From positions 3,239-67,238 of the forward strand of contig CAWJTH010000202.1 in the NCBI GenBank assembly GCA_963845495.1: a DNA stretch of 64,000 nt, in the 5' to 3' direction. This document shows positions 1 to 64,000 of this stretch, piece after piece. How positions within the stretch are numbered: the first letter of the stretch is position 1; each line of letters starts with the position of its first letter. The position numbers were made by a program, and so were the translations under genes. The stretch is from an uncultured Chitinophagaceae bacterium (GTDB lineage Bacteria; Bacteroidota; Bacteroidia; Chitinophagales; Chitinophagaceae). The notes below the pieces were generated by a model. It saw only the letters and a list, made by a program, of their open reading frames with translations. It was not told where the DNA came from and ran no database searches.

Positions 1-380
1 ATACCACGGTGCGGCGGTATGTGCTTGCTTGGGTAAAGTATTGAAAAGAAGCCGGTTAGCATGCCTGGTATTTGCTCCAACACCCTTGCAGTTTCGGGGC
101 ACCGTTCACAGTTTTTATCGGCCTTTAAACCAAAACCATACAAGAAAAATGTTTTCCAATTATTATCGGTGGTAAGTGCCGATTCCGCTGGTTGAATATC
201 TTGGATGTTAGGTAAGTGTTGGCTGGTCTTCAATACTGCCGCAGCTTCGGTTCGTATTTTTTCGGCATTTTCTTCTAACAGTTTTGCCCAAGGAAATTCA
301 GCCTTGTCTAAAACCGGGTTGCCACTAACTTTAGAAAAGGGTTGAATTAAAAAGCCAATTGCCACCAATACCCTGTTCAT
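1..380 (-). CDS. aspartyl/asparaginyl beta-hydroxylase family protein (N-terminal part, runs off the window start)
   Basis: Manual reverse translation from the ATG at 380-378 gives MNRVLVAIGFLIQPFSKVSGNPVLDKAEFPWAKLLEENAEKIRTEAAAVLK...DNNWKTFFLYGFGLK...GFFSILYPSKHIPPHRG, open to position 1. The FSIL.P..HIPPH.G block resembles the Fe(II)-binding region of LpxO-like Asp/Asn beta-hydroxylases. It is absent from the ORF track because there is no stop in the window. Confidence 0.7.
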   Translation of the reverse strand, partial: MNRVLVAIGFLIQPFSKVSGNPVLDKAEFPWAKLLEENAEKIRTEAAAVLKTSQHLPNIQDIQPAESALTTDNNWKTFFLYGFGLKADKNCERCPETARVLEQIPGMLTGFFSILYPSKHIPPHRG

Positions 381-668
381 TATTTTAAATGTGATAAAGT
401 TTGTTATCGCAGCGCCTATTTTATTTGCCATAACGGTTAATTTTAAATATTGTATTTGTCCAGTCTATCGTTTAATTCAAATTTTCGGGTGCTAATTAAC
501 TATAAAAAATTTAAATTTTAAACAGTTTTGTTAAAAAATATATTTAAATACTCGTCATTATTTAATTTAATGTTTAAATATAATTAATAAAAAAGCCGAA
601 AAACAATAAACGCCAATGGTTTGGGGCTTATCGTTTTCCAGCTATATATGTATTAAATATTGCAAGAA

Positions 669-1136
669 TTATAATCCAGCTTCATATTTTTCTTCCGCCT
701 CCTTTGCTTTTTCAAAATCAAGCACAACTCCATTTATGCAATAACGCAATCCTGTTGGTTTCGGTCCATCTTCAAACACGTGGCCTAAATGCGCTTTGCA
801 ACGGCCACATTGCACTTCGGTACGGCGCATGCCATGCGTATTATCAGGTGTGTAAATAACTGATGATTTTGAAATGGGCTGATAAAAACTTGGCCAACCA
901 CAACCGCTTTCAAATTTGGTATCGCTTTGAAACAATGGATTGCCGCAAGCTGCGCAATAATAGGTGCCAATTTCATTCGACTCTTCAAAAGGGCTGGTGC
1001 CTGGGCGTTCGGTGCCTTTTTGCCGGGCCACATAATATTGTTGTGGTGTCAGTACTTTTTTCCATTCTTCTTCCGGCAACTCAACCTTTCCAGTATCCGT
1101 TTTACTATAAATAGGATTATTATTTTTATTCTCCAT
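669..1136 (-). CDS. msrB: peptide-methionine (R)-S-oxide reductase
   Basis: 155 aa. It has the two CxxC zinc pairs ([21 protein letters not shown]) and the GCGWPSF catalytic block typical of MsrB. Confidence 0.93.
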
Positions 1137-1273
1137 GCAATATTTTTAATTAATAATTACATTGAAAACGATAAAATGTTTAAAGAAAAATAAGTTTTAA
1201 ATAGCATTAAAATTATTTTTTATGGATTATCTTTTTAATTGAATCTCTAAAAGTTACAATTAAAATTGCCATT

Positions 1274-2119
1274 TTGAAAAAGCTTTATTATTTGTTTACT
1301 TTTATAGTTGTTGCTTGCGGAGCAAAACATGCTGAGAAAGATTTTTTTGATGCTGTTGCTGCAAATGACGTACCGCTGGAACAACCAAAACCAACAGAAT
1401 GGCTGTACGAACACCACGAACTTGGACAAACGTTTGATGCGTATAAAAATACGGAACCGCTCAATATTACCACTTATCGAGATGCTATTTTTATAAAGCC
1501 TTTGGGAAATTTTACGCCTCAACAAAACAAAATATTACAATATACCGTTGATTATCTAGCTATATTTTTTCAGACAAAAGCCATGCTATTACCAACAAGT
1601 TCCGATAGCATCATTCCCAATACAGCCAGGCGGATGCGTACTGGCGGCAACGAACAATTGTTAGCCTCTTACATTTTAAACCCTATTTTAAAAAATAGTT
1701 TTCCCAAGCACGGTGTTGTGTACATGGCCATCACCGCAAAAGATTTATACCCAAGCCCTGATTGGAACTTTGTTTTTGGATTGGCTTCTTACGAGGATAA
1801 ATTGGGCGTTTCGTCTATTAAAAGGCTGAATAGTAATGTAAAAGACTCGGGCGATTACCGCATTTGTTTACGAAGATTGATCCAGGTTGCTTCGCACGAA
1901 ATCGGGCACATGTTTTCTTTACACCATTGCATACACGCCAAATGTGTAATGAACGGTAGCAATACTTTGCCGGAAACCGACGGGCAACCCAATAGACTTT
2001 GCTCAGAGTGTCTTAAAAAATTGTCGTGGAATTTACAATTCGACAACAAAAAACGGTTGATGTCACTTCGTAATTATTTTTTACAACATCATCTTCAGTT
2101 TGATTATCAAATTAATTAA
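1274..2119 (+). CDS. archaemetzincin-like zinc metallopeptidase (M54-type) with a lipoprotein signal
   Basis: TTG start. N-terminus MKKLYYLFTFIVVAC has a lipobox-like Cys. HEIGHMFSLHHCIHAKCVMNGSNTLPETDGQPNRLCSEC closely matches the archaemetzincin HExxHxxGx3Cx4CxMx17CxxC signature, except S replaces G and one spacer is shorter by one residue. Confidence 0.8.
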   Translation: MKKLYYLFTFIVVACGAKHAEKDFFDAVAANDVPLEQPKPTEWLYEHHELGQTFDAYKNTEPLNITTYRDAIFIKPLGNFTPQQNKILQYTVDYLAIFFQTKAMLLPTSSDSIIPNTARRMRTGGNEQLLASYILNPILKNSFPKHGVVYMAITAKDLYPSPDWNFVFGLASYEDKLGVSSIKRLNSNVKDSGDYRICLRRLIQVASHEIGHMFSLHHCIHAKCVMNGSNTLPETDGQPNRLCSECLKKLSWNLQFDNKKRLMSLRNYFLQHHLQFDYQIN

Positions 2120-2274
2120 TGCTGATTATGAAGTGGTAATTAAATAAAGGTTTTTTAGCTTTGGATGCGAACCTTGATTTTTTTCCAGTATGCTTTTTAA
2201 AATTCCAGCTATAGGTAATTCCAGTAAATATTAAACGGCGTCTTATCTTCACGGCGTTTTTTAAATACGTTTTC

Positions 2275-3240
2275 ATGCAACAATCGTTGTCGAAGGGTTA
2301 TTCAGGCTGGGCGCAAGTGGGTATTTTGGTTGGGCTGGTTTTTGCTGCATTTTTTGTGGCCGGCATTGCTAGCATTATAATTTGGACTGTCATGGCACAC
2401 GGTTCTATTTTTAACATGCAAAACGATATGTTCAAGCCCGAAAACTTGAACGCCATTTTGGTAATGCAATGCGTTTCCACCTTTATTATTTTTTTTCTAC
2501 CTGCCTATTTTTTTGCAAAAATTTGTTACACCAACAGTATGGGCTTTTTAGGGTTTAACGGAAAAATTACCCCTAAACAATTAGGCATTGTTGTACTGTT
2601 GGTAGTTGCAAGCTTACCACTGATTGATGCGTTGGCAACACTAAACAAGATGATTCCACTTTCGAAAAATTTAAGGGCAAGTATGGATGCGGCCGAAAAA
2701 GCTTACAACGACCAAGTTGCTGTGATGGCGCAAATAAAAACTTGGCCGCAGTACTTGGTAAGCCTTTTTGTAATTGCTTTTTTGCCTGCTATTTTTGAAG
2801 AAACTCTTTTCCGCGGAGGTATTCAGCAAATGCTAACCCGTTGGTGGCAAAAGCCTTGGCTGTCTATTTTGTTTACTTCGTTGCTTTTTAGCGCCATCCA
2901 TTTTAGTTGGTACGGCTTCTTTGCACGGGCTGCTTTGGGCGGAGTTTTGGGCTTGGTTTTTTATTACGGGCAAAGTATTTGGTTAAATATTACGCTGCAT
3001 TTTTTAAACAACGGATTTGTGATAACCAGCATGTTTGTGATGTTTAAACAAGGAAAGCCAATTGATATGGAAGATGGTGGAACCGTACCGTTGTGGGCCG
3101 GGGTTATTGGCTTGGTGTTGGTAATTGGTTTAATAAAATGGTTAAAGCAAAGCTCGCCACCAATTGTTGATACGGAATATCCTGATTTTGATTTTGACAA
3201 TCCATTTAAAAAAGATGAAATTGGGCTTAATAAAAGTTAA
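2275..3240 (+). CDS. CPBP family intramembrane glutamic endopeptidase (CAAX protease-like)
   Basis: 321 aa and polytopic. Motifs FEETLFRGGIQ, FSAIHF and HFLNN are the CPBP/Abi family motifs. Confidence 0.85.
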   Translation: MQQSLSKGYSGWAQVGILVGLVFAAFFVAGIASIIIWTVMAHGSIFNMQNDMFKPENLNAILVMQCVSTFIIFFLPAYFFAKICYTNSMGFLGFNGKITPKQLGIVVLLVVASLPLIDALATLNKMIPLSKNLRASMDAAEKAYNDQVAVMAQIKTWPQYLVSLFVIAFLPAIFEETLFRGGIQQMLTRWWQKPWLSILFTSLLFSAIHFSWYGFFARAALGGVLGLVFYYGQSIWLNITLHFLNNGFVITSMFVMFKQGKPIDMEDGGTVPLWAGVIGLVLVIGLIKWLKQSSPPIVDTEYPDFDFDNPFKKDEIGLNKS

Positions 3241-3281
3241 AAAAACTCTTTTATTATTTAGATTTTCATTTACCGTTCAAT

Positions 3282-3494
3282 ATGATGAATAAAAATTGGT
3301 ATCTTATTTACACTACCAACATGTACACCAGTGCTGCTATTGTAAAAGGCAAATTGGAGGGAAACCACATCCCAGTAAAAATGTTGAACAAGCAAGACAG
3401 CATGTATTTGGTTTTTGGGCAGATTGAGTTATACGTGCCGATACATTTAAAAGATGTGGCAGCAAATGTTTTGAATGAAGCGTTAAAAAACTGA
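3282..3494 (+). CDS. small DUF2007-like protein (putative signal-transducing protein)
   Basis: 70-aa ORF in the gap between the CPBP gene and cdsA. The pattern (LIYTTN.Y.A.IVKGKLE...IPV...N...S) resembles DUF2007. Assignment is by eye only. Confidence 0.45.
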   Translation: MMNKNWYLIYTTNMYTSAAIVKGKLEGNHIPVKMLNKQDSMYLVFGQIELYVPIHLKDVAANVLNEALKN

Positions 3495-3638
3495 TGGTGA
3501 GTGGTGAATAGTGAGTGGTGGGTAGGTTCCTCATTATTTATCTTTATCAACCAATAATAACAACGTAATTAAACCAAAAATTGTAGTGGGATATTGAGTT
3601 AACCGATCTACTCACTATTCACCACTCACCACTCACCA
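3495..3638. repeat. intergenic word hairpin (tcacc/ggtga words) filling the spacer up to the cdsA ATG
   Basis: The G/T arm tggtgagtggtgaatagtgagtggtgggtagg (3495-3526) starts right after the upstream stop codon. The C/A arm ctactcactattcaccactcaccactcacca (3608-3638) ends 2 nt before the cdsA ATG. The arms are complementary apart from one bulge. Confidence 0.8.
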
Positions 3639-3640
3639 TT

Positions 3641-4510
3641 ATGGCTTTAAATAAAGAAGTTTTTAGAACCCGGGCGTTAAGCGCCGTGGTATTTGCAATA
3701 GTAATGTTGGCTGGTTTGCTTTGGAACCATTGGAGCTTTTTGTTGCTGTTTAGCATTATCCATTTCGGCTGTTGGTGGGAATATCTTAAAATGATTGAAT
3801 TGATACAACGGGTTAGTTTCCATCGGTTTATAAAATTCGGTTTTATGTTGATGGGCTTTTCCATCATGATATCTTTTTGCGGATTGGCTTATCAAATAAA
3901 GGGTTATGGATTGAGAGAAAACCTTTGTCTGCCGTTGTCTTTAGCAGGGTTTATTTTATTGGTGATCGGCATCTTCCAAAAAAATATTTTTAAGCTGAAA
4001 GCCTTTGGTGCAGCGGCTTTGGGCTGGCTATATATTTCTTTAAGCTGGGGAATGATGCTTGGCTTGCGGCAAGATTGGATGACGTTTCAAGGAACGCACT
4101 TACTGTTTGATTTTGGCCGATATTTTCCAATCGCCTTAATCGTATCTATTTGGATAAATGATACCATGGCTTATATCGTTGGTAGCTTTATCGGCAAAAC
4201 GCCCTTTTCAAAAATTTCACCCAAAAAAACATGGGAAGGCACCATTGGCGGTGCGCTGCTTTGCGTGCTGGTTATGAGTTTGGCTACACATTTTGGGTTT
4301 AAATTTAGTTGGGGTTTATCAATAGGCATCCCGTTAATTGCTGCCGTTATCGGCACATTGGGCGATTTATTGGAAAGTAAAATAAAACGCATGGCCAATG
4401 TAAAAGATAGCGGCAACATGATGCCAGGCCATGGTGGTTTTTTGGATAGATTCGATAGTTTGCTGTTGGCGACACCGTTTGTATGGGTTTTGGTGCAATT
4501 GGTTGCTTAA
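3641..4510 (+). CDS. cdsA: phosphatidate cytidylyltransferase
   Basis: 289 aa and polytopic. It has the C-terminal CdsA signature KTWEGTIGG ... GDLLESKIKRMANVKDSGNMMPGHGGFLDRFDS. Confidence 0.9.
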   Translation: MALNKEVFRTRALSAVVFAIVMLAGLLWNHWSFLLLFSIIHFGCWWEYLKMIELIQRVSFHRFIKFGFMLMGFSIMISFCGLAYQIKGYGLRENLCLPLSLAGFILLVIGIFQKNIFKLKAFGAAALGWLYISLSWGMMLGLRQDWMTFQGTHLLFDFGRYFPIALIVSIWINDTMAYIVGSFIGKTPFSKISPKKTWEGTIGGALLCVLVMSLATHFGFKFSWGLSIGIPLIAAVIGTLGDLLESKIKRMANVKDSGNMMPGHGGFLDRFDSLLLATPFVWVLVQLVA

Positions 4511-4540
4511 AAAAATACATAACTTTACAAAAATTTATTT

Positions 4541-4768
4541 ATGACACTTCAAAATACTTATGAAGTAAATGCTGCAGGTCAATTAATAATAGATTTACCA
4601 AAAGAATTACAAGGCAAAAAAAAATTGCGGGTTATTTTGGAAGATGTGTCAATGGACCGAAAAACTAAAATGGGATTGATGTCTAAAGCTGCCAATGATC
4701 CTTTATACATCCAGGATATGAAAGAAATAGAAAAGGATTTTTCAGATATAGGTTTAGAGAATGAATAG
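4541..4768 (+). CDS. putative antitoxin of the MazF/PemK module
   Basis: 75-aa acidic-tailed ORF whose stop overlaps the start of the downstream PemK/MazF toxin by 8 nt. This is the usual type II TA arrangement. Confidence 0.6.
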   Translation: MTLQNTYEVNAAGQLIIDLPKELQGKKKLRVILEDVSMDRKTKMGLMSKAANDPLYIQDMKEIEKDFSDIGLENE

Positions 4769-5117
4769 AATTTATAAATGGGAAATATATCATGCAAACT
4801 TAGATCCTGTTGTTGGCTCAGAACAAGGGAAGTCAAGGCCTGTATTAGTTTTTAGTGAAAGTGATATCAACAATCTTATAAATACAGTAAATGTTTTGCC
4901 CTTGACTTCCCGAAAAATTAATCGTAATATTTATCCAAATGAAGTGCTTATAAATGCTGGTTTTTTTGGTCTTAAAAATGAATCAATTGTTTTGTGTCAA
5001 CAAATAAGAACACTTGATAAAACAAGATTAGGATTTAAATATGGAGAGATTACCGACCAAATTATTCGATTAGAAATAACTAAAGCTTTTTGTTTTCAGA
5101 TGGGAATAGATTTTTAG
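4761..5117 (+). CDS. mazF: type II toxin, MazF/PemK family mRNA interferase
   Basis: 118 aa. The N-terminal block IYHANLDPVVGSEQGKSRPVLVFS...VNVLPLTS is the PemK/MazF signature. Confidence 0.85.
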   Translation: MNRIYKWEIYHANLDPVVGSEQGKSRPVLVFSESDINNLINTVNVLPLTSRKINRNIYPNEVLINAGFFGLKNESIVLCQQIRTLDKTRLGFKYGEITDQIIRLEITKAFCFQMGIDF

Positions 5118-5160
5118 TTAGCTTACCACTTATTTTTGCCGTCCATTTATTGTGTTATTT

Positions 5161-5820
5161 ATGACGCTTCACAAAGAAGGCTACGCATCCATTGCTATTG
5201 CCACATTGGTTTTTGGGCTGATAAACGCCGCATCGTTTTGGTTTTTAAGCCCAAACCTGCCTTGGTTGGCCGGATTGATTTTTTTGGCCAGCTTTGTTTG
5301 CTGGTGCATTGTGGTTTGGTTTTTTCGCGTACCAAACCGTATGCATACGCTTCATAATGAAAAAATAGTGGCACCTGCCGACGGCAAGGTGGTGGTAATG
5401 GAAGAAATTACCGATGTGGAATATTTTAAAGACCGCCGATTGCAGATCAGTATTTTTATGAGCCCGCTAAATGTGCATTTGCAACGCAACGCGGTTGATG
5501 GGCAAGTGGTTTACAGTCAATACCATAAAGGCAAATATCTAGTTGCGTGGAACCCTAAATCCTCTACCGAAAATGAGCGCCATAGCGTTGTTTACCGTTT
5601 GCCAAATGGAAAAGAAATTTTAGTAAAGCAAATTGCAGGCGCTTTGGCTAAAAGAATCGTGAATTTCTTAAAAGTTGGCACCGCCGTAAAACAAGGCGAT
5701 GAGATGGGCTTTATAAAATTTGGTAGCCGGGTGGATTTATTGCTGCCGATTGGAACCAAAATAAACGTAAAATTGAACGAGATTGTTACCGGTGGCGTTA
5801 CGGTAATTGCCGAATGGTAA
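5161..5820 (+). CDS. psd: phosphatidylserine decarboxylase proenzyme
   Basis: The ATG at 5161 lies inside track ORF 5152-5820. It has two N-terminal TM helices and the C-terminal self-cleavage region GFIKFGSRVDLLLP typical of short-type Psd. Confidence 0.9.
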   Translation: MTLHKEGYASIAIATLVFGLINAASFWFLSPNLPWLAGLIFLASFVCWCIVVWFFRVPNRMHTLHNEKIVAPADGKVVVMEEITDVEYFKDRRLQISIFMSPLNVHLQRNAVDGQVVYSQYHKGKYLVAWNPKSSTENERHSVVYRLPNGKEILVKQIAGALAKRIVNFLKVGTAVKQGDEMGFIKFGSRVDLLLPIGTKINVKLNEIVTGGVTVIAEW

Positions 5821-5849
5821 TTGCCACAGATTTATAGATTAGAAAGAAT

Positions 5850-6090
5850 ATTGCCACAGATTCACAGATAAAGCACAGAAGTAAAAAAAAGGATTATTCG
5901 TTTGATGTCACGGATTTACAGAAAGCACAGAGATAAATTAACAGTGCAAAATCTGTGAATCTGTAGCAATAGTTATCAGCGGGGATTCTGTTTTGGTACC
6001 ACAGATTCACAGATAAAGCACAGAAATATCAAGATTCACAGAAAGCACAGAGATAAATTAACAGTGAAAAATCTGTGAATCTGTGGCAAT
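5850..6090. repeat. two tandem hairpin elements (cacagat words) between convergent psd and yihY
   Basis: Copy A spans about 5850-5970 and copy B about 5997-6090. Each begins ccacagattcacagataaagcacagaa and ends aaatctgtgaatctgt(a/g)gcaat, so the termini are inverted repeats. The internal cacagaaagcacagagataaattaacagtg block is shared. Confidence 0.8.
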
Positions 6091-6098
6091 ATAAAAGT

Positions 6099-7121
6099 TT
6101 AACTCCCCACTTTGCGGTTGGTGGGGAGTTCTTTTTTGGCCAATTTTTCCTTTTCTGCTGCATCAACCACTATCTTTTTTTCTTTTGTTTCTTGGTCGGT
6201 CAATGCGCCTTCGTTTAGTACTTCTACCTGATCGAACCAAACAGAGTATTGATTAGGGTAAATTAATTTACCTGTAAGTTTTGCATAAGCCCGTGTAAAT
6301 TCAGCACCAAAATAAAGGATGATGGCAGAATAATAAACCCACGTTAGAATGATAATGATAGAGCCTGCCGCACCATAAGTATTGGCAATTTTGGCGTGGC
6401 CTAAATAAAAACTGATGCCAAATTTGCCAAGCATAAAAAGCACCGCAGTGGTTATCGAGCCAACAGCAACATCTTTCCAACTAATTTTTGCATCGGGCAG
6501 CATCCTGAAAATCAATGAAAAAAGTAACGTAGTGATGCCCAGCGTCAACAATATGTTCACCACATAAATTACGTAAAATGCAATGCCAGGCAAGTGATTA
6601 GTGAGGTAGTTACTAAATGCATCGATTACGGTGTTTATCACCAAAGAAACCAACAACAAAAAGCCCATGCTTAAAATCATCGAAAAACTCAATAATCTAT
6701 TCAATAAAAATTTTCCAAAACCAGTGGAAGGCTTTGCTTTTAAACGCCAAATGGTATTGATGGAATCTTGAATTTCGGTAAAAACCCCGGTGGCTGCAAA
6801 AATTAACGAAGCCACACCTATAATAGAAGCCCAGCCAAAGGATGGCGAAATTGTTGCACTTTTTATAATGTCCTGTATTTGTAACGCCGCATCGCTTCCT
6901 ACGAAACCTTTTATTTGGCCATAAACGGAACCCTGTACGGCATCTTTACCAAAAAAAATATCTGATACATAAATAACAATCATTAAAATAGGAGCCAAGG
7001 AGAAAACAGTGTAATATGCCAATGCTGCACTCATTTTAAACACTTTGTCGTTGGAAGAATCAACCGCTGCAGTTTTAAAAATTTTTAAATATGATTTGAT
7101 TCCTATCTTCATAATTATCAT
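6099..7121 (-). CDS. YihY/BrkB (ribonuclease BN-like) family membrane protein
   Basis: 340 aa and polytopic. The N-terminal AALAYYTVFSLAPILMIV block is typical of the YihY family. Confidence 0.85.
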   Translation of the reverse strand: MIIMKIGIKSYLKIFKTAAVDSSNDKVFKMSAALAYYTVFSLAPILMIVIYVSDIFFGKDAVQGSVYGQIKGFVGSDAALQIQDIIKSATISPSFGWASIIGVASLIFAATGVFTEIQDSINTIWRLKAKPSTGFGKFLLNRLLSFSMILSMGFLLLVSLVINTVIDAFSNYLTNHLPGIAFYVIYVVNILLTLGITTLLFSLIFRMLPDAKISWKDVAVGSITTAVLFMLGKFGISFYLGHAKIANTYGAAGSIIIILTWVYYSAIILYFGAEFTRAYAKLTGKLIYPNQYSVWFDQVEVLNEGALTDQETKEKKIVVDAAEKEKLAKKELPTNRKVGS

Positions 7122-7444
7122 TTTAGTTTATCATTATCCAAATGCCGGGTAGCATCTCGGATGTTCTTTTTTTCAAAGTTTTTTTGCAATGCCTCCGTTA
7201 AATTGGTTCCTGTTTGGTTGGCTATTGCAAAAACCACCCATAAAATATCTGCCAATTCATCGGGCAAATTTTTTCCAAGGTCGTTTTTTTTGAAAGATTG
7301 GTCGCCGTAGGTGCGTGCCATAATGCGAGCCAATTCGCCCACTTCCTCGGTAAGGATGGCCATATTAGTCAATTCACTAAAATATCGTACCCCAACGGTG
7401 GTTATCCACTCATCAACGTTTACTTGTGCTTGTTCGATTGTCAT
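7118..7444 (-). CDS. MazG-like nucleotide pyrophosphohydrolase
   Basis: The ATG at 7444 (MTIEQAQVNVDEWI) lies inside the track ORF. The EEVGELARI ... ELADILWVVFAIANQTG motif pair is MazG-type. The stop overlaps the yihY start by 4 nt. Confidence 0.8.
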   Translation of the reverse strand: MTIEQAQVNVDEWITTVGVRYFSELTNMAILTEEVGELARIMARTYGDQSFKKNDLGKNLPDELADILWVVFAIANQTGTNLTEALQKNFEKKNIRDATRHLDNDKLK

Positions 7445-7475
7445 AACAAAAGTTTCAAAAAAACAGTAAAAATAA

Positions 7476-7540
7476 AAATTCCAAATTCCAACCACTCAAA
7501 GCTAATTTTTGCATTTGAATGTTGTTGGAATTTGGAATTT
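7476..7540. repeat. perfect 17-bp stem hairpin (ccaaattcc words)
   Basis: aaattccaaattccaac (7476-7492) and gttggaatttggaattt (7524-7540) are exact reverse complements. They lie between the PfkB stop and the MazG-like start. Confidence 0.85.
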
Positions 7541-7556
7541 CTTTTTGGTATTTGGC

Positions 7557-8480
7557 TTAAGCCAATTCAATATCAAATTGAACTAAATTTACAAACTGCC
7601 GGATGCGGGCATCAATGTCAGCCTTGGTAATTTCTTGCAAACGCTGCGGCCCAAATTTTTCAACACAAAAACTGGCCATGGCACTGCCTACAATAATTGC
7701 CCTTTTCATGTTTTCAAAACTTATATCGCCCGATTTTGCCAAATAACCAATAAAACCACCGGCAAATGTATCGCCAGCACCAGTTGGGTCAAATACTTCT
7801 TCCAATGGCAAGGCCGGAGCAAAAAATACTTGCTGTTCATGAAAAAGTAGTGCGCCGTGTTCACCTTTTTTGATGATCAAAAATTTGGGACCCATCGCTA
7901 TAATTTTTTGCGCTGCCTTCACCAAAGAAAACTCTCCGCTTAACTGACGGGCTTCACTATCGTTTACCATCAACACATCTACCTTACTTAAAACAATTTT
8001 CAAATCATCCAAAGCAATATCCATCCAAAGGTTCATCGTGTCTAACACAATCAATTTTGGGCGGGTTTTCATTTGTTCAATTACAGAAATTTGTACGCTC
8101 GGGGTTAAATTACCCAGCATCAAAAAGTCGGCGCCTTGGTAACTATCCGGAACGACGGGCTTAAAATCGGCCAACACGTTTAGGTCGGTAACCAATGTAT
8201 CACGGGTGTTCATGTCCAAGTGATATTTGCCGCTCCAAAAAAATGAAGGCCTATCTTTCACCATTTCCACGCCATCCATTTCTGCACCGCGGCTTTTAAG
8301 GTCTTCTAATATGGAATCCTCAAAATCGTTACCCACTACACCAACCATTTGTACGGGCTTTACAAAGTTGGATGCAGCATAAGCTATATAAATATTTGCC
8401 CCACCAACAATTTTATCGATTTTCCCAAATGGGGTTTCAATGGCATCAAAGGCCATAGAGCCAACGGTAACTACTGACAT
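7557..8480 (-). CDS. PfkB family carbohydrate/nucleoside kinase
   Basis: Likely start MSVVTVGS at 8480. The C-terminal DPTGAGDTFAGGFIGYLA block is the ribokinase/PfkB ATP-binding signature. Confidence 0.85.
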   Translation of the reverse strand: MSVVTVGSMAFDAIETPFGKIDKIVGGANIYIAYAASNFVKPVQMVGVVGNDFEDSILEDLKSRGAEMDGVEMVKDRPSFFWSGKYHLDMNTRDTLVTDLNVLADFKPVVPDSYQGADFLMLGNLTPSVQISVIEQMKTRPKLIVLDTMNLWMDIALDDLKIVLSKVDVLMVNDSEARQLSGEFSLVKAAQKIIAMGPKFLIIKKGEHGALLFHEQQVFFAPALPLEEVFDPTGAGDTFAGGFIGYLAKSGDISFENMKRAIIVGSAMASFCVEKFGPQRLQEITKADIDARIRQFVNLVQFDIELA

Positions 8481-8576
8481 AAGTTTAAGGAAGTTAATTT
8501 TCGGTCGCAAACTTAATGAATTTAAGGCAAATTGCCCCTGTAATGCAATGTTTACGAAACATTTGGCAGGTAAACT

Positions 8577-9566
8577 TTACGGAAATTTCCTGAAATAACT
8601 GTAACGCAAAATGCTTTCCAAAAATAGCAACAGCAAAGCGGCTATTAACCAAGGTTGAAAATGTTCGGTACGTTTATGGAAAGTGCTACTTTCAATTTTT
8701 GATTTTTCCAAACGGTCGATAGAAGCATAAATTTCACCAAGCTTCTGGCGGTCAGTGGCTCTATAATATTGGCCGTTTGTTTCTTTGGCAATTTGCTTTA
8801 GCAGATCTTCATCAATCGTCACTTTTTCTTGTTGCGTAACTTTGCCAAGCGGTGTTTCCATATCAATAGGTGCATAACCCTGCGTACCAACGCCAATTGT
8901 GTACACCCGAATGCCAAACGTTTTGGCAAGTTCTTTGGCGGTTTGTGGATCGATCAATCCACCATTGTCCACGCCATCGGTTAATAAAATGATGACTTTA
9001 CTTTTGGCGGTGCTATTTTTAAGCCTGTCAACGCCGGTGGCCAAGCCGCTACCAAGCGAAGTTCCATCCTTCAAAACGCCGCTTCTTGCGCCAGCCAATT
9101 GGTTTTGTAACATGGCTTTATCGGTTGTTAGCGGACTAAGCGTAAAACTTTCACCGCTAAAAATGACCAGCCCGATACGGTCGCCCTTGCGTTGCGCAAT
9201 AAAGTTGCTTGCCATTTCGCGGGATGCATCTAAACGGGTGGGCGTTAAATCTTTAGCGGCCATGCTTCCGCTTACATCTAAACAAAGCACAATGTCAATG
9301 CCTTGGCCGTCGGTTATCTCAATGTCGTTTTTCTCCTGCGGGCGGGCAAGCGCAACAATGCAACAGCCAAAGGCCAATAAACGTAATATTAAAGGAATAT
9401 TCCGTAACCGTACTTTCCATGTTTTTTCAATCGGCAACATCTGCACGTCAGAAAAAAGCAAGGTGGAAGTACTATTGGTTTCTTTGCTTTTTACATACCA
9501 ATAAATAAACGGCAACACCACTAGTGCTGCAAGTAAAAAGGGATATGCGAACGTAAAAGGAAACAT
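8577..9566 (-). CDS. batA: VWA domain protein, BatA-like (aerotolerance operon)
   Basis: ATG at 9566 (MFPFTFAYPFLL). It has an N-terminal TM, a VWA MIDAS block DIVLCLDVSGSM, a C-terminal TM, and sits in operon context with MoxR and DUF58. Confidence 0.85.
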   Translation of the reverse strand: MFPFTFAYPFLLAALVVLPFIYWYVKSKETNSTSTLLFSDVQMLPIEKTWKVRLRNIPLILRLLAFGCCIVALARPQEKNDIEITDGQGIDIVLCLDVSGSMAAKDLTPTRLDASREMASNFIAQRKGDRIGLVIFSGESFTLSPLTTDKAMLQNQLAGARSGVLKDGTSLGSGLATGVDRLKNSTAKSKVIILLTDGVDNGGLIDPQTAKELAKTFGIRVYTIGVGTQGYAPIDMETPLGKVTQQEKVTIDEDLLKQIAKETNGQYYRATDRQKLGEIYASIDRLEKSKIESSTFHKRTEHFQPWLIAALLLLFLESILRYSYFRKFP

Positions 9567-9594
9567 TTTTAGTGTCAATAGTCAATGGTCAATA

Positions 9595-9780
9595 GTGAAA
9601 CGTGAGACGTGAAATGTGAGACGTGAAATGTGAGACGTGAAACGTGAAACGTGAGACGTGAGACGTGAAATGTGAGGCATGAATCGTGAATCGTGAAATG
9701 TGAATCGTGAGGCATGAAACGTAAGTGAGTCGTTGCGGAATTAGTGAACCCGCTCACGACTCACGTCTGACGATTCACGA
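9595..9780. repeat. long tandem gtgaNNc word array plus short complementary arm
   Basis: Positions 9595-9735 are made almost entirely of cgtgagacgtgaaatgtgaga-type units. The opposing arm cgctcacgactcacgtctgacgattcacga (9752-9780) overlaps the stop of the upstream gene. Track ORF 9575-9757 is a translation of this repeat. Confidence 0.8.
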
Positions 9781-10668
9781 TTTTATTTGTCGGGGCATGT
9801 ATTGTCTGTTTGCTTCGCCACGATTTATTGTTTCAATTGCATCTTTAATAATAGCTAAACTGCTTCGCCATTCTGTTTTTGGCGGATTATATTTAGCAAA
9901 TTTTGCAGCATCTGCCAGCCTAATTGTATTGGCAAATTGGTAAAACAATTCATGGTTTAAAATTGGTTTTGCTTGCAAAATCAATTCATCGCCGGTTTGC
10001 TGCAAACTACGCCAGTTGCGGCTTTCGGCTAAATAACGGCGATAAATATCTATAAGTTGTGTAAAAAAAATGGCCGGTTTTTGTGTCGAAATTTTAGTTT
10101 CCAATTCGCTTAATGCCTGCATGGCATTATCAAAAGGGTTGCCCACCGGAACAAATTGTTTTTTTATTTCTTTTGTAATCTTTGTTTTTTTAATGAAACG
10201 ATAGACCCCAACAATTGAAAGAACCGCAATTAAACCAATGCCTAAAATGTAGGGCCATTGCGGCACTGGCGGTACCTCAATAATATCTTTGATGTCGTGG
10301 TAATCTTTTAACGAATCAACGTTTACGGGTTGCACATCAATGATAAACGAATTGGTGTGAACGGTGGCTTTTGCACCCATAATTTTTAATTCGGGAAATA
10401 CAAACTGGCCCGAATCGTAACTGGTAATGGTGATATTTTGTACCAAGGTGTCGCCATTGCGTTGTGGTTGGCTGCGGCTCCAAATGTCAAAATGCGGTAT
10501 GGAATCGGGGATAATAAATGCATCGTTGTTGCTTGGCGCAATGGAAATCAATTGTACGTGGATAGGCTCCGCAGTGCGGATGGAGGACCTATCGGGTGTG
10601 GCGTTTTGCTGTGCGTTGGCAAAGTGAAAAGTAAAAAGTAAAAAGGATAAAGTAAAAAACCGCATCAT
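9775..10668 (-). CDS. hypothetical signal-peptide/TM protein of the MoxR-DUF58-BatA operon
   Basis: Likely start MMRFFTLSFLLFTFHFANAQ at 10668 (a signal peptide). It has a central TM helix (ILGIGLIAVLSIVGVY). Its position between DUF58 and batA matches Bat operons. No family was recognised with certainty. Confidence 0.6.
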   Translation of the reverse strand: MMRFFTLSFLLFTFHFANAQQNATPDRSSIRTAEPIHVQLISIAPSNNDAFIIPDSIPHFDIWSRSQPQRNGDTLVQNITITSYDSGQFVFPELKIMGAKATVHTNSFIIDVQPVNVDSLKDYHDIKDIIEVPPVPQWPYILGIGLIAVLSIVGVYRFIKKTKITKEIKKQFVPVGNPFDNAMQALSELETKISTQKPAIFFTQLIDIYRRYLAESRNWRSLQQTGDELILQAKPILNHELFYQFANTIRLADAAKFAKYNPPKTEWRSSLAIIKDAIETINRGEANRQYMPRQIKS

Positions 10669-10793
10669 TTTACCTGCGCCAAAATAAAAGCGTTTCAAGG
10701 TTTGACTTATCGTATTAAATTGTGTTTTATCTAAAATCATCATTTTTTCAATCATTAGCACATTAGCTAATCAGCACATTGTCACATTTATTT

Positions 10794-11663
10794 TCATCGT
10801 CCCCTGCTCAAAAAAAACCGTTGTAAGGGTTGCACAAAATCTTCGTCTGTTTTAAATTCCAAGCTTTCGGCGCCTGCTTTTTTAATCGTTTGTTTTAATT
10901 GTGCCCATTGGTGTAGCTGGCGGTTTTTATAAAATTGCCGATGGTGTTTGTTGCTGCTATCGATCCAAAAAACTTTACCCGTTTCGGCATCCATCAGCGG
11001 CAATAAACCTACAGATGGCAGCTGCGTTTCCATTTCGTCGAAAATGCGGATGCACACCAAATCATGCTTGATAGAGGTAACTTTCATCGGTTTTTCAAAA
11101 CCTACATCGGCAAAATCACTGCACAAAAAGGCGATTGATTTTTGGTGAACGGTATGGTTAAAAAAATGTAAGGCTGCTTCAATATGTGTGCCTGGGTTTT
11201 GCGGTTCAATGGTAAGCATGGTGCGGACAATATACAATACATGATCGCGGCCTTTTTTTGGGGCGATGTATTTTTCAACCCGATCGCTAAAAAAGATGGC
11301 GCCCACTTTATCGTTGTTGTTAATGGCACTGAAAGCCAGTACTGCACTTATTTCCGTAATTAACTGCTGTTTTGTGCGCTGCTTGGTGCCAATTAAATTG
11401 CTGGCGCTAATGTCGATTAACAGCATTACGGTCAGTTCCCTTTCTTCTTCAAACAATTTGCTAAAAGGATGACCAAAACGGGCACTCGTATTCCAATCGA
11501 TGAAGCGGATGTCATCGCCATGGGCATATTCCCGAACTTCCTTAAAAGTCATGCCGCGGCCTTTAAAAGCAGAATGGTACTCGCCGCTAAAAATATTTGC
11601 GGAAAGCCGTTTGCTTTTAATTTCCAAAGCCCGGACCTGGGATAATATTTCTTGAATAGTCAT
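10794..11663 (-). CDS. DUF58 domain protein (MoxR partner)
   Basis: 289 aa. The block GEYHSAFKGRGMTFKEVREYAHGDDIRFIDWN is the conserved DUF58 motif. It lies downstream of the MoxR ATPase. Confidence 0.85.
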   Translation of the reverse strand: MTIQEILSQVRALEIKSKRLSANIFSGEYHSAFKGRGMTFKEVREYAHGDDIRFIDWNTSARFGHPFSKLFEEERELTVMLLIDISASNLIGTKQRTKQQLITEISAVLAFSAINNNDKVGAIFFSDRVEKYIAPKKGRDHVLYIVRTMLTIEPQNPGTHIEAALHFFNHTVHQKSIAFLCSDFADVGFEKPMKVTSIKHDLVCIRIFDEMETQLPSVGLLPLMDAETGKVFWIDSSNKHHRQFYKNRQLHQWAQLKQTIKKAGAESLEFKTDEDFVQPLQRFFLSRGR

Positions 11664-11669
11664 AAAAGA

Positions 11670-11935
11670 GATGGCGGATGGCAGTTGATGGATGGCAGAA
11701 TTGGAATTTGGAGGTGCTTATTTTATTTTAATTATTTACTAATGATGACGGTGGGTGGCTGCGATATGAAAATTTAGAAATTCGTTCTGTTATTTTAAAT
11801 CGTTTGTAGCTAATTTGTAATGATTTATTAAACCATTTAAAAGGCGTAAACACTTCTCGAGTAATATGATTTTTTTAAACAAAAAGTAAAGACTATAATT
11901 TCAACTCCGCCATCCGCCAACTACCTACTGCCATC
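11670..11935. repeat. imperfect inverted word arms (gatggc/gccatc) bracketing a 206-bp AT-rich spacer inside the moxR-DUF58 operon
   Basis: gatggcggatggcagttgatggatggcag (11670-11698) starts 7 nt from the DUF58 ATG. ctccgccatccgccaactacctactgccatc (11905-11935) ends 6 nt from the moxR stop. Confidence 0.7.
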
Positions 11936-11940
11936 TTCAC

Positions 11941-12939
11941 CTACGGCACTTGCACTGCTTTCAAAATATCGCTTACTACGTTTTCAACCGTAATATCCTC
12001 AGCTTCAGCCTCATACGATAAGCCAATGCGGTGGCGTAATACATCGTGTGCTATGCTGCGTACATCATCGGGAATAACATAAGCCCGCTTATTTAAAAAT
12101 GCCTGGGCTTTTGCACCCAAGGCCAAATTGATGCTGGCACGGGGCGAACCGCCATAGCTAATTAGGTTGGCCAATTTACTCAGGCCAAAATCTTTTGGTT
12201 TGCGGGTGGCAAAAACAATATCCAGAATATAGTTTTCTATTTTTTCATCCATGTAAATTTTCCGGGTCAGGTTCCGTGCATTTACAATTTCTTCTCCGCT
12301 TACCACTGGTTGGATAACAGGCAAAGCTTCACCAGAAATTTGCTGACGAACGATTTGTTGCTCCTCGATTTTTGATGGGTAACCAACAATCACTTTCATC
12401 ATAAACCTATCTTGTTGCGCCTCGGGCAACGGATAAGTGCCTTCTTGTTCCAACGGGTTTTGGGTAGCCAATACCAAAAATGGATCGTCTAGTTTAAACG
12501 TGTGTTCACCAATGGTTACTTGGCGCTCCTGCATGGCTTCCAACAAGGCGCTTTGCACTTTTGCGGGGGCACGGTTTATTTCGTCGGCCAAAATAAAGTT
12601 GGCGAAAATGGGGCCCCTACGAACCACAAAATCACCTTTTTGTTGGTTGTAGATCATGGTACCAATTACATCGGCAGGCAACAAATCGGGTGTAAACTGT
12701 ATCCGGCTAAAAGCTACGCTAATGGCTTGCGATAAACTTTTGATAGTTAATGTTTTAGCCAAGCCAGGCACACCTTCTAGCAAAATATGGCCGTTGCAAA
12801 GCAAGCCGGTTAGCAAACGGTCTATCATGCTTTGTTGGCCTATAATATGTTTGTGCAATTGGTTATTAATGCGCTCGGTAAAAGAGGAAGCTTGTATAAT
12901 TCGTTCCTGCAATAATTTTATGTCTTCGGCAGATTGCAT
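11941..12939 (-). CDS. moxR: MoxR family AAA+ ATPase
   Basis: 332 aa. Walker A GVPGLAKT, Walker B LADEINRA, and overall MoxR/RavA-like layout. Confidence 0.93.
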   Translation of the reverse strand: MQSAEDIKLLQERIIQASSFTERINNQLHKHIIGQQSMIDRLLTGLLCNGHILLEGVPGLAKTLTIKSLSQAISVAFSRIQFTPDLLPADVIGTMIYNQQKGDFVVRRGPIFANFILADEINRAPAKVQSALLEAMQERQVTIGEHTFKLDDPFLVLATQNPLEQEGTYPLPEAQQDRFMMKVIVGYPSKIEEQQIVRQQISGEALPVIQPVVSGEEIVNARNLTRKIYMDEKIENYILDIVFATRKPKDFGLSKLANLISYGGSPRASINLALGAKAQAFLNKRAYVIPDDVRSIAHDVLRHRIGLSYEAEAEDITVENVVSDILKAVQVP

Positions 12940-12974
12940 GTTTAAAAAAATATTAATCGGGTGAAAATAGGAGA

Positions 12975-13090
12975 AAATTAAAAAATAAAAAGTAAAAATT
13001 AAAAAGTACCTACTTGATTAAAAATATTGTGCTATTTCAATTATCCTTTGACATTTGCAATAGGCTTTTAATTTTTACTTTTTAATTTAA
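12975..13090. repeat. inverted aaaagtaaaaatt word arms in a divergent spacer
   Basis: ataaaaagtaaaaattaaaaagta (about 12985-13008) and cttttaatttttactttttaattt (13065-13088) are near-perfect reverse complements, differing by one A-run length. Confidence 0.7.
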
Positions 13091-13094
13091 TACC

Positions 13095-13424
13095 ATGGAT
13101 ACTTCAATGATAACAACCTCCAACCAATTGGAAGGTTTTACAATAACCAAGCATTTAGGCGTAGTTCGTGGCATCACCGTACGCAGCCGTAGCGTGTTGG
13201 GCAATTTGGCTGGTGTTTTGCAAAGCGCCTTTGGTGGCAAACTTTCTATTTATGTGGAACTCTGCGAAAAGGCTCGTGAAGAAGCTTTTCAATTAATGCA
13301 GCAACATGCAGACCAGCATGGTGCCAATGCCATTATAAACATGCGGTACGATGCCAATGAGGTGATGGATGGCATAACCGAAGTGCTGGCTTATGGAACC
13401 GCGGTAGTGGTGGAGAAAATATGA
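13095..13424 (+). CDS. ybjQ: YbjQ family (UPF0145) protein
   Basis: 109 aa. G...G.V.G..V.S......... and the ANAIINMRYD block are typical of the YbjQ/DUF74 family. Confidence 0.85.
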   Translation: MDTSMITTSNQLEGFTITKHLGVVRGITVRSRSVLGNLAGVLQSAFGGKLSIYVELCEKAREEAFQLMQQHADQHGANAIINMRYDANEVMDGITEVLAYGTAVVVEKI

Positions 13425-13721
13425 TTACTCGAATTTGTTTTTAATTGGGTCTTGCCGGGTATCAAAAATTTTTAGCAATTCAATCATATTTTCCGTTACT
13501 TGATAATAGAGCTTGTTATGCTTTGTTATCAATAACATTCGCGTTTCTCCATCTTTTGATAAACGCCCAATAAAAGGCTGTTTACTTAATGAATCAAGCT
13601 TAAATTATATAATTTCAATAAAATCGCTCGTAACTTTATCGTTCCAATGTTCACGTAGGTAAAAAAGGACACTTAAATAATTTTCCCAAGCTACGGAAGT
13701 CCAAACTATTTCATAAACCAT
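13425..13721 (-). pseudogene. RelE/ParE family toxin with an in-frame TAA
   Basis: Manual translation from the ATG at 13721 (overlapping the antitoxin end) gives MVYEIVWTSVAWENYLSVLFYLREHWNDKVTSDFIEII*FKLDSLSKQPFIGRLSKDGETRMLLITKHNKLYYQVTENMIELLKIFDTRQDPIKNKFE. The internal stop is at 13607-13605. The length (99 codons including both stops) and the YY....I.I..I.D.RQDP ending are RelE/ParE-like. Confidence 0.7.
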
Positions 13722-13951
13722 TCTCTTGTCAGCTTTTTAACTTCTTCATGACTTATTACTTTTCCTTCTTTTGCCTGTTGTTTTGCCAATTTTAATCTTT
13801 CAAGTTGCTCAGGGTTCAATTCGTCCAAAATATCTATTGAATCTTCTTGTAAAATGTCATTTAATAACACATTTATTTCATTCAACTTATAAGGTTCTTC
13901 TACGCTGTCTATTTTTTTGTGGATGCTAGCTTTTAATTCTGATATGTCCAT
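13706..13951 (-). CDS. putative antitoxin (addiction-module component) of the decayed RelE/ParE locus
   Basis: 81 aa from the ATG at 13951. It is acidic and helical, and its stop overlaps the toxin ATG by 16 nt. Confidence 0.55.
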   Translation of the reverse strand: MDISELKASIHKKIDSVEEPYKLNEINVLLNDILQEDSIDILDELNPEQLERLKLAKQQAKEGKVISHEEVKKLTREWFMK

Positions 13952-13986
13952 AATCAATATTTATTTAAAGATACTTGTAAAACTTC

Positions 13987-15669
13987 TCAACTCAAATATT
14001 TCCCCACAATCGGCACCCTTCTGCCAACACCAAACGCTTTTGGCGAAACGCGGATAATGGGACAAAACTGGTTACGCTTGTATTCGTTCAAATTGACCAT
14101 CCTCAAAATGCGATCCACCAATTTAGCCTCGAAACCCATGGCTTTTATCTCGTTCGGGCCTTGGCGGCGTTCAATATATTGGTAAAGGATCGGATCTAAA
14201 ATATCATATTCCGGTAAACTGTCACTGTCTTTTTGGTCGGGCCGAAGTTCGGCGCTGGGTGGTTTGGTAATAATGTTTTCAGGGATGATTTCACCATTTC
14301 GATTAATGTATTTGGCCAGCTCAAACACTTGTAATTTATAGCAATCGCCCAACACACCAAGCCCGCCGGCCATATCGCCGTATAAAGTGCCGTAACCGGT
14401 TGAAAGTTCGCTTTTATTGCTGGTATTCAACAATATATAATTGAATTTATTGGCAATAGCCATTACCAAATTACCACGTATCCTACTTTGTATATTTTCT
14501 TCCGCTACATTAAACGGTAAATCTTTAAAAATGGGTTTTAAGTCCGTTTCAAATTGGTCGAAGATGTTTTTGATGGGTACGATATCGTAAGCGTTATCTA
14601 AGTTTTGGCTTAATTTTTCCGCATCACTTACTGAATGGCCCGTCGAAAACTGGGATGGCATTAAAATAGCACGTACATTTTCTTTACCCAATGCCGCCAC
14701 GGCCAATGCTAAAGTTACAGCGCTGTCTATGCCGCCGCTACTGGCAATAATGGCTTGTTTAAAACCCATTTTACCAAAATAATCTTTTATTCCCAATACC
14801 AAAGCGTCGTATACCTGATCAACGTTCAATAATGCATTCAGCTGGCTGGCATCGGGCGCATGTGCGGGCAATGTTTCTTTAACGGCTGTTGTTCCACCGG
14901 TAACAGACCCGTCTTCATGCAGGTCAAATACTTGCAAGTTTTCATCAAACATGGGCATTTGGCCACAAAGGTTTCCATTTTTGTCGTACACCATCGAAGC
15001 GCCATCAAACACAATTTCGGTTTGGCTGCCAACCGCGTTACAATAAAACATCGGCAGCTTATATTTCTTTACATTGGATAAGATTACTGCTTTGCGGTCG
15101 TCAAAATGCATGTAATCAAAAGGTGAAGCGCTTAAATTCAACATTAAATCGGGCTGTTGGTCCATCAAATAATCCATAGGGCAAATACGGTACAATGGAT
15201 TGTCGCCAACGTTCCAAATGTCTTCGCAAATGGTAACAGCCAATTTTTTTCCCTTAAAATTAATAACGCTCCAGCCATAAGCGGGCTCAAAATAGCGGTA
15301 TTCATCAAATACATCATACGTGGGTAAAAGTGTTTTATGAACCGTTCCCTGCACTTCCTTTTCGTATAAAAAATAGGCCGCGTTAAATAAATCCTTTCCT
15401 TCTTTTATGGGGTTGTGTTCCGGTGCGCCAACCAGCACGGCAATTGTGTCAGCATATTGTTTTATCTCATCGATTGCTTTATTGCAGCGTTGTATAAAAT
15501 CATCAAATTCCAAAAAATCTCTCGGCGGATAACCGCAAATGCACAATTCGCTAAACAAAACCAAATCTGCACCCAAAGATTTTGCCTCTTTTATAGCCGA
15601 AATTATTTTTGCCGTGTTCCCTTCAAAATTCCCAACATGATAGTTCTGTTGTGCCAGTGCTATTTTCAT
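13987..15669 (-). CDS. nadE: glutamine-dependent NAD+ synthetase
   Basis: 560 aa. It has an N-terminal nitrilase/CN-hydrolase domain (FSELCICGYPP) and a C-terminal NAD synthetase domain with the SGGIDS P-loop. Confidence 0.93.
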   Translation of the reverse strand: MKIALAQQNYHVGNFEGNTAKIISAIKEAKSLGADLVLFSELCICGYPPRDFLEFDDFIQRCNKAIDEIKQYADTIAVLVGAPEHNPIKEGKDLFNAAYFLYEKEVQGTVHKTLLPTYDVFDEYRYFEPAYGWSVINFKGKKLAVTICEDIWNVGDNPLYRICPMDYLMDQQPDLMLNLSASPFDYMHFDDRKAVILSNVKKYKLPMFYCNAVGSQTEIVFDGASMVYDKNGNLCGQMPMFDENLQVFDLHEDGSVTGGTTAVKETLPAHAPDASQLNALLNVDQVYDALVLGIKDYFGKMGFKQAIIASSGGIDSAVTLALAVAALGKENVRAILMPSQFSTGHSVSDAEKLSQNLDNAYDIVPIKNIFDQFETDLKPIFKDLPFNVAEENIQSRIRGNLVMAIANKFNYILLNTSNKSELSTGYGTLYGDMAGGLGVLGDCYKLQVFELAKYINRNGEIIPENIITKPPSAELRPDQKDSDSLPEYDILDPILYQYIERRQGPNEIKAMGFEAKLVDRILRMVNLNEYKRNQFCPIIRVSPKAFGVGRRVPIVGKYLS

Positions 15670-15836
15670 GCGGCAAAATTACGATGGAATTTCTTTTGGT
15701 TATTGAATCAATAAGTCGTCGGAGGTCATTTGTAGAAATTTACAAATAGCCTATTCACTTCATCCTTTAAAAGCATAAACGTAGCTTGTTTTCAGTTGTA
15801 TTTTGTAAGAGATATATTTGTATAACAAATTTTTTT

Positions 15837-16868
15837 ATGGAATTAGATAGTGTTAAGCCGCAATTTTTATTGCCTTCTTCCACTGAGACAGGCAAAATAA
15901 ATATTATGCACCTAAAACGGTTCTGGTCAAAATCGGCAGCAAAAAGAGAAGGAAATAAACACCATCATATACCAGACGAATGGGTACTTGATACCACACT
16001 TTTAAGTGCATTGGGCCTGGGAATTGAACAAACAATGCGGTATCTGTATCTAGAAAATCCTGATTTTGATACGTTTGAAGATTGGATATTGGAAATAAAC
16101 GGCCAGTCTATTACGGAAGAAAAAATAGAAAGATTCAACAACCAGATCACCAATAATCCGCCGCAGGCTGCGGGTAACATACAACCCACATTGAACGGGG
16201 AACAGATGGATTTTTGGAATGAGAACGGTTATATCATCCTGCGCAACGCCGTGCCTAAAACCGATTGTGATGCCACCGTTCAATTAATTTGCGATTTTTT
16301 GACAGTTGATATTAACGACCCGGCCACTTGGTACAATCTGCACCCCGCTAAACAAGGCATTATGGTACAATTGTTTCAGCACCCTTTGTTGCAAAAAAAC
16401 CGGGATTCCCCAATTATTAAGGCCGCTTACGAGCAATTATGGCGTAGAAAAGATATTTGGGTAAATACCGATCGGGTAGGTTTTAATCCGCCAGAAACAG
16501 AAACTTATCATTTTTCAGGGCCGCATCTACATTGGGATGTTAGCATTGCGCAGCCCATCCCTTTTGGGTTGCAGGGAATTTTATACCTAACAGATACAAA
16601 AGCCAACCAAGGCGCATTTACATTGGTACCCGGTTTTCAAAACCGCATCGCTGCCTGGATGGATAACTTGCCAACAGGAACCAATCCCAGAACGCAAAAC
16701 ATGCATGCATTGGGTTCAAAACCTATTGCCGCCAATGCCGGCGATTTTATTATATGGCACCATGCATTGCCGCACGGCAGCAGCCCCAACACTTCTATCG
16801 TTCCGCGTTTTGTTCAATACATCAATTATGCTCCTTTAGACCCTGAAATGAAAAGGATTTGGATATAA
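15837..16868 (+). CDS. phytanoyl-CoA dioxygenase (PhyH) family Fe(II)/2OG oxygenase with an extra N-terminal region
   Basis: ATG at 15837 (MELDSVKPQ). The HLHWD ... IIWHHALPHGSSPN pattern fits the PhyH HxD...H facial triad. The first roughly 120 aa were not recognised. Confidence 0.7.
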   Translation: MELDSVKPQFLLPSSTETGKINIMHLKRFWSKSAAKREGNKHHHIPDEWVLDTTLLSALGLGIEQTMRYLYLENPDFDTFEDWILEINGQSITEEKIERFNNQITNNPPQAAGNIQPTLNGEQMDFWNENGYIILRNAVPKTDCDATVQLICDFLTVDINDPATWYNLHPAKQGIMVQLFQHPLLQKNRDSPIIKAAYEQLWRRKDIWVNTDRVGFNPPETETYHFSGPHLHWDVSIAQPIPFGLQGILYLTDTKANQGAFTLVPGFQNRIAAWMDNLPTGTNPRTQNMHALGSKPIAANAGDFIIWHHALPHGSSPNTSIVPRFVQYINYAPLDPEMKRIWI

Positions 16869-17093
16869 ATGGACGTTAATAAAATTTTCCGTTCGAAGAA
16901 TTGCAAATAGGCTAAATGGCATTATCTGCAAAACCATCCATCTATTCTTTACTTTACCGCTAAATGTCCGTTTTATCAAGCTTTGTTTGCAACTCTTTAT
17001 TCTTTTTGATTAATCCACCACCCATCAAATTAATTTGCCCATCCCGCAATTTCAAGTCAACTTTAGCGCAATCAATCTTTTCAATAAAAACTT

Positions 17094-18620
17094 ATGAGAA
17101 AATCCCTTGCCGCATTTGTTGCTTTGTATTGTTGCACCATCAATTTATCTGCCCAGAAATCAGTTGAAATGGCGTTGACCGCCAAGCCTGAAAAGCCCGT
17201 GGTGATGAACCGCATGGTAAATGTCGACTCATCTGTTACCACCAAAAACGAAGTAACCATCAAAGGCATTCGGGTTCCGTACACCGCCACCGCTGGCACG
17301 TTGCCGGTTTGGGATGAAGACGGCAAGGCCATCGCCTCCGTTTTTTATACTTATTACGAACGCACCGATGTAAAAGACCGGGCATCGCGGCCACTGGTTA
17401 TTTCTTTCAACGGTGGTCCAGGAACACCGTCTGTTTGGATGGAAATCGGTTACACCGGGCCTCGCATTTTAAATATCGATGAGGAAGGTTACCCAATTCA
17501 ACCGTACGGTGTGCACGAAAACCAGAATTCGATTTTAGATGTGGCTGATATCGTGTACGTGGATCCGGTAAACACAGGTTTTTCACGTCCGGTAAATAAA
17601 GATGTACCCACTAAAACTTTTTACGGTGTAAATGCCGACATAAAATATTTGGCTGAATGGCTAAACACATTTGTAACCCGCAAAAACCGCTGGGCTTCAC
17701 CAAAATATTTAATCGGCGAAAGTTATGGTACCACAAGGGTTTCGGGCTTAGCGCTGGAATTACAAAACGCTCAATGGATGTATTTAAACGGTGTGATTTT
17801 GGTTTCACCAACCGAATTGGGGATCGAAAGAAATGGGCCTGTTGCTGAAGCATTGATGTTGCCATATTATTCGGCTACGGCTTGGTACCACAAGGCATTG
17901 GGCGCCGATTTGTTGCAAAAAGATTTGACCGATATGTTGCCCGAAGTGGAAGATTTTACTATCAACCAATTGATACCGGCCATGGCAAAAGGTAGCAATT
18001 TGCCCGATGACCAAAAGCAACAAATTGCAGCCAAAATGGCCAAATATTGCGGCTTGTCTGAAAAAACAATTTTGCAACATAATTTAGATATTGAGCCAGA
18101 CTTTTTTTGGAAAGAATTGCTGCGTGACAAGGGTTTTACCATTGGCCGCTTAGATTCGCGTTATCGCGGTATCGACAAGCAATCGGCCGGCGAAGGCCCT
18201 GATTACAATGCCGAATTAACGGCTTGGCTGCATGCGTTTACGCCGGCCATCAATATTTATTTGCGGGAGGATTTAAATTTTAAGACTGATTTAAAATACA
18301 ATATGTTCGGCAATGTGTGGCCTTGGGATAACACGCATAACCAAACGGGCGAAAACCTGCGTCAAGCAATGGCGCAAAACCCTTATTTACATTTAATGGT
18401 ACAATCTGGTTATTACGATGGTGCCTGCGATTATTTCAATGCCAAATACAGCATGTGGCAATTGGATCCGAGCGGTAAATTAAAAGATAGGATGACTTGG
18501 AAAGGTTTCCGTAGCGGCCACATGATGTACCTACGCAAAAACGATTTGGTAAACGCTAACGAGCAGCTTCGGGAATTTATAAAAACTTCATTTAAGGCGG
18601 GTGAGCCGGCCAAGTTTTAG
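17094..18620 (+). CDS. S10 family serine carboxypeptidase, secreted
   Basis: 508 aa with a signal peptide. It has ISFNGGPGTPSVW and the catalytic-serine block GESYGTTRV characteristic of peptidase S10. Confidence 0.85.
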   Translation: MRKSLAAFVALYCCTINLSAQKSVEMALTAKPEKPVVMNRMVNVDSSVTTKNEVTIKGIRVPYTATAGTLPVWDEDGKAIASVFYTYYERTDVKDRASRPLVISFNGGPGTPSVWMEIGYTGPRILNIDEEGYPIQPYGVHENQNSILDVADIVYVDPVNTGFSRPVNKDVPTKTFYGVNADIKYLAEWLNTFVTRKNRWASPKYLIGESYGTTRVSGLALELQNAQWMYLNGVILVSPTELGIERNGPVAEALMLPYYSATAWYHKALGADLLQKDLTDMLPEVEDFTINQLIPAMAKGSNLPDDQKQQIAAKMAKYCGLSEKTILQHNLDIEPDFFWKELLRDKGFTIGRLDSRYRGIDKQSAGEGPDYNAELTAWLHAFTPAINIYLREDLNFKTDLKYNMFGNVWPWDNTHNQTGENLRQAMAQNPYLHLMVQSGYYDGACDYFNAKYSMWQLDPSGKLKDRMTWKGFRSGHMMYLRKNDLVNANEQLREFIKTSFKAGEPAKF

Positions 18621-18627
18621 TTGGGCC

Positions 18628-18821
18628 GTGTCAGACGCCTTTGTATTTTGGGCGTCTGACACATGGACGTGGATGAATATTTGCCTAGAAGGATGGAAAC
18701 ACGGATGGGACAGATCGAAGGGATTTTCACGGATTTATTGTTTGGATGATTTAATCCTATCCAAGCAATAAATCCGTTTTTTTCTGTTCCATCTGTTCCA
18801 TCCGTGTTTCCATCCTTCTAG
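18628..18821. repeat. composite repeat: 12-bp stem hairpin plus 137-bp nested cacggat palindrome (copy 1)
   Basis: gtgtcagacgcc tttgtattttg ggcgtctgacac spans 18628-18662. ctagaaggatggaaacacggatgggacagat (18685-18715) pairs with atctgttccatccgtgtttccatccttctag (18791-18821) with 1 mismatch. An inner cacggatttattg/caataaatccgt stem is nested inside. Confidence 0.85.
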
Positions 18822-19880
18822 TTACCGATCCTGCATTTCCACATTTTCAAAATAAATTTTATAAAATTTTCGGCCGTCGCTTTCCACGCCTTGCTGAATC
18901 AATTCGCGGTTACCGTGAATGTAAACATGGAAGTTTTTATCCAATTTCAACACATTCTTAAACATTTTAGCTTGCTTTTTTACTGCTTGCCCATTAATTT
19001 CAAATTGGTCATCTAATTCAATTCCATTCTTTTCTCTATATTTTTCATCAAAATCTTGAAAAGATTCGATGAGATTGGCATGATGGAAAACTTCGTTCTC
19101 AAATTCTGATTTTTCGAATTGCTCGTGGGTTTTAAAATATTCGACAGAGCGGTTTAGCAAGTCAATCTGGTCGGTTTTGGTGAGGCTAAATTCTTCCGAA
19201 ACTTGTTGTGTTACAAAATTTTTGGTGATGGCCATCATATCTTTTGTAAAATGATAAGCATCGCTGCAAGGTTTTATTTGCAAGAACAATTCTTTCCAAT
19301 ATTGCGCTTCTTGTTGTTTGTTCGATTTGTCGATGACACAAACTTTATAGCCGTTTTCCTTGTCGGTGTTCAAAATAATGCATCCTTTATCTAACTTGTC
19401 GATGTTGATGCCGTCTTCAAATTTGATGGAAAATTCGCCCGACTCGTTACCTACTTTTAAAAAAGATTGCTTGTTTTCCGATTTAAAAATACCGATGGCA
19501 TCCATTGGTTGGTCATCAATACCCAAATTAGAAAAATAGGCTACAAATACATCGCCCGGTTTTATATTGGGATGAGTGGAAACTTCATATAAGTGTTTGG
19601 CAATATCAACCGAAGTTGGCTGCAACGTGTTATGATCCTCAAAAACCTGCGAAGCAAAATGAAAAAGCGGGTTCAAATTAAAATCGCCGTTGCTAAAAGT
19701 AAAATTGTAAAATTCTGCGGTGGCAAAAGGCGGAATAAAAAATTTAAATAGCAATTCTTTGGTATTATCTTCCTCAATATCCATCAAATTGGTAGAAAGG
19801 TATATTTCTTCGCCATTCGTTTTGTTGCCTACGTGATGCAGGGCAACCTGTTCTAATTTGGCCGCGGTAAAATCGAGCAT
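18822..19880 (-). CDS. nucleoid-associated protein (NdpA/YejK-like)
   Basis: 352 aa. The N-terminal L.QVALHHVGNK..GEEIYLS block and the overall size match the Bacteroidota NdpA-like family. Assignment is by recognition only. Confidence 0.75.
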   Translation of the reverse strand: MLDFTAAKLEQVALHHVGNKTNGEEIYLSTNLMDIEEDNTKELLFKFFIPPFATAEFYNFTFSNGDFNLNPLFHFASQVFEDHNTLQPTSVDIAKHLYEVSTHPNIKPGDVFVAYFSNLGIDDQPMDAIGIFKSENKQSFLKVGNESGEFSIKFEDGINIDKLDKGCIILNTDKENGYKVCVIDKSNKQQEAQYWKELFLQIKPCSDAYHFTKDMMAITKNFVTQQVSEEFSLTKTDQIDLLNRSVEYFKTHEQFEKSEFENEVFHHANLIESFQDFDEKYREKNGIELDDQFEINGQAVKKQAKMFKNVLKLDKNFHVYIHGNRELIQQGVESDGRKFYKIYFENVEMQDR

Positions 19881-19916
19881 GGTAAAAAGTTGGCGGCAAA
19901 AATATGAAGCTCGAAC

Positions 19917-20114
19917 GTGTCAGCCACCTTTGTATTTTGGGCGTCGGACACATGGCCTGTTTAGGGCGTGTTAGAAGCCCAGCAAAGATGGGAACGCGGA
20001 TGACACAGATTTGACGGAAAAGAATAGATTTAAAACCTTGCGGCTTTGAAAATAAGCTAGCCAATAATAAATCCGTGCAAATCCTTCTGATCCGTGTCAT
20101 CCGTGTTCCCATCC
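19917..20114. repeat. composite repeat, degenerate copy 2, same orientation as 18628-18821
   Basis: gtgtcagccacctttgtattttgggcgtcggacacatgg (19917-19955) matches copy 1 with substitutions. It is followed by gatgggaacgcggatgacacagat ... gatccgtgtcatccgtgttcccatcc imperfect palindrome arms. Track ORF 19774-20112 is a translation artefact of it. Confidence 0.75.
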
Positions 20115-20142
20115 AATCTTAGCCAAGTATCTTTGCCAGCTA

Positions 20143-21330
20143 ATGCGAAAAATCATTAACGATCCCGTTTATGGGTTTATTACCATCGATAAACCAATTA
20201 TCCAGCACGTGGTGGCGCACCCGTTTTACCAGCGGCTTCGCCGCATTCACCAAATGGCATTGGCAAGTATGGTTTATCCGGGTGCCGTACATACAAGGCT
20301 GCATCACAGTTTGGGTGCATACCATTTAATGTGTTTGGCATTAACAGAGCTAAAAAGAAAAGGTAACGATATAACCGAAGAAGAAGATACCGCCGCAAAA
20401 ATTGCCATCTTGCTGCACGATGCAGGCCACGGCCCATACAGCCATGCATTGGAAGGAACATTGTTGCAAAACGTTCATCATGAATCGATTAGCTTGCAAA
20501 TCATGCATCAGCTAAACCAAGAAATGGACGGTCAATTGCAAATGGCCATCGATATTTTTACAGATAACTATCCAAAAAAATATCTACATCAATTAATAAG
20601 TGGCCAATTGGATGTGGACCGTATGGATTATTTAACAAGAGACAGCTTTTTTACCGGCGTAAGCGAAGGCGTAATTGGTTACGACCGCATTATTAGCATG
20701 CTTACCGTGCACAATGGGCAATTAATGGTGGAAGAAAAAGCCATTTATTCCATCGAAAAGTTTTTGGTGGCACGTCGATTGATGTACTGGCAAGTGTACT
20801 TGCACAAAACGGTGCTGGTGGCAGAGCAAATGTTGGTGCGCACAATTAGGCGGGCTAAAGAAATAAATGCAGAGGCCCAAGGTTCTTTGGGTTATTTTTT
20901 ACAGCATGCCAATTTAGATTTGGCTTCGCCAGAATTGTTGCAGAAGTTTTGTCAATTAGATGATGTGGATGTGATGATGGCCATTAAAAATTGGCAACAC
21001 CACCCAGATATTGTACTCGCAACGCTTTGTAACGGGTTGTTAAACAGGAAGTTATTTAAAATAAAATTTTACAACGAGGCAGTAAATGCTGAATTGTTGG
21101 AACAAAGGAAAGAAGAATTGAAAGCCACTTATGGTTTGGATGATGAATCAGTAAATTATTTTGTATTTACCGGCGAAGTGAAAAACACTACTTACGACAG
21201 CACCGATGAACGCATCAATATTTTATTTAAGGATAAAACAGTGAAAGATATTTCTGAAGTGGACAATGCTTTGATTTTGAAAGGGCTAGCAGCCACAGCT
21301 AGGAAATTCTATATTTGCTCAATTAGATAA
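20143..21330 (+). CDS. HD domain phosphohydrolase (dNTP triphosphohydrolase-like)
   Basis: 395 aa. Motifs RLHHSLGAYHL, LLHDAGHGPYSH and DVDRMDYLTRD are the HD-superfamily SAMHD1/YdhJ-like motifs. Confidence 0.85.
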   Translation: MRKIINDPVYGFITIDKPIIQHVVAHPFYQRLRRIHQMALASMVYPGAVHTRLHHSLGAYHLMCLALTELKRKGNDITEEEDTAAKIAILLHDAGHGPYSHALEGTLLQNVHHESISLQIMHQLNQEMDGQLQMAIDIFTDNYPKKYLHQLISGQLDVDRMDYLTRDSFFTGVSEGVIGYDRIISMLTVHNGQLMVEEKAIYSIEKFLVARRLMYWQVYLHKTVLVAEQMLVRTIRRAKEINAEAQGSLGYFLQHANLDLASPELLQKFCQLDDVDVMMAIKNWQHHPDIVLATLCNGLLNRKLFKIKFYNEAVNAELLEQRKEELKATYGLDDESVNYFVFTGEVKNTTYDSTDERINILFKDKTVKDISEVDNALILKGLAATARKFYICSIR

Positions 21331-21336
21331 AAGCGG

Positions 21337-21420
21337 TGAGCTATTAGCTGTTAGCTTTGAGCTATCAAAATAGATAGTTTTATCAAGGCTCAAAGCTCAT
21401 AGCTCACAGCTCAAAGCTCA
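21337..21420. repeat. intergenic word hairpin (agctNNgagct words)
   Basis: gtgagctattagctgttagctttgagctatc (21337-21366) and ggctcaaagctcatagctcacagctcaaagctca (21387-21420) are imperfectly complementary. They occupy most of the HD-lpxD spacer, from 7 nt after the stop to 5 nt before the ATG. Confidence 0.75.
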
Positions 21421-21424
21421 ATTT

Positions 21425-22477
21425 ATGACATTCACCGCAGCACAAATAGCCATGATGATTGGCGGACAGGTAGAGGGAAATATGGACGCCGCTGTTGGCT
21501 CCTTTGGGAAGATTGAAGAGGCGCATGCTGGACAATTATCGTTTTTGGCTAACCCAAAATACGAAGAATTTTTATATACCACCAAGGCTAGCGTGGTAAT
21601 CGTTAACCAAAGTTTGGAACTAAAACAGATGGTGTCCACTTCCATCATAAGGGTGCCAGATGCTTATTCGGCTTTTGCCGCTTTGCTTGAAAAATACCAA
21701 CAGCTTCAAACACAACAACTTACGGGCATTGAGCAGCCTTCGCATATTGATACCAGTGCCAAACTAGGGGAAAATGTTTTTATTGGCGCATTTGCATATA
21801 TCAGTAAAAATGTAAGCATCGGCAATAATGTAAAAATTTTCCCACAGGTTTTTTTGGGTGAAAACGTGATGGTTGATGATGACTGTATTTTAATGCCTGG
21901 CGTAAAAGTTTACCACGATTGTGTTCTCGGTAAAAGCGTAACTATCCATTCTAACGCAGTAATTGGCAGCGATGGGTTTGGTTTTGCTCCGCAAACAGAC
22001 GGTAGCTATAAAAAAATTCCACAGATTGGAAATGTAATATTAGAAGATAATGTTGAAATTGGTAGCAATGCTTCCATCGACAGGGCTACAATGGGCAGCA
22101 CCATTATTAGAAGCGGTGCAAAAATTGATAATCTGGTGCAAATAGCCCATAATGTTGAAGTGGGCAGCCATACCGTTATTGCTGCGCAAGCCGGCATTAG
22201 TGGCAGCACAAAGGTTGGAAGTAATGCTATGATTGGCGGCCAAGCTGGCGTAGTTGGGCACCTAATAATTGCTGATGGCGCTAAAGTTGCAGCACAAAGT
22301 GGCGTATCTAAGTCAATAAAAGCCGGAAAAGCAGTAACTGGCTCGCCGGCTTATGATAATTTATTGGCACTTCGCAGCCAAGCAGCAACCCGCAGGTTAC
22401 CAGAACTGGAAAAGAAAGTGTTGGCTTTGGAAAAGATAATTGTAGAGTTGAAGGAAGCGTTCGTTGTTAAATCATAA
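21425..22477 (+). CDS. lpxD: UDP-3-O-acylglucosamine N-acyltransferase
   Basis: 350 aa. It has the N-terminal LpxD domain (L.FL.N.KY), long hexapeptide-repeat left-handed beta-helix repeats and a C-terminal helix. Confidence 0.9.
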
Positions 22478-22820
22478 GCAATTTTCATTTGGTTGTAACA
22501 ATTGGAAAGCCAAAACCGCACAATTTTCCAAGCTTAAAAATTTTTTTAAAAAGAAATTATTTTTGCCAATAGAGCAAAAGCATGGGCCTTTGTGAGCCAT
22601 AATTAATGGTATTGTTAAGTGAATGATGCCGTGGAAAACCATTGTTCAACGGAGCTCCTCGATGCCTCAGGATAAACTTTGCCACAAATGCTCCTACATT
22701 GCTTCCAAAGCTGGTCACCAAAAAACCTTTTGTACCCATACTTTTGCAACAATAAACAATTAGAAATTTTTATCTAAGAATGGTGTAATTATTCACCATT
22801 CACTATTTACCATTCACGAT

Positions 22821-25800
22821 ATGGACTACGATTTCAGGAAAATTGAGCAGGCTTGGCAAGAAAAATGGAAGGCAACCCAAGCTTACAAAACCACCAACGA
22901 CACCACAAAACCAAAGTGTTATGTGCTGGATATGTTTCCTTACCCAAGTGGTGCGGGACTGCATGTGGGTCATCCGTTGGGCTACATTTCAAGCGATATT
23001 TATAGCCGATATAAAAGGCTGAAAGGTTTTAACGTGCTGCACCCCATGGGTTATGATGCTTTTGGTTTGCCGGCCGAACAATATGCCATTGAAAAAGGTG
23101 TGCATCCTGCCGTTTCAACCGAAGAAAATATTGCCAATTTCCGCAAGCAGTTAGACAATATTGGCTTCAGCTACGATTGGGACCGTGAAGTTCGTACCAG
23201 CGAAGCCAGCTATTATAAATGGACGCAATGGATTTTTCTGCAATTGTTCCATAGCTTTTTTAATCGTATCGATAACCGGGCCGAACATTTGTCGGTATTG
23301 ATCGAATCGTTTGAAAATGAAGGAAGTTTGGTACATGAGATTCCAAATACGAAATACGAAATACGAGAAACGGGCAAAAACTCTTTTACCGCCGAAGAAT
23401 GGAATGGCTTCGACGAAAAAACCAAACACGATATTTTAATGGAATACCGCCTGGCGTTTTGTGGCTATGGCGAAGTGAATTGGTGCGAAGCACTGGGCAC
23501 CGTTTTGGCCAACGACGAAGTGGTGAACGGCGTAAGCGAACGTGGCGGTTATCCGGTAGAAAAAAAACGCCTCCGCCAATGGTATTTGCGCATTACCGAA
23601 TATGCTGATCGCTTGCTGAAAGGTTTAGAAACCGTTGATTTTAGCGAGGCAATGAAAGAAATGCAAAGCAATTGGATCGGAAAAAGTTATGGGGCGGAAA
23701 TTGAGTTCAACCTCACCCCCGGCCCCTCTCCACAAGTGGCGAGGGGTGCCTCTGTGCAAGTGTCATCACAGTCGGAAAATCCGGGTTCAAAAAATTCAGT
23801 CGTTCCTAAGTATTCAATCGTATCTATTAAGCAGTTCGAGCTAGCAAGAGAAAATAGAAAAGGTCATACAGAGGCAGAAGCAATTTTATGGAAAGAATTA
23901 CGTGGAAATAACTTGGGTGAAAAATTTAGGCGCCAACACCCAATTGATGCCTATATCGTCGATTTTGTTTCTCTTCAAAACAAATTGATAATTGAAATTG
24001 ATGGCGGTTATCATGAAACGGAAGACCAAAAAATTTATGACGATGCCCGTAGCAGTGTGTTAAATCAAATTGGTTTTAAAGTAATCCGATTTACTAACGA
24101 AGAGGTGATCAATCACACAAAAGAAACAATAAAAAGAATAAAAGAAGCACTCGCGGAAGAACAGCAAGAAGCCACAAATATTCACGAACCCGCAATTGGC
24201 AAACAGTCAGCCAGCTTCACAGAGGCACCCCTCGCCACGAGTGGAGAGGGGACGGGGGTGAGGTCTTTAGTCGTTTACACAACCCGCCCCGACACCATTT
24301 TTGGTGTTGATTTTATGGTTATTGCGCCGGAACTGGATTGGATTCCAAGCATTGTTTCGGAAGCACAAAAAGAAGAAGTTGAAAATTATATTGCTTACGT
24401 AAAAAGCCGTAGCGAACGGGAGCGCCAAGCGGAGAAAAAGATAAGTGGTTGTTTTACAGGTGCTTATGCCATCAATCCGTTTAACGGAAAAGAAATTCCG
24501 ATTTGGATAAGCGAATATGTTTTAGCTGGTTATGGCACAGGTGCTATTATGGCCGTGCCTTGCGGCGATGACCGTGATTTTAAGTTTGCGCAGCATTTCA
24601 ATATTCCCATCACTAATATTTTGGGCGATGCGTTTAATGGAAATGAAGCTAATCCAACTAAAGATGCGAAGCTAACTAATAGTGGTTTTTTAGACGGCGT
24701 GGTAATGCGGGATGCCATCCAAATTGTAAATGCCAAGCTGGAAGAAATGGGCATTGGCAAGGCCAAAGTAAATTACCGGATGCGGGATGCGGCGTTTAGC
24801 AGGCAGCGCTATTGGGGCGAGCCATTCCCGATTGTTTGGAAAAACGGTATTGCTTATGCATTGGATGAAAGCGAATTGCCACTGGAACTGCCCAAAGTAG
24901 ATGGTTATGGCCCGGGACCAGATGGCGAAGGTCCGCTAGCAAATATTTTAGAATGGACGGCACAAAACTTGGAAACGAACACCATGCCTGGTTATGCCGG
25001 TTCATCGTGGTACTTTTTAAGGTATATGGATCCGCACAACGACCAAGTTTTTTGCGACCGCAAAGCCAGCGATTATTGGAACCAAGTAGATATTTACATC
25101 GGCGGCACCGAACATGCCGTTGGCCATTTATTGTATAGTCGCTTGTGGACCAAGGTTTTATACGATCTTGGGTTTATTGGTTTTGATGAACCGTTCAAGA
25201 AATTGGTGAACCAAGGGATGATTCAGGGAAGTTCGAGGTTTGTGTATAGAATTGTTGGAACCAATCAGTTTGTTTCCGCCGGCAAAAAAAATGAATACAA
25301 CGTAACCCCTTTGCACGTAGACGTGAATCTTGTTGATGGCTATGAACTTGATATTGAAGCATTTAAAAAATGGAAACCAGAATTTGCCGATGCTGAGTTT
25401 GTATTTGAAGACGGTACTCTTTCTTTTTCTTGCACTATTGGTACCGCAAAAGATATGAAATATATCTGCGGCTCTGAGGTTGAAAAAATGAGTAAAAGGT
25501 ATTACAACACTGTTAATCCTAACGATATATGTGAAAAATACGGTGCTGATACTTTCCGCATGTACGAAATGTTCTTGGGGCCGGTGGAAGCGTCTAAACC
25601 TTGGGAAACCAAAGGCATTGAAGGCGTTCATCGTTTTCTTAAAAAATTGTGGCGCTTATTTTTTACGGATACTACTTTTTCAAATGGAAAAGCAGTGCAA
25701 GGCAAACCAGTTTGGAACGACCAACCCGCTACACCGCAAGAATTGAAAGTGTTGCACAAAACTATCCGCAAAATTGATGATGACACGGAAAAATTCAGTT

Positions 25801-26195
25801 ACAATACAGCCGTAAGCGCTTTTATGGTTTGCGTAAACGAATTAACGGATTTGAAATGCAATAAAAAATCGGTGTTGGAACAATTGCTGGTGTTATTGTC
25901 GCCTTATGCGCCGCATGTAACGGAAGAATTATGGCATCAGTTGGGCAACACAACCAGTATTTTAGATGCAGCTTATCCGGTGTTCGAACAAAAATATGTG
26001 GTGGAGTCGTCCAAAGAATATCCAGTTAGCATCAATGGTAAATTAAGAACCACTATGGATTTTGCCCTTGATGCAATGGAGGCGGATGTAAAAAGCGAAG
26101 TATTGACCAACGAAATTGTGCAAAAATGGTTGGAAGGCAAAGAGCCGAAGAAAATTGTTTTTGTAAAAGGAAAAATGATAAATGTGGTGGTGTAA
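22821..26195 (+). CDS. leuS: leucine--tRNA ligase carrying a 185-codon in-frame insertion
   Basis: 1124 aa. Motifs: HVGHPLGY (HIGH), NWIGKS, TTRPDTIFG (editing-site Thr-rich motif), KMSKRYYN (KMSKS). Residues about 297-482 have no counterpart in LeuRS and form the cassette listed separately. Confidence 0.95.
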   Translation: MDYDFRKIEQAWQEKWKATQAYKTTNDTTKPKCYVLDMFPYPSGAGLHVGHPLGYISSDIYSRYKRLKGFNVLHPMGYDAFGLPAEQYAIEKGVHPAVSTEENIANFRKQLDNIGFSYDWDREVRTSEASYYKWTQWIFLQLFHSFFNRIDNRAEHLSVLIESFENEGSLVHEIPNTKYEIRETGKNSFTAEEWNGFDEKTKHDILMEYRLAFCGYGEVNWCEALGTVLANDEVVNGVSERGGYPVEKKRLRQWYLRITEYADRLLKGLETVDFSEAMKEMQSNWIGKSYGAEIEFNLTPGPSPQVARGASVQVSSQSENPGSKNSVVPKYSIVSIKQFELARENRKGHTEAEAILWKELRGNNLGEKFRRQHPIDAYIVDFVSLQNKLIIEIDGGYHETEDQKIYDDARSSVLNQIGFKVIRFTNEEVINHTKETIKRIKEALAEEQQEATNIHEPAIGKQSASFTEAPLATSGEGTGVRSLVVYTTRPDTIFGVDFMVIAPELDWIPSIVSEAQKEEVENYIAYVKSRSERERQAEKKISGCFTGAYAINPFNGKEIPIWISEYVLAGYGTGAIMAVPCGDDRDFKFAQHFNIPITNILGDAFNGNEANPTKDAKLTNSGFLDGVVMRDAIQIVNAKLEEMGIGKAKVNYRMRDAAFSRQRYWGEPFPIVWKNGIAYALDESELPLELPKVDGYGPGPDGEGPLANILEWTAQNLETNTMPGYAGSSWYFLRYMDPHNDQVFCDRKASDYWNQVDIYIGGTEHAVGHLLYSRLWTKVLYDLGFIGFDEPFKKLVNQGMIQGSSRFVYRIVGTNQFVSAGKKNEYNVTPLHVDVNLVDGYELDIEAFKKWKPEFADAEFVFEDGTLSFSCTIGTAKDMKYICGSEVEKMSKRYYNTVNPNDICEKYGADTFRMYEMFLGPVEASKPWETKGIEGVHRFLKKLWRLFFTDTTFSNGKAVQGKPVWNDQPATPQELKVLHKTIRKIDDDTEKFSYNTAVSAFMVCVNELTDLKCNKKSVLEQLLVLLSPYAPHVTEELWHQLGNTTSILDAAYPVFEQKYVVESSKEYPVSINGKLRTTMDFALDAMEADVKSEVLTNEIVQKWLEGKEPKKIVFVKGKMINVVV
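23710..24264 (+). mobile_element. 555-bp in-frame cassette: DUF559 (Vsr-like) endonuclease domain flanked by hairpin-forming terminal inverted repeats
   Basis: Left arm acctcacccccggcccctctccacaagtggcgaggggtgcctctg (23710-23754). Right arm cagaggcacccctcgccacgagtggagaggggacgggggtgaggt (24220-24264) is its reverse complement with 3 differences. The core encodes ARENRKGHTEAEAILWKELRGNNLGEKFRRQHPIDAYIVDFVSLQNKLIIEIDGGYHETEDQKIYDDARSSVLNQIGFKVIRFTNEEV, a DUF559 signature. There is no stop and no ATG codon inside. Confidence 0.8.
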
Positions 26196-26371
26196 AAAAT
26201 AAGAACGTGGACAATTCCATAGAAATAAATATTTACAAAGAAGCAAGTTTTTCTAAAAAGGAAGAGCCATTTGCAATACTGTGTGAAGGAAACTTAAGAA
26301 AAGAAATGGTTGTCACAAGAAGATGATATTTGGGACGAATGGGTTATTGAGCAAATGAAAACGAAAAATCT

Positions 26372-27238
26372 ATGACTGAACAAGATTTCAACCAACATCT
26401 GCAACACCTTGTAAATGAGGCGCTAAGGGAGGATATCGGTGATGGTGATCATAGCACATTGAGCTGCATTCCGTCAGGCAAAATGGGGAAAGCCGTATTG
26501 AAAATTAAACAAGACGGCTTGCTGGCAGGCGTGCAAGCAGCGTACCAAATATTCCATTTGGTTGAGCCATCCGCAAAAATGACCATCTACAAAAATGATG
26601 GCGAAGCCATGGTTTTTGGTGAAGTAGCTTTTGATGTAGAAGCATCCATTCAAACAATTTTATCATGCGAAAGATTGGTTTTAAACACTATGCAACGCAT
26701 GAGTGGCATTGCAACGCTTACCAAAACGTATGTTGATAAACTAGCTGGCTATCATACTAAAATTTTGGATACCCGTAAAACCACCCCCAATTTTAGGCTG
26801 CTGGAAAAAGCAGCGGTTAAAATTGGCGGCGCAGTCAATCACCGTTTTGCATTGTATGATATGATTATGTTGAAAGATAATCACATTGACTATTGTGGCG
26901 GCATTGAGCCAGCCATTGAAAAAGCATGGCAATACGTGCAGGAGAAAAAGCCAGGACTAAAAATTGAGGTGGAAACCAGAAATTTGGCAGATGTAAGAAA
27001 GGTGATAAATGTTGGCAAAGGCAAAGTATTTCGTATTATGTTGGATAATTTTACGCCAGCACAATTAAAAGAAGCATTACAACTAGTTGATAATCAATTT
27101 GAAACAGAAGCAAGTGGGGGAATTAACCTCTATACGATCCAAAGCTTTGCTGAAACAGGCGTAGATTATGTAAGCGTGGGTGCGCTTATCCATCAAGCAA
27201 AAAGCTTAGATTTAAGTTTGAAGGCGGTGATTTTGTGA
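26372..27238 (+). CDS. nadC: nicotinate-nucleotide diphosphorylase (carboxylating)
   Basis: 288 aa. The blocks DTRKTTPNFRLLEKAAVKIGG..NHRF.LYD and MLDNF are QPRTase motifs. Confidence 0.92.
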   Translation: MTEQDFNQHLQHLVNEALREDIGDGDHSTLSCIPSGKMGKAVLKIKQDGLLAGVQAAYQIFHLVEPSAKMTIYKNDGEAMVFGEVAFDVEASIQTILSCERLVLNTMQRMSGIATLTKTYVDKLAGYHTKILDTRKTTPNFRLLEKAAVKIGGAVNHRFALYDMIMLKDNHIDYCGGIEPAIEKAWQYVQEKKPGLKIEVETRNLADVRKVINVGKGKVFRIMLDNFTPAQLKEALQLVDNQFETEASGGINLYTIQSFAETGVDYVSVGALIHQAKSLDLSLKAVIL

Positions 27239-27343
27239 TAAATTACAGACCTCAAATAACGGACGACAGAAGCGCAGTTCAAAAGCAAGTAAAAGCAACT
27301 TTATTTTTTTTATCTAACTACTAATATCTAAGTACTATTGGTT

Positions 27344-27688
27344 ATGGCTAAAAATAAGAATATTGGTTTGGGTGGTTTGGTTTATAGCACCGACCCAAAT
27401 TTCAAAATAGAATCGGACGAGACGCCACAGGAAACGCTTGCACCTGCCCAACAAATTTTAAGAATCAAACTAGAAACCAAGCACCGTGCGGGTAAAACCG
27501 TTACTGCTATTTATGGTTTTGTAGGAACCGAGGAGGATTTGGAAAAACTAGGCAAACAATTAAAAAACCATTGTGGAACCGGCGGTAGCGCAAAAGACAG
27601 AGAAATAATCGTTCAAGGCGACCATCGGGAAAAGGTATTGCAATGGCTTATAAAAAATGGTTTTTCTAAAACCAAAAGAATGGGCTAA
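27344..27688 (+). CDS. yciH: translation initiation factor SUI1/YciH family
   Basis: ATG at 27344 (MAKNKNIGLGGLVYSTD). The LRIKLETKHRAGKTVT.I.GF ... LKNHCGTGGSAKD...IVQGDHREKV pattern is SUI1-like. Confidence 0.85.
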   Translation: MAKNKNIGLGGLVYSTDPNFKIESDETPQETLAPAQQILRIKLETKHRAGKTVTAIYGFVGTEEDLEKLGKQLKNHCGTGGSAKDREIIVQGDHREKVLQWLIKNGFSKTKRMG

Positions 27689-27699
27689 TATGCATAATC

Positions 27700-27921
27700 A
27701 TGCTGCATACGCAAGCTTTTTATACTTTTTTATCTTTTATGCTAGCTCCGTCTGCGGCCGCAACCGGTTACGGCTTTTTTACTTGGTACCAAGCTGAACA
27801 AAATGGCGATGAACGGGCCATTCGCCGGGGAAAATTTTTAGTAATGTTCGGTTTTATTGGCTTAGCCATTTTTGGCATCGTTACTTATTTCACTTATTTA
27901 TTTATTACTCATTCATTTTAA
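27700..27921 (+). CDS. small two-TM membrane protein, unknown function
   Basis: 73-aa ORF with two hydrophobic helices separated by a basic loop. It is followed 3 nt later by a similar ORF and then a terminator. Confidence 0.45.
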   Translation: MLHTQAFYTFLSFMLAPSAAATGYGFFTWYQAEQNGDERAIRRGKFLVMFGFIGLAIFGIVTYFTYLFITHSF

Positions 27922-27924
27922 TAT

Positions 27925-28125
27925 ATGTTTGGATTGTTTCTTATTATTTGGGTGCCTATTCTTTTAGGCATTATCGTTTTCATCCCATCTTTTATTAAAT
28001 GGCAGCGGGGTCGTGCAGAAAAAGACCAACTTTCTATGCAAACAGGGCGTACTTTATCGCTTATCAGCTTCACCGTTGTAGTTGTACTCCTAATAATTTG
28101 GTGGGCAATATCAAACCCAACCTAA
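27925..28125 (+). CDS. small two-TM membrane protein, unknown function
   Basis: 66-aa ORF with the same TM, basic loop (KWQRGRAEKD), TM layout as the preceding ORF. Confidence 0.45.
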   Translation: MFGLFLIIWVPILLGIIVFIPSFIKWQRGRAEKDQLSMQTGRTLSLISFTVVVVLLIIWWAISNPT

Positions 28126-28133
28126 ATAAAACA

Positions 28134-28159
28134 AAAGATCCTGCAAGCGCAGGATCTTT
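28134..28159 (+). terminator. stem-loop terminator candidate
   Basis: aaagatcctgc aagc gcaggatcttt is an 11-bp perfect stem with a 4-nt loop, 9 nt after the stop at 28125. The T-tail is short. Confidence 0.6.
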
Positions 28160-28412
28160 GGGAGTTTCTCATAGAATAAATAAGTTTCGGCCGTTTATTA
28201 TTTAAAACTTGCTGCTTTACAAAAGCTAATGCAAGTATATTTTTGCTTTGTTTTAACAAAAGTAGAAATATTTCTGTAATAATAATTTTGTTACGTTAAA
28301 ACGGATTACTATTTAGTACCTAATCTAAAAAAAAATTTATATCTCCTAAAACTGAAAAATCATAGGTTATTAAATATCAATGTATTACAAAATATTTGTT
28401 GAAGTAATTACA

Positions 28413-28428
28413 ACGCAATCGATTGCGT
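28413..28428. promoter_or_regulatory. 16-bp perfect palindrome acgcaatcgattgcgt, candidate operator
   Basis: Exact dyad symmetry in the 670-bp AT-rich spacer upstream of rny. No function can be assigned from sequence. Confidence 0.3.
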
Positions 28429-28797
28429 AAATAAATATATTTTCGTTAAAAAATTTGAAAAGGTTTGCACTTCTACTATTTAAATGGAAAAGCTTATCAG
28501 ATATTATTTAAATAACAAATAGAAAAATATTTATAAAAAATATTGTGGAATTTAAGGCGTAAAATTGGGTGAAAAACTTTTTTCATTAGTTTGTTAAGTC
28601 ATTATTCTCCAAAATATTGTAAAAGCATGCTTACGTTTTTCAAAGTATTTTATTGGCGCCAAAACATTCCCGTTACATTCCAATTTCCCTATGGTGCTTT
28701 TTTGTATTTTCGCCCACTTACATCCAAACATGCAAATTTATTTTTATGGGCATAAAGTGGATTCACAAGATTATAGAACTATTTAAAAATCAAATCA

Positions 28798-30384
28798 ATG
28801 GATGCGACAGCATTGTCAATTATTTTAGGGGTCGTGGGGGTGGCCGTAGGTATAATTATTGGTAAGGTCATTTTTGCAAAAGATACAAGAAAACAGGTGG
28901 AGGAAGCGGAAAAAAAATTGCAAGACGCCGAACACCAAGCGCAACGCATTAATGCAGACGCCATAAGCAAAGCGGAAAGCTTAAAAAGGGAAAAGTTGTT
29001 GGAGGCAAAGGAAAAATTTGTCCAGATGCAGGCCGATCACGACAAACAAGTAAATGAACGCAACCGCAAAATTGCTGAATCGGAAGCTAAGGCACGAAGT
29101 TTAGAGCAAAGTATGGTTGCAAAAAACACCAACCTCGACAAACAAATAAAAGAAAATGAGGCGATTAAAGAAACGCTGAACAAACAAGTAGAAGTAGTAA
29201 ACCAAAAACGTAGCGAATTAGAAAAACATCAAGAAGAACATATTCGCCGGTTGGAAAAAATTGCGGGTTTAACTTCTGACGAAGCAAAAGCGCAATTGGT
29301 GGAAACACTTACCGCGGGTGCACATGCGCAAGCTTTGGGCATGCAACAAGAAATTATTGACAATGCCAAACAAACAGCTAACAAAGAAGCACGCAAAATA
29401 ATCATTCAAACCATCCAGCGTACTGCTTCTGAGCAGGCTATTGAAAATGCCATCACCGTTTTTCAATTGGAAAGCGATGAGATAAAAGGACAAATTATTG
29501 GCCGGGAAGGTCGTAACATCCGTGCTTTGGAAGCCGCAACCGGTGTTGATTTAATTGTGGATGATACACCTGAGGCTATCGTACTTTCCTCTTTCGATCC
29601 CCTTCGCCGTGAAATTGCCCGACTTAGCTTGCAGCGTTTGGTAAGCGATGGCCGCATCCATCCAGCCCGTATCGAAGAAGTGGTTGAAAAAACACGCCGC
29701 CAAATTGAAGACCAAATTTTAGAGATTGGTGAGCGTACAGTAATAGAATTGGGTATCCATGGTTTACATAAAGATTTGGTACGCATCGTTGGTAAAATGC
29801 GTTTTCGCAGTTCTTATGGCCAAAACTTGTTGATGCACAGCCGCGAGGTAGCCAACATGTGCGGCATTATGGCCAGTGAAATGGGTTTAAACCCTAAATT
29901 AGCCAAACGTGCGGGTTTATTGCACGATATTGGTAAAGTACCGGATGAGGAAACAGAATTGAGCCATGCATTGTTGGGCGCAAAATTGGCAGAAAAATAT
30001 GGTGAACACCCAAGCGTGGTAAATGCCATTGGTGCCCACCACGATGAAATGGAAATGCAATATGTTATTAGCCCAATCGTTCAGGCTTGCGATAGTATCA
30101 GCGGCGCAAGGCCAGGTGCACGCAGGGAAATAATGCAACAATATCTGCAGCGGATTAAAGACTTGGAATCCTTAGCTATGGGCTATCCCGGTGTTGAAAA
30201 ATCTTACGCCATCCAAGCCGGCCGTGAACTTCGGGTGATTGTGGAAGCCGACAAGGTAACGGATGGCGACAGCGATAAACTAAGCTTCGAAATTGCCCAA
30301 AAAATCCAGACAGAAATGACATATCCGGGTCAAATAAAAGTGACCGTTATCCGCGAAAAAAGAGCGGTAAACGTGGCGAGATAA
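28798..30384 (+). CDS. rny: ribonuclease Y
   Basis: 528 aa. It has an N-terminal TM helix, a long coiled-coil, a KH domain ([13 protein letters not shown]) and an HD domain (LLHDIGK...GAHHDE). Confidence 0.93.
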
Positions 30385-30420
30385 ATTATTGAGACAATTT
30401 TATCTACCTATTTTAAAATA

Positions 30421-30452
30421 AAAAGCGACCGATTGCCGGTCGCTTTTATTTT
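30421..30452 (+). terminator. rho-independent terminator of rny
   Basis: gcgaccg attgc cggtcgc stem (30425-30443) flanked by an A-run and a ttttatttt tail. Confidence 0.8.
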
Positions 30453-30485
30453 GTAATTAATGCCTGTTCAGATTTAAACAAATAA

Positions 30486-30510
30486 AAAACCAGCCACAAA
30501 GACTGGTTTC
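30486..30510 (-). terminator. rho-independent terminator of typA
   Basis: On the minus strand this reads aaccag tctttgtgg ctggtt followed by ttttatt. It lies 65 nt downstream of the typA stop. Confidence 0.65.
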
Positions 30511-30574
30511 TATTAATAATCTGACGAATTCTACATTTTGAACATACTCACGACTGACGATTCACGCCTCATGA

Positions 30575-32382
30575 TTATGCCATTGCACCAACTGATTTAG
30601 ATTCCCTTTTGCGGGTTTCTTCATCCAAGTTGTTTTTGCGTAGGCGGATTGCTTTAGGCGTTACTTCGATGCACTCATCACCTTGGATATACTCCATACA
30701 TTCTTCCAAAGTCATTTGGATTTTAGGCGTAATGCGAACGCTATCATCGCTACCGCTTGCACGGTGGTTAGTTAGTTTTTTAGGTTCAGTAGCATTTACT
30801 ACCAAATCGCCTGGTTTAATATGTTCGGCTATAATTTGGCCGGTGTAAACTTCTTCACCAGGTTCAATAAAGAAAGAACCGCGGTCTTGTAATTTATCGA
30901 TTGAATATGCAGTTGTGGTTGCGCCATTCTTGGAGATTAACACACCGTTGCTACGGCCAGGAATTGGGCCTTTCCAAGGTTTGTATTCGTTAAAACGGTG
31001 CGCCATTACAGCTTCGCCGGCAGTGTTGGTAAGCATTTGCGAACGCATACCAATCAATCCACGTGAAGGGATTTCAAATTCCAGATGTTGCATTTCGCCT
31101 TTGCTTTCCATTACCAACATTTCGCCTTTGCGTTGCGTAGCAAGGTCAATAGCTTTTCCGCTGAATTCGGCAGGAACATCGATTACCAATGTTTCATAAG
31201 GCTCGCATTTTTTACCGTCGATTACTTTTATAATAACCTGCGGTTGGCCAACGGTCAATTCAAAACCTTCGCGACGCATGGTTTCAACCAAAACGCCCAG
31301 GTGCAAAATACCACGTCCAAATACCAAGAAGCTATCAGCGCTATCCGTATCTTCAACACGCATAGCTAGGTTCTTTTCAGTTTCCTTCATCAAACGGTCA
31401 CGCAAGTGGCGGCTGGTAACAAACTTACCTTCCTTACCAAAAAATGGTGAGTTGTTGATGCTGAACAGCATATTCATGGTTGGTTCATCAACGTGTGTAA
31501 TTGGCAAAGCTTCAGGATTTTCAAAATCGGCAATGGTATCGCCAATATCAAAACCTTCCAATCCAACAACAGCGCAAATATCACCGCCAAAACTTCGGTA
31601 GCTTTCTTTTTGCCCATACCCTCAAAAGTATATAGTTCTTTTATTTTGATCCTTTTTATTTTGCCGTCGGCCTGCATCAAAGCAACTGTTTGGCCTTCTT
31701 TAATTGAACCGCGGGTAATCCTTCCCACGGCAATACGGCCAAGGAAAGAAGAATAGTCCAAAGAGGTAATTTGCAATTGCAAGTTTCCTTCAGGCACCAC
31801 ATATTCAGGCACGTATTTCAAAATACCATCCATTAACGGAGTAATATCTTCGGAAGGCGTTAGGCTATCGTTAAACCAACCGTTTTTGCCGCTACCATAA
31901 AAAGTGGGGAAATTTAATTGTTCCTCGGTAGCATCCAAGTTGAAGAACAATTCAAAAACCGCGTCGTGTACTTCATCGGGGCGGCAGTTCGGCTTGTCTA
32001 CTTTATTGATGATTACGATTGGTTTTAAGTTCAATTGCAAAGCTTTTTGCAACACAAAACGGGTTTGTGGCATTGGTCCTTCAAAAGCATCTACCAACAA
32101 TAAAACGCCGTCGGCCATTTTCAAAACCCTTTCTACCTCGCCGCCAAAGTCACTGTGACCTGGGGTATCTATTACATTGATTTTGAAGCCTTTATATTCA
32201 ACCGAAATATTTTTGCTGAGAATGGTAATACCACGTTCCCTTTCAAGATCGTTGTTGTCCATAATCAACTCACCGGTTTCCTGGTTGTCACGAAATACCT
32301 TCGTGGCATGTAAAATTTTATCTACCAATGTTGTTTTGCCATGGTCAACGTGAGCGATAATGGCGATGTTGCGAATATTCAT
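30575..32382 (-). pseudogene. typA: translational GTPase TypA/BipA interrupted by an apparent 1-nt deletion (or a sequencing error)
   Basis: Track ORF 31474-32382 holds the GTPase domain (AHVDHGKTT, DTPGH, NKVD). ORF 30575-31561 holds the C-terminal domains. Re-reading around 31580-31600 gives ...KKKATEVLA then, one frame over, GDICAVVGLEGFDIGDTIADFENP. The total of 1808 nt equals 3n-1. Confidence 0.88.
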
Positions 32383-32524
32383 AAATTGTACTTTTTACCT
32401 TTTGCCTATACAAAAACACCCAAGTATTGGGATAGGTTTGCAGCAAAAGGCATGGAATTGTTTTTTGAGGCTGCAAAGGTAAGGATTTATAGCGGGATGG
32501 CCTTGTGAAATTTAGGTGAACTGA

Positions 32525-33709
32525 TTAGTGAAAATAATAAGGCAAATAATAAGGACTGGCGGCAAACATTTTGGGACTGGGCGGCAATTGATAAACACGT
32601 GGTTGATAACCATTTATAATATAACTATGGCGGTAGAAATCTTTACTCCAAAATGCGCCTTGCTTAGAATATAGCGCTATTTTACCCGGCTCCATTTCAT
32701 CGGGCAGAACATTAGAAAGGGAAGGTGACAATACTTTTATGGCGGCAATATCCGATAATTTAAGGTTGCCTAAATCCAATATGTTGGTTGGTTTTTCATC
32801 TACAAAAAAAACAAATTTATAACCTCTGGCATGCGCAGTGGGTATTTGTTTAATGTCAGCTACTTCATCCATTTTAAAACCAGTAAAATATTTTGCCAAA
32901 AAAGCTTCTAAACTCACCGATTTCACTAGTTCTGAATCGCCCAAGCAATCAAACGATTGCATGGCATTTTTATAAGCATTAGATACATAAATGCTATCAA
33001 ACTTTTTTGCGGCAGACATATTACCAAGCATAGTTGTTTGATAAAATGGGTCAAAATATGCTATCCAATTATCGATTTTTTTATTTTTCATGATAGTATC
33101 TTCACCCATGCCAATTGTAATCTCTTTTGAAATGGCAGCAGCAGGCTCAAAAGCTGAATCTAACAAGACTTCAACAGAAATGGCAGGTACAATCTTCTCT
33201 TTTATAGGAACATTTAAACGTAAGATGGCAGAATTTTCAAAATAAAGTGGGCTGATCTTAAATTCACCGTTTTCAACTGGTAACACAAATTCTTTGGAAC
33301 CAACAGATAGTGAGTATATTGTAGCATTTAAGGTTTTGATATTCGGCGGATATAAAATGCGGCCGTTTATCTGAAAAAACCGCGGTTCTACGGCAAAGTA
33401 TAGTGTATAATCCCCAGTTGGCATGCTTGATGGTAAAACAAGTTTTGCTTTTGTATAACCATCAATCATTGGCCAGCGCATCTGCCAAATGCCATCGCCA
33501 TTGTTCTCTTTCATCACCAATGCCAAGGTTGCCGGTGGTAAGTTTTTTTCACCAAGTGTGTAAGTACCAATAAAGCTTAATGTATCTTTCGCCTGAAAAC
33601 GGTCGTTATTGAGCAGTATTTTCAATTTTGCTTTTTGGGCATTTGTAACTTGTAAGCAAAACAACGATAATGCAATGGAAAGATAGGAGAGGAAATGAAT
33701 TCGCTTCAT
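32525..33709 (-). CDS. secreted hypothetical protein, tandem paralog 1
   Basis: Likely start MKRIHFLSYLSIALSLFCLQVTNAQ (a signal peptide). It is collinear with the upstream paralog. No recognised family. Confidence 0.6.
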   Translation of the reverse strand: MKRIHFLSYLSIALSLFCLQVTNAQKAKLKILLNNDRFQAKDTLSFIGTYTLGEKNLPPATLALVMKENNGDGIWQMRWPMIDGYTKAKLVLPSSMPTGDYTLYFAVEPRFFQINGRILYPPNIKTLNATIYSLSVGSKEFVLPVENGEFKISPLYFENSAILRLNVPIKEKIVPAISVEVLLDSAFEPAAAISKEITIGMGEDTIMKNKKIDNWIAYFDPFYQTTMLGNMSAAKKFDSIYVSNAYKNAMQSFDCLGDSELVKSVSLEAFLAKYFTGFKMDEVADIKQIPTAHARGYKFVFFVDEKPTNILDLGNLKLSDIAAIKVLSPSLSNVLPDEMEPGKIALYSKQGAFWSKDFYRHSYIINGYQPRVYQLPPSPKMFAASPYYLPYYFH

Positions 33710-33780
33710 TAGTAACAAGCAATTTTTTAGGTAGGCCAATGAACTGGAAAATTAATTCGGGAAGATGGTCGTTTAGTAAA

Positions 33781-34950
33781 TCAATACAAATAATAGGGAC
33801 TACTGGCAAACATTTTTGGACTTGACGGAAGCTGGTAAACCGGTGGTTGGTAACCGTTTATAATGTATTTGTAACGATAATAGTCCTGTCCCCAAAACGG
33901 ACCCTTTTTTGTAAAGAGGGCAATAATGCAACTTGCTATTTTGGATGGAGCGGTAACCGAAGCAATTGGCGGCAATATTTTTATGGTGGCAATATCAGAC
34001 AATTTAATATTGCCTAAAGTTGAAAAAGTTGCTTGGTTTCCATCTAGGTAAAAGATAAAGTCGTACCCTTTTGAATGTGCTGTAGGAACTTGTTCTTCGT
34101 CATAAGCTGGGTTCATTTTAAATCCGGGATAATGTTTGGTTAAAAAAGCTTCCAGGCTGCTCGATTTCATCAATGCCGAATCTCCAAGACAATCAAATTT
34201 TTGAAGTGTGTTTTTAAATGATGTTGGCACATAAATACTGTCGAATTTTTGCGCCGCAGGCAAGTTGCCCAATATAGTTGCTTGGTAAAATGGATCAAAA
34301 TAAGCCATCCAATTATCTACCTTTTTGTTTTCCATGATGCTTTGTTGACCCATACCGATGGTTATTTCCTTTGAAATGGCCGCTGCAGGTTCAAATGCTG
34401 AATCGAGCCAAGCTTCAATGGCAATAGCCGGCAATTTTTTCTTTTGCTCATCAATATCCAATTCTAGAACGGCTGTATTTTCAAACAAAAACTTATCTAT
34501 TTTAAACCTGTCGTTCTCAACAGAGATGTCTAGTTCTTTAAGTTTAGTAAACGGTGAATAAATAGTTCCGGTTAATTTTTTAACGCCTGGGGGATATAAA
34601 ACCTGGCCGTTAACTTGAAAAAAACGTGCCTGTACGGCAAAATATAAGGTATAATTACCCCGCTTTATGTCTGGCGGAAAAATTAGCGACCCTTCCGCAT
34701 GACCATTAAGCATAGGCCACCGCATCTGCCAAATACCATCCCCGTTATTTTCCTTCATTACCAAGGCTAACGTTGCCGGCGGCAATTTTTTCTCGCCCAA
34801 TAAATATGTAGCCACAAAATCCAGGGTATCGTTCAGTTTCAAACGGTCGTTGCTAATTTGTATGACCAGTCTAGATTTTTGGGCACTTGCCGTAGCGTAA
34901 AAAATAAGTAAGAATAAGGCAAGATTAATATATGGGAAGCGGAAATGCAT
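33781..34950 (-). CDS. secreted hypothetical protein, tandem paralog 2
   Basis: Likely start MHFRFPYINLALFLLIFYATASAQ. It shares blocks such as KLPPATLALVMKENNGDGIWQMRWPM and LDSAFEPAAAISKEITIGMG with paralog 1. Confidence 0.6.
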   Translation of the reverse strand: MHFRFPYINLALFLLIFYATASAQKSRLVIQISNDRLKLNDTLDFVATYLLGEKKLPPATLALVMKENNGDGIWQMRWPMLNGHAEGSLIFPPDIKRGNYTLYFAVQARFFQVNGQVLYPPGVKKLTGTIYSPFTKLKELDISVENDRFKIDKFLFENTAVLELDIDEQKKKLPAIAIEAWLDSAFEPAAAISKEITIGMGQQSIMENKKVDNWMAYFDPFYQATILGNLPAAQKFDSIYVPTSFKNTLQKFDCLGDSALMKSSSLEAFLTKHYPGFKMNPAYDEEQVPTAHSKGYDFIFYLDGNQATFSTLGNIKLSDIATIKILPPIASVTAPSKIASCIIALFTKKGPFWGQDYYRYKYIINGYQPPVYQLPSSPKMFASSPYYLY

Positions 34951-35200
34951 TGAAAATGATTTGGTAAGGTGTAAGCGAATTTGCGACAAAAAGCAATTTT
35001 AACCAAAGATGATGTGTAAAGATTTGACATACAATTTTTGAAGAATGGCAAACAACCACATTTCTTTTTTTTGATTACACGAAATAACAATATTGTAAAA
35101 AAACAAATGGAAGCGAAAAGTATTTAAATAATTAGCAATATTAGAACAAGGTTTTTGCCTATTTTTATGGTTCATCCGTTCCTAAACAAAAACAAATCAT

Positions 35201-35350
35201 ATGTCGTTATTAAACAATCATTTAAAAGGGAAAGATAAAAAAAAGGCAACAGGTAAACCAGGGTTTGCCGCCAATCCTAAAGTAAAAGTAAATACCAAAG
35301 CGGCGCATGCGGCACCAAAACAAACAGGCGGCTCGCAACGTGGATCGTAA
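35201..35350 (+). CDS. 49-aa lysine-rich small protein (below the ORF-track cutoff)
   Basis: Manual translation gives MSLLNNHLKGKDKKKATGKPGFAANPKVKVNTKAAHAAPKQTGGSQRGS. It is followed 14 nt later by a strong terminator, and no larger ORF competes in this 480-bp gap. Confidence 0.5.
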   Translation: MSLLNNHLKGKDKKKATGKPGFAANPKVKVNTKAAHAAPKQTGGSQRGS

Positions 35351-35363
35351 AATTGAATTATTA

Positions 35364-35398
35364 AAAAACTGCAAACCCTAAAAGTTTGCAGTTTTTTT
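35364..35398 (+). terminator. rho-independent terminator
   Basis: aaactgcaaac cctaaaa gtttgcagttt is an 11-bp stem followed by a T-run (tttttt). Confidence 0.85.
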
Positions 35399-35483
35399 GG
35401 AAATGCTTTTCGGCTAACTTATATATTATTTTTGGTATAACAACAGTGGCAGAGAAAGAATAGCGATAGTTGGTAAAAAAGAT

Positions 35484-35875
35484 TCACCAAGACTCTACTA
35501 ATAATTTTTCTATTTCGGTAAAATGATTATCGTTAGTTGCAAATATAGTATCATGTTCAAGTGCAACAGCTGCAATCCCAATATCGTTTTCTGGGATCAT
35601 TTTACCCTTTGTTTTCAAGTCTGCTTTTATCTTTCCATAAACATTAGCAGTCGTCTCATTAATATAGGTAATGGAACATTGGCTCAAAAAATCTAAAATC
35701 TTCTGTTTGTTTTTGGCCTGTGGTGTAGAGTTGTACGCACCATAAAATAATTCCCCAACTACAATGGATGAAACATAGGTTGTTAGGAAAGAATCAAGTT
35801 TTCGGCTATTGAAATATTACCATTCAACAAATGAATAACTATATTGGTATCTAAAAAGCGGCTACCAGTTTTCAT
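35484..35875 (-). pseudogene. vapC: PIN-domain VapC toxin with a frameshift
   Basis: From the ATG at 35875 the reading is MKTGSRFLDTNIVIHLLNGNISIAENLILS*. One frame over it continues KLDSFLTTYVSSIVVGELFYGAYNSTPQAKNKQKILDFLSQCSITYINETTANVYGKIKADLKTKGKMIPENDIGIAAVALEHDTIFATNDNHFTEIEKLLVESW. The 392 nt equal 3n-1. The shift fits a missing A in the gccgaaaac run (plus-strand T-run 35799-35802). Confidence 0.75.
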
Positions 35876-36095
35876 TATCAATCTTTTCACATCCATCTTC
35901 AATTGCGTCAATCATTTCCTTTGCATCTTCTTGAGAAATTATTCCCACAAAATCTCTAAAACTCCTTTTATTAGTCATTGTAGAAGTTTTGGAATACAAT
36001 AAATTCCCCAATTGAAACATTGTTTGTTCGTCTTCCAATTGGAGGTATTCTTGAATAAATTTTATTTTTCGCGACGGAACATCAATGGTATTCAT
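35862..36095 (-). CDS. putative antitoxin of the decayed VapC locus
   Basis: 77-aa ORF whose last 14 nt overlap the vapC ATG. Confidence 0.55.
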   Translation of the reverse strand: MNTIDVPSRKIKFIQEYLQLEDEQTMFQLGNLLYSKTSTMTNKRSFRDFVGIISQEDAKEMIDAIEDGCEKIDNENW

Positions 36096-36140
36096 AACAT
36101 TTTGTTTAAAAGCGAATTTACCACTTTTCTTTAAAATCTT

Positions 36141-39100
36141 TTATCCTTCCAATTCCATCTTCAAAAACCTTGCGGTATGACTTACTTTATTGTTAATCAT
36201 TTCTTCCGGCGTTCCTTCAAATAAAATTTCGCCGCCACCATCGCCGCCTTCCAAGCCAAGGTCAATAATATGATCAGCAACTTTTATCACATCCATATTG
36301 TGTTCAATAACCAAAACAGAATTGCCGCGATCAACCAACTTATTTACCACTTCTAATAAATGTTGGATGTCCTGAAAATGTAATCCTGTTGTTGGTTCGT
36401 CTAAAATATAAAACGTTTTGCCGGTGTCTTTTTTACCTAATTCTGTACTCAATTTCACACGCTGTGCTTCGCCACCACTAAGTGTCACGGAACTTTGGCC
36501 AAGGGTAATGTAGCCCAAACCAACATCTTGCAGCACCTTTATTTTTCTGTACATCCAAGGTATGGCCTGAAAAAATTCCACGGCATCGTCCACCGTCATG
36601 TCCAACACATCGCTGATGCTTTTGCCTTTGTAGCGTATTTCCAGCGTTTCGCGGTTGTAGCGTTTGCCTTGGCATTTTTCGCACGGCACGTAAACATCAG
36701 GCAAAAAATTCATTTCAATTACCCGCATGCCGCCGCCTTCGCATACATCGCAACGGCCGCCTTTTACGTTAAAAGAAAAACGGCCAGGCAAATAACCCCT
36801 AATTTTTGCTTCAGGAACGGAAGCGAATAATTGCCTTATCTCTGTAAAAAATCCACAATAAGTAGCTGGATTACTGCGTGGTGTGCGGCCAATCGGGCTT
36901 TGGTCAATCTCAATTACTTTATCAATAAAATCCAAGCCTTTGATGCGCTTGTAAGGCATTGCCACCATTTTGCTAGCCAAAAAACTATGGCGACTTAAAA
37001 TGGGATAAAGTGTTTCGTTTATTAATGTTGACTTGCCGCTGCCGCTTACGCCAGTTACCACAATCAATTGCCCTAAAGGAAATTTTACCGAAACATTTTT
37101 AAGCGTATTTCCCGTGGCACCTTGCAATTCTAAAAATTTGCCATTGCCTTTGCGGCGTTCTTTGGGTATTTCAATTTTCTTTTCGCCATTTAAATATTGG
37201 GCGGTTTCACTATGCGTAGCCAACACTTCGGCGGGTGTTCCCATGGCTACAATATTGCCGCCATGGCGGCCGGCTTTGGGGCCGATATCCACCAAAAAAT
37301 CAGACGCCATCATGATGTCTTTGTCGTGTTCCACCACTAAAACACTATTGCCGATGTCGCGTAAATGGCGCAACGCATCAATCAACCGCTGGTTGTCGCG
37401 TTGGTGCAAACCAATGGAAGGTTCATCTAAAATATAGGTGATGCCCTGCAGTTGTGAACCAATTTGTGTAGCCAAGCGAATCCGCTGGCTTTCGCCACCA
37501 CTCAGTGTTTTAGAAGAACGGTCGATGGTGAGATAATTCAACCCAACATCCAACAAAAATTGTAGGCGTTCCCTAATTTCCTTCAATACATCTTTCGAAA
37601 TCAGTAATTGTTTTTTGCTGATACGATCCTCGATGCCATCGAACCAACGCATTAGTTTATCAAGGTTTAGGTGGCTGAGTTCCGCAATATTTTTTCCATC
37701 TACCATAAAATAAAGGCTTTCTTTTTTAAGCCTTGCGCCTTGGCACGATGGGCAAGTTTGCAAAGACATAAAACCCTCAGCCCAATCGCGGATGGCATCG
37801 CTGTTGCTGCCATTGAACCAGCGTTTTACCATATTTATCACACCCTCAAACTCGTCAGTCGTGAATCGTGAGTCGTGAGTTGGGCCGCTGCTATCTGGTG
37901 AATTGCTTACCACTGACGCCTCACCACTTACCAAATCCCCCATCATTTCCAAATCATTTTCATCCGGCGTTTCTTTACCGTAAAAAATAATATTTTTTTG
38001 CGCTTCCGTTAATTCGCTAATTGGTTTTGAAAGGTTGAATTTATTTTTTCTAGCCAATGCTTCTACTTGCTTAAAAATCCAAGCTTCGCGTTTTTCGCCC
38101 AGCGGCGCAATGCCACCGTCGTTTATGCTAACAGATGGATCGGGGATAACCGACGCCATATCAATTTGGTAAACTGTTCCTAAGCCTTTACAAACTGGGC
38201 AAGCACCATAAGGGCTGTTAAATGAAAACGAATTGGGCGAAGGCTCGTCGTAACTGATGCCGGTGTCTTCGCACATTAAGGCTTTGGAATATTGAACCAG
38301 CAAAGACGACGGACGATTGACGACGGACGACTTGCCACCCGTGGTCTTTCGTCCGTCGTCAATCGTCGGTTCTACCTGGATCTGCATGATATCCTTTCCC
38401 AACTTTAACGCTTGTTGCACGCTCTGGCTTAAGCGCAGCTTCATATCTGGCGTTGCGGGCAGGCGGTCAACCACCAATTCAATGTCGTGAATTTTATATC
38501 GGTCGACCTGCATTTTAGGCACCAAGTCTTTAATTTCACCATCAATCCGCACTTTTAAATAACCTTTTTTGCGTAGGTCTTCAAATAGTTCGCGGTAGTG
38601 GCCTTTTCTGCCCCTAATTATAGGTGCTAAAATGGATAATTTGCCATTTGCAAAGCGGCTGAAAATATTTTCGACGATTTCTTCTTCGCTCCATTTTACC
38701 ATTTTTTTACCTGTATTGTAACTTATGGCATCGCTGCCACGAGCGTACAACAAACGCATAAAATCGTAAATTTCGGTGATGGTGCCAACGGTGCTACGCG
38801 GATTTTTATTGGTGGTTTTTTGTTCGATGGAAATAACAGGCGAAAGGCCGGTTATTTTATCTACATCGGGCCGTTCCATATCGCCCATAAATTGGCGGGC
38901 ATAAGCGCTGAAGCTTTCCATGTAGCGGCGCTGGCCTTCGTTGTAAATGGTATCGAAAGCCAAAGATGATTTACCGCTTCCGCTAACACCTGTAAAAACC
39001 ACCAGTTTATTTTTGGGTATGGAAATGTCGATGTTTTTGAGGTTGTGTTCGCGGGCACCAAAAACTTCGATCACCTCACCCTCCGGCTCCCTCTCCACAA

Positions 39101-39182
39101 GTGGCGAGGGAGTGCCCCTATTTGAGCTTTGATTAATTTTTTTGGGCTTTACCGTTGTTTTTTCAATTGTTTCCTTTGCCAT
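36141..39182 (-). CDS. uvrA: excinuclease ABC subunit A with three repeat-derived in-frame extensions or insertions
   Basis: 1013 aa. Motifs: GAREHNLKNI, two ABC modules (GVSGSGKSS twice, LSGGE twice), zinc modules CPVCKGLG, CPSCQG, CDVCEGGG, CEKCQG. The extra segments coincide with repeat DNA, listed separately. Confidence 0.95.
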   Translation of the reverse strand: MAKETIEKTTVKPKKINQSSNRGTPSPLVEREPEGEVIEVFGAREHNLKNIDISIPKNKLVVFTGVSGSGKSSLAFDTIYNEGQRRYMESFSAYARQFMGDMERPDVDKITGLSPVISIEQKTTNKNPRSTVGTITEIYDFMRLLYARGSDAISYNTGKKMVKWSEEEIVENIFSRFANGKLSILAPIIRGRKGHYRELFEDLRKKGYLKVRIDGEIKDLVPKMQVDRYKIHDIELVVDRLPATPDMKLRLSQSVQQALKLGKDIMQIQVEPTIDDGRKTTGGKSSVVNRPSSLLVQYSKALMCEDTGISYDEPSPNSFSFNSPYGACPVCKGLGTVYQIDMASVIPDPSVSINDGGIAPLGEKREAWIFKQVEALARKNKFNLSKPISELTEAQKNIIFYGKETPDENDLEMMGDLVSGEASVVSNSPDSSGPTHDSRFTTDEFEGVINMVKRWFNGSNSDAIRDWAEGFMSLQTCPSCQGARLKKESLYFMVDGKNIAELSHLNLDKLMRWFDGIEDRISKKQLLISKDVLKEIRERLQFLLDVGLNYLTIDRSSKTLSGGESQRIRLATQIGSQLQGITYILDEPSIGLHQRDNQRLIDALRHLRDIGNSVLVVEHDKDIMMASDFLVDIGPKAGRHGGNIVAMGTPAEVLATHSETAQYLNGEKKIEIPKERRKGNGKFLELQGATGNTLKNVSVKFPLGQLIVVTGVSGSGKSTLINETLYPILSRHSFLASKMVAMPYKRIKGLDFIDKVIEIDQSPIGRTPRSNPATYCGFFTEIRQLFASVPEAKIRGYLPGRFSFNVKGGRCDVCEGGGMRVIEMNFLPDVYVPCEKCQGKRYNRETLEIRYKGKSISDVLDMTVDDAVEFFQAIPWMYRKIKVLQDVGLGYITLGQSSVTLSGGEAQRVKLSTELGKKDTGKTFYILDEPTTGLHFQDIQHLLEVVNKLVDRGNSVLVIEHNMDVIKVADHIIDLGLEGGDGGGEILFEGTPEEMINNKVSHTARFLKMELEG
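37856..37932. repeat. word-repeat pair inside the uvrA coding sequence
   Basis: G/T arm cagtcgtgaatcgtgagtcgtgagttgg (37856-37883) and C/A arm gcttaccactgacgcctcaccacttacc (37905-37932) use the same tcacg/tcacc words as the intergenic hairpins. Complementarity is imperfect. They encode ...SGEASVVSNSPDSSGPTHDSRFTTDE just before the conserved FEGVI block. Confidence 0.65.
38312..38367. repeat. perfect 19-bp stem hairpin inside the uvrA coding sequence
   Basis: gacgattgacgacggacga (38312-38330) and tcgtccgtcgtcaatcgtc (38349-38367) are exact reverse complements with an 18-nt loop. The hairpin is translated in frame as IDDGRKTTGGKSSVVNRP. Confidence 0.85.
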
Positions 39183-39399
39183 ATTTGTTTCTTGCGGAAT
39201 ATCGAAAATACAAACAAGTAGTGGAAGGAAAGGTTTTATGCGAAAAAAATTAGTTTTTCTTGATTAAGATGGCATCATGTTATTTAAAATTCATTTATAG
39301 AGCGATTTAAAAAAGCAAACGGAAACCTTAAATGAAATAAATGAGCCTTTATAGGGGCACTCCCTCGCCACTTGTGGAGAGGGAGCCGGAGGGTGAGGT
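39073..39399. mobile_element. 327-bp nuclease-less member of the leuS-cassette repeat family, spanning the uvrA start
   Basis: acctcaccctccggctccctctccacaagtggcgagggagtgcccctat (39073-39121) and ataggggcactccctcgccacttgtggagagggagccggagggtgaggt (39351-39399) are perfect 49-bp reverse complements, about 85 percent similar by eye to the leuS cassette arms. The 229-bp AT-rich core contains the uvrA ATG at 39182. Confidence 0.8.
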
Positions 39400-39400
39400 T

Positions 39401-40159
39401 TTACTCCCTTTGTATCATTTCAAACAACTGCACTACGGCATCTTTCCGTTGTGGCGAAACGGGCAATTCATCGTTGTTGTCCATTACCACATAACCGCCT
39501 TCGCTGCGGCTATATTTTTTTAGGAACGCTGGATTGATTAAGTGCGATTGATGGATGCGTAAAAATCCCCGCTTGCTTAAAATTTTCTCCACTTCTTTCA
39601 AGGTGCGGCAAATAAGTAGGTTTTCTTTGGTGTTCAAGATAAAATGCGTGTAATTATCTTGGCTTTGGCAGCGGATAATATTTTGGATGGGAATAAATTG
39701 GTAACCATCGGTTGTGGGTAAAGCTACTTTTTGGGAAGTAGCGTTAGCCATTTGGTAAGCTTGGAAAAAATTATCAAACTGGTCTTTTTGCAAAACCTGT
39801 TGTTGTTTTTGCTCCCAAGTGCCGATAGCAGCTAACAATTCAGCGTCTTCAACAGGTTTTAAGCAATAGCTGATAGCGCTATATTTAAAAGCTTCCACCG
39901 CATATTGGTTGTATGCAGTTACAAACACAATATCAAAATGGAACGGGTACAATTTGGTCAACAGTTCAAAACCGCTGAGCCGAGGCATTTCAATATCCAA
40001 AAAAAGCAGGTTGAATTGCAGTTTGGGAATTTCGGCCAAAGCAATTTGGCTATCGTTAAAAACGGCCACCACTTCAATATCGCGGCGTAATTTTTTCAAT
40101 TGCAATTGCAGGGTTTCTGTGGCGAGTTTTTCATCATCCACCAATACAACTTTTATCAT
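39401..40159 (-). CDS. LytR/AlgR family response regulator (REC + LytTR)
   Basis: 252 aa. It has an N-terminal receiver (VLVDDE ... LLFLDIEMP) and a C-terminal LytTR DNA-binding domain (FLRIHQSHLIN). Confidence 0.9.
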   Translation of the reverse strand: MIKVVLVDDEKLATETLQLQLKKLRRDIEVVAVFNDSQIALAEIPKLQFNLLFLDIEMPRLSGFELLTKLYPFHFDIVFVTAYNQYAVEAFKYSAISYCLKPVEDAELLAAIGTWEQKQQQVLQKDQFDNFFQAYQMANATSQKVALPTTDGYQFIPIQNIIRCQSQDNYTHFILNTKENLLICRTLKEVEKILSKRGFLRIHQSHLINPAFLKKYSRSEGGYVVMDNNDELPVSPQRKDAVVQLFEMIQRE

Positions 40160-40176
40160 AAGTTAGTTATTTTTAA

Positions 40177-40292
40177 GGGTTAGTGGGTAGTGGTAAGTAG
40201 CCAGTAGGCTTACAAGTGAGTAGTGGTTAAACAATCTCGAGAGGGTAAATATTTCGGCCTGCTAGCCATTTTCTACTCCCCACTTGCCAGCC
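40177..40292. repeat. intergenic word hairpin between the kinase and the regulator
   Basis: The G/T arm gggttagtgggtagtggtaagtagccagtaggcttacaagtgagtagtgg opposes the C/A arm ctactccccacttgccagcc, which ends at the kinase stop codon. Complementarity is imperfect. Confidence 0.65.
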
Positions 40293-42347
40293 TCAGGTTT
40301 CCATCAAAATATTTACGGTGGTGCCGGTTGGGTTTCTGTCTAAATCTTCATTGTCTTTAATTGCTACGGAAAGTTTGCCGGCATTTACTTGGTTATAAAG
40401 ATCGATGCGTTCATCTGTTATTTTTATGCCGTAGCTTTCCATTTTATTCATTTTGTTTTCTTTATAAATAGCTGCTGCTTTTCTGCCAACACCGTTATCA
40501 ATAATCTGTATCAACACATGGCCGTTGATTTTCCTTATTTCGATGGCGCATTTTTTATCTGTGGTATCGCTATTGGCCAAGCCGTGCCAAATAGCATTTT
40601 CTACAAACGGTTGCAATAATAACGGCGGAATATGGATATTTTGTGGCACCACGTTTTCATCCACATGAATATGGTAATGAAAAGATTGGTCGAAACGCAA
40701 ACTTTCAATATCAAGATAAAGGTTTAAGGCATCTAATTCTTGTTGTAAGGTAATAGTTTCGTGGCTGGTATAATCAAGGATGAGACGCAACAACCGAGAA
40801 AATTTGTTGAGATAAAAAGCGGCGGTGTCGTTATCGTTTTTGAGGATAAAATATTTAATGCTGTTGAGGCTGTTGAACAAAAAATGGGGATTCATACGGC
40901 TGCGCAAGGCAAGCATTCTTGTTTCGCTAATTTGCCTTTCGTACGAAGAGCGGGTTTCTTGTAATTTTACTTCTTCCATTTCTTTTGCCTGTTGTTTCAT
41001 TTGTTTGGTTCGTTCCAATACTTTTTGCTCCAGCTTTTGGTTGTTTTCTATCATCAATTGTTCGTTCAATTTCATTTGTTCAATCAATTGTGCATTCGAT
41101 TTGTCTTTTTCTTCCCGCATTTCTTTTATACGTATGCCAAGTGCAAAAGCGAAAAAAAAGCACTCGCACAAAATGCCCATATCGTACCAGTTGGTATCGC
41201 TTAAACGTAAAATATATCCGGTAAAACCAACATCGCCCCTAATAATAGACATAATCGAAAATGCTAAAAAAAGTCCTGAACCGGCTATAAAATACGTTTT
41301 TATTGTACTTTTTATTTTTATGGCTACCGTTATAATGATTGTTAAACTAATAACTATTAATATATAGTGTAAAACAATGTTTAGCAAGCTTCTATATTTA
41401 AACGTTGGCCAATTGTAACTTACAAACCACTGTAGCAAACTATAAGCCCATAAACTATAAGCCAGCCATTTTAAAAACAGATATAAGCGCTTGTATTGGG
41501 TTTTCAACCCCAATAATGTGTTGGTGAAAATGAGGTAAGCACCTATTGCTGAAAGTACCAAAGGCTCGTCCAGCGTAAACACCAGCAATGGATTGCGTAG
41601 CGTAATAGAACCTACCAGCGTGTTTGATTCCAATTCAAAAAAACTGCATAATAATTGCAGCGCTAGGTAAAAAGCATAAATACCATACAATTGTTGTTTG
41701 CTTGTTGTGTACATGAACAAGAAAAACGACAACATTAAAAACATGGCACCTAAAAAAAAGATCATCAGGTATTCGTGTGTATCGGTAAGCGGCTCGTTGT
41801 CTTTATAAAATTTATAGTACGCCTCCGGCGAAAAAATGGCAGCTCGCATGTTTGGCTTCCCGCTTAAAAAACCTTGCATGTTTACCTGCACAAAAGCCTT
41901 GGTGTTTTTTTTTATGGCCAACGGCAAAAAGCCTTCACCGTCGTTACCAAAACGGTGGTTAATGGGAATATAGTTGCCGGTTTGTTGGATGGTTTTTTTG
42001 CCTGTTGCACTGTCGGTAATAATAAGTGTGGTGATGCCGTTTCCTTTGTTTCTAAAGTAAAAGGCGGTGTCTACACCGAAATCATTTTTTATTTCAAAAG
42101 AAATATGTCCAACTCCTTTATTGTCAAGTATTTCCCCATTTTTTAAATCTATTTTGTTGTGAAGTGTAGAAAAATTGACCATACTTTTTTGCCCTTGGCC
42201 AAAAGCACCAAAGAAAATGGTTAGAAAAAAGATAATATAACTTATCCTGTGTATGATGGCAGTCTGTTTTAAGGATTGGGCATAGTTAAGCTTTTGAAGA
42301 GATTTGGGTATAGTTGTTAGCCATGCAATCAATAAAAGCGGTTGCAT
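40293..42347 (-). CDS. sensor histidine kinase, LytS/YehU type, with 7TM-DISM-like N-terminal region
   Basis: 684 aa. It has a signal/TM, an extracellular region, seven predicted TM helices, a coiled-coil and the His_kinase block RSRMNPHFLFNSLNSI plus a GHKL ATPase C-terminus. Confidence 0.85.
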   Translation of the reverse strand: MQPLLLIAWLTTIPKSLQKLNYAQSLKQTAIIHRISYIIFFLTIFFGAFGQGQKSMVNFSTLHNKIDLKNGEILDNKGVGHISFEIKNDFGVDTAFYFRNKGNGITTLIITDSATGKKTIQQTGNYIPINHRFGNDGEGFLPLAIKKNTKAFVQVNMQGFLSGKPNMRAAIFSPEAYYKFYKDNEPLTDTHEYLMIFFLGAMFLMLSFFLFMYTTSKQQLYGIYAFYLALQLLCSFFELESNTLVGSITLRNPLLVFTLDEPLVLSAIGAYLIFTNTLLGLKTQYKRLYLFLKWLAYSLWAYSLLQWFVSYNWPTFKYRSLLNIVLHYILIVISLTIIITVAIKIKSTIKTYFIAGSGLFLAFSIMSIIRGDVGFTGYILRLSDTNWYDMGILCECFFFAFALGIRIKEMREEKDKSNAQLIEQMKLNEQLMIENNQKLEQKVLERTKQMKQQAKEMEEVKLQETRSSYERQISETRMLALRSRMNPHFLFNSLNSIKYFILKNDNDTAAFYLNKFSRLLRLILDYTSHETITLQQELDALNLYLDIESLRFDQSFHYHIHVDENVVPQNIHIPPLLLQPFVENAIWHGLANSDTTDKKCAIEIRKINGHVLIQIIDNGVGRKAAAIYKENKMNKMESYGIKITDERIDLYNQVNAGKLSVAIKDNEDLDRNPTGTTVNILMET

Positions 42348-42625
42348 TTGTTTGCTTGTTCTATAAAAATGAATTTAAGTCTAAGGTCATATAAACTTAA
42401 TTTTTTTATTTAATAATTACATTCCGAATGTAGCAAAGCCCCTAAATGATGGAGCAGTTCTAAATATTTGGTTAGCATGTTTACTTCTGTTGTTTGCATA
42501 TTGCTGTTTTAATAAAAATTTCTTGCCAGCGCAATGTTTTATTTCCGCCTAAATTCTTCGCCTGTTCCAATGTTAAGGTCATACAGCCAAAACATTGCAG
42601 TTACGTCTTATCTTTGAAGCCATTT

Positions 42626-43657
42626 ATGGAACAATTGCTGGAACAAATAAATGCGCTGCGTCAAGAGATTGCAAGCGCCAAAACCGAGGATAGCACTGCA
42701 TTGGAAACTTTCCGCATTAAATACCTTGGTACAAAAGGTTTGGTAAAAAGCTTGATGGGCGAAATGAAAAATGTGCCTGTTGAACAAAAAAAAGAATTCG
42801 GCCAGTTACTAAACGAGTTCAAACAATTTGCTGAAAACAAGTTTGAGGAACTAAGCCAATCCATTGCCGGCGGCACAGAAACGGCGACAGATAAAATTGA
42901 TTATACTTTGCCTGGAACGCCGTTGCCACTGGGCAGCCGGCACCCCATTAGCATTGTGCGCAACCAAATTGTTTCTATCTTCCGCCGGCTTGGTTTTGCC
43001 GTAGCCGAAGGGCCGGAAATTGAGGATGATTGGCACAACTTTGGCGCATTAAACTTGCCCGAAGACCACCCTGCCCGTGATATGCAGGATACATTTTATA
43101 TTAACAATGATCCCGCTTGGGTGTTGCGTACGCATACCAGCAGCGTGCAGGTGCGAGAAATGCAAAAAGGCAAATTGCCTATCCGCATGATTATGCCTGG
43201 CCGTGTGTACCGCAACGAAACCATCAGTGCAAGGGCGCATTGCTTTTTTCATCAAATTGAAGGTTTGTATATTGCCGAAAATGTAAGTTTTGCCGACTTG
43301 AAACAAACGCTTTACTTTTTTGTACAGGAATTGTTTGGCAACACTGTAAAAATCCGTTTTCGCCCCAGCTATTTTCCTTTTACCGAGCCTAGCGCCGAAA
43401 TGGACATCACCTGTCTAATTTGTGGCGGCACGGGCTGTAATGTGTGCAAACATACCGGCTGGGTTGAAATTTTGGGTTGTGGCATGGTACATCCAAATGT
43501 GTTGACGAATTGCGGCATCGACGCAAATAAATATACCGGGTTTGCCTTTGGCATGGGCATGGAACGCATTACCATGTTGAAATACCAGATAAAAGATTTG
43601 CGGCTTTTCTCGCAGAACGATGTGCGGTTTTTGAAGCAGTTTACAAATGCGGTATAA
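42626..43657 (+). CDS. pheS: phenylalanine--tRNA ligase alpha subunit
   Basis: ATG at 42626 (MEQLLEQINALRQEI). Class II motifs: HPARDMQDTFY, LRTHTS, FRPSYFPFTEPS, GFAFGMGMERI. Confidence 0.93.
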   Translation: MEQLLEQINALRQEIASAKTEDSTALETFRIKYLGTKGLVKSLMGEMKNVPVEQKKEFGQLLNEFKQFAENKFEELSQSIAGGTETATDKIDYTLPGTPLPLGSRHPISIVRNQIVSIFRRLGFAVAEGPEIEDDWHNFGALNLPEDHPARDMQDTFYINNDPAWVLRTHTSSVQVREMQKGKLPIRMIMPGRVYRNETISARAHCFFHQIEGLYIAENVSFADLKQTLYFFVQELFGNTVKIRFRPSYFPFTEPSAEMDITCLICGGTGCNVCKHTGWVEILGCGMVHPNVLTNCGIDANKYTGFAFGMGMERITMLKYQIKDLRLFSQNDVRFLKQFTNAV

Positions 43658-43711
43658 TTTGGTAATTAAGTAATTGGATAAAGAAATTTGTAAATTTGAT
43701 AAAACTTTTTT

Positions 43712-43948
43712 ATGCCCAATATTGAATTAAGAAATAAAATCCTGCACGAAGTTTCAACACTTCCAGAAGATGCATTGGTTAAGCTTGATGATTTTATCAA
43801 TGATTTAAATAAAAAAGGAAATGAGCAGGTAAATCCAATAATGCAGCTAGCTGGCATTTGGAATAATATGGACACAGAAAGTTTAGATTTTTTAACAACA
43901 CAATTATCGGAAAGGCGCAGTAACAACCGAAGAAATAACCATGAGTGA
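43712..43948 (+). CDS. antitoxin (DUF2281-like) of the VapC module
   Basis: 78 aa. Its stop overlaps the PIN toxin ATG by 8 nt. Confidence 0.6.
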   Translation: MPNIELRNKILHEVSTLPEDALVKLDDFINDLNKKGNEQVNPIMQLAGIWNNMDTESLDFLTTQLSERRSNNRRNNHE

Positions 43949-44363
43949 TTATCTTTTTGATACAGATATTATTTCTTACTTTTTGAAGGGTAATGAAATG
44001 GTTATCAAGAATATGGCTGCGTATTTAAAACGCTTTAATTCCAATTCACTTAAAATTAGTTTAATAACTTATTATGAGATTTTAAGTGGCTTGCGCCTTA
44101 AAAAGGCAAGTAGCCAATTATCAAAATTTATGGCAAATAAATCCATGTTCGAAATTTTGGTCCTCACAGAAAAAACAATCGACGCTTCTGCAAATTTTTA
44201 TGCCGAAACCAAACAACTTGGCAAATCGGTTGATGATATTGATTTGTTAATTGCCGGAGTTGCGAAAGCGAATGGTTTGATTTTAGTAACAAATAATGAA
44301 AAGCATTTTGGGCAAATACCATCTTTTGTTTCGCAAAACTGGTCAACTAATTTCTATTTTTAA
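43941..44363 (+). CDS. vapC: type II toxin VapC (PIN domain), intact
   Basis: 140 aa. YLFDTDIISYFLKG (first acidic residues), ITYYEIL, D.DLLIAGVA and LVTNNEKHF are the PIN-domain acidic quartet positions. Confidence 0.85.
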   Translation: MSDYLFDTDIISYFLKGNEMVIKNMAAYLKRFNSNSLKISLITYYEILSGLRLKKASSQLSKFMANKSMFEILVLTEKTIDASANFYAETKQLGKSVDDIDLLIAGVAKANGLILVTNNEKHFGQIPSFVSQNWSTNFYF

Positions 44364-44389
44364 GGCATGCCTATTCCCCATTTTCAACA

Positions 44390-45373
44390 ATGATCCTCAT
44401 TACCGGCGGTACCGGCTTACTTGGCCAACAACTAATTGCACATTTGCACCAAAAAGGCATTCAAGACATTGTTGCTCCATACCGAAGTTCAATTCCCATT
44501 GGTTTTGAACAAAAAGCCCGTTGGGTAAAAGGCGATATTTTGGATGTTATTTTTTTGGAAGAAATAATGCGAGGCATTACGGAAGTATATCATTGCGCTG
44601 GTTATGTTTCTTTTAGCCCAAAACATAAGGCAGAATTATATCAAGTAAATGTTGATGGAACCGCAAATGTAGTAAATGCTAGTTTGGATGCCGGCGTACG
44701 AAAACTGGTACATGTAAGCAGCGTAGCGGCATTGGGCCGCTACCACCAAGGCAAGGTTATTTCCGAAAAAATGGAATGGACCGAAAAATCGAATAATAGC
44801 GAATACGGCAAAACAAAATACTTGGGCGAGATGGAAGTGTGGCGTGGCATTGGCGAAGGGTTGGATGCGGTCATCGTAAACCCAACTATTATTATAAGCC
44901 AATATGGCGATTGGACAAAAGGCTCGATGGCCATTTTCAAAAATATTTACAATGGTTTTCCTTGGTATAGCACGGGCAGTGCAGGCTTTGTAAGTGCATT
45001 AGATGTTGCCGAAGCCATGTACCAATTAATGCAAAGCGATATTTCTGCGCAGCGTTTTATTGTAAACGCCGAAAACAAAACATTTAAAGATTTATTTTTT
45101 ATGATTGCCGATGCCTTTGGCAAAAAAAGACCATCAAAAGCCGTAACGCCTTTTTTAGCGGCCATTGTTTGGCGAGTAGAGAAAATAAAAAGTTTCTTCA
45201 CCAAAAAAGATCCGATGGTAACAAAAGAAACGGCGGATTCGGCTCTGTCAACCGTGCAATTTGACAATACGGCCTTGCTGAAAGCCTTGCCCAGCTTTAC
45301 TTACACGCCCATACAAAAAAGCGTGGAAGAAATTTGCAAGCAATTGAAAGCGAAAACCGTGAATAGTGAATAG
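44390..45373 (+). CDS. NAD-dependent epimerase/dehydratase family (extended SDR)
   Basis: 327 aa. It has the Rossmann motif ILITGGTGLLG and a YGKTK catalytic YxxxK. Confidence 0.85.
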   Translation: MILITGGTGLLGQQLIAHLHQKGIQDIVAPYRSSIPIGFEQKARWVKGDILDVIFLEEIMRGITEVYHCAGYVSFSPKHKAELYQVNVDGTANVVNASLDAGVRKLVHVSSVAALGRYHQGKVISEKMEWTEKSNNSEYGKTKYLGEMEVWRGIGEGLDAVIVNPTIIISQYGDWTKGSMAIFKNIYNGFPWYSTGSAGFVSALDVAEAMYQLMQSDISAQRFIVNAENKTFKDLFFMIADAFGKKRPSKAVTPFLAAIVWRVEKIKSFFTKKDPMVTKETADSALSTVQFDNTALLKALPSFTYTPIQKSVEEICKQLKAKTVNSE

Positions 45374-45506
45374 TGAGTGGTGAATAAGTTTCAGATAGTA
45401 ATTATTTCCTGATAATTACAAGAATTAAAAACAAAAAAATTAATCAGTTACAGGGAAAGCTCAAATTTAGTGAGCCAACTCACGACTGACCACTCACGAT
45501 TCACGC
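45359..45506. repeat. word hairpin between convergent genes, with arms overlapping both gene ends
   Basis: gtgaatagtgaatagtgagtggtgaata (45359-45386) supplies the last codons (VNSE, stop) of the SDR gene. ctcacgactgaccactcacgattcacgc (45479-45506) overlaps the stop and last codon of lpxD-2. Confidence 0.75.
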
Positions 45507-46448
45507 TTCCATTACCTTTTTCCAAAGCTCCGGAATGCGTTTTATCCAAACCAATTCTTTGCGTTTTATGCCAGCTTCTTCGGCCGGAAAGCCCATATAA
45601 ACCTTGCCGCCTTCGATGCTTTTGGTTACTGCGGTTTGGCCCATAATTACAGCATTGTCGCCAATGCTCAATGTTTTATTTACACCAACTTGTCCCCAAA
45701 TAGTTACACCGTCGCCCACGGTTGTGGCACCTGCAATGCCCACTTGCGAAGCAATAATGCAGTTGCGGCCAATCACCACATCGTGGCCCAACTGGATTAA
45801 ATTATCCAGCTTCGTTCCCTGCATAATCCTGGTGTCGTTTGTTACGCCTTTGTCGATGCAACAATTGGCACCAATTTCCACATCGTCTTCAATTACCACG
45901 CGGCCGCAACTGGCCATTTTTTTATACCAATTCTCCCGGTTTTTTTTGGTGTTGTAATAAAAAGCATCGGCCCCAATTACAGTACCAGCATGTATTGTAA
46001 CGTTATTGCCAATTACACAATCGCTGTAAATGGTAACGTTTGGATGAATGACACAACCATTGCCAATCACTACATTTTCGCCAATAAATGCATTGGGCGC
46101 AATATGTGTTCCATGGCCGATAATGGCTGTTTCTGCCAGCATTTTTGTAGCTGGTTTTAACGGTCTAAAATGTTGCACAATTTTTAAATAACCTTCAAAC
46201 GGTTGTTCCATGAAAAGCAAGGTTTTGCCTGGCGGAACGGTAACATCTTTTGAATTAATAATGATGAATTTGGCAGGGCTGTTCAAGCAAGTTCCATAAT
46301 ATTTTGGGTGATCCACAAATACCATATCATTATGCTGCACTTTATGTATTTCGTTGATGCCCGGAACCGGTGCATTGGCATCACCAATTATTTCTGCCCC
46401 AATTAATTGCGCAATCGTGCTGGCTGTTGTGCCTTCAGGAAAAATCAT
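45501..46448 (-). CDS. lpxD: UDP-3-O-acylglucosamine N-acyltransferase, second paralog
   Basis: 315 aa. It has the LpxD-type N-terminal domain followed by hexapeptide repeats, and is shorter than the copy at 21425. Confidence 0.8.
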   Translation of the reverse strand: MIFPEGTTASTIAQLIGAEIIGDANAPVPGINEIHKVQHNDMVFVDHPKYYGTCLNSPAKFIIINSKDVTVPPGKTLLFMEQPFEGYLKIVQHFRPLKPATKMLAETAIIGHGTHIAPNAFIGENVVIGNGCVIHPNVTIYSDCVIGNNVTIHAGTVIGADAFYYNTKKNRENWYKKMASCGRVVIEDDVEIGANCCIDKGVTNDTRIMQGTKLDNLIQLGHDVVIGRNCIIASQVGIAGATTVGDGVTIWGQVGVNKTLSIGDNAVIMGQTAVTKSIEGGKVYMGFPAEEAGIKRKELVWIKRIPELWKKVMEA

Positions 46449-46550
46449 CTGTTCAATTTTTTACAAATGTAGCGCAAGCGGCAATTTGGCCATTAAGTCA
46501 TTTGGTCATCAAAGCATTGAAAATTTATTCAATAGGCCAATTGGATTGTT

Positions 46551-46677
46551 TTATTTCTCGTCCTTTTATTTCTTGTCCTTGTTTTCTTGCCCTTCTGGTT
46601 CTTGTTTTCTTGCCTCCTTGCCTCCTTGTTTCTTGTCTCCTTGTTTTCTTGCCTTCTTGTAGCCTCGTCCTCTTGTC
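46551..46677. repeat. about 125-nt strand-asymmetric C/T/G tract, almost free of A on the plus strand
   Basis: It is built from cttg(t/c) words. The 16-mer t(c/t)cttgttttcttgcc occurs three times. Track ORFs 46354-46772 are translations of this tract. Confidence 0.8.
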
Positions 46678-46725
46678 TCTTTATTCCTATATTTTCAATA
46701 TTTATTGAAAATATAGGAATAAAGA
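46678..46725. repeat. perfect 23-bp inverted repeat with a 2-nt spacer
   Basis: tctttattcctatattttcaata tt tattgaaaatataggaataaaga, 30 nt upstream of the ATG at 46756. Confidence 0.9.
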
Positions 46726-46755
46726 CTTTATCTTGCAGCCTTAAATCAATCGATC

Positions 46756-47514
46756 ATGAACCGCCATTTTGATAAAGCATTATTGTACGACGATAATTGT
46801 CCGCTTTGCGTAGCATATACCAGTGCCTTCGTAAAAACAGGAATGTTGGACGCCGATAAAAGGATTTCATTTTCACAAATAAATACTGCCGATTATGCCA
46901 TTGATTATAATAAAGCAAGGCACGAAATACCGCTGGTTGATTTTAAAAATGGCGAGATAAAATATGGTGTTGATGCCTTGGCAGAAATTTTAAACCAGCG
47001 GTTTTGTTTTGTAAAACCGATACTAAAAATCGGTTTCATTAATTTGTTTTTTAGAAAATTATATCGCGTCATTTCTTACAACCGAAAAATAATTGTGGCA
47101 AAACCAAGTACCCCAAAAACATGCTTCGATTGTTCGCCGGATTATAGTGTTCGGCACCGTTTTTATCTTGCTCTTTTCACTTGGCTATCTACCAATTTTT
47201 TACTGGCAAATGCAGTGGCAGAAAGCTTACAAAAAGTATCAGCAGGGTTTAAGCCGTGGTGGTTTTTTTGCTGGATGTTGGTTGCTATTTCAATGATGAT
47301 AAACAAAACAAAAAAACAAGCATTGGATATTGCTGTGCATACAGGTATAATTATGATGGTTGCAACAATTATTTATGCGTTGTTATTGCAATTTTTTTCA
47401 ATTGTTATTCACATTTCACTTAATTTTTTATTTAGTGATTTTATTACCTTCTTTGCTTTGGATGATGTGGCAAACAAAGCGCCGCATTACTTTTCACCGC
47501 CAACAACATGCTAG
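46756..47514 (+). CDS. thiol-disulfide oxidoreductase DCC family (DUF393) with a membrane C-terminal half
   Basis: 252 aa. The N-terminal LYDDNCPLC motif is the DCC-family CxxC. The C-terminal half is hydrophobic. Confidence 0.7.
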   Translation: MNRHFDKALLYDDNCPLCVAYTSAFVKTGMLDADKRISFSQINTADYAIDYNKARHEIPLVDFKNGEIKYGVDALAEILNQRFCFVKPILKIGFINLFFRKLYRVISYNRKIIVAKPSTPKTCFDCSPDYSVRHRFYLALFTWLSTNFLLANAVAESLQKVSAGFKPWWFFCWMLVAISMMINKTKKQALDIAVHTGIIMMVATIIYALLLQFFSIVIHISLNFLFSDFITFFALDDVANKAPHYFSPPTTC

Positions 47515-47761
47515 CTGAAACGTAGTATTGGCAATGGTTTCAGGTATTCGAAGCTGTATGAGGGGCATAGTTTTAGCATTCGTTTTTCCGCAAAATATTA
47601 TCCGTTTTTTTGTAAATAAAAAAGCACTATTTGAGAAACACACAATTAAATTGAAAAAATGTGAATAAAATAATTGCATGATTTTTTTTTAATCGAATAA
47701 ATGTTTTTTAATATTGTGGAGGGAAATTTATTCCCAGGTACTTACTAACCCATTTATATAA

Positions 47762-47790
47762 ATATCCCCCCGCAAAAAACGGGGGGATAT
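47762..47790. terminator. orphan GC-rich stem-loop
   Basis: atatccccccg caaaaaa cggggggatat is an 11-bp perfect stem. It lies 248 nt past the nearest upstream stop and 170 nt before the next start. Confidence 0.6.
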
Positions 47791-47959
47791 TGTTTGTTAA
47801 AAGTTTACAAAAGCAAGCGTTAGGGTGGCAAGCTTTGCAGACAAACGGCTTCCTTTTTCGTGTGTTTTCCGATCCAAAAAACGTGGCTTTATTGAATGTT
47901 TTTTATCTTCATTCCCTTCACTATTTTATAATCATTTTTGTACCATTTTTTTGATTGAT

Positions 47960-48562
47960 ATGCCACAACATTCTTACTTCGTTATTTACAAACCTTACCA
48001 AGTAATGTCGCAATTTTCCCCTTCGGGTGATAAAAAAACATTAAAAGATTATTTTGATGTGCCGAAAGATGTGTACCCTGTTGGGCGGTTAGATTTTGAT
48101 AGCGAAGGCTTATTGATTTTAACCAACGACACGTCATTAAACCATCAATTGTTGCATCCCCAAAACGAACACGAAAGGGAATATTGGGCACAGGTAGATT
48201 ATGCTGTTTTACCATCATCCATCCAACAAATACAACAAGGTGTTGCCATCAATATCGATGGAAAAATGTACCAAACAAAGCCATGCCAAGCATCCCTTAT
48301 TTTGCCCGAACCGCAAGTGCCAGATCGGTTTCCACCCATCCGTTTTAGAAAAGAAATACCAACCACATGGCTACAATTAATTTTAAAGGAGGGGAAAAAT
48401 AGACAGGTAAGAAAAATGACCGCTGCAATCGGGCACCCAACTTTGCGGTTAATCCGTTACAGAATAGAACAAATAAAATTGGGCACCATGCAACCCAGCG
48501 ATATGATTGAAATGGATGAATCAACCATTAAAAAAGCATTATTTAAAAATGGAAAACGATAA
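47960..48562 (+). CDS. pseudouridine synthase, RsuA/RluE family (no S4 domain)
   Basis: ATG at 47960 (MPQHSYFVIYKP). The catalytic block is VGRLDFDSEGLLILTND. The C-terminal GKNRQVRKM motif is present. Confidence 0.85.
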   Translation: MPQHSYFVIYKPYQVMSQFSPSGDKKTLKDYFDVPKDVYPVGRLDFDSEGLLILTNDTSLNHQLLHPQNEHEREYWAQVDYAVLPSSIQQIQQGVAINIDGKMYQTKPCQASLILPEPQVPDRFPPIRFRKEIPTTWLQLILKEGKNRQVRKMTAAIGHPTLRLIRYRIEQIKLGTMQPSDMIEMDESTIKKALFKNGKR

Positions 48563-48989
48563 TTATCAAAAAGACGGATTTATTATTTCAACCGATAAGT
48601 CTTTGCTGGATATAAATTACATCCATCATTATTTGTCGACGGAAAGTTATTGGGCGCAAGGCATACCTTACGAAACCGTTAAACGCTCCATCGAGAATTC
48701 TTTTTGTTTTGGTATGTATAAAAATGGAAAACAAATTGGTTTTGCGAGGGTAATTACAGATTTTGCCACTTTTGCGTGGCTCTGCGATGTGTTTGTGAAT
48801 GAAGATTTCAGAGGATTAAGCTTGGGGAAATGGTTGATGGAAACAATCCACAGCCATCCAACATTGCAAGGTTTTCGGGCGTGGATGTTGGGTACAAAAG
48901 ACGCCCACGGATTGTATGCCCAATTTGGTTACGGCCCGCTTCCCGAACCGCATCGGATAATGCGGAGGACCGGAAAAATTCCAAAATAA
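48549..48989 (+). CDS. GNAT family N-acetyltransferase
   Basis: Likely start MENDNYQKDG. It has a V..DFRG.GLGKWLM acetyl-CoA binding motif. Confidence 0.8.
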   Translation: MENDNYQKDGFIISTDKSLLDINYIHHYLSTESYWAQGIPYETVKRSIENSFCFGMYKNGKQIGFARVITDFATFAWLCDVFVNEDFRGLSLGKWLMETIHSHPTLQGFRAWMLGTKDAHGLYAQFGYGPLPEPHRIMRRTGKIPK

Positions 48990-49134
48990 AAAAAATCCAA
49001 ATCCCAACAAATTAGACATTCACCTGATTATTCTAACTTTTATGTACGATGATTTTAAAGTGGAAATTTTAAAATAGACTCGCAAGTCCCACTAGTTGAA
49101 ATTTGGAATTTTCCCTTTTGGAATTTGTACATCC

Positions 49135-49142
49135 TACATTTG
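49135..49142 (+). promoter_or_regulatory. candidate Bacteroidota -7 box (TAnnTTTG)
   Basis: tacatttg lies 20 nt upstream of the kbl ATG. A TTTG occurs at 49117-49120, but the spacing is shorter than the classical -33/-7 distance. Confidence 0.3.
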
Positions 49143-49161
49143 CAGCAATTAAACGCATCGT

Positions 49162-50349
49162 ATGAATTCTAATTTTTCAGAGCGCATCGGAAAAGAATTA
49201 GCGGAAATTGAAGCCGCTGGGTTATATAAAAAAGAACGCATCATTACCAGCGAGCAAGGCCCCGAAATTGTAGTGAACGGCAAAACGGTATTAAACTTTT
49301 GCGCCAATAATTATCTTGGCCTTTCATCGCACCCAAAAGTAATAGAGGCTGCGCACGAAGCCATTAATACGCATGGTTATGGCATGAGCAGCGTTCGGTT
49401 TATTTGCGGCACGCAAGACATCCACAAACAATTGGAAGCGAAGCTTGCCACTTTTTTGGGTACGGAAGACACCATTTTATATGCAGCCGCTTTTGATGCC
49501 AACGGCGGCGTTTTTGAACCTTTGTTTGGTGAACAAGATGCGATCATCAGCGATGCGTTGAACCATGCCTCAATTATAGATGGAGTAAGGCTTTGCAAGG
49601 CGCAACGTTATCGCTACGAGCATAATAATATGGCTGATTTGGAAGCGAAATTGAAAGAAACACAAAACCTGCGCAACCGCATAATTGTTACAGACGGTTC
49701 GTTTAGTATGGACGGAACCATTGCGCAGTTGGATAAAATTTGCGACCTCGCTGATAAATACGACGCAATTGTAATGATTGACGAATGCCACAGCAGCGGC
49801 TTTTTGGGCAAGAACGGCCGCGGCACGCATGAATATCGTGGGGTTATGGGCCGCATCGACATCATCACCGGAACACTTGGCAAAGCATTGGGCGGCGCTA
49901 GCGGCGGTTTTACATCAGGCAAAAAAGAAGTGATTGAAATGTTGCGCCAGCGCAGTAGGCCTTATCTTTTTTCAAACACCGTGGCGCCAAGTATTGTGGG
50001 TGCCAGCATTGCCGTGTTGGATATGCTAACCGAAACAACCGAATTACGTGATCAGCTTGAAATAAACACCAAATATTTTAGGGAGCAAATGACTAACGCC
50101 GGGTTCGACATAAAACCCGGCGACCACCCGATTGTACCGATTATGCTGTACGATGCAGTGGTGGCGCAAACTTTTGCTGCCAAATTGTTGGAAGAAAGCG
50201 TGTATGTCATCGGGTTTTTCTTTCCCGTTGTGGCAAAGGGTCTTGCCCGCATCAGGGTGCAATTAAGTGCCGCACACACCCGCGAACATTTAGACAAAGC
50301 CATTGCCGCATTTACAAAAGTGGGCAAGGAATTGGGTGTGTTACAGTAA
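49162..50349 (+). CDS. kbl: glycine C-acetyltransferase (2-amino-3-ketobutyrate CoA ligase)
   Basis: 395 aa. It looks like an alpha-oxoamine synthase fold with the PLP-lysine region TGTLGKALGG, and has a Kbl-like N-terminus (L.EI...GLYK.ER.I.S.QG). Confidence 0.9.
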   Translation: MNSNFSERIGKELAEIEAAGLYKKERIITSEQGPEIVVNGKTVLNFCANNYLGLSSHPKVIEAAHEAINTHGYGMSSVRFICGTQDIHKQLEAKLATFLGTEDTILYAAAFDANGGVFEPLFGEQDAIISDALNHASIIDGVRLCKAQRYRYEHNNMADLEAKLKETQNLRNRIIVTDGSFSMDGTIAQLDKICDLADKYDAIVMIDECHSSGFLGKNGRGTHEYRGVMGRIDIITGTLGKALGGASGGFTSGKKEVIEMLRQRSRPYLFSNTVAPSIVGASIAVLDMLTETTELRDQLEINTKYFREQMTNAGFDIKPGDHPIVPIMLYDAVVAQTFAAKLLEESVYVIGFFFPVVAKGLARIRVQLSAAHTREHLDKAIAAFTKVGKELGVLQ

Positions 50350-50390
50350 TTACCCTTAATTTTATTTCAAACAAAACCACCCAAAACTAT

Positions 50391-51434
50391 ATGCAAGAAA
50401 ACTTGCCCGAAACCGAACAACCGATAAACGAAGAAAGCTGTGCAAATTGTGGAAGCCATGCCGTTTTAAAAGATTATCCAACCAAACTTTGCGCTGATTG
50501 CAGACAAGCTTTTATTAAGTTTCCGATTCCCAAATGGATACTTGGATTTGCTGGTGGCATTTTATTAATCGTGTTATATTCCATGATTAAACTGCCCGCA
50601 AATCTTGCATTGGGAATACATTTTGAGAAAGGTAAAAAAGCGATGGCCGAAAACAAGTATTTAACCGCCGAAAGCGAATTGGCGAAAGTGGTAGACAAAG
50701 CACCAAATTATACAGAAGCTAAGTGTTTATTGGCCATAGCTGCATTTCATAACCAAGATTTTTTTGTCGAAAATGAAATGTTTCAGCAATTAAAAGGCGT
50801 TGATCTTAAAGACGATGCATTACTTGCTAGTGCGAACGAAGTAATAAAAGAAATGGACGGATATATACCTTCCGACTCAATGAATTTGTTGTTAGCTAAA
50901 TATAATAACAATAGCGACAGCATTCCGGATGCTATATTAGAAAAATTTATTAGTGCATACCCAAGCGAACTTTATCCTGTACAATTATACGCCAGCTCAC
51001 TATTTAATAGAAATGTGTATAAAAAATCGGATAGCTTGGCGCAAATCGCACTTACCATGGAGCCAGACTTTATGCCAGCAATTTCTTTGAGGGCTGGTAC
51101 ACTCCGATATTTAAAACAATACGATTCTGCCATTTATTTCAACAATTTATTGCTGGCGCAAAATGTGGAGTCGGTTTATGCAATTTCATCAAAAGCAAGA
51201 ACCTTGTTGATGCAAAAGAAAGATGCCGAGGCATTAAAAACCGCATTGGAGGCGCAAAAGTTGAAACAATCCGACGGATATAATTTAGCTACGTTAGCAA
51301 TTATTTATCACCTAACCGGAAAGTTAAAAGAGCGTGATGCTATTGTTTCGCAAACGCAAAACGATTCGTTGGCTATCCCGTACATGAAATACGCCAATGA
51401 AGTTATTTCAGGCAAACAAAAATTTAGAGACTAA
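50391..51434 (+). CDS. hypothetical protein: zinc-ribbon, TM helix, TPR-like repeats
   Basis: 347 aa. It has N-terminal CANCGS...CADC, one TM helix (ILGFAGGILLIVLYSMI), then helical repeat sequence. Confidence 0.55.
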   Translation: MQENLPETEQPINEESCANCGSHAVLKDYPTKLCADCRQAFIKFPIPKWILGFAGGILLIVLYSMIKLPANLALGIHFEKGKKAMAENKYLTAESELAKVVDKAPNYTEAKCLLAIAAFHNQDFFVENEMFQQLKGVDLKDDALLASANEVIKEMDGYIPSDSMNLLLAKYNNNSDSIPDAILEKFISAYPSELYPVQLYASSLFNRNVYKKSDSLAQIALTMEPDFMPAISLRAGTLRYLKQYDSAIYFNNLLLAQNVESVYAISSKARTLLMQKKDAEALKTALEAQKLKQSDGYNLATLAIIYHLTGKLKERDAIVSQTQNDSLAIPYMKYANEVISGKQKFRD

Positions 51435-51449
51435 AAAAAATATCCGTAC

Positions 51450-51983
51450 ATGTTTTTTATACCAGGCATCCTTATCACTATTGTTACTTTCCCCGGCGTT
51501 ATTGTGCACGAGCTTGCGCACCAATTGTTTTGCCGGTTGTATAAAGTTCCCGTTTTTCAAGTAGTTTATTTTCGAACCAAAAATCCTGTAGGTTATGTTT
51601 TGCACGAAGCAGTGCAAAATAAGTGGCACGGCATGATGATTAGCGTTGGCCCTTTTATTGTGAACACTTTGTTGGGTGCCATTATTGCTTTACCAGCCTC
51701 GTTGCCGGTATTTGTTTTTGATAATGCCGGGCCGATTGATTATTTATTGATTTATCTAGGCGTTTCAATTGCCATGCACGCATTTCCCAGTACTGGCGAT
51801 GCCAATGTAATTTGGCGACAAATAAATGAAGAGAATACGCCCTTGTTGGTAAAAATTATCGGCTACCCGATAGTTGGTTTAATACACATCGTGTCTCTCG
51901 GCAAGTTTTTTTGGTTGGATGCTTTATATGGTGTTGGCGTAGCAATAGGTATTCCGAAGCTTATTATTGCGTTGATGGCTTAG
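51450..51983 (+). CDS. membrane zincin-like protein (HExxH; DUF3267-like)
   Basis: 177 aa. VIVHELAHQLF is embedded in a polytopic membrane protein. Family assignment is tentative. Confidence 0.55.
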   Translation: MFFIPGILITIVTFPGVIVHELAHQLFCRLYKVPVFQVVYFRTKNPVGYVLHEAVQNKWHGMMISVGPFIVNTLLGAIIALPASLPVFVFDNAGPIDYLLIYLGVSIAMHAFPSTGDANVIWRQINEENTPLLVKIIGYPIVGLIHIVSLGKFFWLDALYGVGVAIGIPKLIIALMA

Positions 51984-52043
51984 AATTTTACTGAAATTTG
52001 CCATGCTAACCGCAATCTAATTTAATCTGGTTCAACTAATATT

Positions 52044-52863
52044 ATGAATATCCGTTCCTTGTGTTTTGTAGCTTGTGCCTTTTGCCTTGCATCTCTTTCT
52101 TCCTGCACCAACAACCCTACCACGCTCGACAATAGTTTTAAAAAGTATTTCGATGATAATAAAGTGAATGGTTGTTTTGGCCTGTGGGATAATCTGGACA
52201 ATCATTTTACTATTTATAATATGCCTCGTTTCCGCGATTCGGCTTATTTACCAGCTTCAACTTTTAAGGTGGTAAATGCGTTGATTGCACTTGGCACCGG
52301 CAGGATTTTTAGCGATACCGTTGTGCTAAAATGGGACGGCATTACCCGCTCAAGGCCGGAATGGAACAAAGACATGGACATGCGTGAAGCTTTCCAAGGT
52401 TAGCAATGTTGGTTATTTTCAGCAAGTGGCCCGCCGCATTGGAAAAGATACCATGCAAATGATGCTGGACAGTATTAAATATGGCACCAGAAAAATAACA
52501 ACTAGGGTCGATTCTTTTTGGTTGGATAACTCGCTGAAAATTACTGCCGATGAGCAATTGGGCTTAATGAAAAGATTGTATTTCAAGCAATTACCTTTTC
52601 AACGCCGCGAACAGGATATTGTTAAAAGTATGATGCTGAAAGAAAATAATGCGAACTACAAGCTAAGCTATAAAACTGGTTGGGGCTTTTTGCCCGACGG
52701 CCAATCGCTTGGTTGGATTGTTGGCTGGATCGAAGAAAATGCGCACGTTTATTTTTTCGTACTTAATTGCACAGGGGCGCATGACGCTGATATGACCACC
52801 ATCCGCATGAATATTTTAAAAGGCATTTTAACGCAAATGGGATTTTTTCAGGGAAAGAAGTGA
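52044..52863 (+). pseudogene. class D (OXA-type) beta-lactamase with an apparent 1-nt insertion (or a sequencing error)
   Basis: Track ORFs 52044-52403 and 52384-52863 join as ...ASTFKVVNAL (STFK) ...DMREAF/KVSNVGYFQQVARRIG (SxV) ...KYG... FWLDNSLKITADEQ ...YKTGWG (KTG). The 820 nt equal 3n+1. The extra base fits the cc at 52394-52395. Confidence 0.85.
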
Positions 52864-52866
52864 GCC

Positions 52867-53276
52867 GGTACTAAGTATTTAGATGTTAGTACTTAGACAG
52901 ACCAAGATCAACTTTGAAAGACGATTAGCAATAGAAAAGATTTTTAAAAGAAGAAGAGATAAAAGACATTTAAACAGACCTAAAGGATATTTAGCTTTTT
53001 GTTTTTTATTGAAAGCGTTTACTTTGGCTATAAAAACATTCTTGCAATGTTGCAGTATATAATTCTTATATTTTTTATCGTAAGTCCTTTTGTAATCGAT
53101 TTAACAATATCAATATTTAAGAAGCCTAAAAAACAAATTGTTGTTAAGGATGAAAAAAATAGTTTTTGGGTGGATGGCATAATGCGTGTTTTTGAAATTA
53201 TTGGAGGACGTTATTATTAATGGGCAAAAAAACTCGGTTCTGTCTAACTACTAAATACTAACATCTAAATACTTAA
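52867..53276. repeat. inverted tagta/ttaga word arms bracketing about 340 bp with a small ORF
   Basis: ggtactaagtatttagatgttagtacttagacag (52867-52900) and ctgtctaactactaaatactaacatctaaatacttaa (53240-53276) share a 19-nt perfect complementary core. The right arm ends at the batB-like ATG. Confidence 0.75.
53047..53220 (+). CDS. possible 57-aa single-TM protein inside the repeat-bracketed spacer
   Basis: ATG at 53047 within track ORF 52999-53220 (MLQYIILIFFIVSPFVIDLTISIF...). There is no other support. Confidence 0.25.
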   Translation: MLQYIILIFFIVSPFVIDLTISIFKKPKKQIVVKDEKNSFWVDGIMRVFEIIGGRYY

Positions 53277-54956
53277 ATGTTCCAAGCAGAAGACACATAT
53301 CAATTCCTTTGGTTATTGCTCATCATTCCAATTGCCTTATTGGTTTGGTTGGCCATCCGTTGGAAAAATACTACCCTCAAAAAAATGGGCGATGGTCATT
53401 TAATACGCCAATTATTTAAGGGGTATTCTCCACAAAAATTTTTGCTGAAAGCGTTGTTGCCATTGATTGCCATGGCTTTATTGGCAGTTGCTTTGGTTAA
53501 TTACCGCAAAGCGGATGATTCGGAAAAAATAAAACTGAACGGTACCGATTTAATCATTGCTTTGGATGTAAGCAATAGCATGTTGGCAAAAGATGTGCAG
53601 CCTAACCGCCTAGAAAAAGCAAAGCTATTGATCGGCAAATTGATTGACCGATTAAACGGGAACCGTGTTGGGTTAGTTGTTTTTGCCGGCAATGCTTACC
53701 CGCAAATGCCATTGACCACAGATGCGAGTGCGGCGAAATTATTCCTCGGCAGCATTTCTCCTGATTTAGTGCCAACACAAGGTACCAACATCAGCGAGGC
53801 CTTATTGTTGGCCGACCGCATGATGAACACGCAGGAAAAAAAATATAAATCAATCCTGCTCATCAGCGATGGCGAAGACCACGACGAAGACGCCGATGCC
53901 ACTGCCAAACAATTGAAAGAACACGGCGTCGTCATCAATACAATCGGCATCGGTTCGCCAGACGGAGCACAATTGTATGACCCTAATACCAACGATGTAA
54001 AACGCGACGCGGAGGGCAACGTGGTTGTAAGTAAGCTAAATGAAAAAGCGTTGCAAGATTTGGCGGCTGCAACCGGCGGTACTTATCAATTGTTAGGCGA
54101 AACTGAAACGGCTGTTAAAAATACCCTTGCCGAATTAGATAATATGGACAAAAAGGCTATTACAGATACTACATTCACTAATTATACTACTTATTTTTAT
54201 TGGTTTGTCTTGGTTGCCATGGTATTATTAATCATTGAATTATTGATGCCGGAAAAAAAGAAAAATGCCACGCCAGCAAAAGTTAAACCTGCCAAAAAAG
54301 CAATAGCTGCCATGCTGCTACTATTTGCTACCACGGCTTTTTCTCAGAAAGAAAATGACGCCATCCGCAAAGGAAACGATGCTTATAAAAAGCAACAATT
54401 TGATGTGGCTTCGAAAGATTATGCCGAGGCATTAAAAGAAAATAACAATAACCCAACAGCTAATTTTAACCTTGGCAATACTTGGTTTAAAGCTGGCAAG
54501 TACGATACCGCAGCGCAGCAATACGATGCGCTAGCCAACAATGCACACGATAAAAGCTTGCAAGCCAAAAGCTATTATAACAAAGGCGTTTCGCTGATAA
54601 AAGATAAAAAACTTAAAGAAGCTATTGATGCCTTCAAACAATCGTTAAAAGTTGATCCGAGCGACGAAGACAGCCGCCAAAACCTGCAAAAAGCATTGAA
54701 AGAATTGCAAAAAAAACAACCGCCACCACCACAAAACAAGCAAGATAAAAAGAAACAGGACGAAAAAAAACCACCACCACCAAAAGAAGATAAAAAGAAA
54801 AAGGACAACGGCGAACAACCACCGCCCCAAAGTAAATTGAACAAAAAGGAAGCAGAACAAAAATTACAAGCGCTTCGCGAAGAAGAAAAAAAGCTAAAAC
54901 AGAAAATGGATCAGCAAAAGCAACCGGCCAATAGAAGAACGGATAAAGATTGGTAG
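53277..54956 (+). CDS. BatB/BatC-like VWA + TPR protein with a Lys/Pro-rich tail
   Basis: 559 aa. It has N-terminal TMs, VWA MIDAS DLIIALDVSNSM, a central TM, TPR repeats (NFNLGNTWFKAGKYDTAAQQY, YYNKGVSLIKDKKLKEAIDAF) and a KKQPPPP/KKPPPP low-complexity end. Confidence 0.8.
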   Translation: MFQAEDTYQFLWLLLIIPIALLVWLAIRWKNTTLKKMGDGHLIRQLFKGYSPQKFLLKALLPLIAMALLAVALVNYRKADDSEKIKLNGTDLIIALDVSNSMLAKDVQPNRLEKAKLLIGKLIDRLNGNRVGLVVFAGNAYPQMPLTTDASAAKLFLGSISPDLVPTQGTNISEALLLADRMMNTQEKKYKSILLISDGEDHDEDADATAKQLKEHGVVINTIGIGSPDGAQLYDPNTNDVKRDAEGNVVVSKLNEKALQDLAAATGGTYQLLGETETAVKNTLAELDNMDKKAITDTTFTNYTTYFYWFVLVAMVLLIIELLMPEKKKNATPAKVKPAKKAIAAMLLLFATTAFSQKENDAIRKGNDAYKKQQFDVASKDYAEALKENNNNPTANFNLGNTWFKAGKYDTAAQQYDALANNAHDKSLQAKSYYNKGVSLIKDKKLKEAIDAFKQSLKVDPSDEDSRQNLQKALKELQKKQPPPPQNKQDKKKQDEKKPPPPKEDKKKKDNGEQPPPQSKLNKKEAEQKLQALREEEKKLKQKMDQQKQPANRRTDKDW

Positions 54957-55119
54957 GGGTAAATTCCAATAAAGAAATCCAAATTCCAACATAATGGTGT
55001 TGGCTTATTTAGCCAAGCAGCAAATTATGGAAAGTTTGGATTTTTATTTTAGGGAAGCGCCTGGAACATTGTTTAAACATGTTGTTTATTGGGATTTGGG
55101 ATTTTTAATTTGGATTTTT

Positions 55120-55755
55120 ATGAAGAAAGCTTTCAAATGGCTTTTTGCTATTTCAGTTACTTTTGGCATTGTACTTTTTGCCTGTTACCATTTTGTAGCA
55201 TCTGCCGCAAAACCTTACCTGTACAACGTTGTGGCCGATATACCTATGCATAAGGTTGGTTTGTTGTTGGGTACTTCTAAAGATTTGCCCGATGGTCGTC
55301 CCAATCCATTTTTTAAAAATAGGATCGAAGCTGCAATAGCATTATACAAAGCCGGCAAAATTAAATATATCATCGCCAGCGGCGACAATAGCGTGGTTGG
55401 TTACAACGAACCGAAAGACATGAAAGATGCCTTGGTGCAGCAAGGAGTTCCTGATTCGGCAGTGATTTTAGATTACGCAGGATTCAGGACATTCGATTCT
55501 ATTTTGCGCTGCAAGGACATTTTTGGCCAAACTGATTTTACCATCATTTCTCAACTATTCCACAACGAACGGGCTTTGTTTATTGCACAAAAAAATGGTA
55601 TTGATGCGGTTGCCTTCAATGCCATGGATATAAGCAAACACGATAGTTTTAGAATCCATGCCCGGGAAGTGTTGGCCCGTACAAAAGCTGTATTGGATGT
55701 GTATGTTTTAAATACTAAACCCAAATTTGGTGGCGATAAAATAAATTTACCATAA
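55120..55755 (+). CDS. SanA/YdcF (DUF218) family protein
   Basis: ATG at 55120 (MKKAFKWLFAISV). It has a TM anchor and DUF218-type blocks VGLLLGTS and YIIASGDN. Confidence 0.8.
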   Translation: MKKAFKWLFAISVTFGIVLFACYHFVASAAKPYLYNVVADIPMHKVGLLLGTSKDLPDGRPNPFFKNRIEAAIALYKAGKIKYIIASGDNSVVGYNEPKDMKDALVQQGVPDSAVILDYAGFRTFDSILRCKDIFGQTDFTIISQLFHNERALFIAQKNGIDAVAFNAMDISKHDSFRIHAREVLARTKAVLDVYVLNTKPKFGGDKINLP

Positions 55756-55852
55756 AAGCAAGGTGACGGATGACAGTTGACAGGCATGAAAACACAACCA
55801 GCCTTTGTTTTACGACTGTCAATCTGCGTAACTGTCATCTGCCAACTGCGGT

Positions 55853-56245
55853 TTACGGCACAGGAACCGTTTCCACCACCATTTCGTTACCAGCTTTGTC
55901 GTAATAAACGCAGGTCATTTTCTGCATATCCAATATCCATTTTTCAACGCCAGCTTCGGCTGATTGTTTACAAAAGGTAAGATAATCAGTTTGGCCTTTT
56001 TGGTGGATAACTAAGGCTTGCTTTAGTTTTTCTACTGATCCTTTAGCGGCAATTTCCATTGGTTCCCATTTCGCGTTGGCCGAAATAGAGAATCTGTTTG
56101 CACCAAAATATTGAATCTGTCCGTCTGCCACAAAATGCTCGTAGCTTGTTACGCCCAATTTTATTAAGTCTTGCACATAAGCGGGAAAATCGGCACCGCT
56201 TTTTACTTTTGCGTGCGCCGCCCTAACTGCATCCAATGTAAACAT
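55853..56245 (-). CDS. DUF1398 family protein
   Basis: 130 aa. The N-terminal K.G.DFPAYVQDLIKLGV..YE..V.DG pattern is typical of DUF1398. Confidence 0.7.
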   Translation of the reverse strand: MFTLDAVRAAHAKVKSGADFPAYVQDLIKLGVTSYEHFVADGQIQYFGANRFSISANAKWEPMEIAAKGSVEKLKQALVIHQKGQTDYLTFCKQSAEAGVEKWILDMQKMTCVYYDKAGNEMVVETVPVP

Positions 56246-56310
56246 GTTTTTATATTTTTATTTGATGCAAAGATGACTGGCTGCAAACCCGCAAAATTGT
56301 ATAAAATCGT

Positions 56311-57069
56311 TTATTTCAAAAAACGGTTTGGTGTTTCGTTGGTAAACTTTTTAAAGTCTTTTATAAAATGCGACTGGTCGAAAAAGGTGGCTGCATAACC
56401 TAGCTCCGTTAGGTTCTTTGTACGGCTCAATTCTTCCAACACATATTTAAACCTTACAATTGATGCATATTTTTTGGGCGTAGTGCCAACTATTTTTCTG
56501 AACTTTTTTTCAAGCGGGCTTTGGCTGGTACATAATTCTTTAGCTAAATCGGTAATGCGAAGCATGCCGTTTTTATTGTGGATGTGTTGAACAGCGTGCT
56601 GTACCAGTCTGTCAATCTCCTTTTCTTTAAACTGGTTTATTAAAAAATCTTCAACAACAGCAATCCTTTCTGTATCAGCGCTTGCTTCGAAAAGCCTGTT
56701 TTCAACTTCGTCTAAAGCTGATTTTTTGAACAAATATTCCAATGAAATGCTTTGCGCAAATAATTCGTTTACAGGCAATTGTAGAAATTGATAGGCACCC
56801 ATTTCGGTAAAATAAATCAAAACGCTGCCTGTGTTTTTTACGTTTTTAAAAATCCTGAAACTATCTAAAATGCCGGTGATACCTTGATTTGACAAAACGA
56901 TTGCTTCGTCTTTTTCGTAAAATGAAAGACCGCCGACATATTGAAAGCCAATAACAATGGATGTATCTGGCGATATGGTGTAGGTTTGTTCCACACTGGT
57001 TTCTGAGCATACAAAATATTTAATGTATGGCTTTAGAAATTCGCATGGAGGATACTTTTCAAATTTCAT
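56311..57069 (-). CDS. AraC family transcriptional regulator
   Basis: 252 aa. It has the C-terminal double HTH (ITDLAKELCTSQSPLEKKFRKIVGTTPKKY ... LGYATFFDQSHFIKDFKKFTN). Confidence 0.85.
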   Translation of the reverse strand: MKFEKYPPCEFLKPYIKYFVCSETSVEQTYTISPDTSIVIGFQYVGGLSFYEKDEAIVLSNQGITGILDSFRIFKNVKNTGSVLIYFTEMGAYQFLQLPVNELFAQSISLEYLFKKSALDEVENRLFEASADTERIAVVEDFLINQFKEKEIDRLVQHAVQHIHNKNGMLRITDLAKELCTSQSPLEKKFRKIVGTTPKKYASIVRFKYVLEELSRTKNLTELGYAATFFDQSHFIKDFKKFTNETPNRFLK

Positions 57070-57501
57070 TTACATGCTTTAAATACTAAAATTTGTTTTA
57101 ATAATTGGCAAGATATTACATTTATGACACTTTAAAACAAGGGATGAAAGACAAACTTATGCGCCTTGAATAGGCAATAGTACCCAGTAAACTGCCATAA
57201 TAATAAGTAAAAATTCAAAACTAAAAAGTAAAAATCTGTTGGGTGAATTGGAGCTGCGGATTGCCTCATCCGGCCTTTCGAACTACGCTACCAACCTTTC
57301 GGTTGCCTTCGCCTAAAAGAGAAGGACAGTGGCTATGTGTTCTTTTAACAGCCCGATAAGGCCTCCAAAAAAATGCAATAATTTTATTGTTTGCAATAAA
57401 ACTGTTACCAAATTTGATTATTTTTATAAAAACATAGGATTTATCTGCATAAAATTACATTTCCAGTTAAAAATATAATTTCAAACATTTAATTTTAGGG
57501 C

Positions 57502-57888
57502 ATGAACAGTGCTATAACTTCTGGAGTGGAGATAACGGTAGAAACTTTCTACCAACCCGAGTACAGCAACCCGCTGTTGCACGAGTTTATGTTTGCCTAC
57601 CGTATTGTTATTGAAAACCATAATGCTTTTACTGTTCAGCTTTTGAGCCGCCACTGGTATATTTTTGATAGCAACGGCGAATACCGTGAAGTGGAAGGCG
57701 AAGGCGTGGTTGGTCAACAGCCTGTTTTAATGAACGGCCAAAAATACCAGTATGTAAGCGGGTGCCAGCTTAAAACGGAAATGGGTACCATGCATGGCAC
57801 TTTTGATATGGTGAACCTTTCGAACCACAAAAACTTTGTAGTAAAGATCCCCCGTTTTCAGTTAGTTGCGCCAATGAAAAACAATTGA
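57502..57888 (+). CDS. apaG: ApaG protein
   Basis: 128 aa. F.FAY.I.IEN......QLLSRHW.I.D.NG....V.G.GVVG.QP is the ApaG/DUF525 signature. Confidence 0.9.
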   Translation: MNSAITSGVEITVETFYQPEYSNPLLHEFMFAYRIVIENHNAFTVQLLSRHWYIFDSNGEYREVEGEGVVGQQPVLMNGQKYQYVSGCQLKTEMGTMHGTFDMVNLSNHKNFVVKIPRFQLVAPMKNN

Positions 57889-57900
57889 TACATAAATTAT

Positions 57901-57942
57901 AAAATGAGAGCCACAGATTTTATTTGCGGCTCTCATTTTTTG
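57901..57942 (+). terminator. rho-independent terminator of apaG
   Basis: aaaatgagagcc ... ggctctcatttt has a 12-bp stem and a T-run. Confidence 0.8.
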
Positions 57943-58150
57943 GTTTGTAATTTTAAAACATAAGATATCCACATATTTTGAATAGCTAAAGTGCTGTTTT
58001 GTAAGGGCTGATATGCGGCCCCAACCATAAATATATACAGCATCGATTTTGATGCAACTAATTTTCCAAAAGAAAAATCATTCTCCGTTATTTTTGTTTC
58101 AACCTCAACAAAAGATTAGTTTAACGACGCTTCCAAACTATTCCCAACCA

Positions 58151-59386
58151 ATGCAACAAAAACAATATGGTGTTTTTTCGCTCCCTGTAATTGTGGGAGC
58201 GCTGGGCTTTTTTGTAGATATTTATGATTTGCTGTTGTTCAATATTGTGCGCCGTTCCAGCTTTGCTGATTTGCATGTGCCTGAGGCAGAACTTAAACAT
58301 ATTGGCGAAAACATTATAAGTTGGCAAATGTTGGGGCTCACCATCGGCGGTATTTTATGGGGTATGTTGGGCGATAAAAAAGGCAGGAAAAGTGTTTTGT
58401 TCGGCTCTATTTTATTGTATTCCGCGGCTACTGTAGCCAATGGTTTTGTAAAAACGGTGGATCAATACACTTGGCTGCGCTTTATTGCGGGACTTGGTTT
58501 AGCAGGCGAATTGGGTGCCAGCATCACGCTAATTACAGAAATGTTGCCCAAAGAAAAACGTGGTATTGGCTCCGCCATTATTGCCACCAGTGGTGTTTTT
58601 GGCACTATTGCAGCCTATTTGGTGTATTATTTAAGTCATGAAGATTGGCGGCTTTGCTACTTTATTGGCGGCGGAATGGGTATTGCCTTATTGTTTTTGC
58701 GTGTGGGCGTTTTAGAAAGCGGCATGTACGATAACACCAAACAAGCCCATGTAAAAATGGGCAGTTTTTGGATGATGCTAAATAACCGTGAACGCTTTTT
58801 TCGTTACCTGCGGGCTATTTTAATTGGCTTGCCGGTTTGGTATGTTATCGGTATTTTAATCAGTTTTTCTGACGAATTTGCCAAACAGTTCGGCATCACT
58901 GGTTTTGATCAGCCCAAAGCTTTGATGTTGCAATATGTGGCATTATTGTTTGGCGACATGGGTGCAGGCTTGTTCAGCAATTACATTAAAAGCAGAAAAA
59001 AAACCTTGTATGTGTATTACGCTATCCTTACATTTTTCTTCGTTTTATTTTTTGCGCTAAAAGGTGGCGGCAATGCGTTTAATATGTATTTATTGTGTAT
59101 GGGTTTGGGTTTTGGCTCTGGCATTTCGGTATTGTACATTACTATGGGTGCCGAGCAATTCGGTACCAATTTAAGAGCCACCGCTGCCATTTCTATCCCC
59201 AATTTAGTTCGTGGTTTTTTGCCGCTGATGTTGTTGTTGTTCCAATTTTTAAGAAGTAAAACGGCAATGGATAATTATACGTTTGGTGCATTTATTACCG
59301 GTGTTATAGTAATTGTGGTGGGTTTTATTTCCGTTATTTATACCAAGGAGACTTTTGGGAAAGAAATGAATTTTGTGGAAGAATAA
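58151..59386 (+). CDS. MFS transporter
   Basis: ATG at 58151 (MQQKQYGVFSL). It has 12 predicted TMs and MFS motif A GMLGDKKGRKSV. Confidence 0.85.
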   Translation: MQQKQYGVFSLPVIVGALGFFVDIYDLLLFNIVRRSSFADLHVPEAELKHIGENIISWQMLGLTIGGILWGMLGDKKGRKSVLFGSILLYSAATVANGFVKTVDQYTWLRFIAGLGLAGELGASITLITEMLPKEKRGIGSAIIATSGVFGTIAAYLVYYLSHEDWRLCYFIGGGMGIALLFLRVGVLESGMYDNTKQAHVKMGSFWMMLNNRERFFRYLRAILIGLPVWYVIGILISFSDEFAKQFGITGFDQPKALMLQYVALLFGDMGAGLFSNYIKSRKKTLYVYYAILTFFFVLFFALKGGGNAFNMYLLCMGLGFGSGISVLYITMGAEQFGTNLRATAAISIPNLVRGFLPLMLLLFQFLRSKTAMDNYTFGAFITGVIVIVVGFISVIYTKETFGKEMNFVEE

Positions 59387-59404
59387 GTTTGTTTAAAAAC
59401 AAAA

Positions 59405-59428
59405 AAACCGCCGCAAAAGCGGCGGTTT
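59405..59428. terminator. bidirectional terminator between convergent genes
   Basis: aaaccgccgc aaaa gcggcggttt is flanked by an A-run and a T-run. Confidence 0.85.
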
Positions 59429-59448
59429 TTTATAGAGATAATAAAAGA

Positions 59449-59931
59449 TTAAAACTTAATTGCTACTCCTAATTTTAGTAAAGAAGCTCCTGCTCCAATT
59501 TCAGCAAACCCTCCAATGTTATCACTAAAATAGTAACGTGCACCCACATGAGCTTGCAAAAACGCCCCACTTGAAACATAATTGCCATAAGTAACATAAC
59601 CAAGTCCAAGTCCTGCATACGGATCAAACTTTTTGTCCTGTACATTTAATAGTTCAGCGAAGTGGTAGGAGCCCCTTATCGCAAAATAACTAAAATTAAA
59701 ACTTGATCCTAATACAGAATAATGCATAAAGTCTGCACCAACGCCTGCGCTAATAGCGTCTGTAAATCCGTGTTCAAATGAGCCTCCAAAACTTGTACCG
59801 CTATAACTTCCTGCAAACCCCACGCCTAGATTTAATAGGTTGTCTCCATTTTTGTAGGCTTGTGCAGATGCGCTTGTGTTCGTCATTAACAATGCTACTG
59901 GAATAGCCAGTGCGAAAAGTAATTTTTTCAT
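59449..59931 (-). CDS. small outer-membrane beta-barrel protein
   Basis: Likely start MKKLLFALAIPVALLMTNTSASAQ (a signal peptide). It has alternating aromatic/Gly beta-strand pattern and a C-terminal ...GVAIKF. Confidence 0.7.
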   Translation of the reverse strand: MKKLLFALAIPVALLMTNTSASAQAYKNGDNLLNLGVGFAGSYSGTSFGGSFEHGFTDAISAGVGADFMHYSVLGSSFNFSYFAIRGSYHFAELLNVQDKKFDPYAGLGLGYVTYGNYVSSGAFLQAHVGARYYFSDNIGGFAEIGAGASLLKLGVAIKF

Positions 59932-60057
59932 TTTGTGTTTTTTTAGGTGCCGCAAAAGTAATAGGATTTAAAAACTAGCAAAATTTCTACTAAAAATTTC
60001 AAATGCGGGTTAGTATTTTACTACAATTGGTGAGAATTATGCAATGGATTAAAAGGT

Positions 60058-61098
60058 TTAATCACCTTTTGGCTTGTAACCTACTTCATTAAAAAGCTCT
60101 TTGGCATCTTTTTGCATCAATTGGTCAAGCGTTGTTTTGTTGTTTTTTGCCATCCAATTATTGATAATTTGCCAACCTACAAATAAACCGATATAACCTG
60201 GCGAAGCCTCGCCCAAGGCTTGGGTTTTTGGCCCATCGGCAATGTAATCTTTGTTCATCGAAGGCTCGATGCTGAACAACAAATTATTCTGCACAAAGAA
60301 ATTCCAGATGGAAGCTTCATGTTGTCGGCAGCCATCCAGCTGCGATTTTGTATAACCTATTTTTAAGGTGTCGTTAGTGTAAGGCATCAGTTTATCCAAC
60401 ACATACAAACGTTTACCTTTTTCAATCATTTCTTCTATCAGCGGCCTGCCTTCGGCTTTGTATGGAAATAGATCGTCTATTATATTTTTTATGGTATTTA
60501 CCGGAATGGTAGCGGGTGTAAAGCGGGCTGTTTGATAAAGGAAAACTTGCCCGCTTTGTAAGCCCACATTATATTCTGGCGCATTGGCACCCAAATGTAA
60601 TTGTAAGCCGATAGCTGGGCCAGCTTGTGTCATTACATCGCCGTAAGACGAAATGCTGCCGTTAAAATAAGCATCCATCGGCCCAATAAACGTGATAATT
60701 TTATGGGGCAACTGATAATTTGGGAAGTAATATTTTACGAATTGGAAACTTTGTTTGATGTCTTTTTCATACTTGCTAAAATCTCCGAATAATTGTTCCG
60801 TGGTTTGTAGCATCGGTTTATAAGACGCATAAAACCCTTTGATATAAACGGCAGAACTATCATCTAATTTTTGCAAGCCAAGAATATTACTAAAAAAATC
60901 GGATGCGAATTGCGGATATTTTATGGCCAATTTTTGCAAACCTTCCTGCAAATGGGTGGTATCAAGTGCAAAAAAGTCTTTCTCAAAATGTTGCACCTGT
61001 ACATCTATTTTAATGTTGGAAACATCAGGGATATTTTTTTTATCGCCGCAGGAAAATAGGCTGACGGAAATGATGCAAAATGCAATTAAATATTTCAT
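60058..61098 (-). CDS. gldB: GldB-like gliding motility lipoprotein (DUF2268-type)
   Basis: 346 aa. It has lipobox VSLFSCG. The start pattern (I.V...HFEKDFF.LD) and size resemble GldB. Assignment is by recognition only. Confidence 0.55.
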   Translation of the reverse strand: MKYLIAFCIISVSLFSCGDKKNIPDVSNIKIDVQVQHFEKDFFALDTTHLQEGLQKLAIKYPQFASDFFSNILGLQKLDDSSAVYIKGFYASYKPMLQTTEQLFGDFSKYEKDIKQSFQFVKYYFPNYQLPHKIITFIGPMDAYFNGSISSYGDVMTQAGPAIGLQLHLGANAPEYNVGLQSGQVFLYQTARFTPATIPVNTIKNIIDDLFPYKAEGRPLIEEMIEKGKRLYVLDKLMPYTNDTLKIGYTKSQLDGCRQHEASIWNFFVQNNLLFSIEPSMNKDYIADGPKTQALGEASPGYIGLFVGWQIINNWMAKNNKTTLDQLMQKDAKELFNEVGYKPKGD

Positions 61099-61156
61099 GT
61101 TGTAAATGAACGATTCGCTTGCAATATTATTTTAAAGAAGCTATAAAATATTGTGT

Positions 61157-61275
61157 CTCGCAGAAAACGGAGAAAACGCAGAAATAAATTTTAAAAAGCA
61201 TTTAAATTAACTTTAAATGCTTTTTAAATTAAAAAATAAAATTCTTTATTCTGCGTTTTCTCCGTTTTCTGCGAG
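61157..61275. repeat. nested perfect hairpins (27-bp outer stem, 14-bp inner stem)
   Basis: ctcgcagaaaacggagaaaacgcagaa (61157-61183) is the exact reverse complement of ttctgcgttttctccgttttctgcgag (61249-61275). The inner stem is aaaaagcatttaaa ttaac tttaaatgcttttt (61194-61226). Confidence 0.9.
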
Positions 61276-61280
61276 CCATA

Positions 61281-61994
61281 TTATTTCTGATTTATCGGTG
61301 TTTCAATAATTAAAAAATGCGATAAATTATTGCAATGAATAACAACATTTTCCGTGTTCCAAATTCCTATTCCATCTTTTGCATTTAATTCATTTTCATT
61401 CACCGAAATTCCGCCTTCCATTACATAAATAAACAGGCATTTATTGGTATTTTTAAAAGCATAATTAATATCGCTTCCTGCATCAAAATATCCTAGTGAT
61501 AATTTTGCATTTTGATTGACCCAGCAATGCTCCAAGCCTTCTTCGCCCGAAATAATAGTTTGTAATTTATTTTTTCTTTTAGCCTTTGGAAAACTACGCA
61601 TTTGGTAACGAGGCGTAATATTTTGCAATTTTGGTTGGATCCAAATCTGTAAAAAGTTTACTTCGTCTTCGCCAATATTGTATTCTTCGTGCAGCAAACC
61701 CTTGCCAGCACTCATTATTTGCACCCCGCCTTCGCTAACGGTGGTGCTATACCCCATCGAATCTTTATGGTTCATAGTGCCTTGCAGCATGATGGAAATA
61801 ATTTCCATGTTTACGTGTGGATGAATACCAAAGCCTTTTCCTTGTTCCAATAAATCATCATTAAAAGCAACCAAAGTGCCAAAAGCAGATTTTGTTGGAT
61901 CGTAATAATCACTGAAACTAAAACAGAATTTACTTTTTAACCAACCAATATCTTTTGTGCCCCTTTCGCCAGCGGGAAATAATTTTGTTTGCAT
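61281..61994 (-). CDS. pirin family protein
   Basis: 237 aa. It has a bicupin with GFGIHPHVNMEIISIMLQG (pirin metal-binding His pair). Confidence 0.88.
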   Translation of the reverse strand: MQTKLFPAGERGTKDIGWLKSKFCFSFSDYYDPTKSAFGTLVAFNDDLLEQGKGFGIHPHVNMEIISIMLQGTMNHKDSMGYSTTVSEGGVQIMSAGKGLLHEEYNIGEDEVNFLQIWIQPKLQNITPRYQMRSFPKAKRKNKLQTIISGEEGLEHCWVNQNAKLSLGYFDAGSDINYAFKNTNKCLFIYVMEGGISVNENELNAKDGIGIWNTENVVIHCNNLSHFLIIETPINQK

Positions 61995-62076
61995 AAAATA
62001 GTACTTTAGTATTTAGATGTTAGTATTTAGACTCGGAAAAACTAACGACTAAACGATTACATAGTTTTATTTTTTT

Positions 62077-62284
62077 GAACCACAAAGGCTCGAAGTAAAA
62101 GAAGAAGCACGAAGGAAATAAGGAATAATAAATACAAAATAAAGAATAAAAAAATGCAATGCTAGTTAGAAAAAATACTTATAAAAATCATTACTTCTTT
62201 TTTTATTACTAATCAGCAGAATCACATAAATCATAGTTCAGACAACCTTTGTGCTTCTTCTTTTCCTTTGTGTCTTCGTGGTTC
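62077..62284. repeat. imperfect 39-bp inverted arms (cacgaag/cacaaagg words) around an AT-rich loop
   Basis: The arms are gaaccacaaaggctcgaagtaaaagaagaagcacgaagg (62077-62115) and cctttgtgcttcttcttttcctttgtgtcttcgtggttc (62246-62284). Confidence 0.75.
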
Positions 62285-62293
62285 AATTTTTTC

Positions 62294-62911
62294 TCATTTA
62301 AATACCAACTCATTTGCTAAATCAATTTCATCTTTAATAATAGTGTGGCCCATATTGTTATAAATTTTTTCGGTTACAATTGCGTTCATATTTTTTAATA
62401 TTTCGGCACTTGCTTTTACCCGCTCAACCGGAATGTGGGCATCTGGATTACTTGAGCCAACAAAAATAGGTGTGCCGTTAAAATCGCCGTTGTAGTTTTC
62501 CATATAAATTTTATCGCCAATTAACCCGCCGGAAAAAGCTGCTACGCCACCCCATTTTTTTGCATTGCGGGTTACAAATTCAAGCGATAAACATGCCCCC
62601 TGTGAAAAACCTGTGAAGTAAATACTTTCTGTTGAAATGCCTTGTTTCATAATGTCATCCACCAATTCATTTGTTAAATCCAATGCTGAGGAAAGCCACG
62701 GTTCATTTTGCTTCGGCGGTGCCAAAAATGAATACGGATACCAAGAGTAACCAGTTGCCTGTGGCGCAAACAAGGCAAAATCCTTAACATTCAAATGATT
62801 GGCCAATGACAAAATATCTTCCGCATTTGCACCGCGGCCATGCAGCATAATTAACGCTTTTGTTGCGTCGCCTAGTTTTTTTCCAGCCGTTATTATATTT
62901 TTCTTGTGCAT
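62294..62911 (-). CDS. alpha/beta hydrolase, phospholipase/carboxylesterase family (MhqD-like)
   Basis: Likely start MHKKNIITAGKK. It has the nucleophile elbow GFSQGA and a C-terminal H in GHTI. Confidence 0.8.
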   Translation of the reverse strand: MHKKNIITAGKKLGDATKALIMLHGRGANAEDILSLANHLNVKDFALFAPQATGYSWYPYSFLAPPKQNEPWLSSALDLTNELVDDIMKQGISTESIYFTGFSQGACLSLEFVTRNAKKWGGVAAFSGGLIGDKIYMENYNGDFNGTPIFVGSSNPDAHIPVERVKASAEILKNMNAIVTEKIYNNMGHTIIKDEIDLANELVFK

Positions 62912-62986
62912 TGTTTTAGCGTAAATTGTTTTGAATAAATGTGTAACCAAAACCCAATATTTAGTCTTTGTACTAAATACTAAATA

Positions 62987-63931
62987 CTAAATACTTGGAC
63001 TTAACACAGGCAACGCTTTTGTAATTCTTTCCCTTGACGGCTCGTATTGTGTTGGCAACATTAAATGAGTGCCCAATTCAGCAACTGGTTCGTCTTTATC
63101 AAATCCCGGATTGTCCGTGGCCAATTCAAACAACACGCCACCCGGTTCGCGGAAGTACAACGAATAAAAATAATCGCGGTCAATTTTAGGGGTGATGTGT
63201 AAACCTTTGCTAGCCACTTTTTCACGGTATTCCATTAAAATATCATCGTTGGCAACCCTAAAAGCCACGTGGTGGTTGGTGCCTGCTGAATTGCGACCGG
63301 GTGCCAAATTGGGTTCTTCTAATATATCTACAATCGATGCATTTTCAATGGCATCGGTAATAAAACGGTAACGGTTTCCTTCTTGTTTCAACAAGCGGTA
63401 ACCAAAAATATCGGTTAAAATAGCCGCTGTTGGGGCAACTTTTCTAAGCGTTAAAGTAATGCTGTGAAAACCTTTTGTGGCAACATCAGCCTTTACTTCA
63501 GCCGTTTCCCATGGTTTCCGGTTATCGGCAAAGCTCGGTTCAATTAAATCAAGCTTTAGGCCGTCCGGGTCTTGAAATGATAAAAATGTTTCGCCGAACT
63601 TTTCATCGATTTCTCCGTGACGGACACCAAATTGGTCGAACCTGTTTTTCCAAAATTCCAAACTATCTACGGGAACGGAGTAACCAATATCAGTGGCCAT
63701 TCCAGAACCGGTGTGCCCTTGCGGAATTCTGCCCCATGGAAAAAATGTGAGTATAGTTCCAGGTGTTCCTGTTTCGTTGCCAAAATAAAAATGATAGGTG
63801 CTGGGATCGTCAAAATTCACTGTTTTTTTCACCATCCTTAACCCAAGCACTTTGGTATAAAATGCAAGGTTTTTGTTCGGGTCGCTGGCAATCGCCGTAA
63901 TGTGGTGGATGCCTAATATTTTGTTTTCCAT
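62987..63931 (-). CDS. VOC-family ring-cleaving dioxygenase (MhqO/YkcA-like)
   Basis: 314 aa. ILGIHHITAIASDPNKNLAFYTKVLGLRMVKKTVNFDDPSTYHFYFGNETGTPGTILTFFPW is very close to the Bacillus MhqO/MhqE-type N-terminus as I recall it. Confidence 0.88.
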   Translation of the reverse strand: MENKILGIHHITAIASDPNKNLAFYTKVLGLRMVKKTVNFDDPSTYHFYFGNETGTPGTILTFFPWGRIPQGHTGSGMATDIGYSVPVDSLEFWKNRFDQFGVRHGEIDEKFGETFLSFQDPDGLKLDLIEPSFADNRKPWETAEVKADVATKGFHSITLTLRKVAPTAAILTDIFGYRLLKQEGNRYRFITDAIENASIVDILEEPNLAPGRNSAGTNHHVAFRVANDDILMEYREKVASKGLHITPKIDRDYFYSLYFREPGGVLFELATDNPGFDKDEPVAELGTHLMLPTQYEPSRERITKALPVLSPSI

Positions 63932-64000
63932 AAAATAAAGTTTAATTGATTTTGTGAGTTATTACAATTTTCAATAAAAGTCTAAGTACTAACATCTAAC

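Follow-up and report, generated by a model that had tools for sequence, protein, structure and literature searches.

A perfect hairpin built of 7-nt repeats is translated in frame within uvrA of a Chitinophagaceae bacterium

The cyanobacterial STRR sequences are heptanucleotide tandem repeats, and "long simple sequence repeats" in bacteria were reportedly treated by Mrazek et al. in 2007. Heptamer repeats are over-represented in some bacteria and form convergent inverted pairs in Xanthomonas (PMC4692102, PMC4679880); TAACTGA repeats occur in the Beggiatoaceae, cyanobacteria and Bacteroidetes (PMC4679880), and 70–75 Xanthomonas loci carry two convergent arrays of GGGAATC repeats that are potential stem-loops (PMC4692102). 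In these papers the heptamer repeats are treated as non-coding, and some of their words are regarded as G-quadruplex-forming or as sites of regulator binding (PMC4692102, PMC4679880). In this literature we found no perfect two-armed heptamer hairpin translated in frame in a conserved housekeeping gene, no description of the same word recurring in frame in many genes, and no description of the class for Chitinophagaceae.

Other described palindromes do enter genes. Rickettsia palindromic elements (RPEs; Ogata et al. 2000, 2002) are summarised as in-frame palindromes of 100–150 bp in unrelated housekeeping genes, at fold-compatible sites, which form sequence families with a consensus and many copies per genome (PMC10969869). 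REP and REPIN elements, including the GTAG- and CGTC-tagged repeats, are mobilised by RAYT transposases, and REPs have 8–9-bp stems (in the CGTC families), 4–5-nt loops, an unpaired conserved tetranucleotide head and a high-copy consensus (PMC3733652, PMC3116915). Template switching can create and homogenise hairpin arms, quasipalindrome correction included (PMC8794818, PMC8604942).

The hairpin described here lies inside uvrA in a 64-kb stretch of DNA (the window; Table 1). Its arm cores, positions 38312–38330 (GACGATTGACGACGGACGA) and 38349–38367 (TCGTCCGTCGTCAATCGTC), are perfect 19-nt reverse complements 18 nt apart, and pairing reaches 22 nt at 95% complementarity (38309–38330 with 38349–38370) to give a palindrome of 62 nt. 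Both arms are arrays of 7-nt units (GACGACG/GACGATT): Tandem Repeats Finder returns period 7 and 3.9 copies at 38305–38331, where the class is defined by at least three tandem units, and the lag-7 match in the arm is 0.73, against 0–0.06 at lags 5, 6, 8 and 9. Arm 2 consists of three 7-nt units that mirror arm 1, the variant unit included.

Table 1. Features of the uvrA locus and other hairpins of the window (window coordinates).
Feature	Coordinates	Strand	Description
Intergenic hairpin	3495..3631	.	period-7 arms (TGGTGAG-type), 22-nt stem at 100%, loop 93 nt
Two adjoining intergenic hairpins	5849..6086	.	period-8 arms (CACAGATT)
Intergenic hairpin	7470..7546	.	period-7 arms (AAATTCC), 26-nt stem at 88%, loop 25 nt
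Intergenic heptamer array with inverted partner	9571..9782	.	about 18 units (GTGAAAC / AATCGTG), 30-nt stem at 87%, loop 41 nt
Hairpin between divergent genes	12982..13088	.	period-7 arms, 23-nt stem at 96%, loop 61 nt
Intergenic hairpin	21337..21420	.	period-7 arms (AGCTxxx / GCTCAAA), 27-nt stem at 85%, loop 30 nt
uvrA coding sequence	36141..39182	-	1013 aa; open reading frame, Pfam
uvrA site 2, second in-frame heptamer array	37851..37883	-	ACTCACG ACTCACG ATTCACG ACTGACG, encodes PTHDSRFTTDE
Four 7-nt units holding arm 1	38302-38329	+	AAGACGA CGGACGA TTGACGA CGGACGA
Lineage-specific insert	38304..38369	-	PTIDDGRKTTGGKSSVVNRPSS, codons 272-293, 66 nt; alignments, AlphaFold2
uvrA hairpin arm 1	38309..38330	.	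perfect core 38312-38330
uvrA hairpin loop	38331..38348	.	18 nt (CTTGCCACCCGTGGTCTT), small inner stem CCAC/GTGG
uvrA hairpin arm 2	38349..38370	.	perfect core 38349-38367; TCGTCCG TCGTCAA TCGTCGG
Hairpin between convergent genes	45355..45508	.	period-7 arms (GTGAATA / CTCACGA), 29-nt stem at 79%, loop 96 nt
Intergenic hairpin	61146..61286	.	period-9 arms (GCAGAAAAC), 38-nt stem at 92%, loop 65 nt

Perfect stems of at least 19 nt with loops of 3–100 nt are expected 5e-5 times per 64 kb. When the hairpin peptide was re-encoded with synonymous codons 3000 times, the best stem averaged 5.7 nt and never passed 13 nt. It follows that the arms are complementary at the level of the DNA itself and not merely because of the amino acids they encode. 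The palindrome folds at −27.8 kcal/mol as DNA (z = −4.9) and at −41 kcal/mol as RNA (z = −4.5), and none of 200 shuffles folded as well. The arms reach 60% G+C, against about 40% for the genome, an unusual composition for a sequence generated locally; the same word does, however, lie between genes in a contig of 36.5% G+C (L193).

In the UvrA protein the UvrB-interaction domain occupies residues 166–270 and the DNA-binding (insertion) domain residues 341–406 (Pfam), and the hairpin peptide IDDGRKTTGGKSSVVNRP corresponds to residues 274–291 (codons 38310–38363). The sequence-only reading that this analysis followed up had described 19-bp arms spaced by 18 nt in frame within uvrA and a peptide at residues about 272–291 upstream of FSFNSPYGACPVCKGLG, all of which agrees with the positions found here; it had also called the segment an insertion and expected a surface loop. 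Alignment against the basal state of the family and solved UvrA structures confirms the insertion: the insert adds a net 19 aa to the basal segment, which has 15 aa from GK to YS, and consists essentially of the palindrome, and the extra residues are evident in alignments with 120 close UvrA proteins, 74 Chitinophagaceae reference-genome loci and PDB entry 9gxk. For the loop, AlphaFold2 gives pLDDT values below 50 at residues 275–291, between strands 265–270 and 294–299, and so predicts a disordered loop between two strands, as expected; the insert lies at the tip of a β-hairpin directly after the UvrB-binding domain. The hairpin word is open in the frame used in both arms, and its peptide is the cyclic DDGR[R/K]TT ... 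[R/N]RPSSVV.

The second in-frame heptamer array of uvrA (site 2, the hairpin position being site 1) falls in a variable linker of the insertion domain that AlphaFold2 predicts to be disordered. Its word family is also present in intergenic arrays at 9595–9782 and 30548–30576, and the sequence upstream of it is weakly heptamer-periodic and resembles the complementary word. Site 2 was considered as a decayed hairpin and rejected as such: no stable hairpin is predicted there, and shuffled sequences fold equally well as RNA (z = +0.3). It is kept here as an in-frame one-armed array.

Site 1 is occupied in many relatives. Inserts of 1–44 aa lie at exactly the same site in 49 of the 120 close UvrA proteins, and 43 of the 74 Chitinophagaceae reference-genome loci have an insert there; these inserts are mostly unrelated and non-palindromic, and site 1 is therefore a general indel hotspot and not a specific hairpin landing site. 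Orthologues with an equivalent-length segment of unrelated, non-palindromic DNA had been named beforehand as the observation that would count against a hairpin insertion, and the abundance of such inserts does weigh against it in part, while the segment itself still stands as a lineage-specific insert. The basal state in the family is a 4-residue turn, and family members share no conserved sequence or structure at this position. The possibility that all site-1 inserts are decayed palindromes was rejected: with the four strongly structured inserts removed, fold z-scores equal those of control coding segments from the same genes (Mann–Whitney p = 0.43), and thus the loop gathers indels of several origins. 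C/G-rich palindromic inserts are present at site 1 in L082, L083, L006, L048 and L031, that of L048 being a copy of the GGAGAGGGG..GGGGGTGAGG element; as candidate heptamer hairpins these five were discarded, having no clean period 7.

The nearest uvrA relatives (78–81% nucleotide and 84–90% amino acid identity) lack this hairpin and carry different inserts. The closest of them, L081 (81% nucleotide identity in uvrA), has at site 1 a one-armed heptamer array of a different word (AGCTxxx / GCTCAAA) that is also intergenic in the window (21337..21420), and a G-to-C change in this in-frame array sits exactly where an in-frame TGA would otherwise fall. That change, like the stop-free GACGACG, fits the earlier proposal that such repeats persist in genes if the frame stays open. 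Among 185,579 species representatives there was no close genome (best match 68% amino acid identity). An independent assembly of the hairpin was sought in a near-identical strain from Logan run ERR11523676 (L204, 99.95% identity), whose contigs end before uvrA, at another repeat.

Arrays of period 7 number 21 in the window, against 0–2 at each of lags 3–6 and 8–12 and about 0 in shuffles, an excess measured on 64 kb of the genome only. Non-coding DNA of the window has about 17 times the array density of its coding DNA. Seven of the 11 window hairpins, the uvrA hairpin and six intergenic ones, have period-7 arms, and the claim of a shared build with the intergenic hairpins, arms of an iterated word, thus holds for most of them; each has its own word and its own loop. 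Another in-frame heptamer array is present in leuS. There is no stop codon in any of the six frames of GACGACG, and the dominant window words (GTGArnn) contain TGA on one strand; 592 of 1172 heptamer words, about half, are open in all six frames, and the stop-codon filter is therefore only weakly selective.

The search for further hairpins of the same word, which the sequence-only reading had proposed, had a divided outcome: the 12-nt word has no second occurrence in the window even when one mismatch is allowed, and it does recur in frame in metagenome genes. Hairpins sharing the 12-nt arm core were found in more than 120 metagenome contigs, with unrelated loops and flanks, and further period-7 arrays in those contigs number 126, against 1–21 at other periods. 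The word is in frame in at least eight conserved genes of these contigs, encoding MetH (metH), GlyS (glyS), EPSP synthase (aroA), hydantoinase B, DUF512, an FAD-linked oxidase, peptidase M19 and a B12-binding radical-SAM protein; with uvrA site 2 and the leuS array, the metH, glyS and aroA contigs substantiate the claim that such repeats are present in coding DNA. At orthologous hairpin loci the flanks are about 90% conserved, and unit number, unit order and loops differ. Convergent inverted heptamer pairs are also found in relatives (L007, L049, L051, L059 and L079) and in metagenome contigs, and the 7-nt step is seen both in Chitinophagaceae and in unrelated G+C-rich organisms. A protein search with the idealised hairpin peptide matched only 35 short hypothetical ORFs; one with the MetH fragment of L153 gave matches across many phyla at about 70% identity, with the segment as an insertion, and found no close relative without the insert.

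On balance we lean towards reading the uvrA hairpin as a heptamer-repeat palindrome of the class found in many intergenic spacers of the genome, carried as a tolerated in-frame passenger with no working role in gene or protein. Orthologous hairpins gain and lose units, and it is therefore read as evolving in place and not as transposed. Heptamer arrays would arise and change through replication slippage in 7-nt steps, and template switching or fold-back copying from the first arm would produce the second and maintain its complementarity. Such events would occur genome-wide, with selection clearing them from coding DNA unless their length is a multiple of three, they bring no in-frame stop codon and they fall in a permissive loop; the translated peptide would simply be what the heptamer word encodes. 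Slippage and template switching are inferred, since the best relative, at 81% nucleotide identity, is too distant to reveal an empty site or a one-armed precursor. The mirrored variant unit fits a template-switch origin without being proof of it.

It seems to us unlikely that a transposase or other nuclease instead placed the hairpin in uvrA as a small, non-autonomous mobile element of MITE, REP or RPE type, with the heptamer arrays of its arms as multiple binding sites for the enzyme. RPEs, REPs and MITEs are known to insert in frame (PMC10969869, PMC3733652), and a DUF559 endonuclease cassette with 47-nt inverted ends in leuS is palindromic, in frame and plausibly mobile, with copies of its end element in the N-terminal tail of uvrA and in the site-1 insert of L048; yet a Pfam scan of six window proteins gave no match to a transposase family, and no direct repeat or target-site duplication borders the arms (flanks and repeat list, 38000–38700). 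The same word occurs in many unrelated organisms and inserts are patchily present and absent at site 1 among close relatives, but the 64 kb hold no second copy of the word, each window hairpin differs in word and loop, loops of same-word metagenome hairpins are unrelated, orthologous hairpins differ by unit turnover, and viral contigs contain no hairpin with this word. The sequence-only reading had such elements landing in coding DNA, and this mobility is the part that finds no support, given the missing second copy, the lack of a visible target-site duplication and the turnover of units; its interpretation as a whole is partly supported.

Selection of the hairpin for a function is quite improbable. 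The very stable RNA stem and its position at a domain boundary could suit an mRNA structure that pauses translation between the UvrB-binding domain and the zinc module, a site of processing or attenuation, or a peptide tuning the UvrA–UvrB contact, and structured site-1 inserts do occur in several lineages (L048, L031, L006, L082, L083). However, the nearest relatives, at 84–90% amino acid identity, lack the hairpin, the site shows no family-wide conservation of sequence or structure and has a 4-residue turn as its basal state, the peptide is predicted to be disordered, and the same word is inserted in unrelated proteins as well, which argues against a UvrA-specific role. No terminator-like site (a G+C-rich stem followed by a T run) was found at the hairpin on either strand, no promoter was found there, and Rfam 15 gave no match at gathering score across the whole window, the only matches near the hairpin being sub-threshold ones to generic hairpin models.

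We give almost no credence to an assembly artefact or to a palindrome that arose by chance in an old loop of low complexity: many relatives do have a hypervariable, low-complexity loop, the source contig is of metagenome type and the second assembly of the strain breaks at repeats, but such stems are far too rare by the expectation and the synonymous resampling given above, the frame stays open through the hairpin, its two flanks can be aligned with orthologues, and the architecture matches ten other window loci and more than 120 loci elsewhere.

The reading of the uvrA hairpin as a heptamer-repeat passenger has a wider form, which we offer tentatively and regard as possible though doubtful: heptamer-armed hairpins would be a distinct cross-phyla class of self-renewing palindromes, made by a mechanism working in 7-nt steps and seeding both intergenic and essential-gene DNA. 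The 7-nt regularity across phyla could be a pointer to such a dedicated mechanism. If this holds, the class would be a recurrent source of stereotyped disordered peptides inserted into housekeeping proteins across unrelated bacteria, such as the cyclic DDGRRTT ... RRPSSVV in UvrA, MetH, GlyS and AroA, and a bacterium-wide counterpart of Rickettsia palindromic elements without a transposable consensus sequence.

The locus combines two known phenomena, the excess of 7-nt repeats in some bacteria and in-frame palindromic DNA in conserved proteins. If heptamer hairpins regularly enter coding DNA, they would supply essential proteins with new surface loops at little cost and would mark insertion-tolerant positions; they would also be a practical nuisance, as assemblies break at them and gene callers translate them into short "hypothetical proteins". 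Sister lineages have at least three kinds of repeat-derived insert in the uvrA loop, which makes it a natural experiment in how proteins take up such DNA, and the in-frame cases give a new handle on the 7-nt step because reading-frame selection reveals which words and arm combinations are viable.

Compared with the known systems, the uvrA hairpin resembles REP and REPIN elements in being a short palindrome of a kind that is mostly intergenic and sometimes coding, and in the CGTC tetranucleotide of its arms; it is a single locus with a 19–22-nt stem, an 18-nt loop and CGTC inside the stem, where REPs have short stems and an unpaired head. Its arms are inverted as in MITEs, but no direct repeat borders them and no further copy lies in the window, and within these 64 kb it has neither the near-identical copies nor the consensus of a dispersed family. 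RPEs and the uvrA hairpin are alike in being in frame, at a fold-compatible site and in adding a peptide without evident function, and differ in that the uvrA hairpin is 62–66 nt long, single-copy in 64 kb and built of 7-nt repeats. Other known perfect inverted repeats inside translated genes also have both arms coding; they reach 284 bp and their arms encode conserved parts of the protein, whereas the uvrA arms encode a disordered insert that is dispensable in our reading. Inverted repeats produced by template switching share its perfect arms, short spacer, mirrored variants and multi-residue changes in coding DNA; template switching normally perfects an imperfect repeat or copies adjacent sequence, whereas the uvrA arms are themselves tandem repeats. 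The heptamer repeat class is like it in its 7-nt tandem arrays, its period excess, its mostly intergenic location and its many words per genome, and the convergent arrays of Xanthomonas have the same build as the uvrA hairpin.

The hairpin that the sequence-only reading had described in uvrA holds in its coordinates and reading frame, and stem statistics and fold energies bear it out. Its arms are exact reverse complements spaced 18 nt apart, the loop contains a small CCAC/GTGG stem, and the host reading frame is UvrA (closest homologues 73–89% identical and from Chitinophagaceae; solved UvrA structures matched at an E-value of 0), in which the hairpin is translated as the peptide IDDGRKTTGGKSSVVNRP, residues 274–291. 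By chance, the window should contain 5e-5 perfect stems of at least 19 nt. Synonymous re-encoding of this peptide (3000 times, with uvrA codon usage) gave best stems of 5.7 nt on average and 13 nt at most. Fold energies are −41 kcal/mol as RNA (z = −4.5) and −27.8 kcal/mol as DNA (z = −4.9). The hairpin has no terminator-like tail and matches no Rfam family. The palindrome is built of heptamer repeats and occupies a loop of the protein that is predicted to be disordered and tolerates insertions.

Positions of the genes, repeats and inserts discussed (window coordinates unless a related uvrA locus, L-number, is named)
Feature	Position	Description
uvrA	36141..39182 (−)	1013 aa
Hairpin arms (+ strand)	38312-38330 / 38349-38367	GACGATTGACGACGGACGA / TCGTCCGTCGTCAATCGTC
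Extended stem	38309-38330 / 38349-38370	22 nt at 95%
Lineage-specific insert	38304-38369	66 nt
Zinc module	38271-38291 and downstream	residues 298-331
uvrA second array (site 2)	37851-37883	ACTCACG x4; PTHDSRFTTDE
Inverted repeat near uvrA start	39073-39121 / 39351-39399	perfect, 49 nt
leuS	22821..26195 (+)	1124 aa
leuS array	23336-23378	(AAATACG)3 + degenerate unit; PNTKYEIRE, residues about 172-186
leuS cassette	23710-24264	555 nt, in frame
Cassette ends	23710-23756 / 24218-24264	47-nt inverted copies, 94% identical; CACAGAGGCACCCCTCGCCACnnGTGGAGAGGGGnCGGGGGTGAGGT
Intergenic array with L081 word	21381-21424
Overlapping tandem repeats, then palindrome	46549-46725	repeat lengths 8, 15, 23, 31 nt; at 46599-46678, about 10 copies of TTCTTGTC
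Palindrome after tandem repeats	46678-46725	perfect 23+23 nt, 2-nt centre; just upstream of ORF 46756..47514
Sister-lineage site-1 inserts	L082:2041-2199; L083:1657-1782; L006 and L031, about 4507-4680; L048:1971-2087	100-150 nt
Arrays downstream of uvrA	L051:6644-6994 (Sediminibacterium MAG); L059:6669-6798; L007:6707-6850; L079:8774-8928	long heptamer arrays beside inverted arrays

The lineage-specific insert is palindromic almost throughout and reads on the coding strand as the units GACGATT GACGACG GACGAAA, the loop, and TCGTCCG TCGTCAA TCGTCCG TCGTCTT. An odd unit (ATT / AAT) is mirrored between the arms, so one arm is a copy of the other rather than an array of independent origin. The window carries 21 period-7 arrays, against 0–2 at each of periods 3–6 and 8–12 and none in shuffles. 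It also holds 11 hairpins (stems 16–63 nt with 79–100% complementarity, loops 11–96 nt), of which all but that in uvrA are intergenic, in tandem, convergent and divergent contexts. The arm period is 7 in seven of the 11, 8 in two, 9 in one and unclear in one, so that the earlier proposal of a common architecture for the uvrA and intergenic hairpins is borne out, and they are more exactly described as heptamer-armed hairpins. The word differs from hairpin to hairpin, with an nnGTGAr family dominant, and the window has no other occurrence of the uvrA word, GACGACGGACGA. Two further arrays are in frame: one in uvrA, drawn from the dominant word family, and one in leuS, whose word AAATACG is stop-free in six frames and which lacks an inverted partner.

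Chitinophagaceae genera have the GTGAr word family in common, and the arrays found downstream of uvrA in other members of the family include one of (GTGAACC) repeated about 38 times and followed by TTCACGA/CTCACGT units. A near-identical strain is present in a second public assembly (Logan run ERR11523676, contigs L204 and L205), and over 2171 nt it is 99.95% identical to window positions 61830-64000, with three heptamer arrays unchanged in length; its contigs are short and terminate at repeats.

In the basal state, as seen among the 120 closest UvrA proteins aligned, the segment between the conserved GK and YS is 15 residues long (for example, DLMQIFNHDANQLVQ) and forms a tight turn; it is 34 residues in the window protein, a net gain of 19, and alignment with PDB entry 9gxk likewise gives about 20 additional residues at the hairpin site. 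The claim that the segment is an insertion thus stands relative to basal UvrA and 9gxk, but the loop (site 1) is hypervariable and the inserts of relatives mostly lack a hairpin. Of the 120 close proteins, 49 have a site-1 insert of 1–44 amino acids, as do 43 of 74 reference-genome loci; the inserts of different UvrA proteins have no sequence relation to one another, and sister taxa on a neighbour-joining tree differ in having one or not. A fold z of −3.5 or below is seen in the DNA of the window, L048, L031 and L006 alone, and the other inserts do not surpass control coding segments in folding. The nearest relatives lack the hairpin and have other inserts. Site 1 of the nearest, L081, is a one-armed array (AAAACTG AAAGCTG AAAGCTC AAAACTT) whose word is also intergenic in the window, so different heptamer inserts occupy one loop in sister lineages. 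The longer sister-lineage inserts in the same loop consist of two C/G-rich mini-palindromes flanking an A+T-rich spacer and encode peptides such as SPNPSKGGAL...KKHGS...PPLEGREA; those of L082, L083, L006 and proteins P0012 and P0020 are mutually alignable but patchy on the UvrA tree, so the site has either gained such inserts more than once or lost them precisely more than once.

The UvrB-interaction domain ends at residue 270 (Pfam), and mapping the hairpin onto an AlphaFold2 model, a check suggested earlier, places it in a predicted disordered stretch (residues 275–291, pLDDT <50) between strands 265–270 and 294–299. Across the window and the three relatives nearest to it (78–81% nucleotide identity), every indel lies in the N-terminal tail, site 1 or site 2, a variable linker within the insertion domain; disorder is predicted for each of these regions, and uvrA therefore acts as a sieve in which extra DNA is kept only in these loops. 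The zinc module past the insert has three cysteines only (C304, C328 and C331), as in 39 of 39 aligned Chitinophagaceae relatives, with LMCEDT at the C-x2-C (FACTEC) position of solved UvrA.

JGI metagenome contigs were scanned for GACGACGGACGA followed after 8–38 nt by TCGTCCGTCGTC, and at least 120 contigs carry such same-word hairpins. Among those listed, G+C is 55–72% in most contigs and below 50% in four, perfect stems are 12–62 nt (median 14) and loops 0–38 nt; the arms are again heptamer arrays, and the loops have no mutual relation. Beyond the matched hairpins the listed contigs carry 126 further period-7 arrays, against 1–21 at other periods, with many distinct words and frequent inverted pairs. 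Pfam scans of reading frames spanning the hairpins identified in-frame cases in MetH (between two B12-binding domains, where homologues from several phyla lack about 26 residues in the alignment), GlyS (glycyl-tRNA synthetase beta subunit), EPSP synthase, Hydantoinase B, a DUF512 protein, an FAD-linked oxidase, Peptidase M19 and a B12-binding radical-SAM protein. Their peptides, like the window's, are cyclic permutations of DDGRRTT and RRPSSVV. Shared flanks identify 14 contig groups as orthologous loci; in the seven aligned, one of them without any difference, flank conservation is about 90% or higher, and the hairpins differ in unit number, unit order and loops. In these alignments the hairpins behave as a simple sequence repeat does and not as a transposed unit would.

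leuS contains a different kind of insert. A DUF559 / REase_MTES_1575 domain (Vsr-like endonuclease fold) lies in frame at LeuRS residues 339–444, after the catalytic N-terminal part and before the editing domain, and is bounded by inverted copies of a G/C-rich hairpin-plus-tail element translated as LTPGPSPQVARGAS and APLATSGEGTGVRS; the arrangement resembles an endonuclease cassette with inverted ends that has been inserted, in frame, into an essential gene. Among 1.84 billion representative proteins DUF559 is also internal in several other LeuRS clusters, another class I aminoacyl-tRNA synthetase and PheRS beta. The inverted repeat near the uvrA start is of the same end-element family and flanks the native, conserved promoter region, 5' leader and first 20 codons. 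Its proximal arm encodes UvrA residues 21–37 (NRGTPSPLVEREPEGEV) and has a degenerate counterpart in the aligned L081 and L082; the distal arm begins 2 nt past the stop codon of the upstream LytTR response-regulator gene, and the repeat may have arisen recently as an inverted copy made locally. Contig L205, from the independent assembly of the same strain, terminates inside it. The L048 site-1 insert contains the cassette end element, so that, with the heptamer arrays counted, the same UvrA loops have taken up repeat DNA of at least two or three kinds.

That the hairpin is itself a mobile element is the main alternative and, in our judgement, an unlikely one: the genome does hold a plausibly mobile palindromic element sitting in frame in genes, and site-1 inserts are patchy among relatives, but the window has no second copy of the heptamer hairpin and no target-site duplication, no transposase was identified among six window proteins scanned with Pfam, and the repeat unit is the sole part common to related hairpins. 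A selected RNA or peptide function is quite improbable, given that nothing is conserved at site 1 and that the word is present in unrelated proteins. Chance or artefact is scarcely credible because of the stem statistics, the intact reading frame and the many parallels.

The hairpin probably belongs to the heptamer-repeat class and is a passenger in a permissive loop. Its arrays would lengthen and shorten by slippage, and the complementary arm would be made and kept matched by template switching, an established source of perfect stems, coding DNA included (PMC8794818, PMC8604942); selection would then purge arrays from coding DNA unless their length is a multiple of three, they have no in-frame stop and the site is permissive. 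We consider this origin evenly balanced between right and wrong, and lean modestly towards the entire account of a passenger heptamer palindrome shaped by slippage and template switching. The density of heptamer arrays is about 17-fold higher in non-coding than in coding DNA of the window, GACGACG is open in all six frames while GTGArnn words give TGA in frame on one arm, and the L081 array has a G-to-C change at exactly the in-frame TGA position, all of which is consistent with such a filter. The filter is nevertheless weak, since 592 of 1172 heptamer classes are open in six frames and the G+C-rich uvrA word is also intergenic in a contig of 36.5% G+C. Of the earlier suggestion that elements land in coding DNA and persist if the frame stays open, the second half agrees with these observations, but the lack of a second copy in the window and of a target-site duplication speaks against landing.

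Heptamer tandem repeats are known to be in excess in some bacteria, among them cyanobacteria, Beggiatoaceae, some Bacteroidetes and Xanthomonas (PMC4679880, PMC4692102), the last with convergent inverted heptamer pairs at 70–75 loci (PMC4692102). Palindromes inserted in frame are known from Rickettsia RPEs, REPs and some MITEs (PMC10969869, PMC3733652), and perfect coding palindromes from hairworm mitochondria (PMC6649704). In this literature we found no two-armed heptamer hairpin that is translated in frame within conserved genes, nor any case of a single-word heptamer hairpin recurring across many genes in organisms unrelated to each other. Unlike RPEs, REPs and MITEs, the uvrA hairpin has no family consensus, high copy number, unpaired head or target duplication, whereas it does possess the defining features of the heptamer-repeat class.
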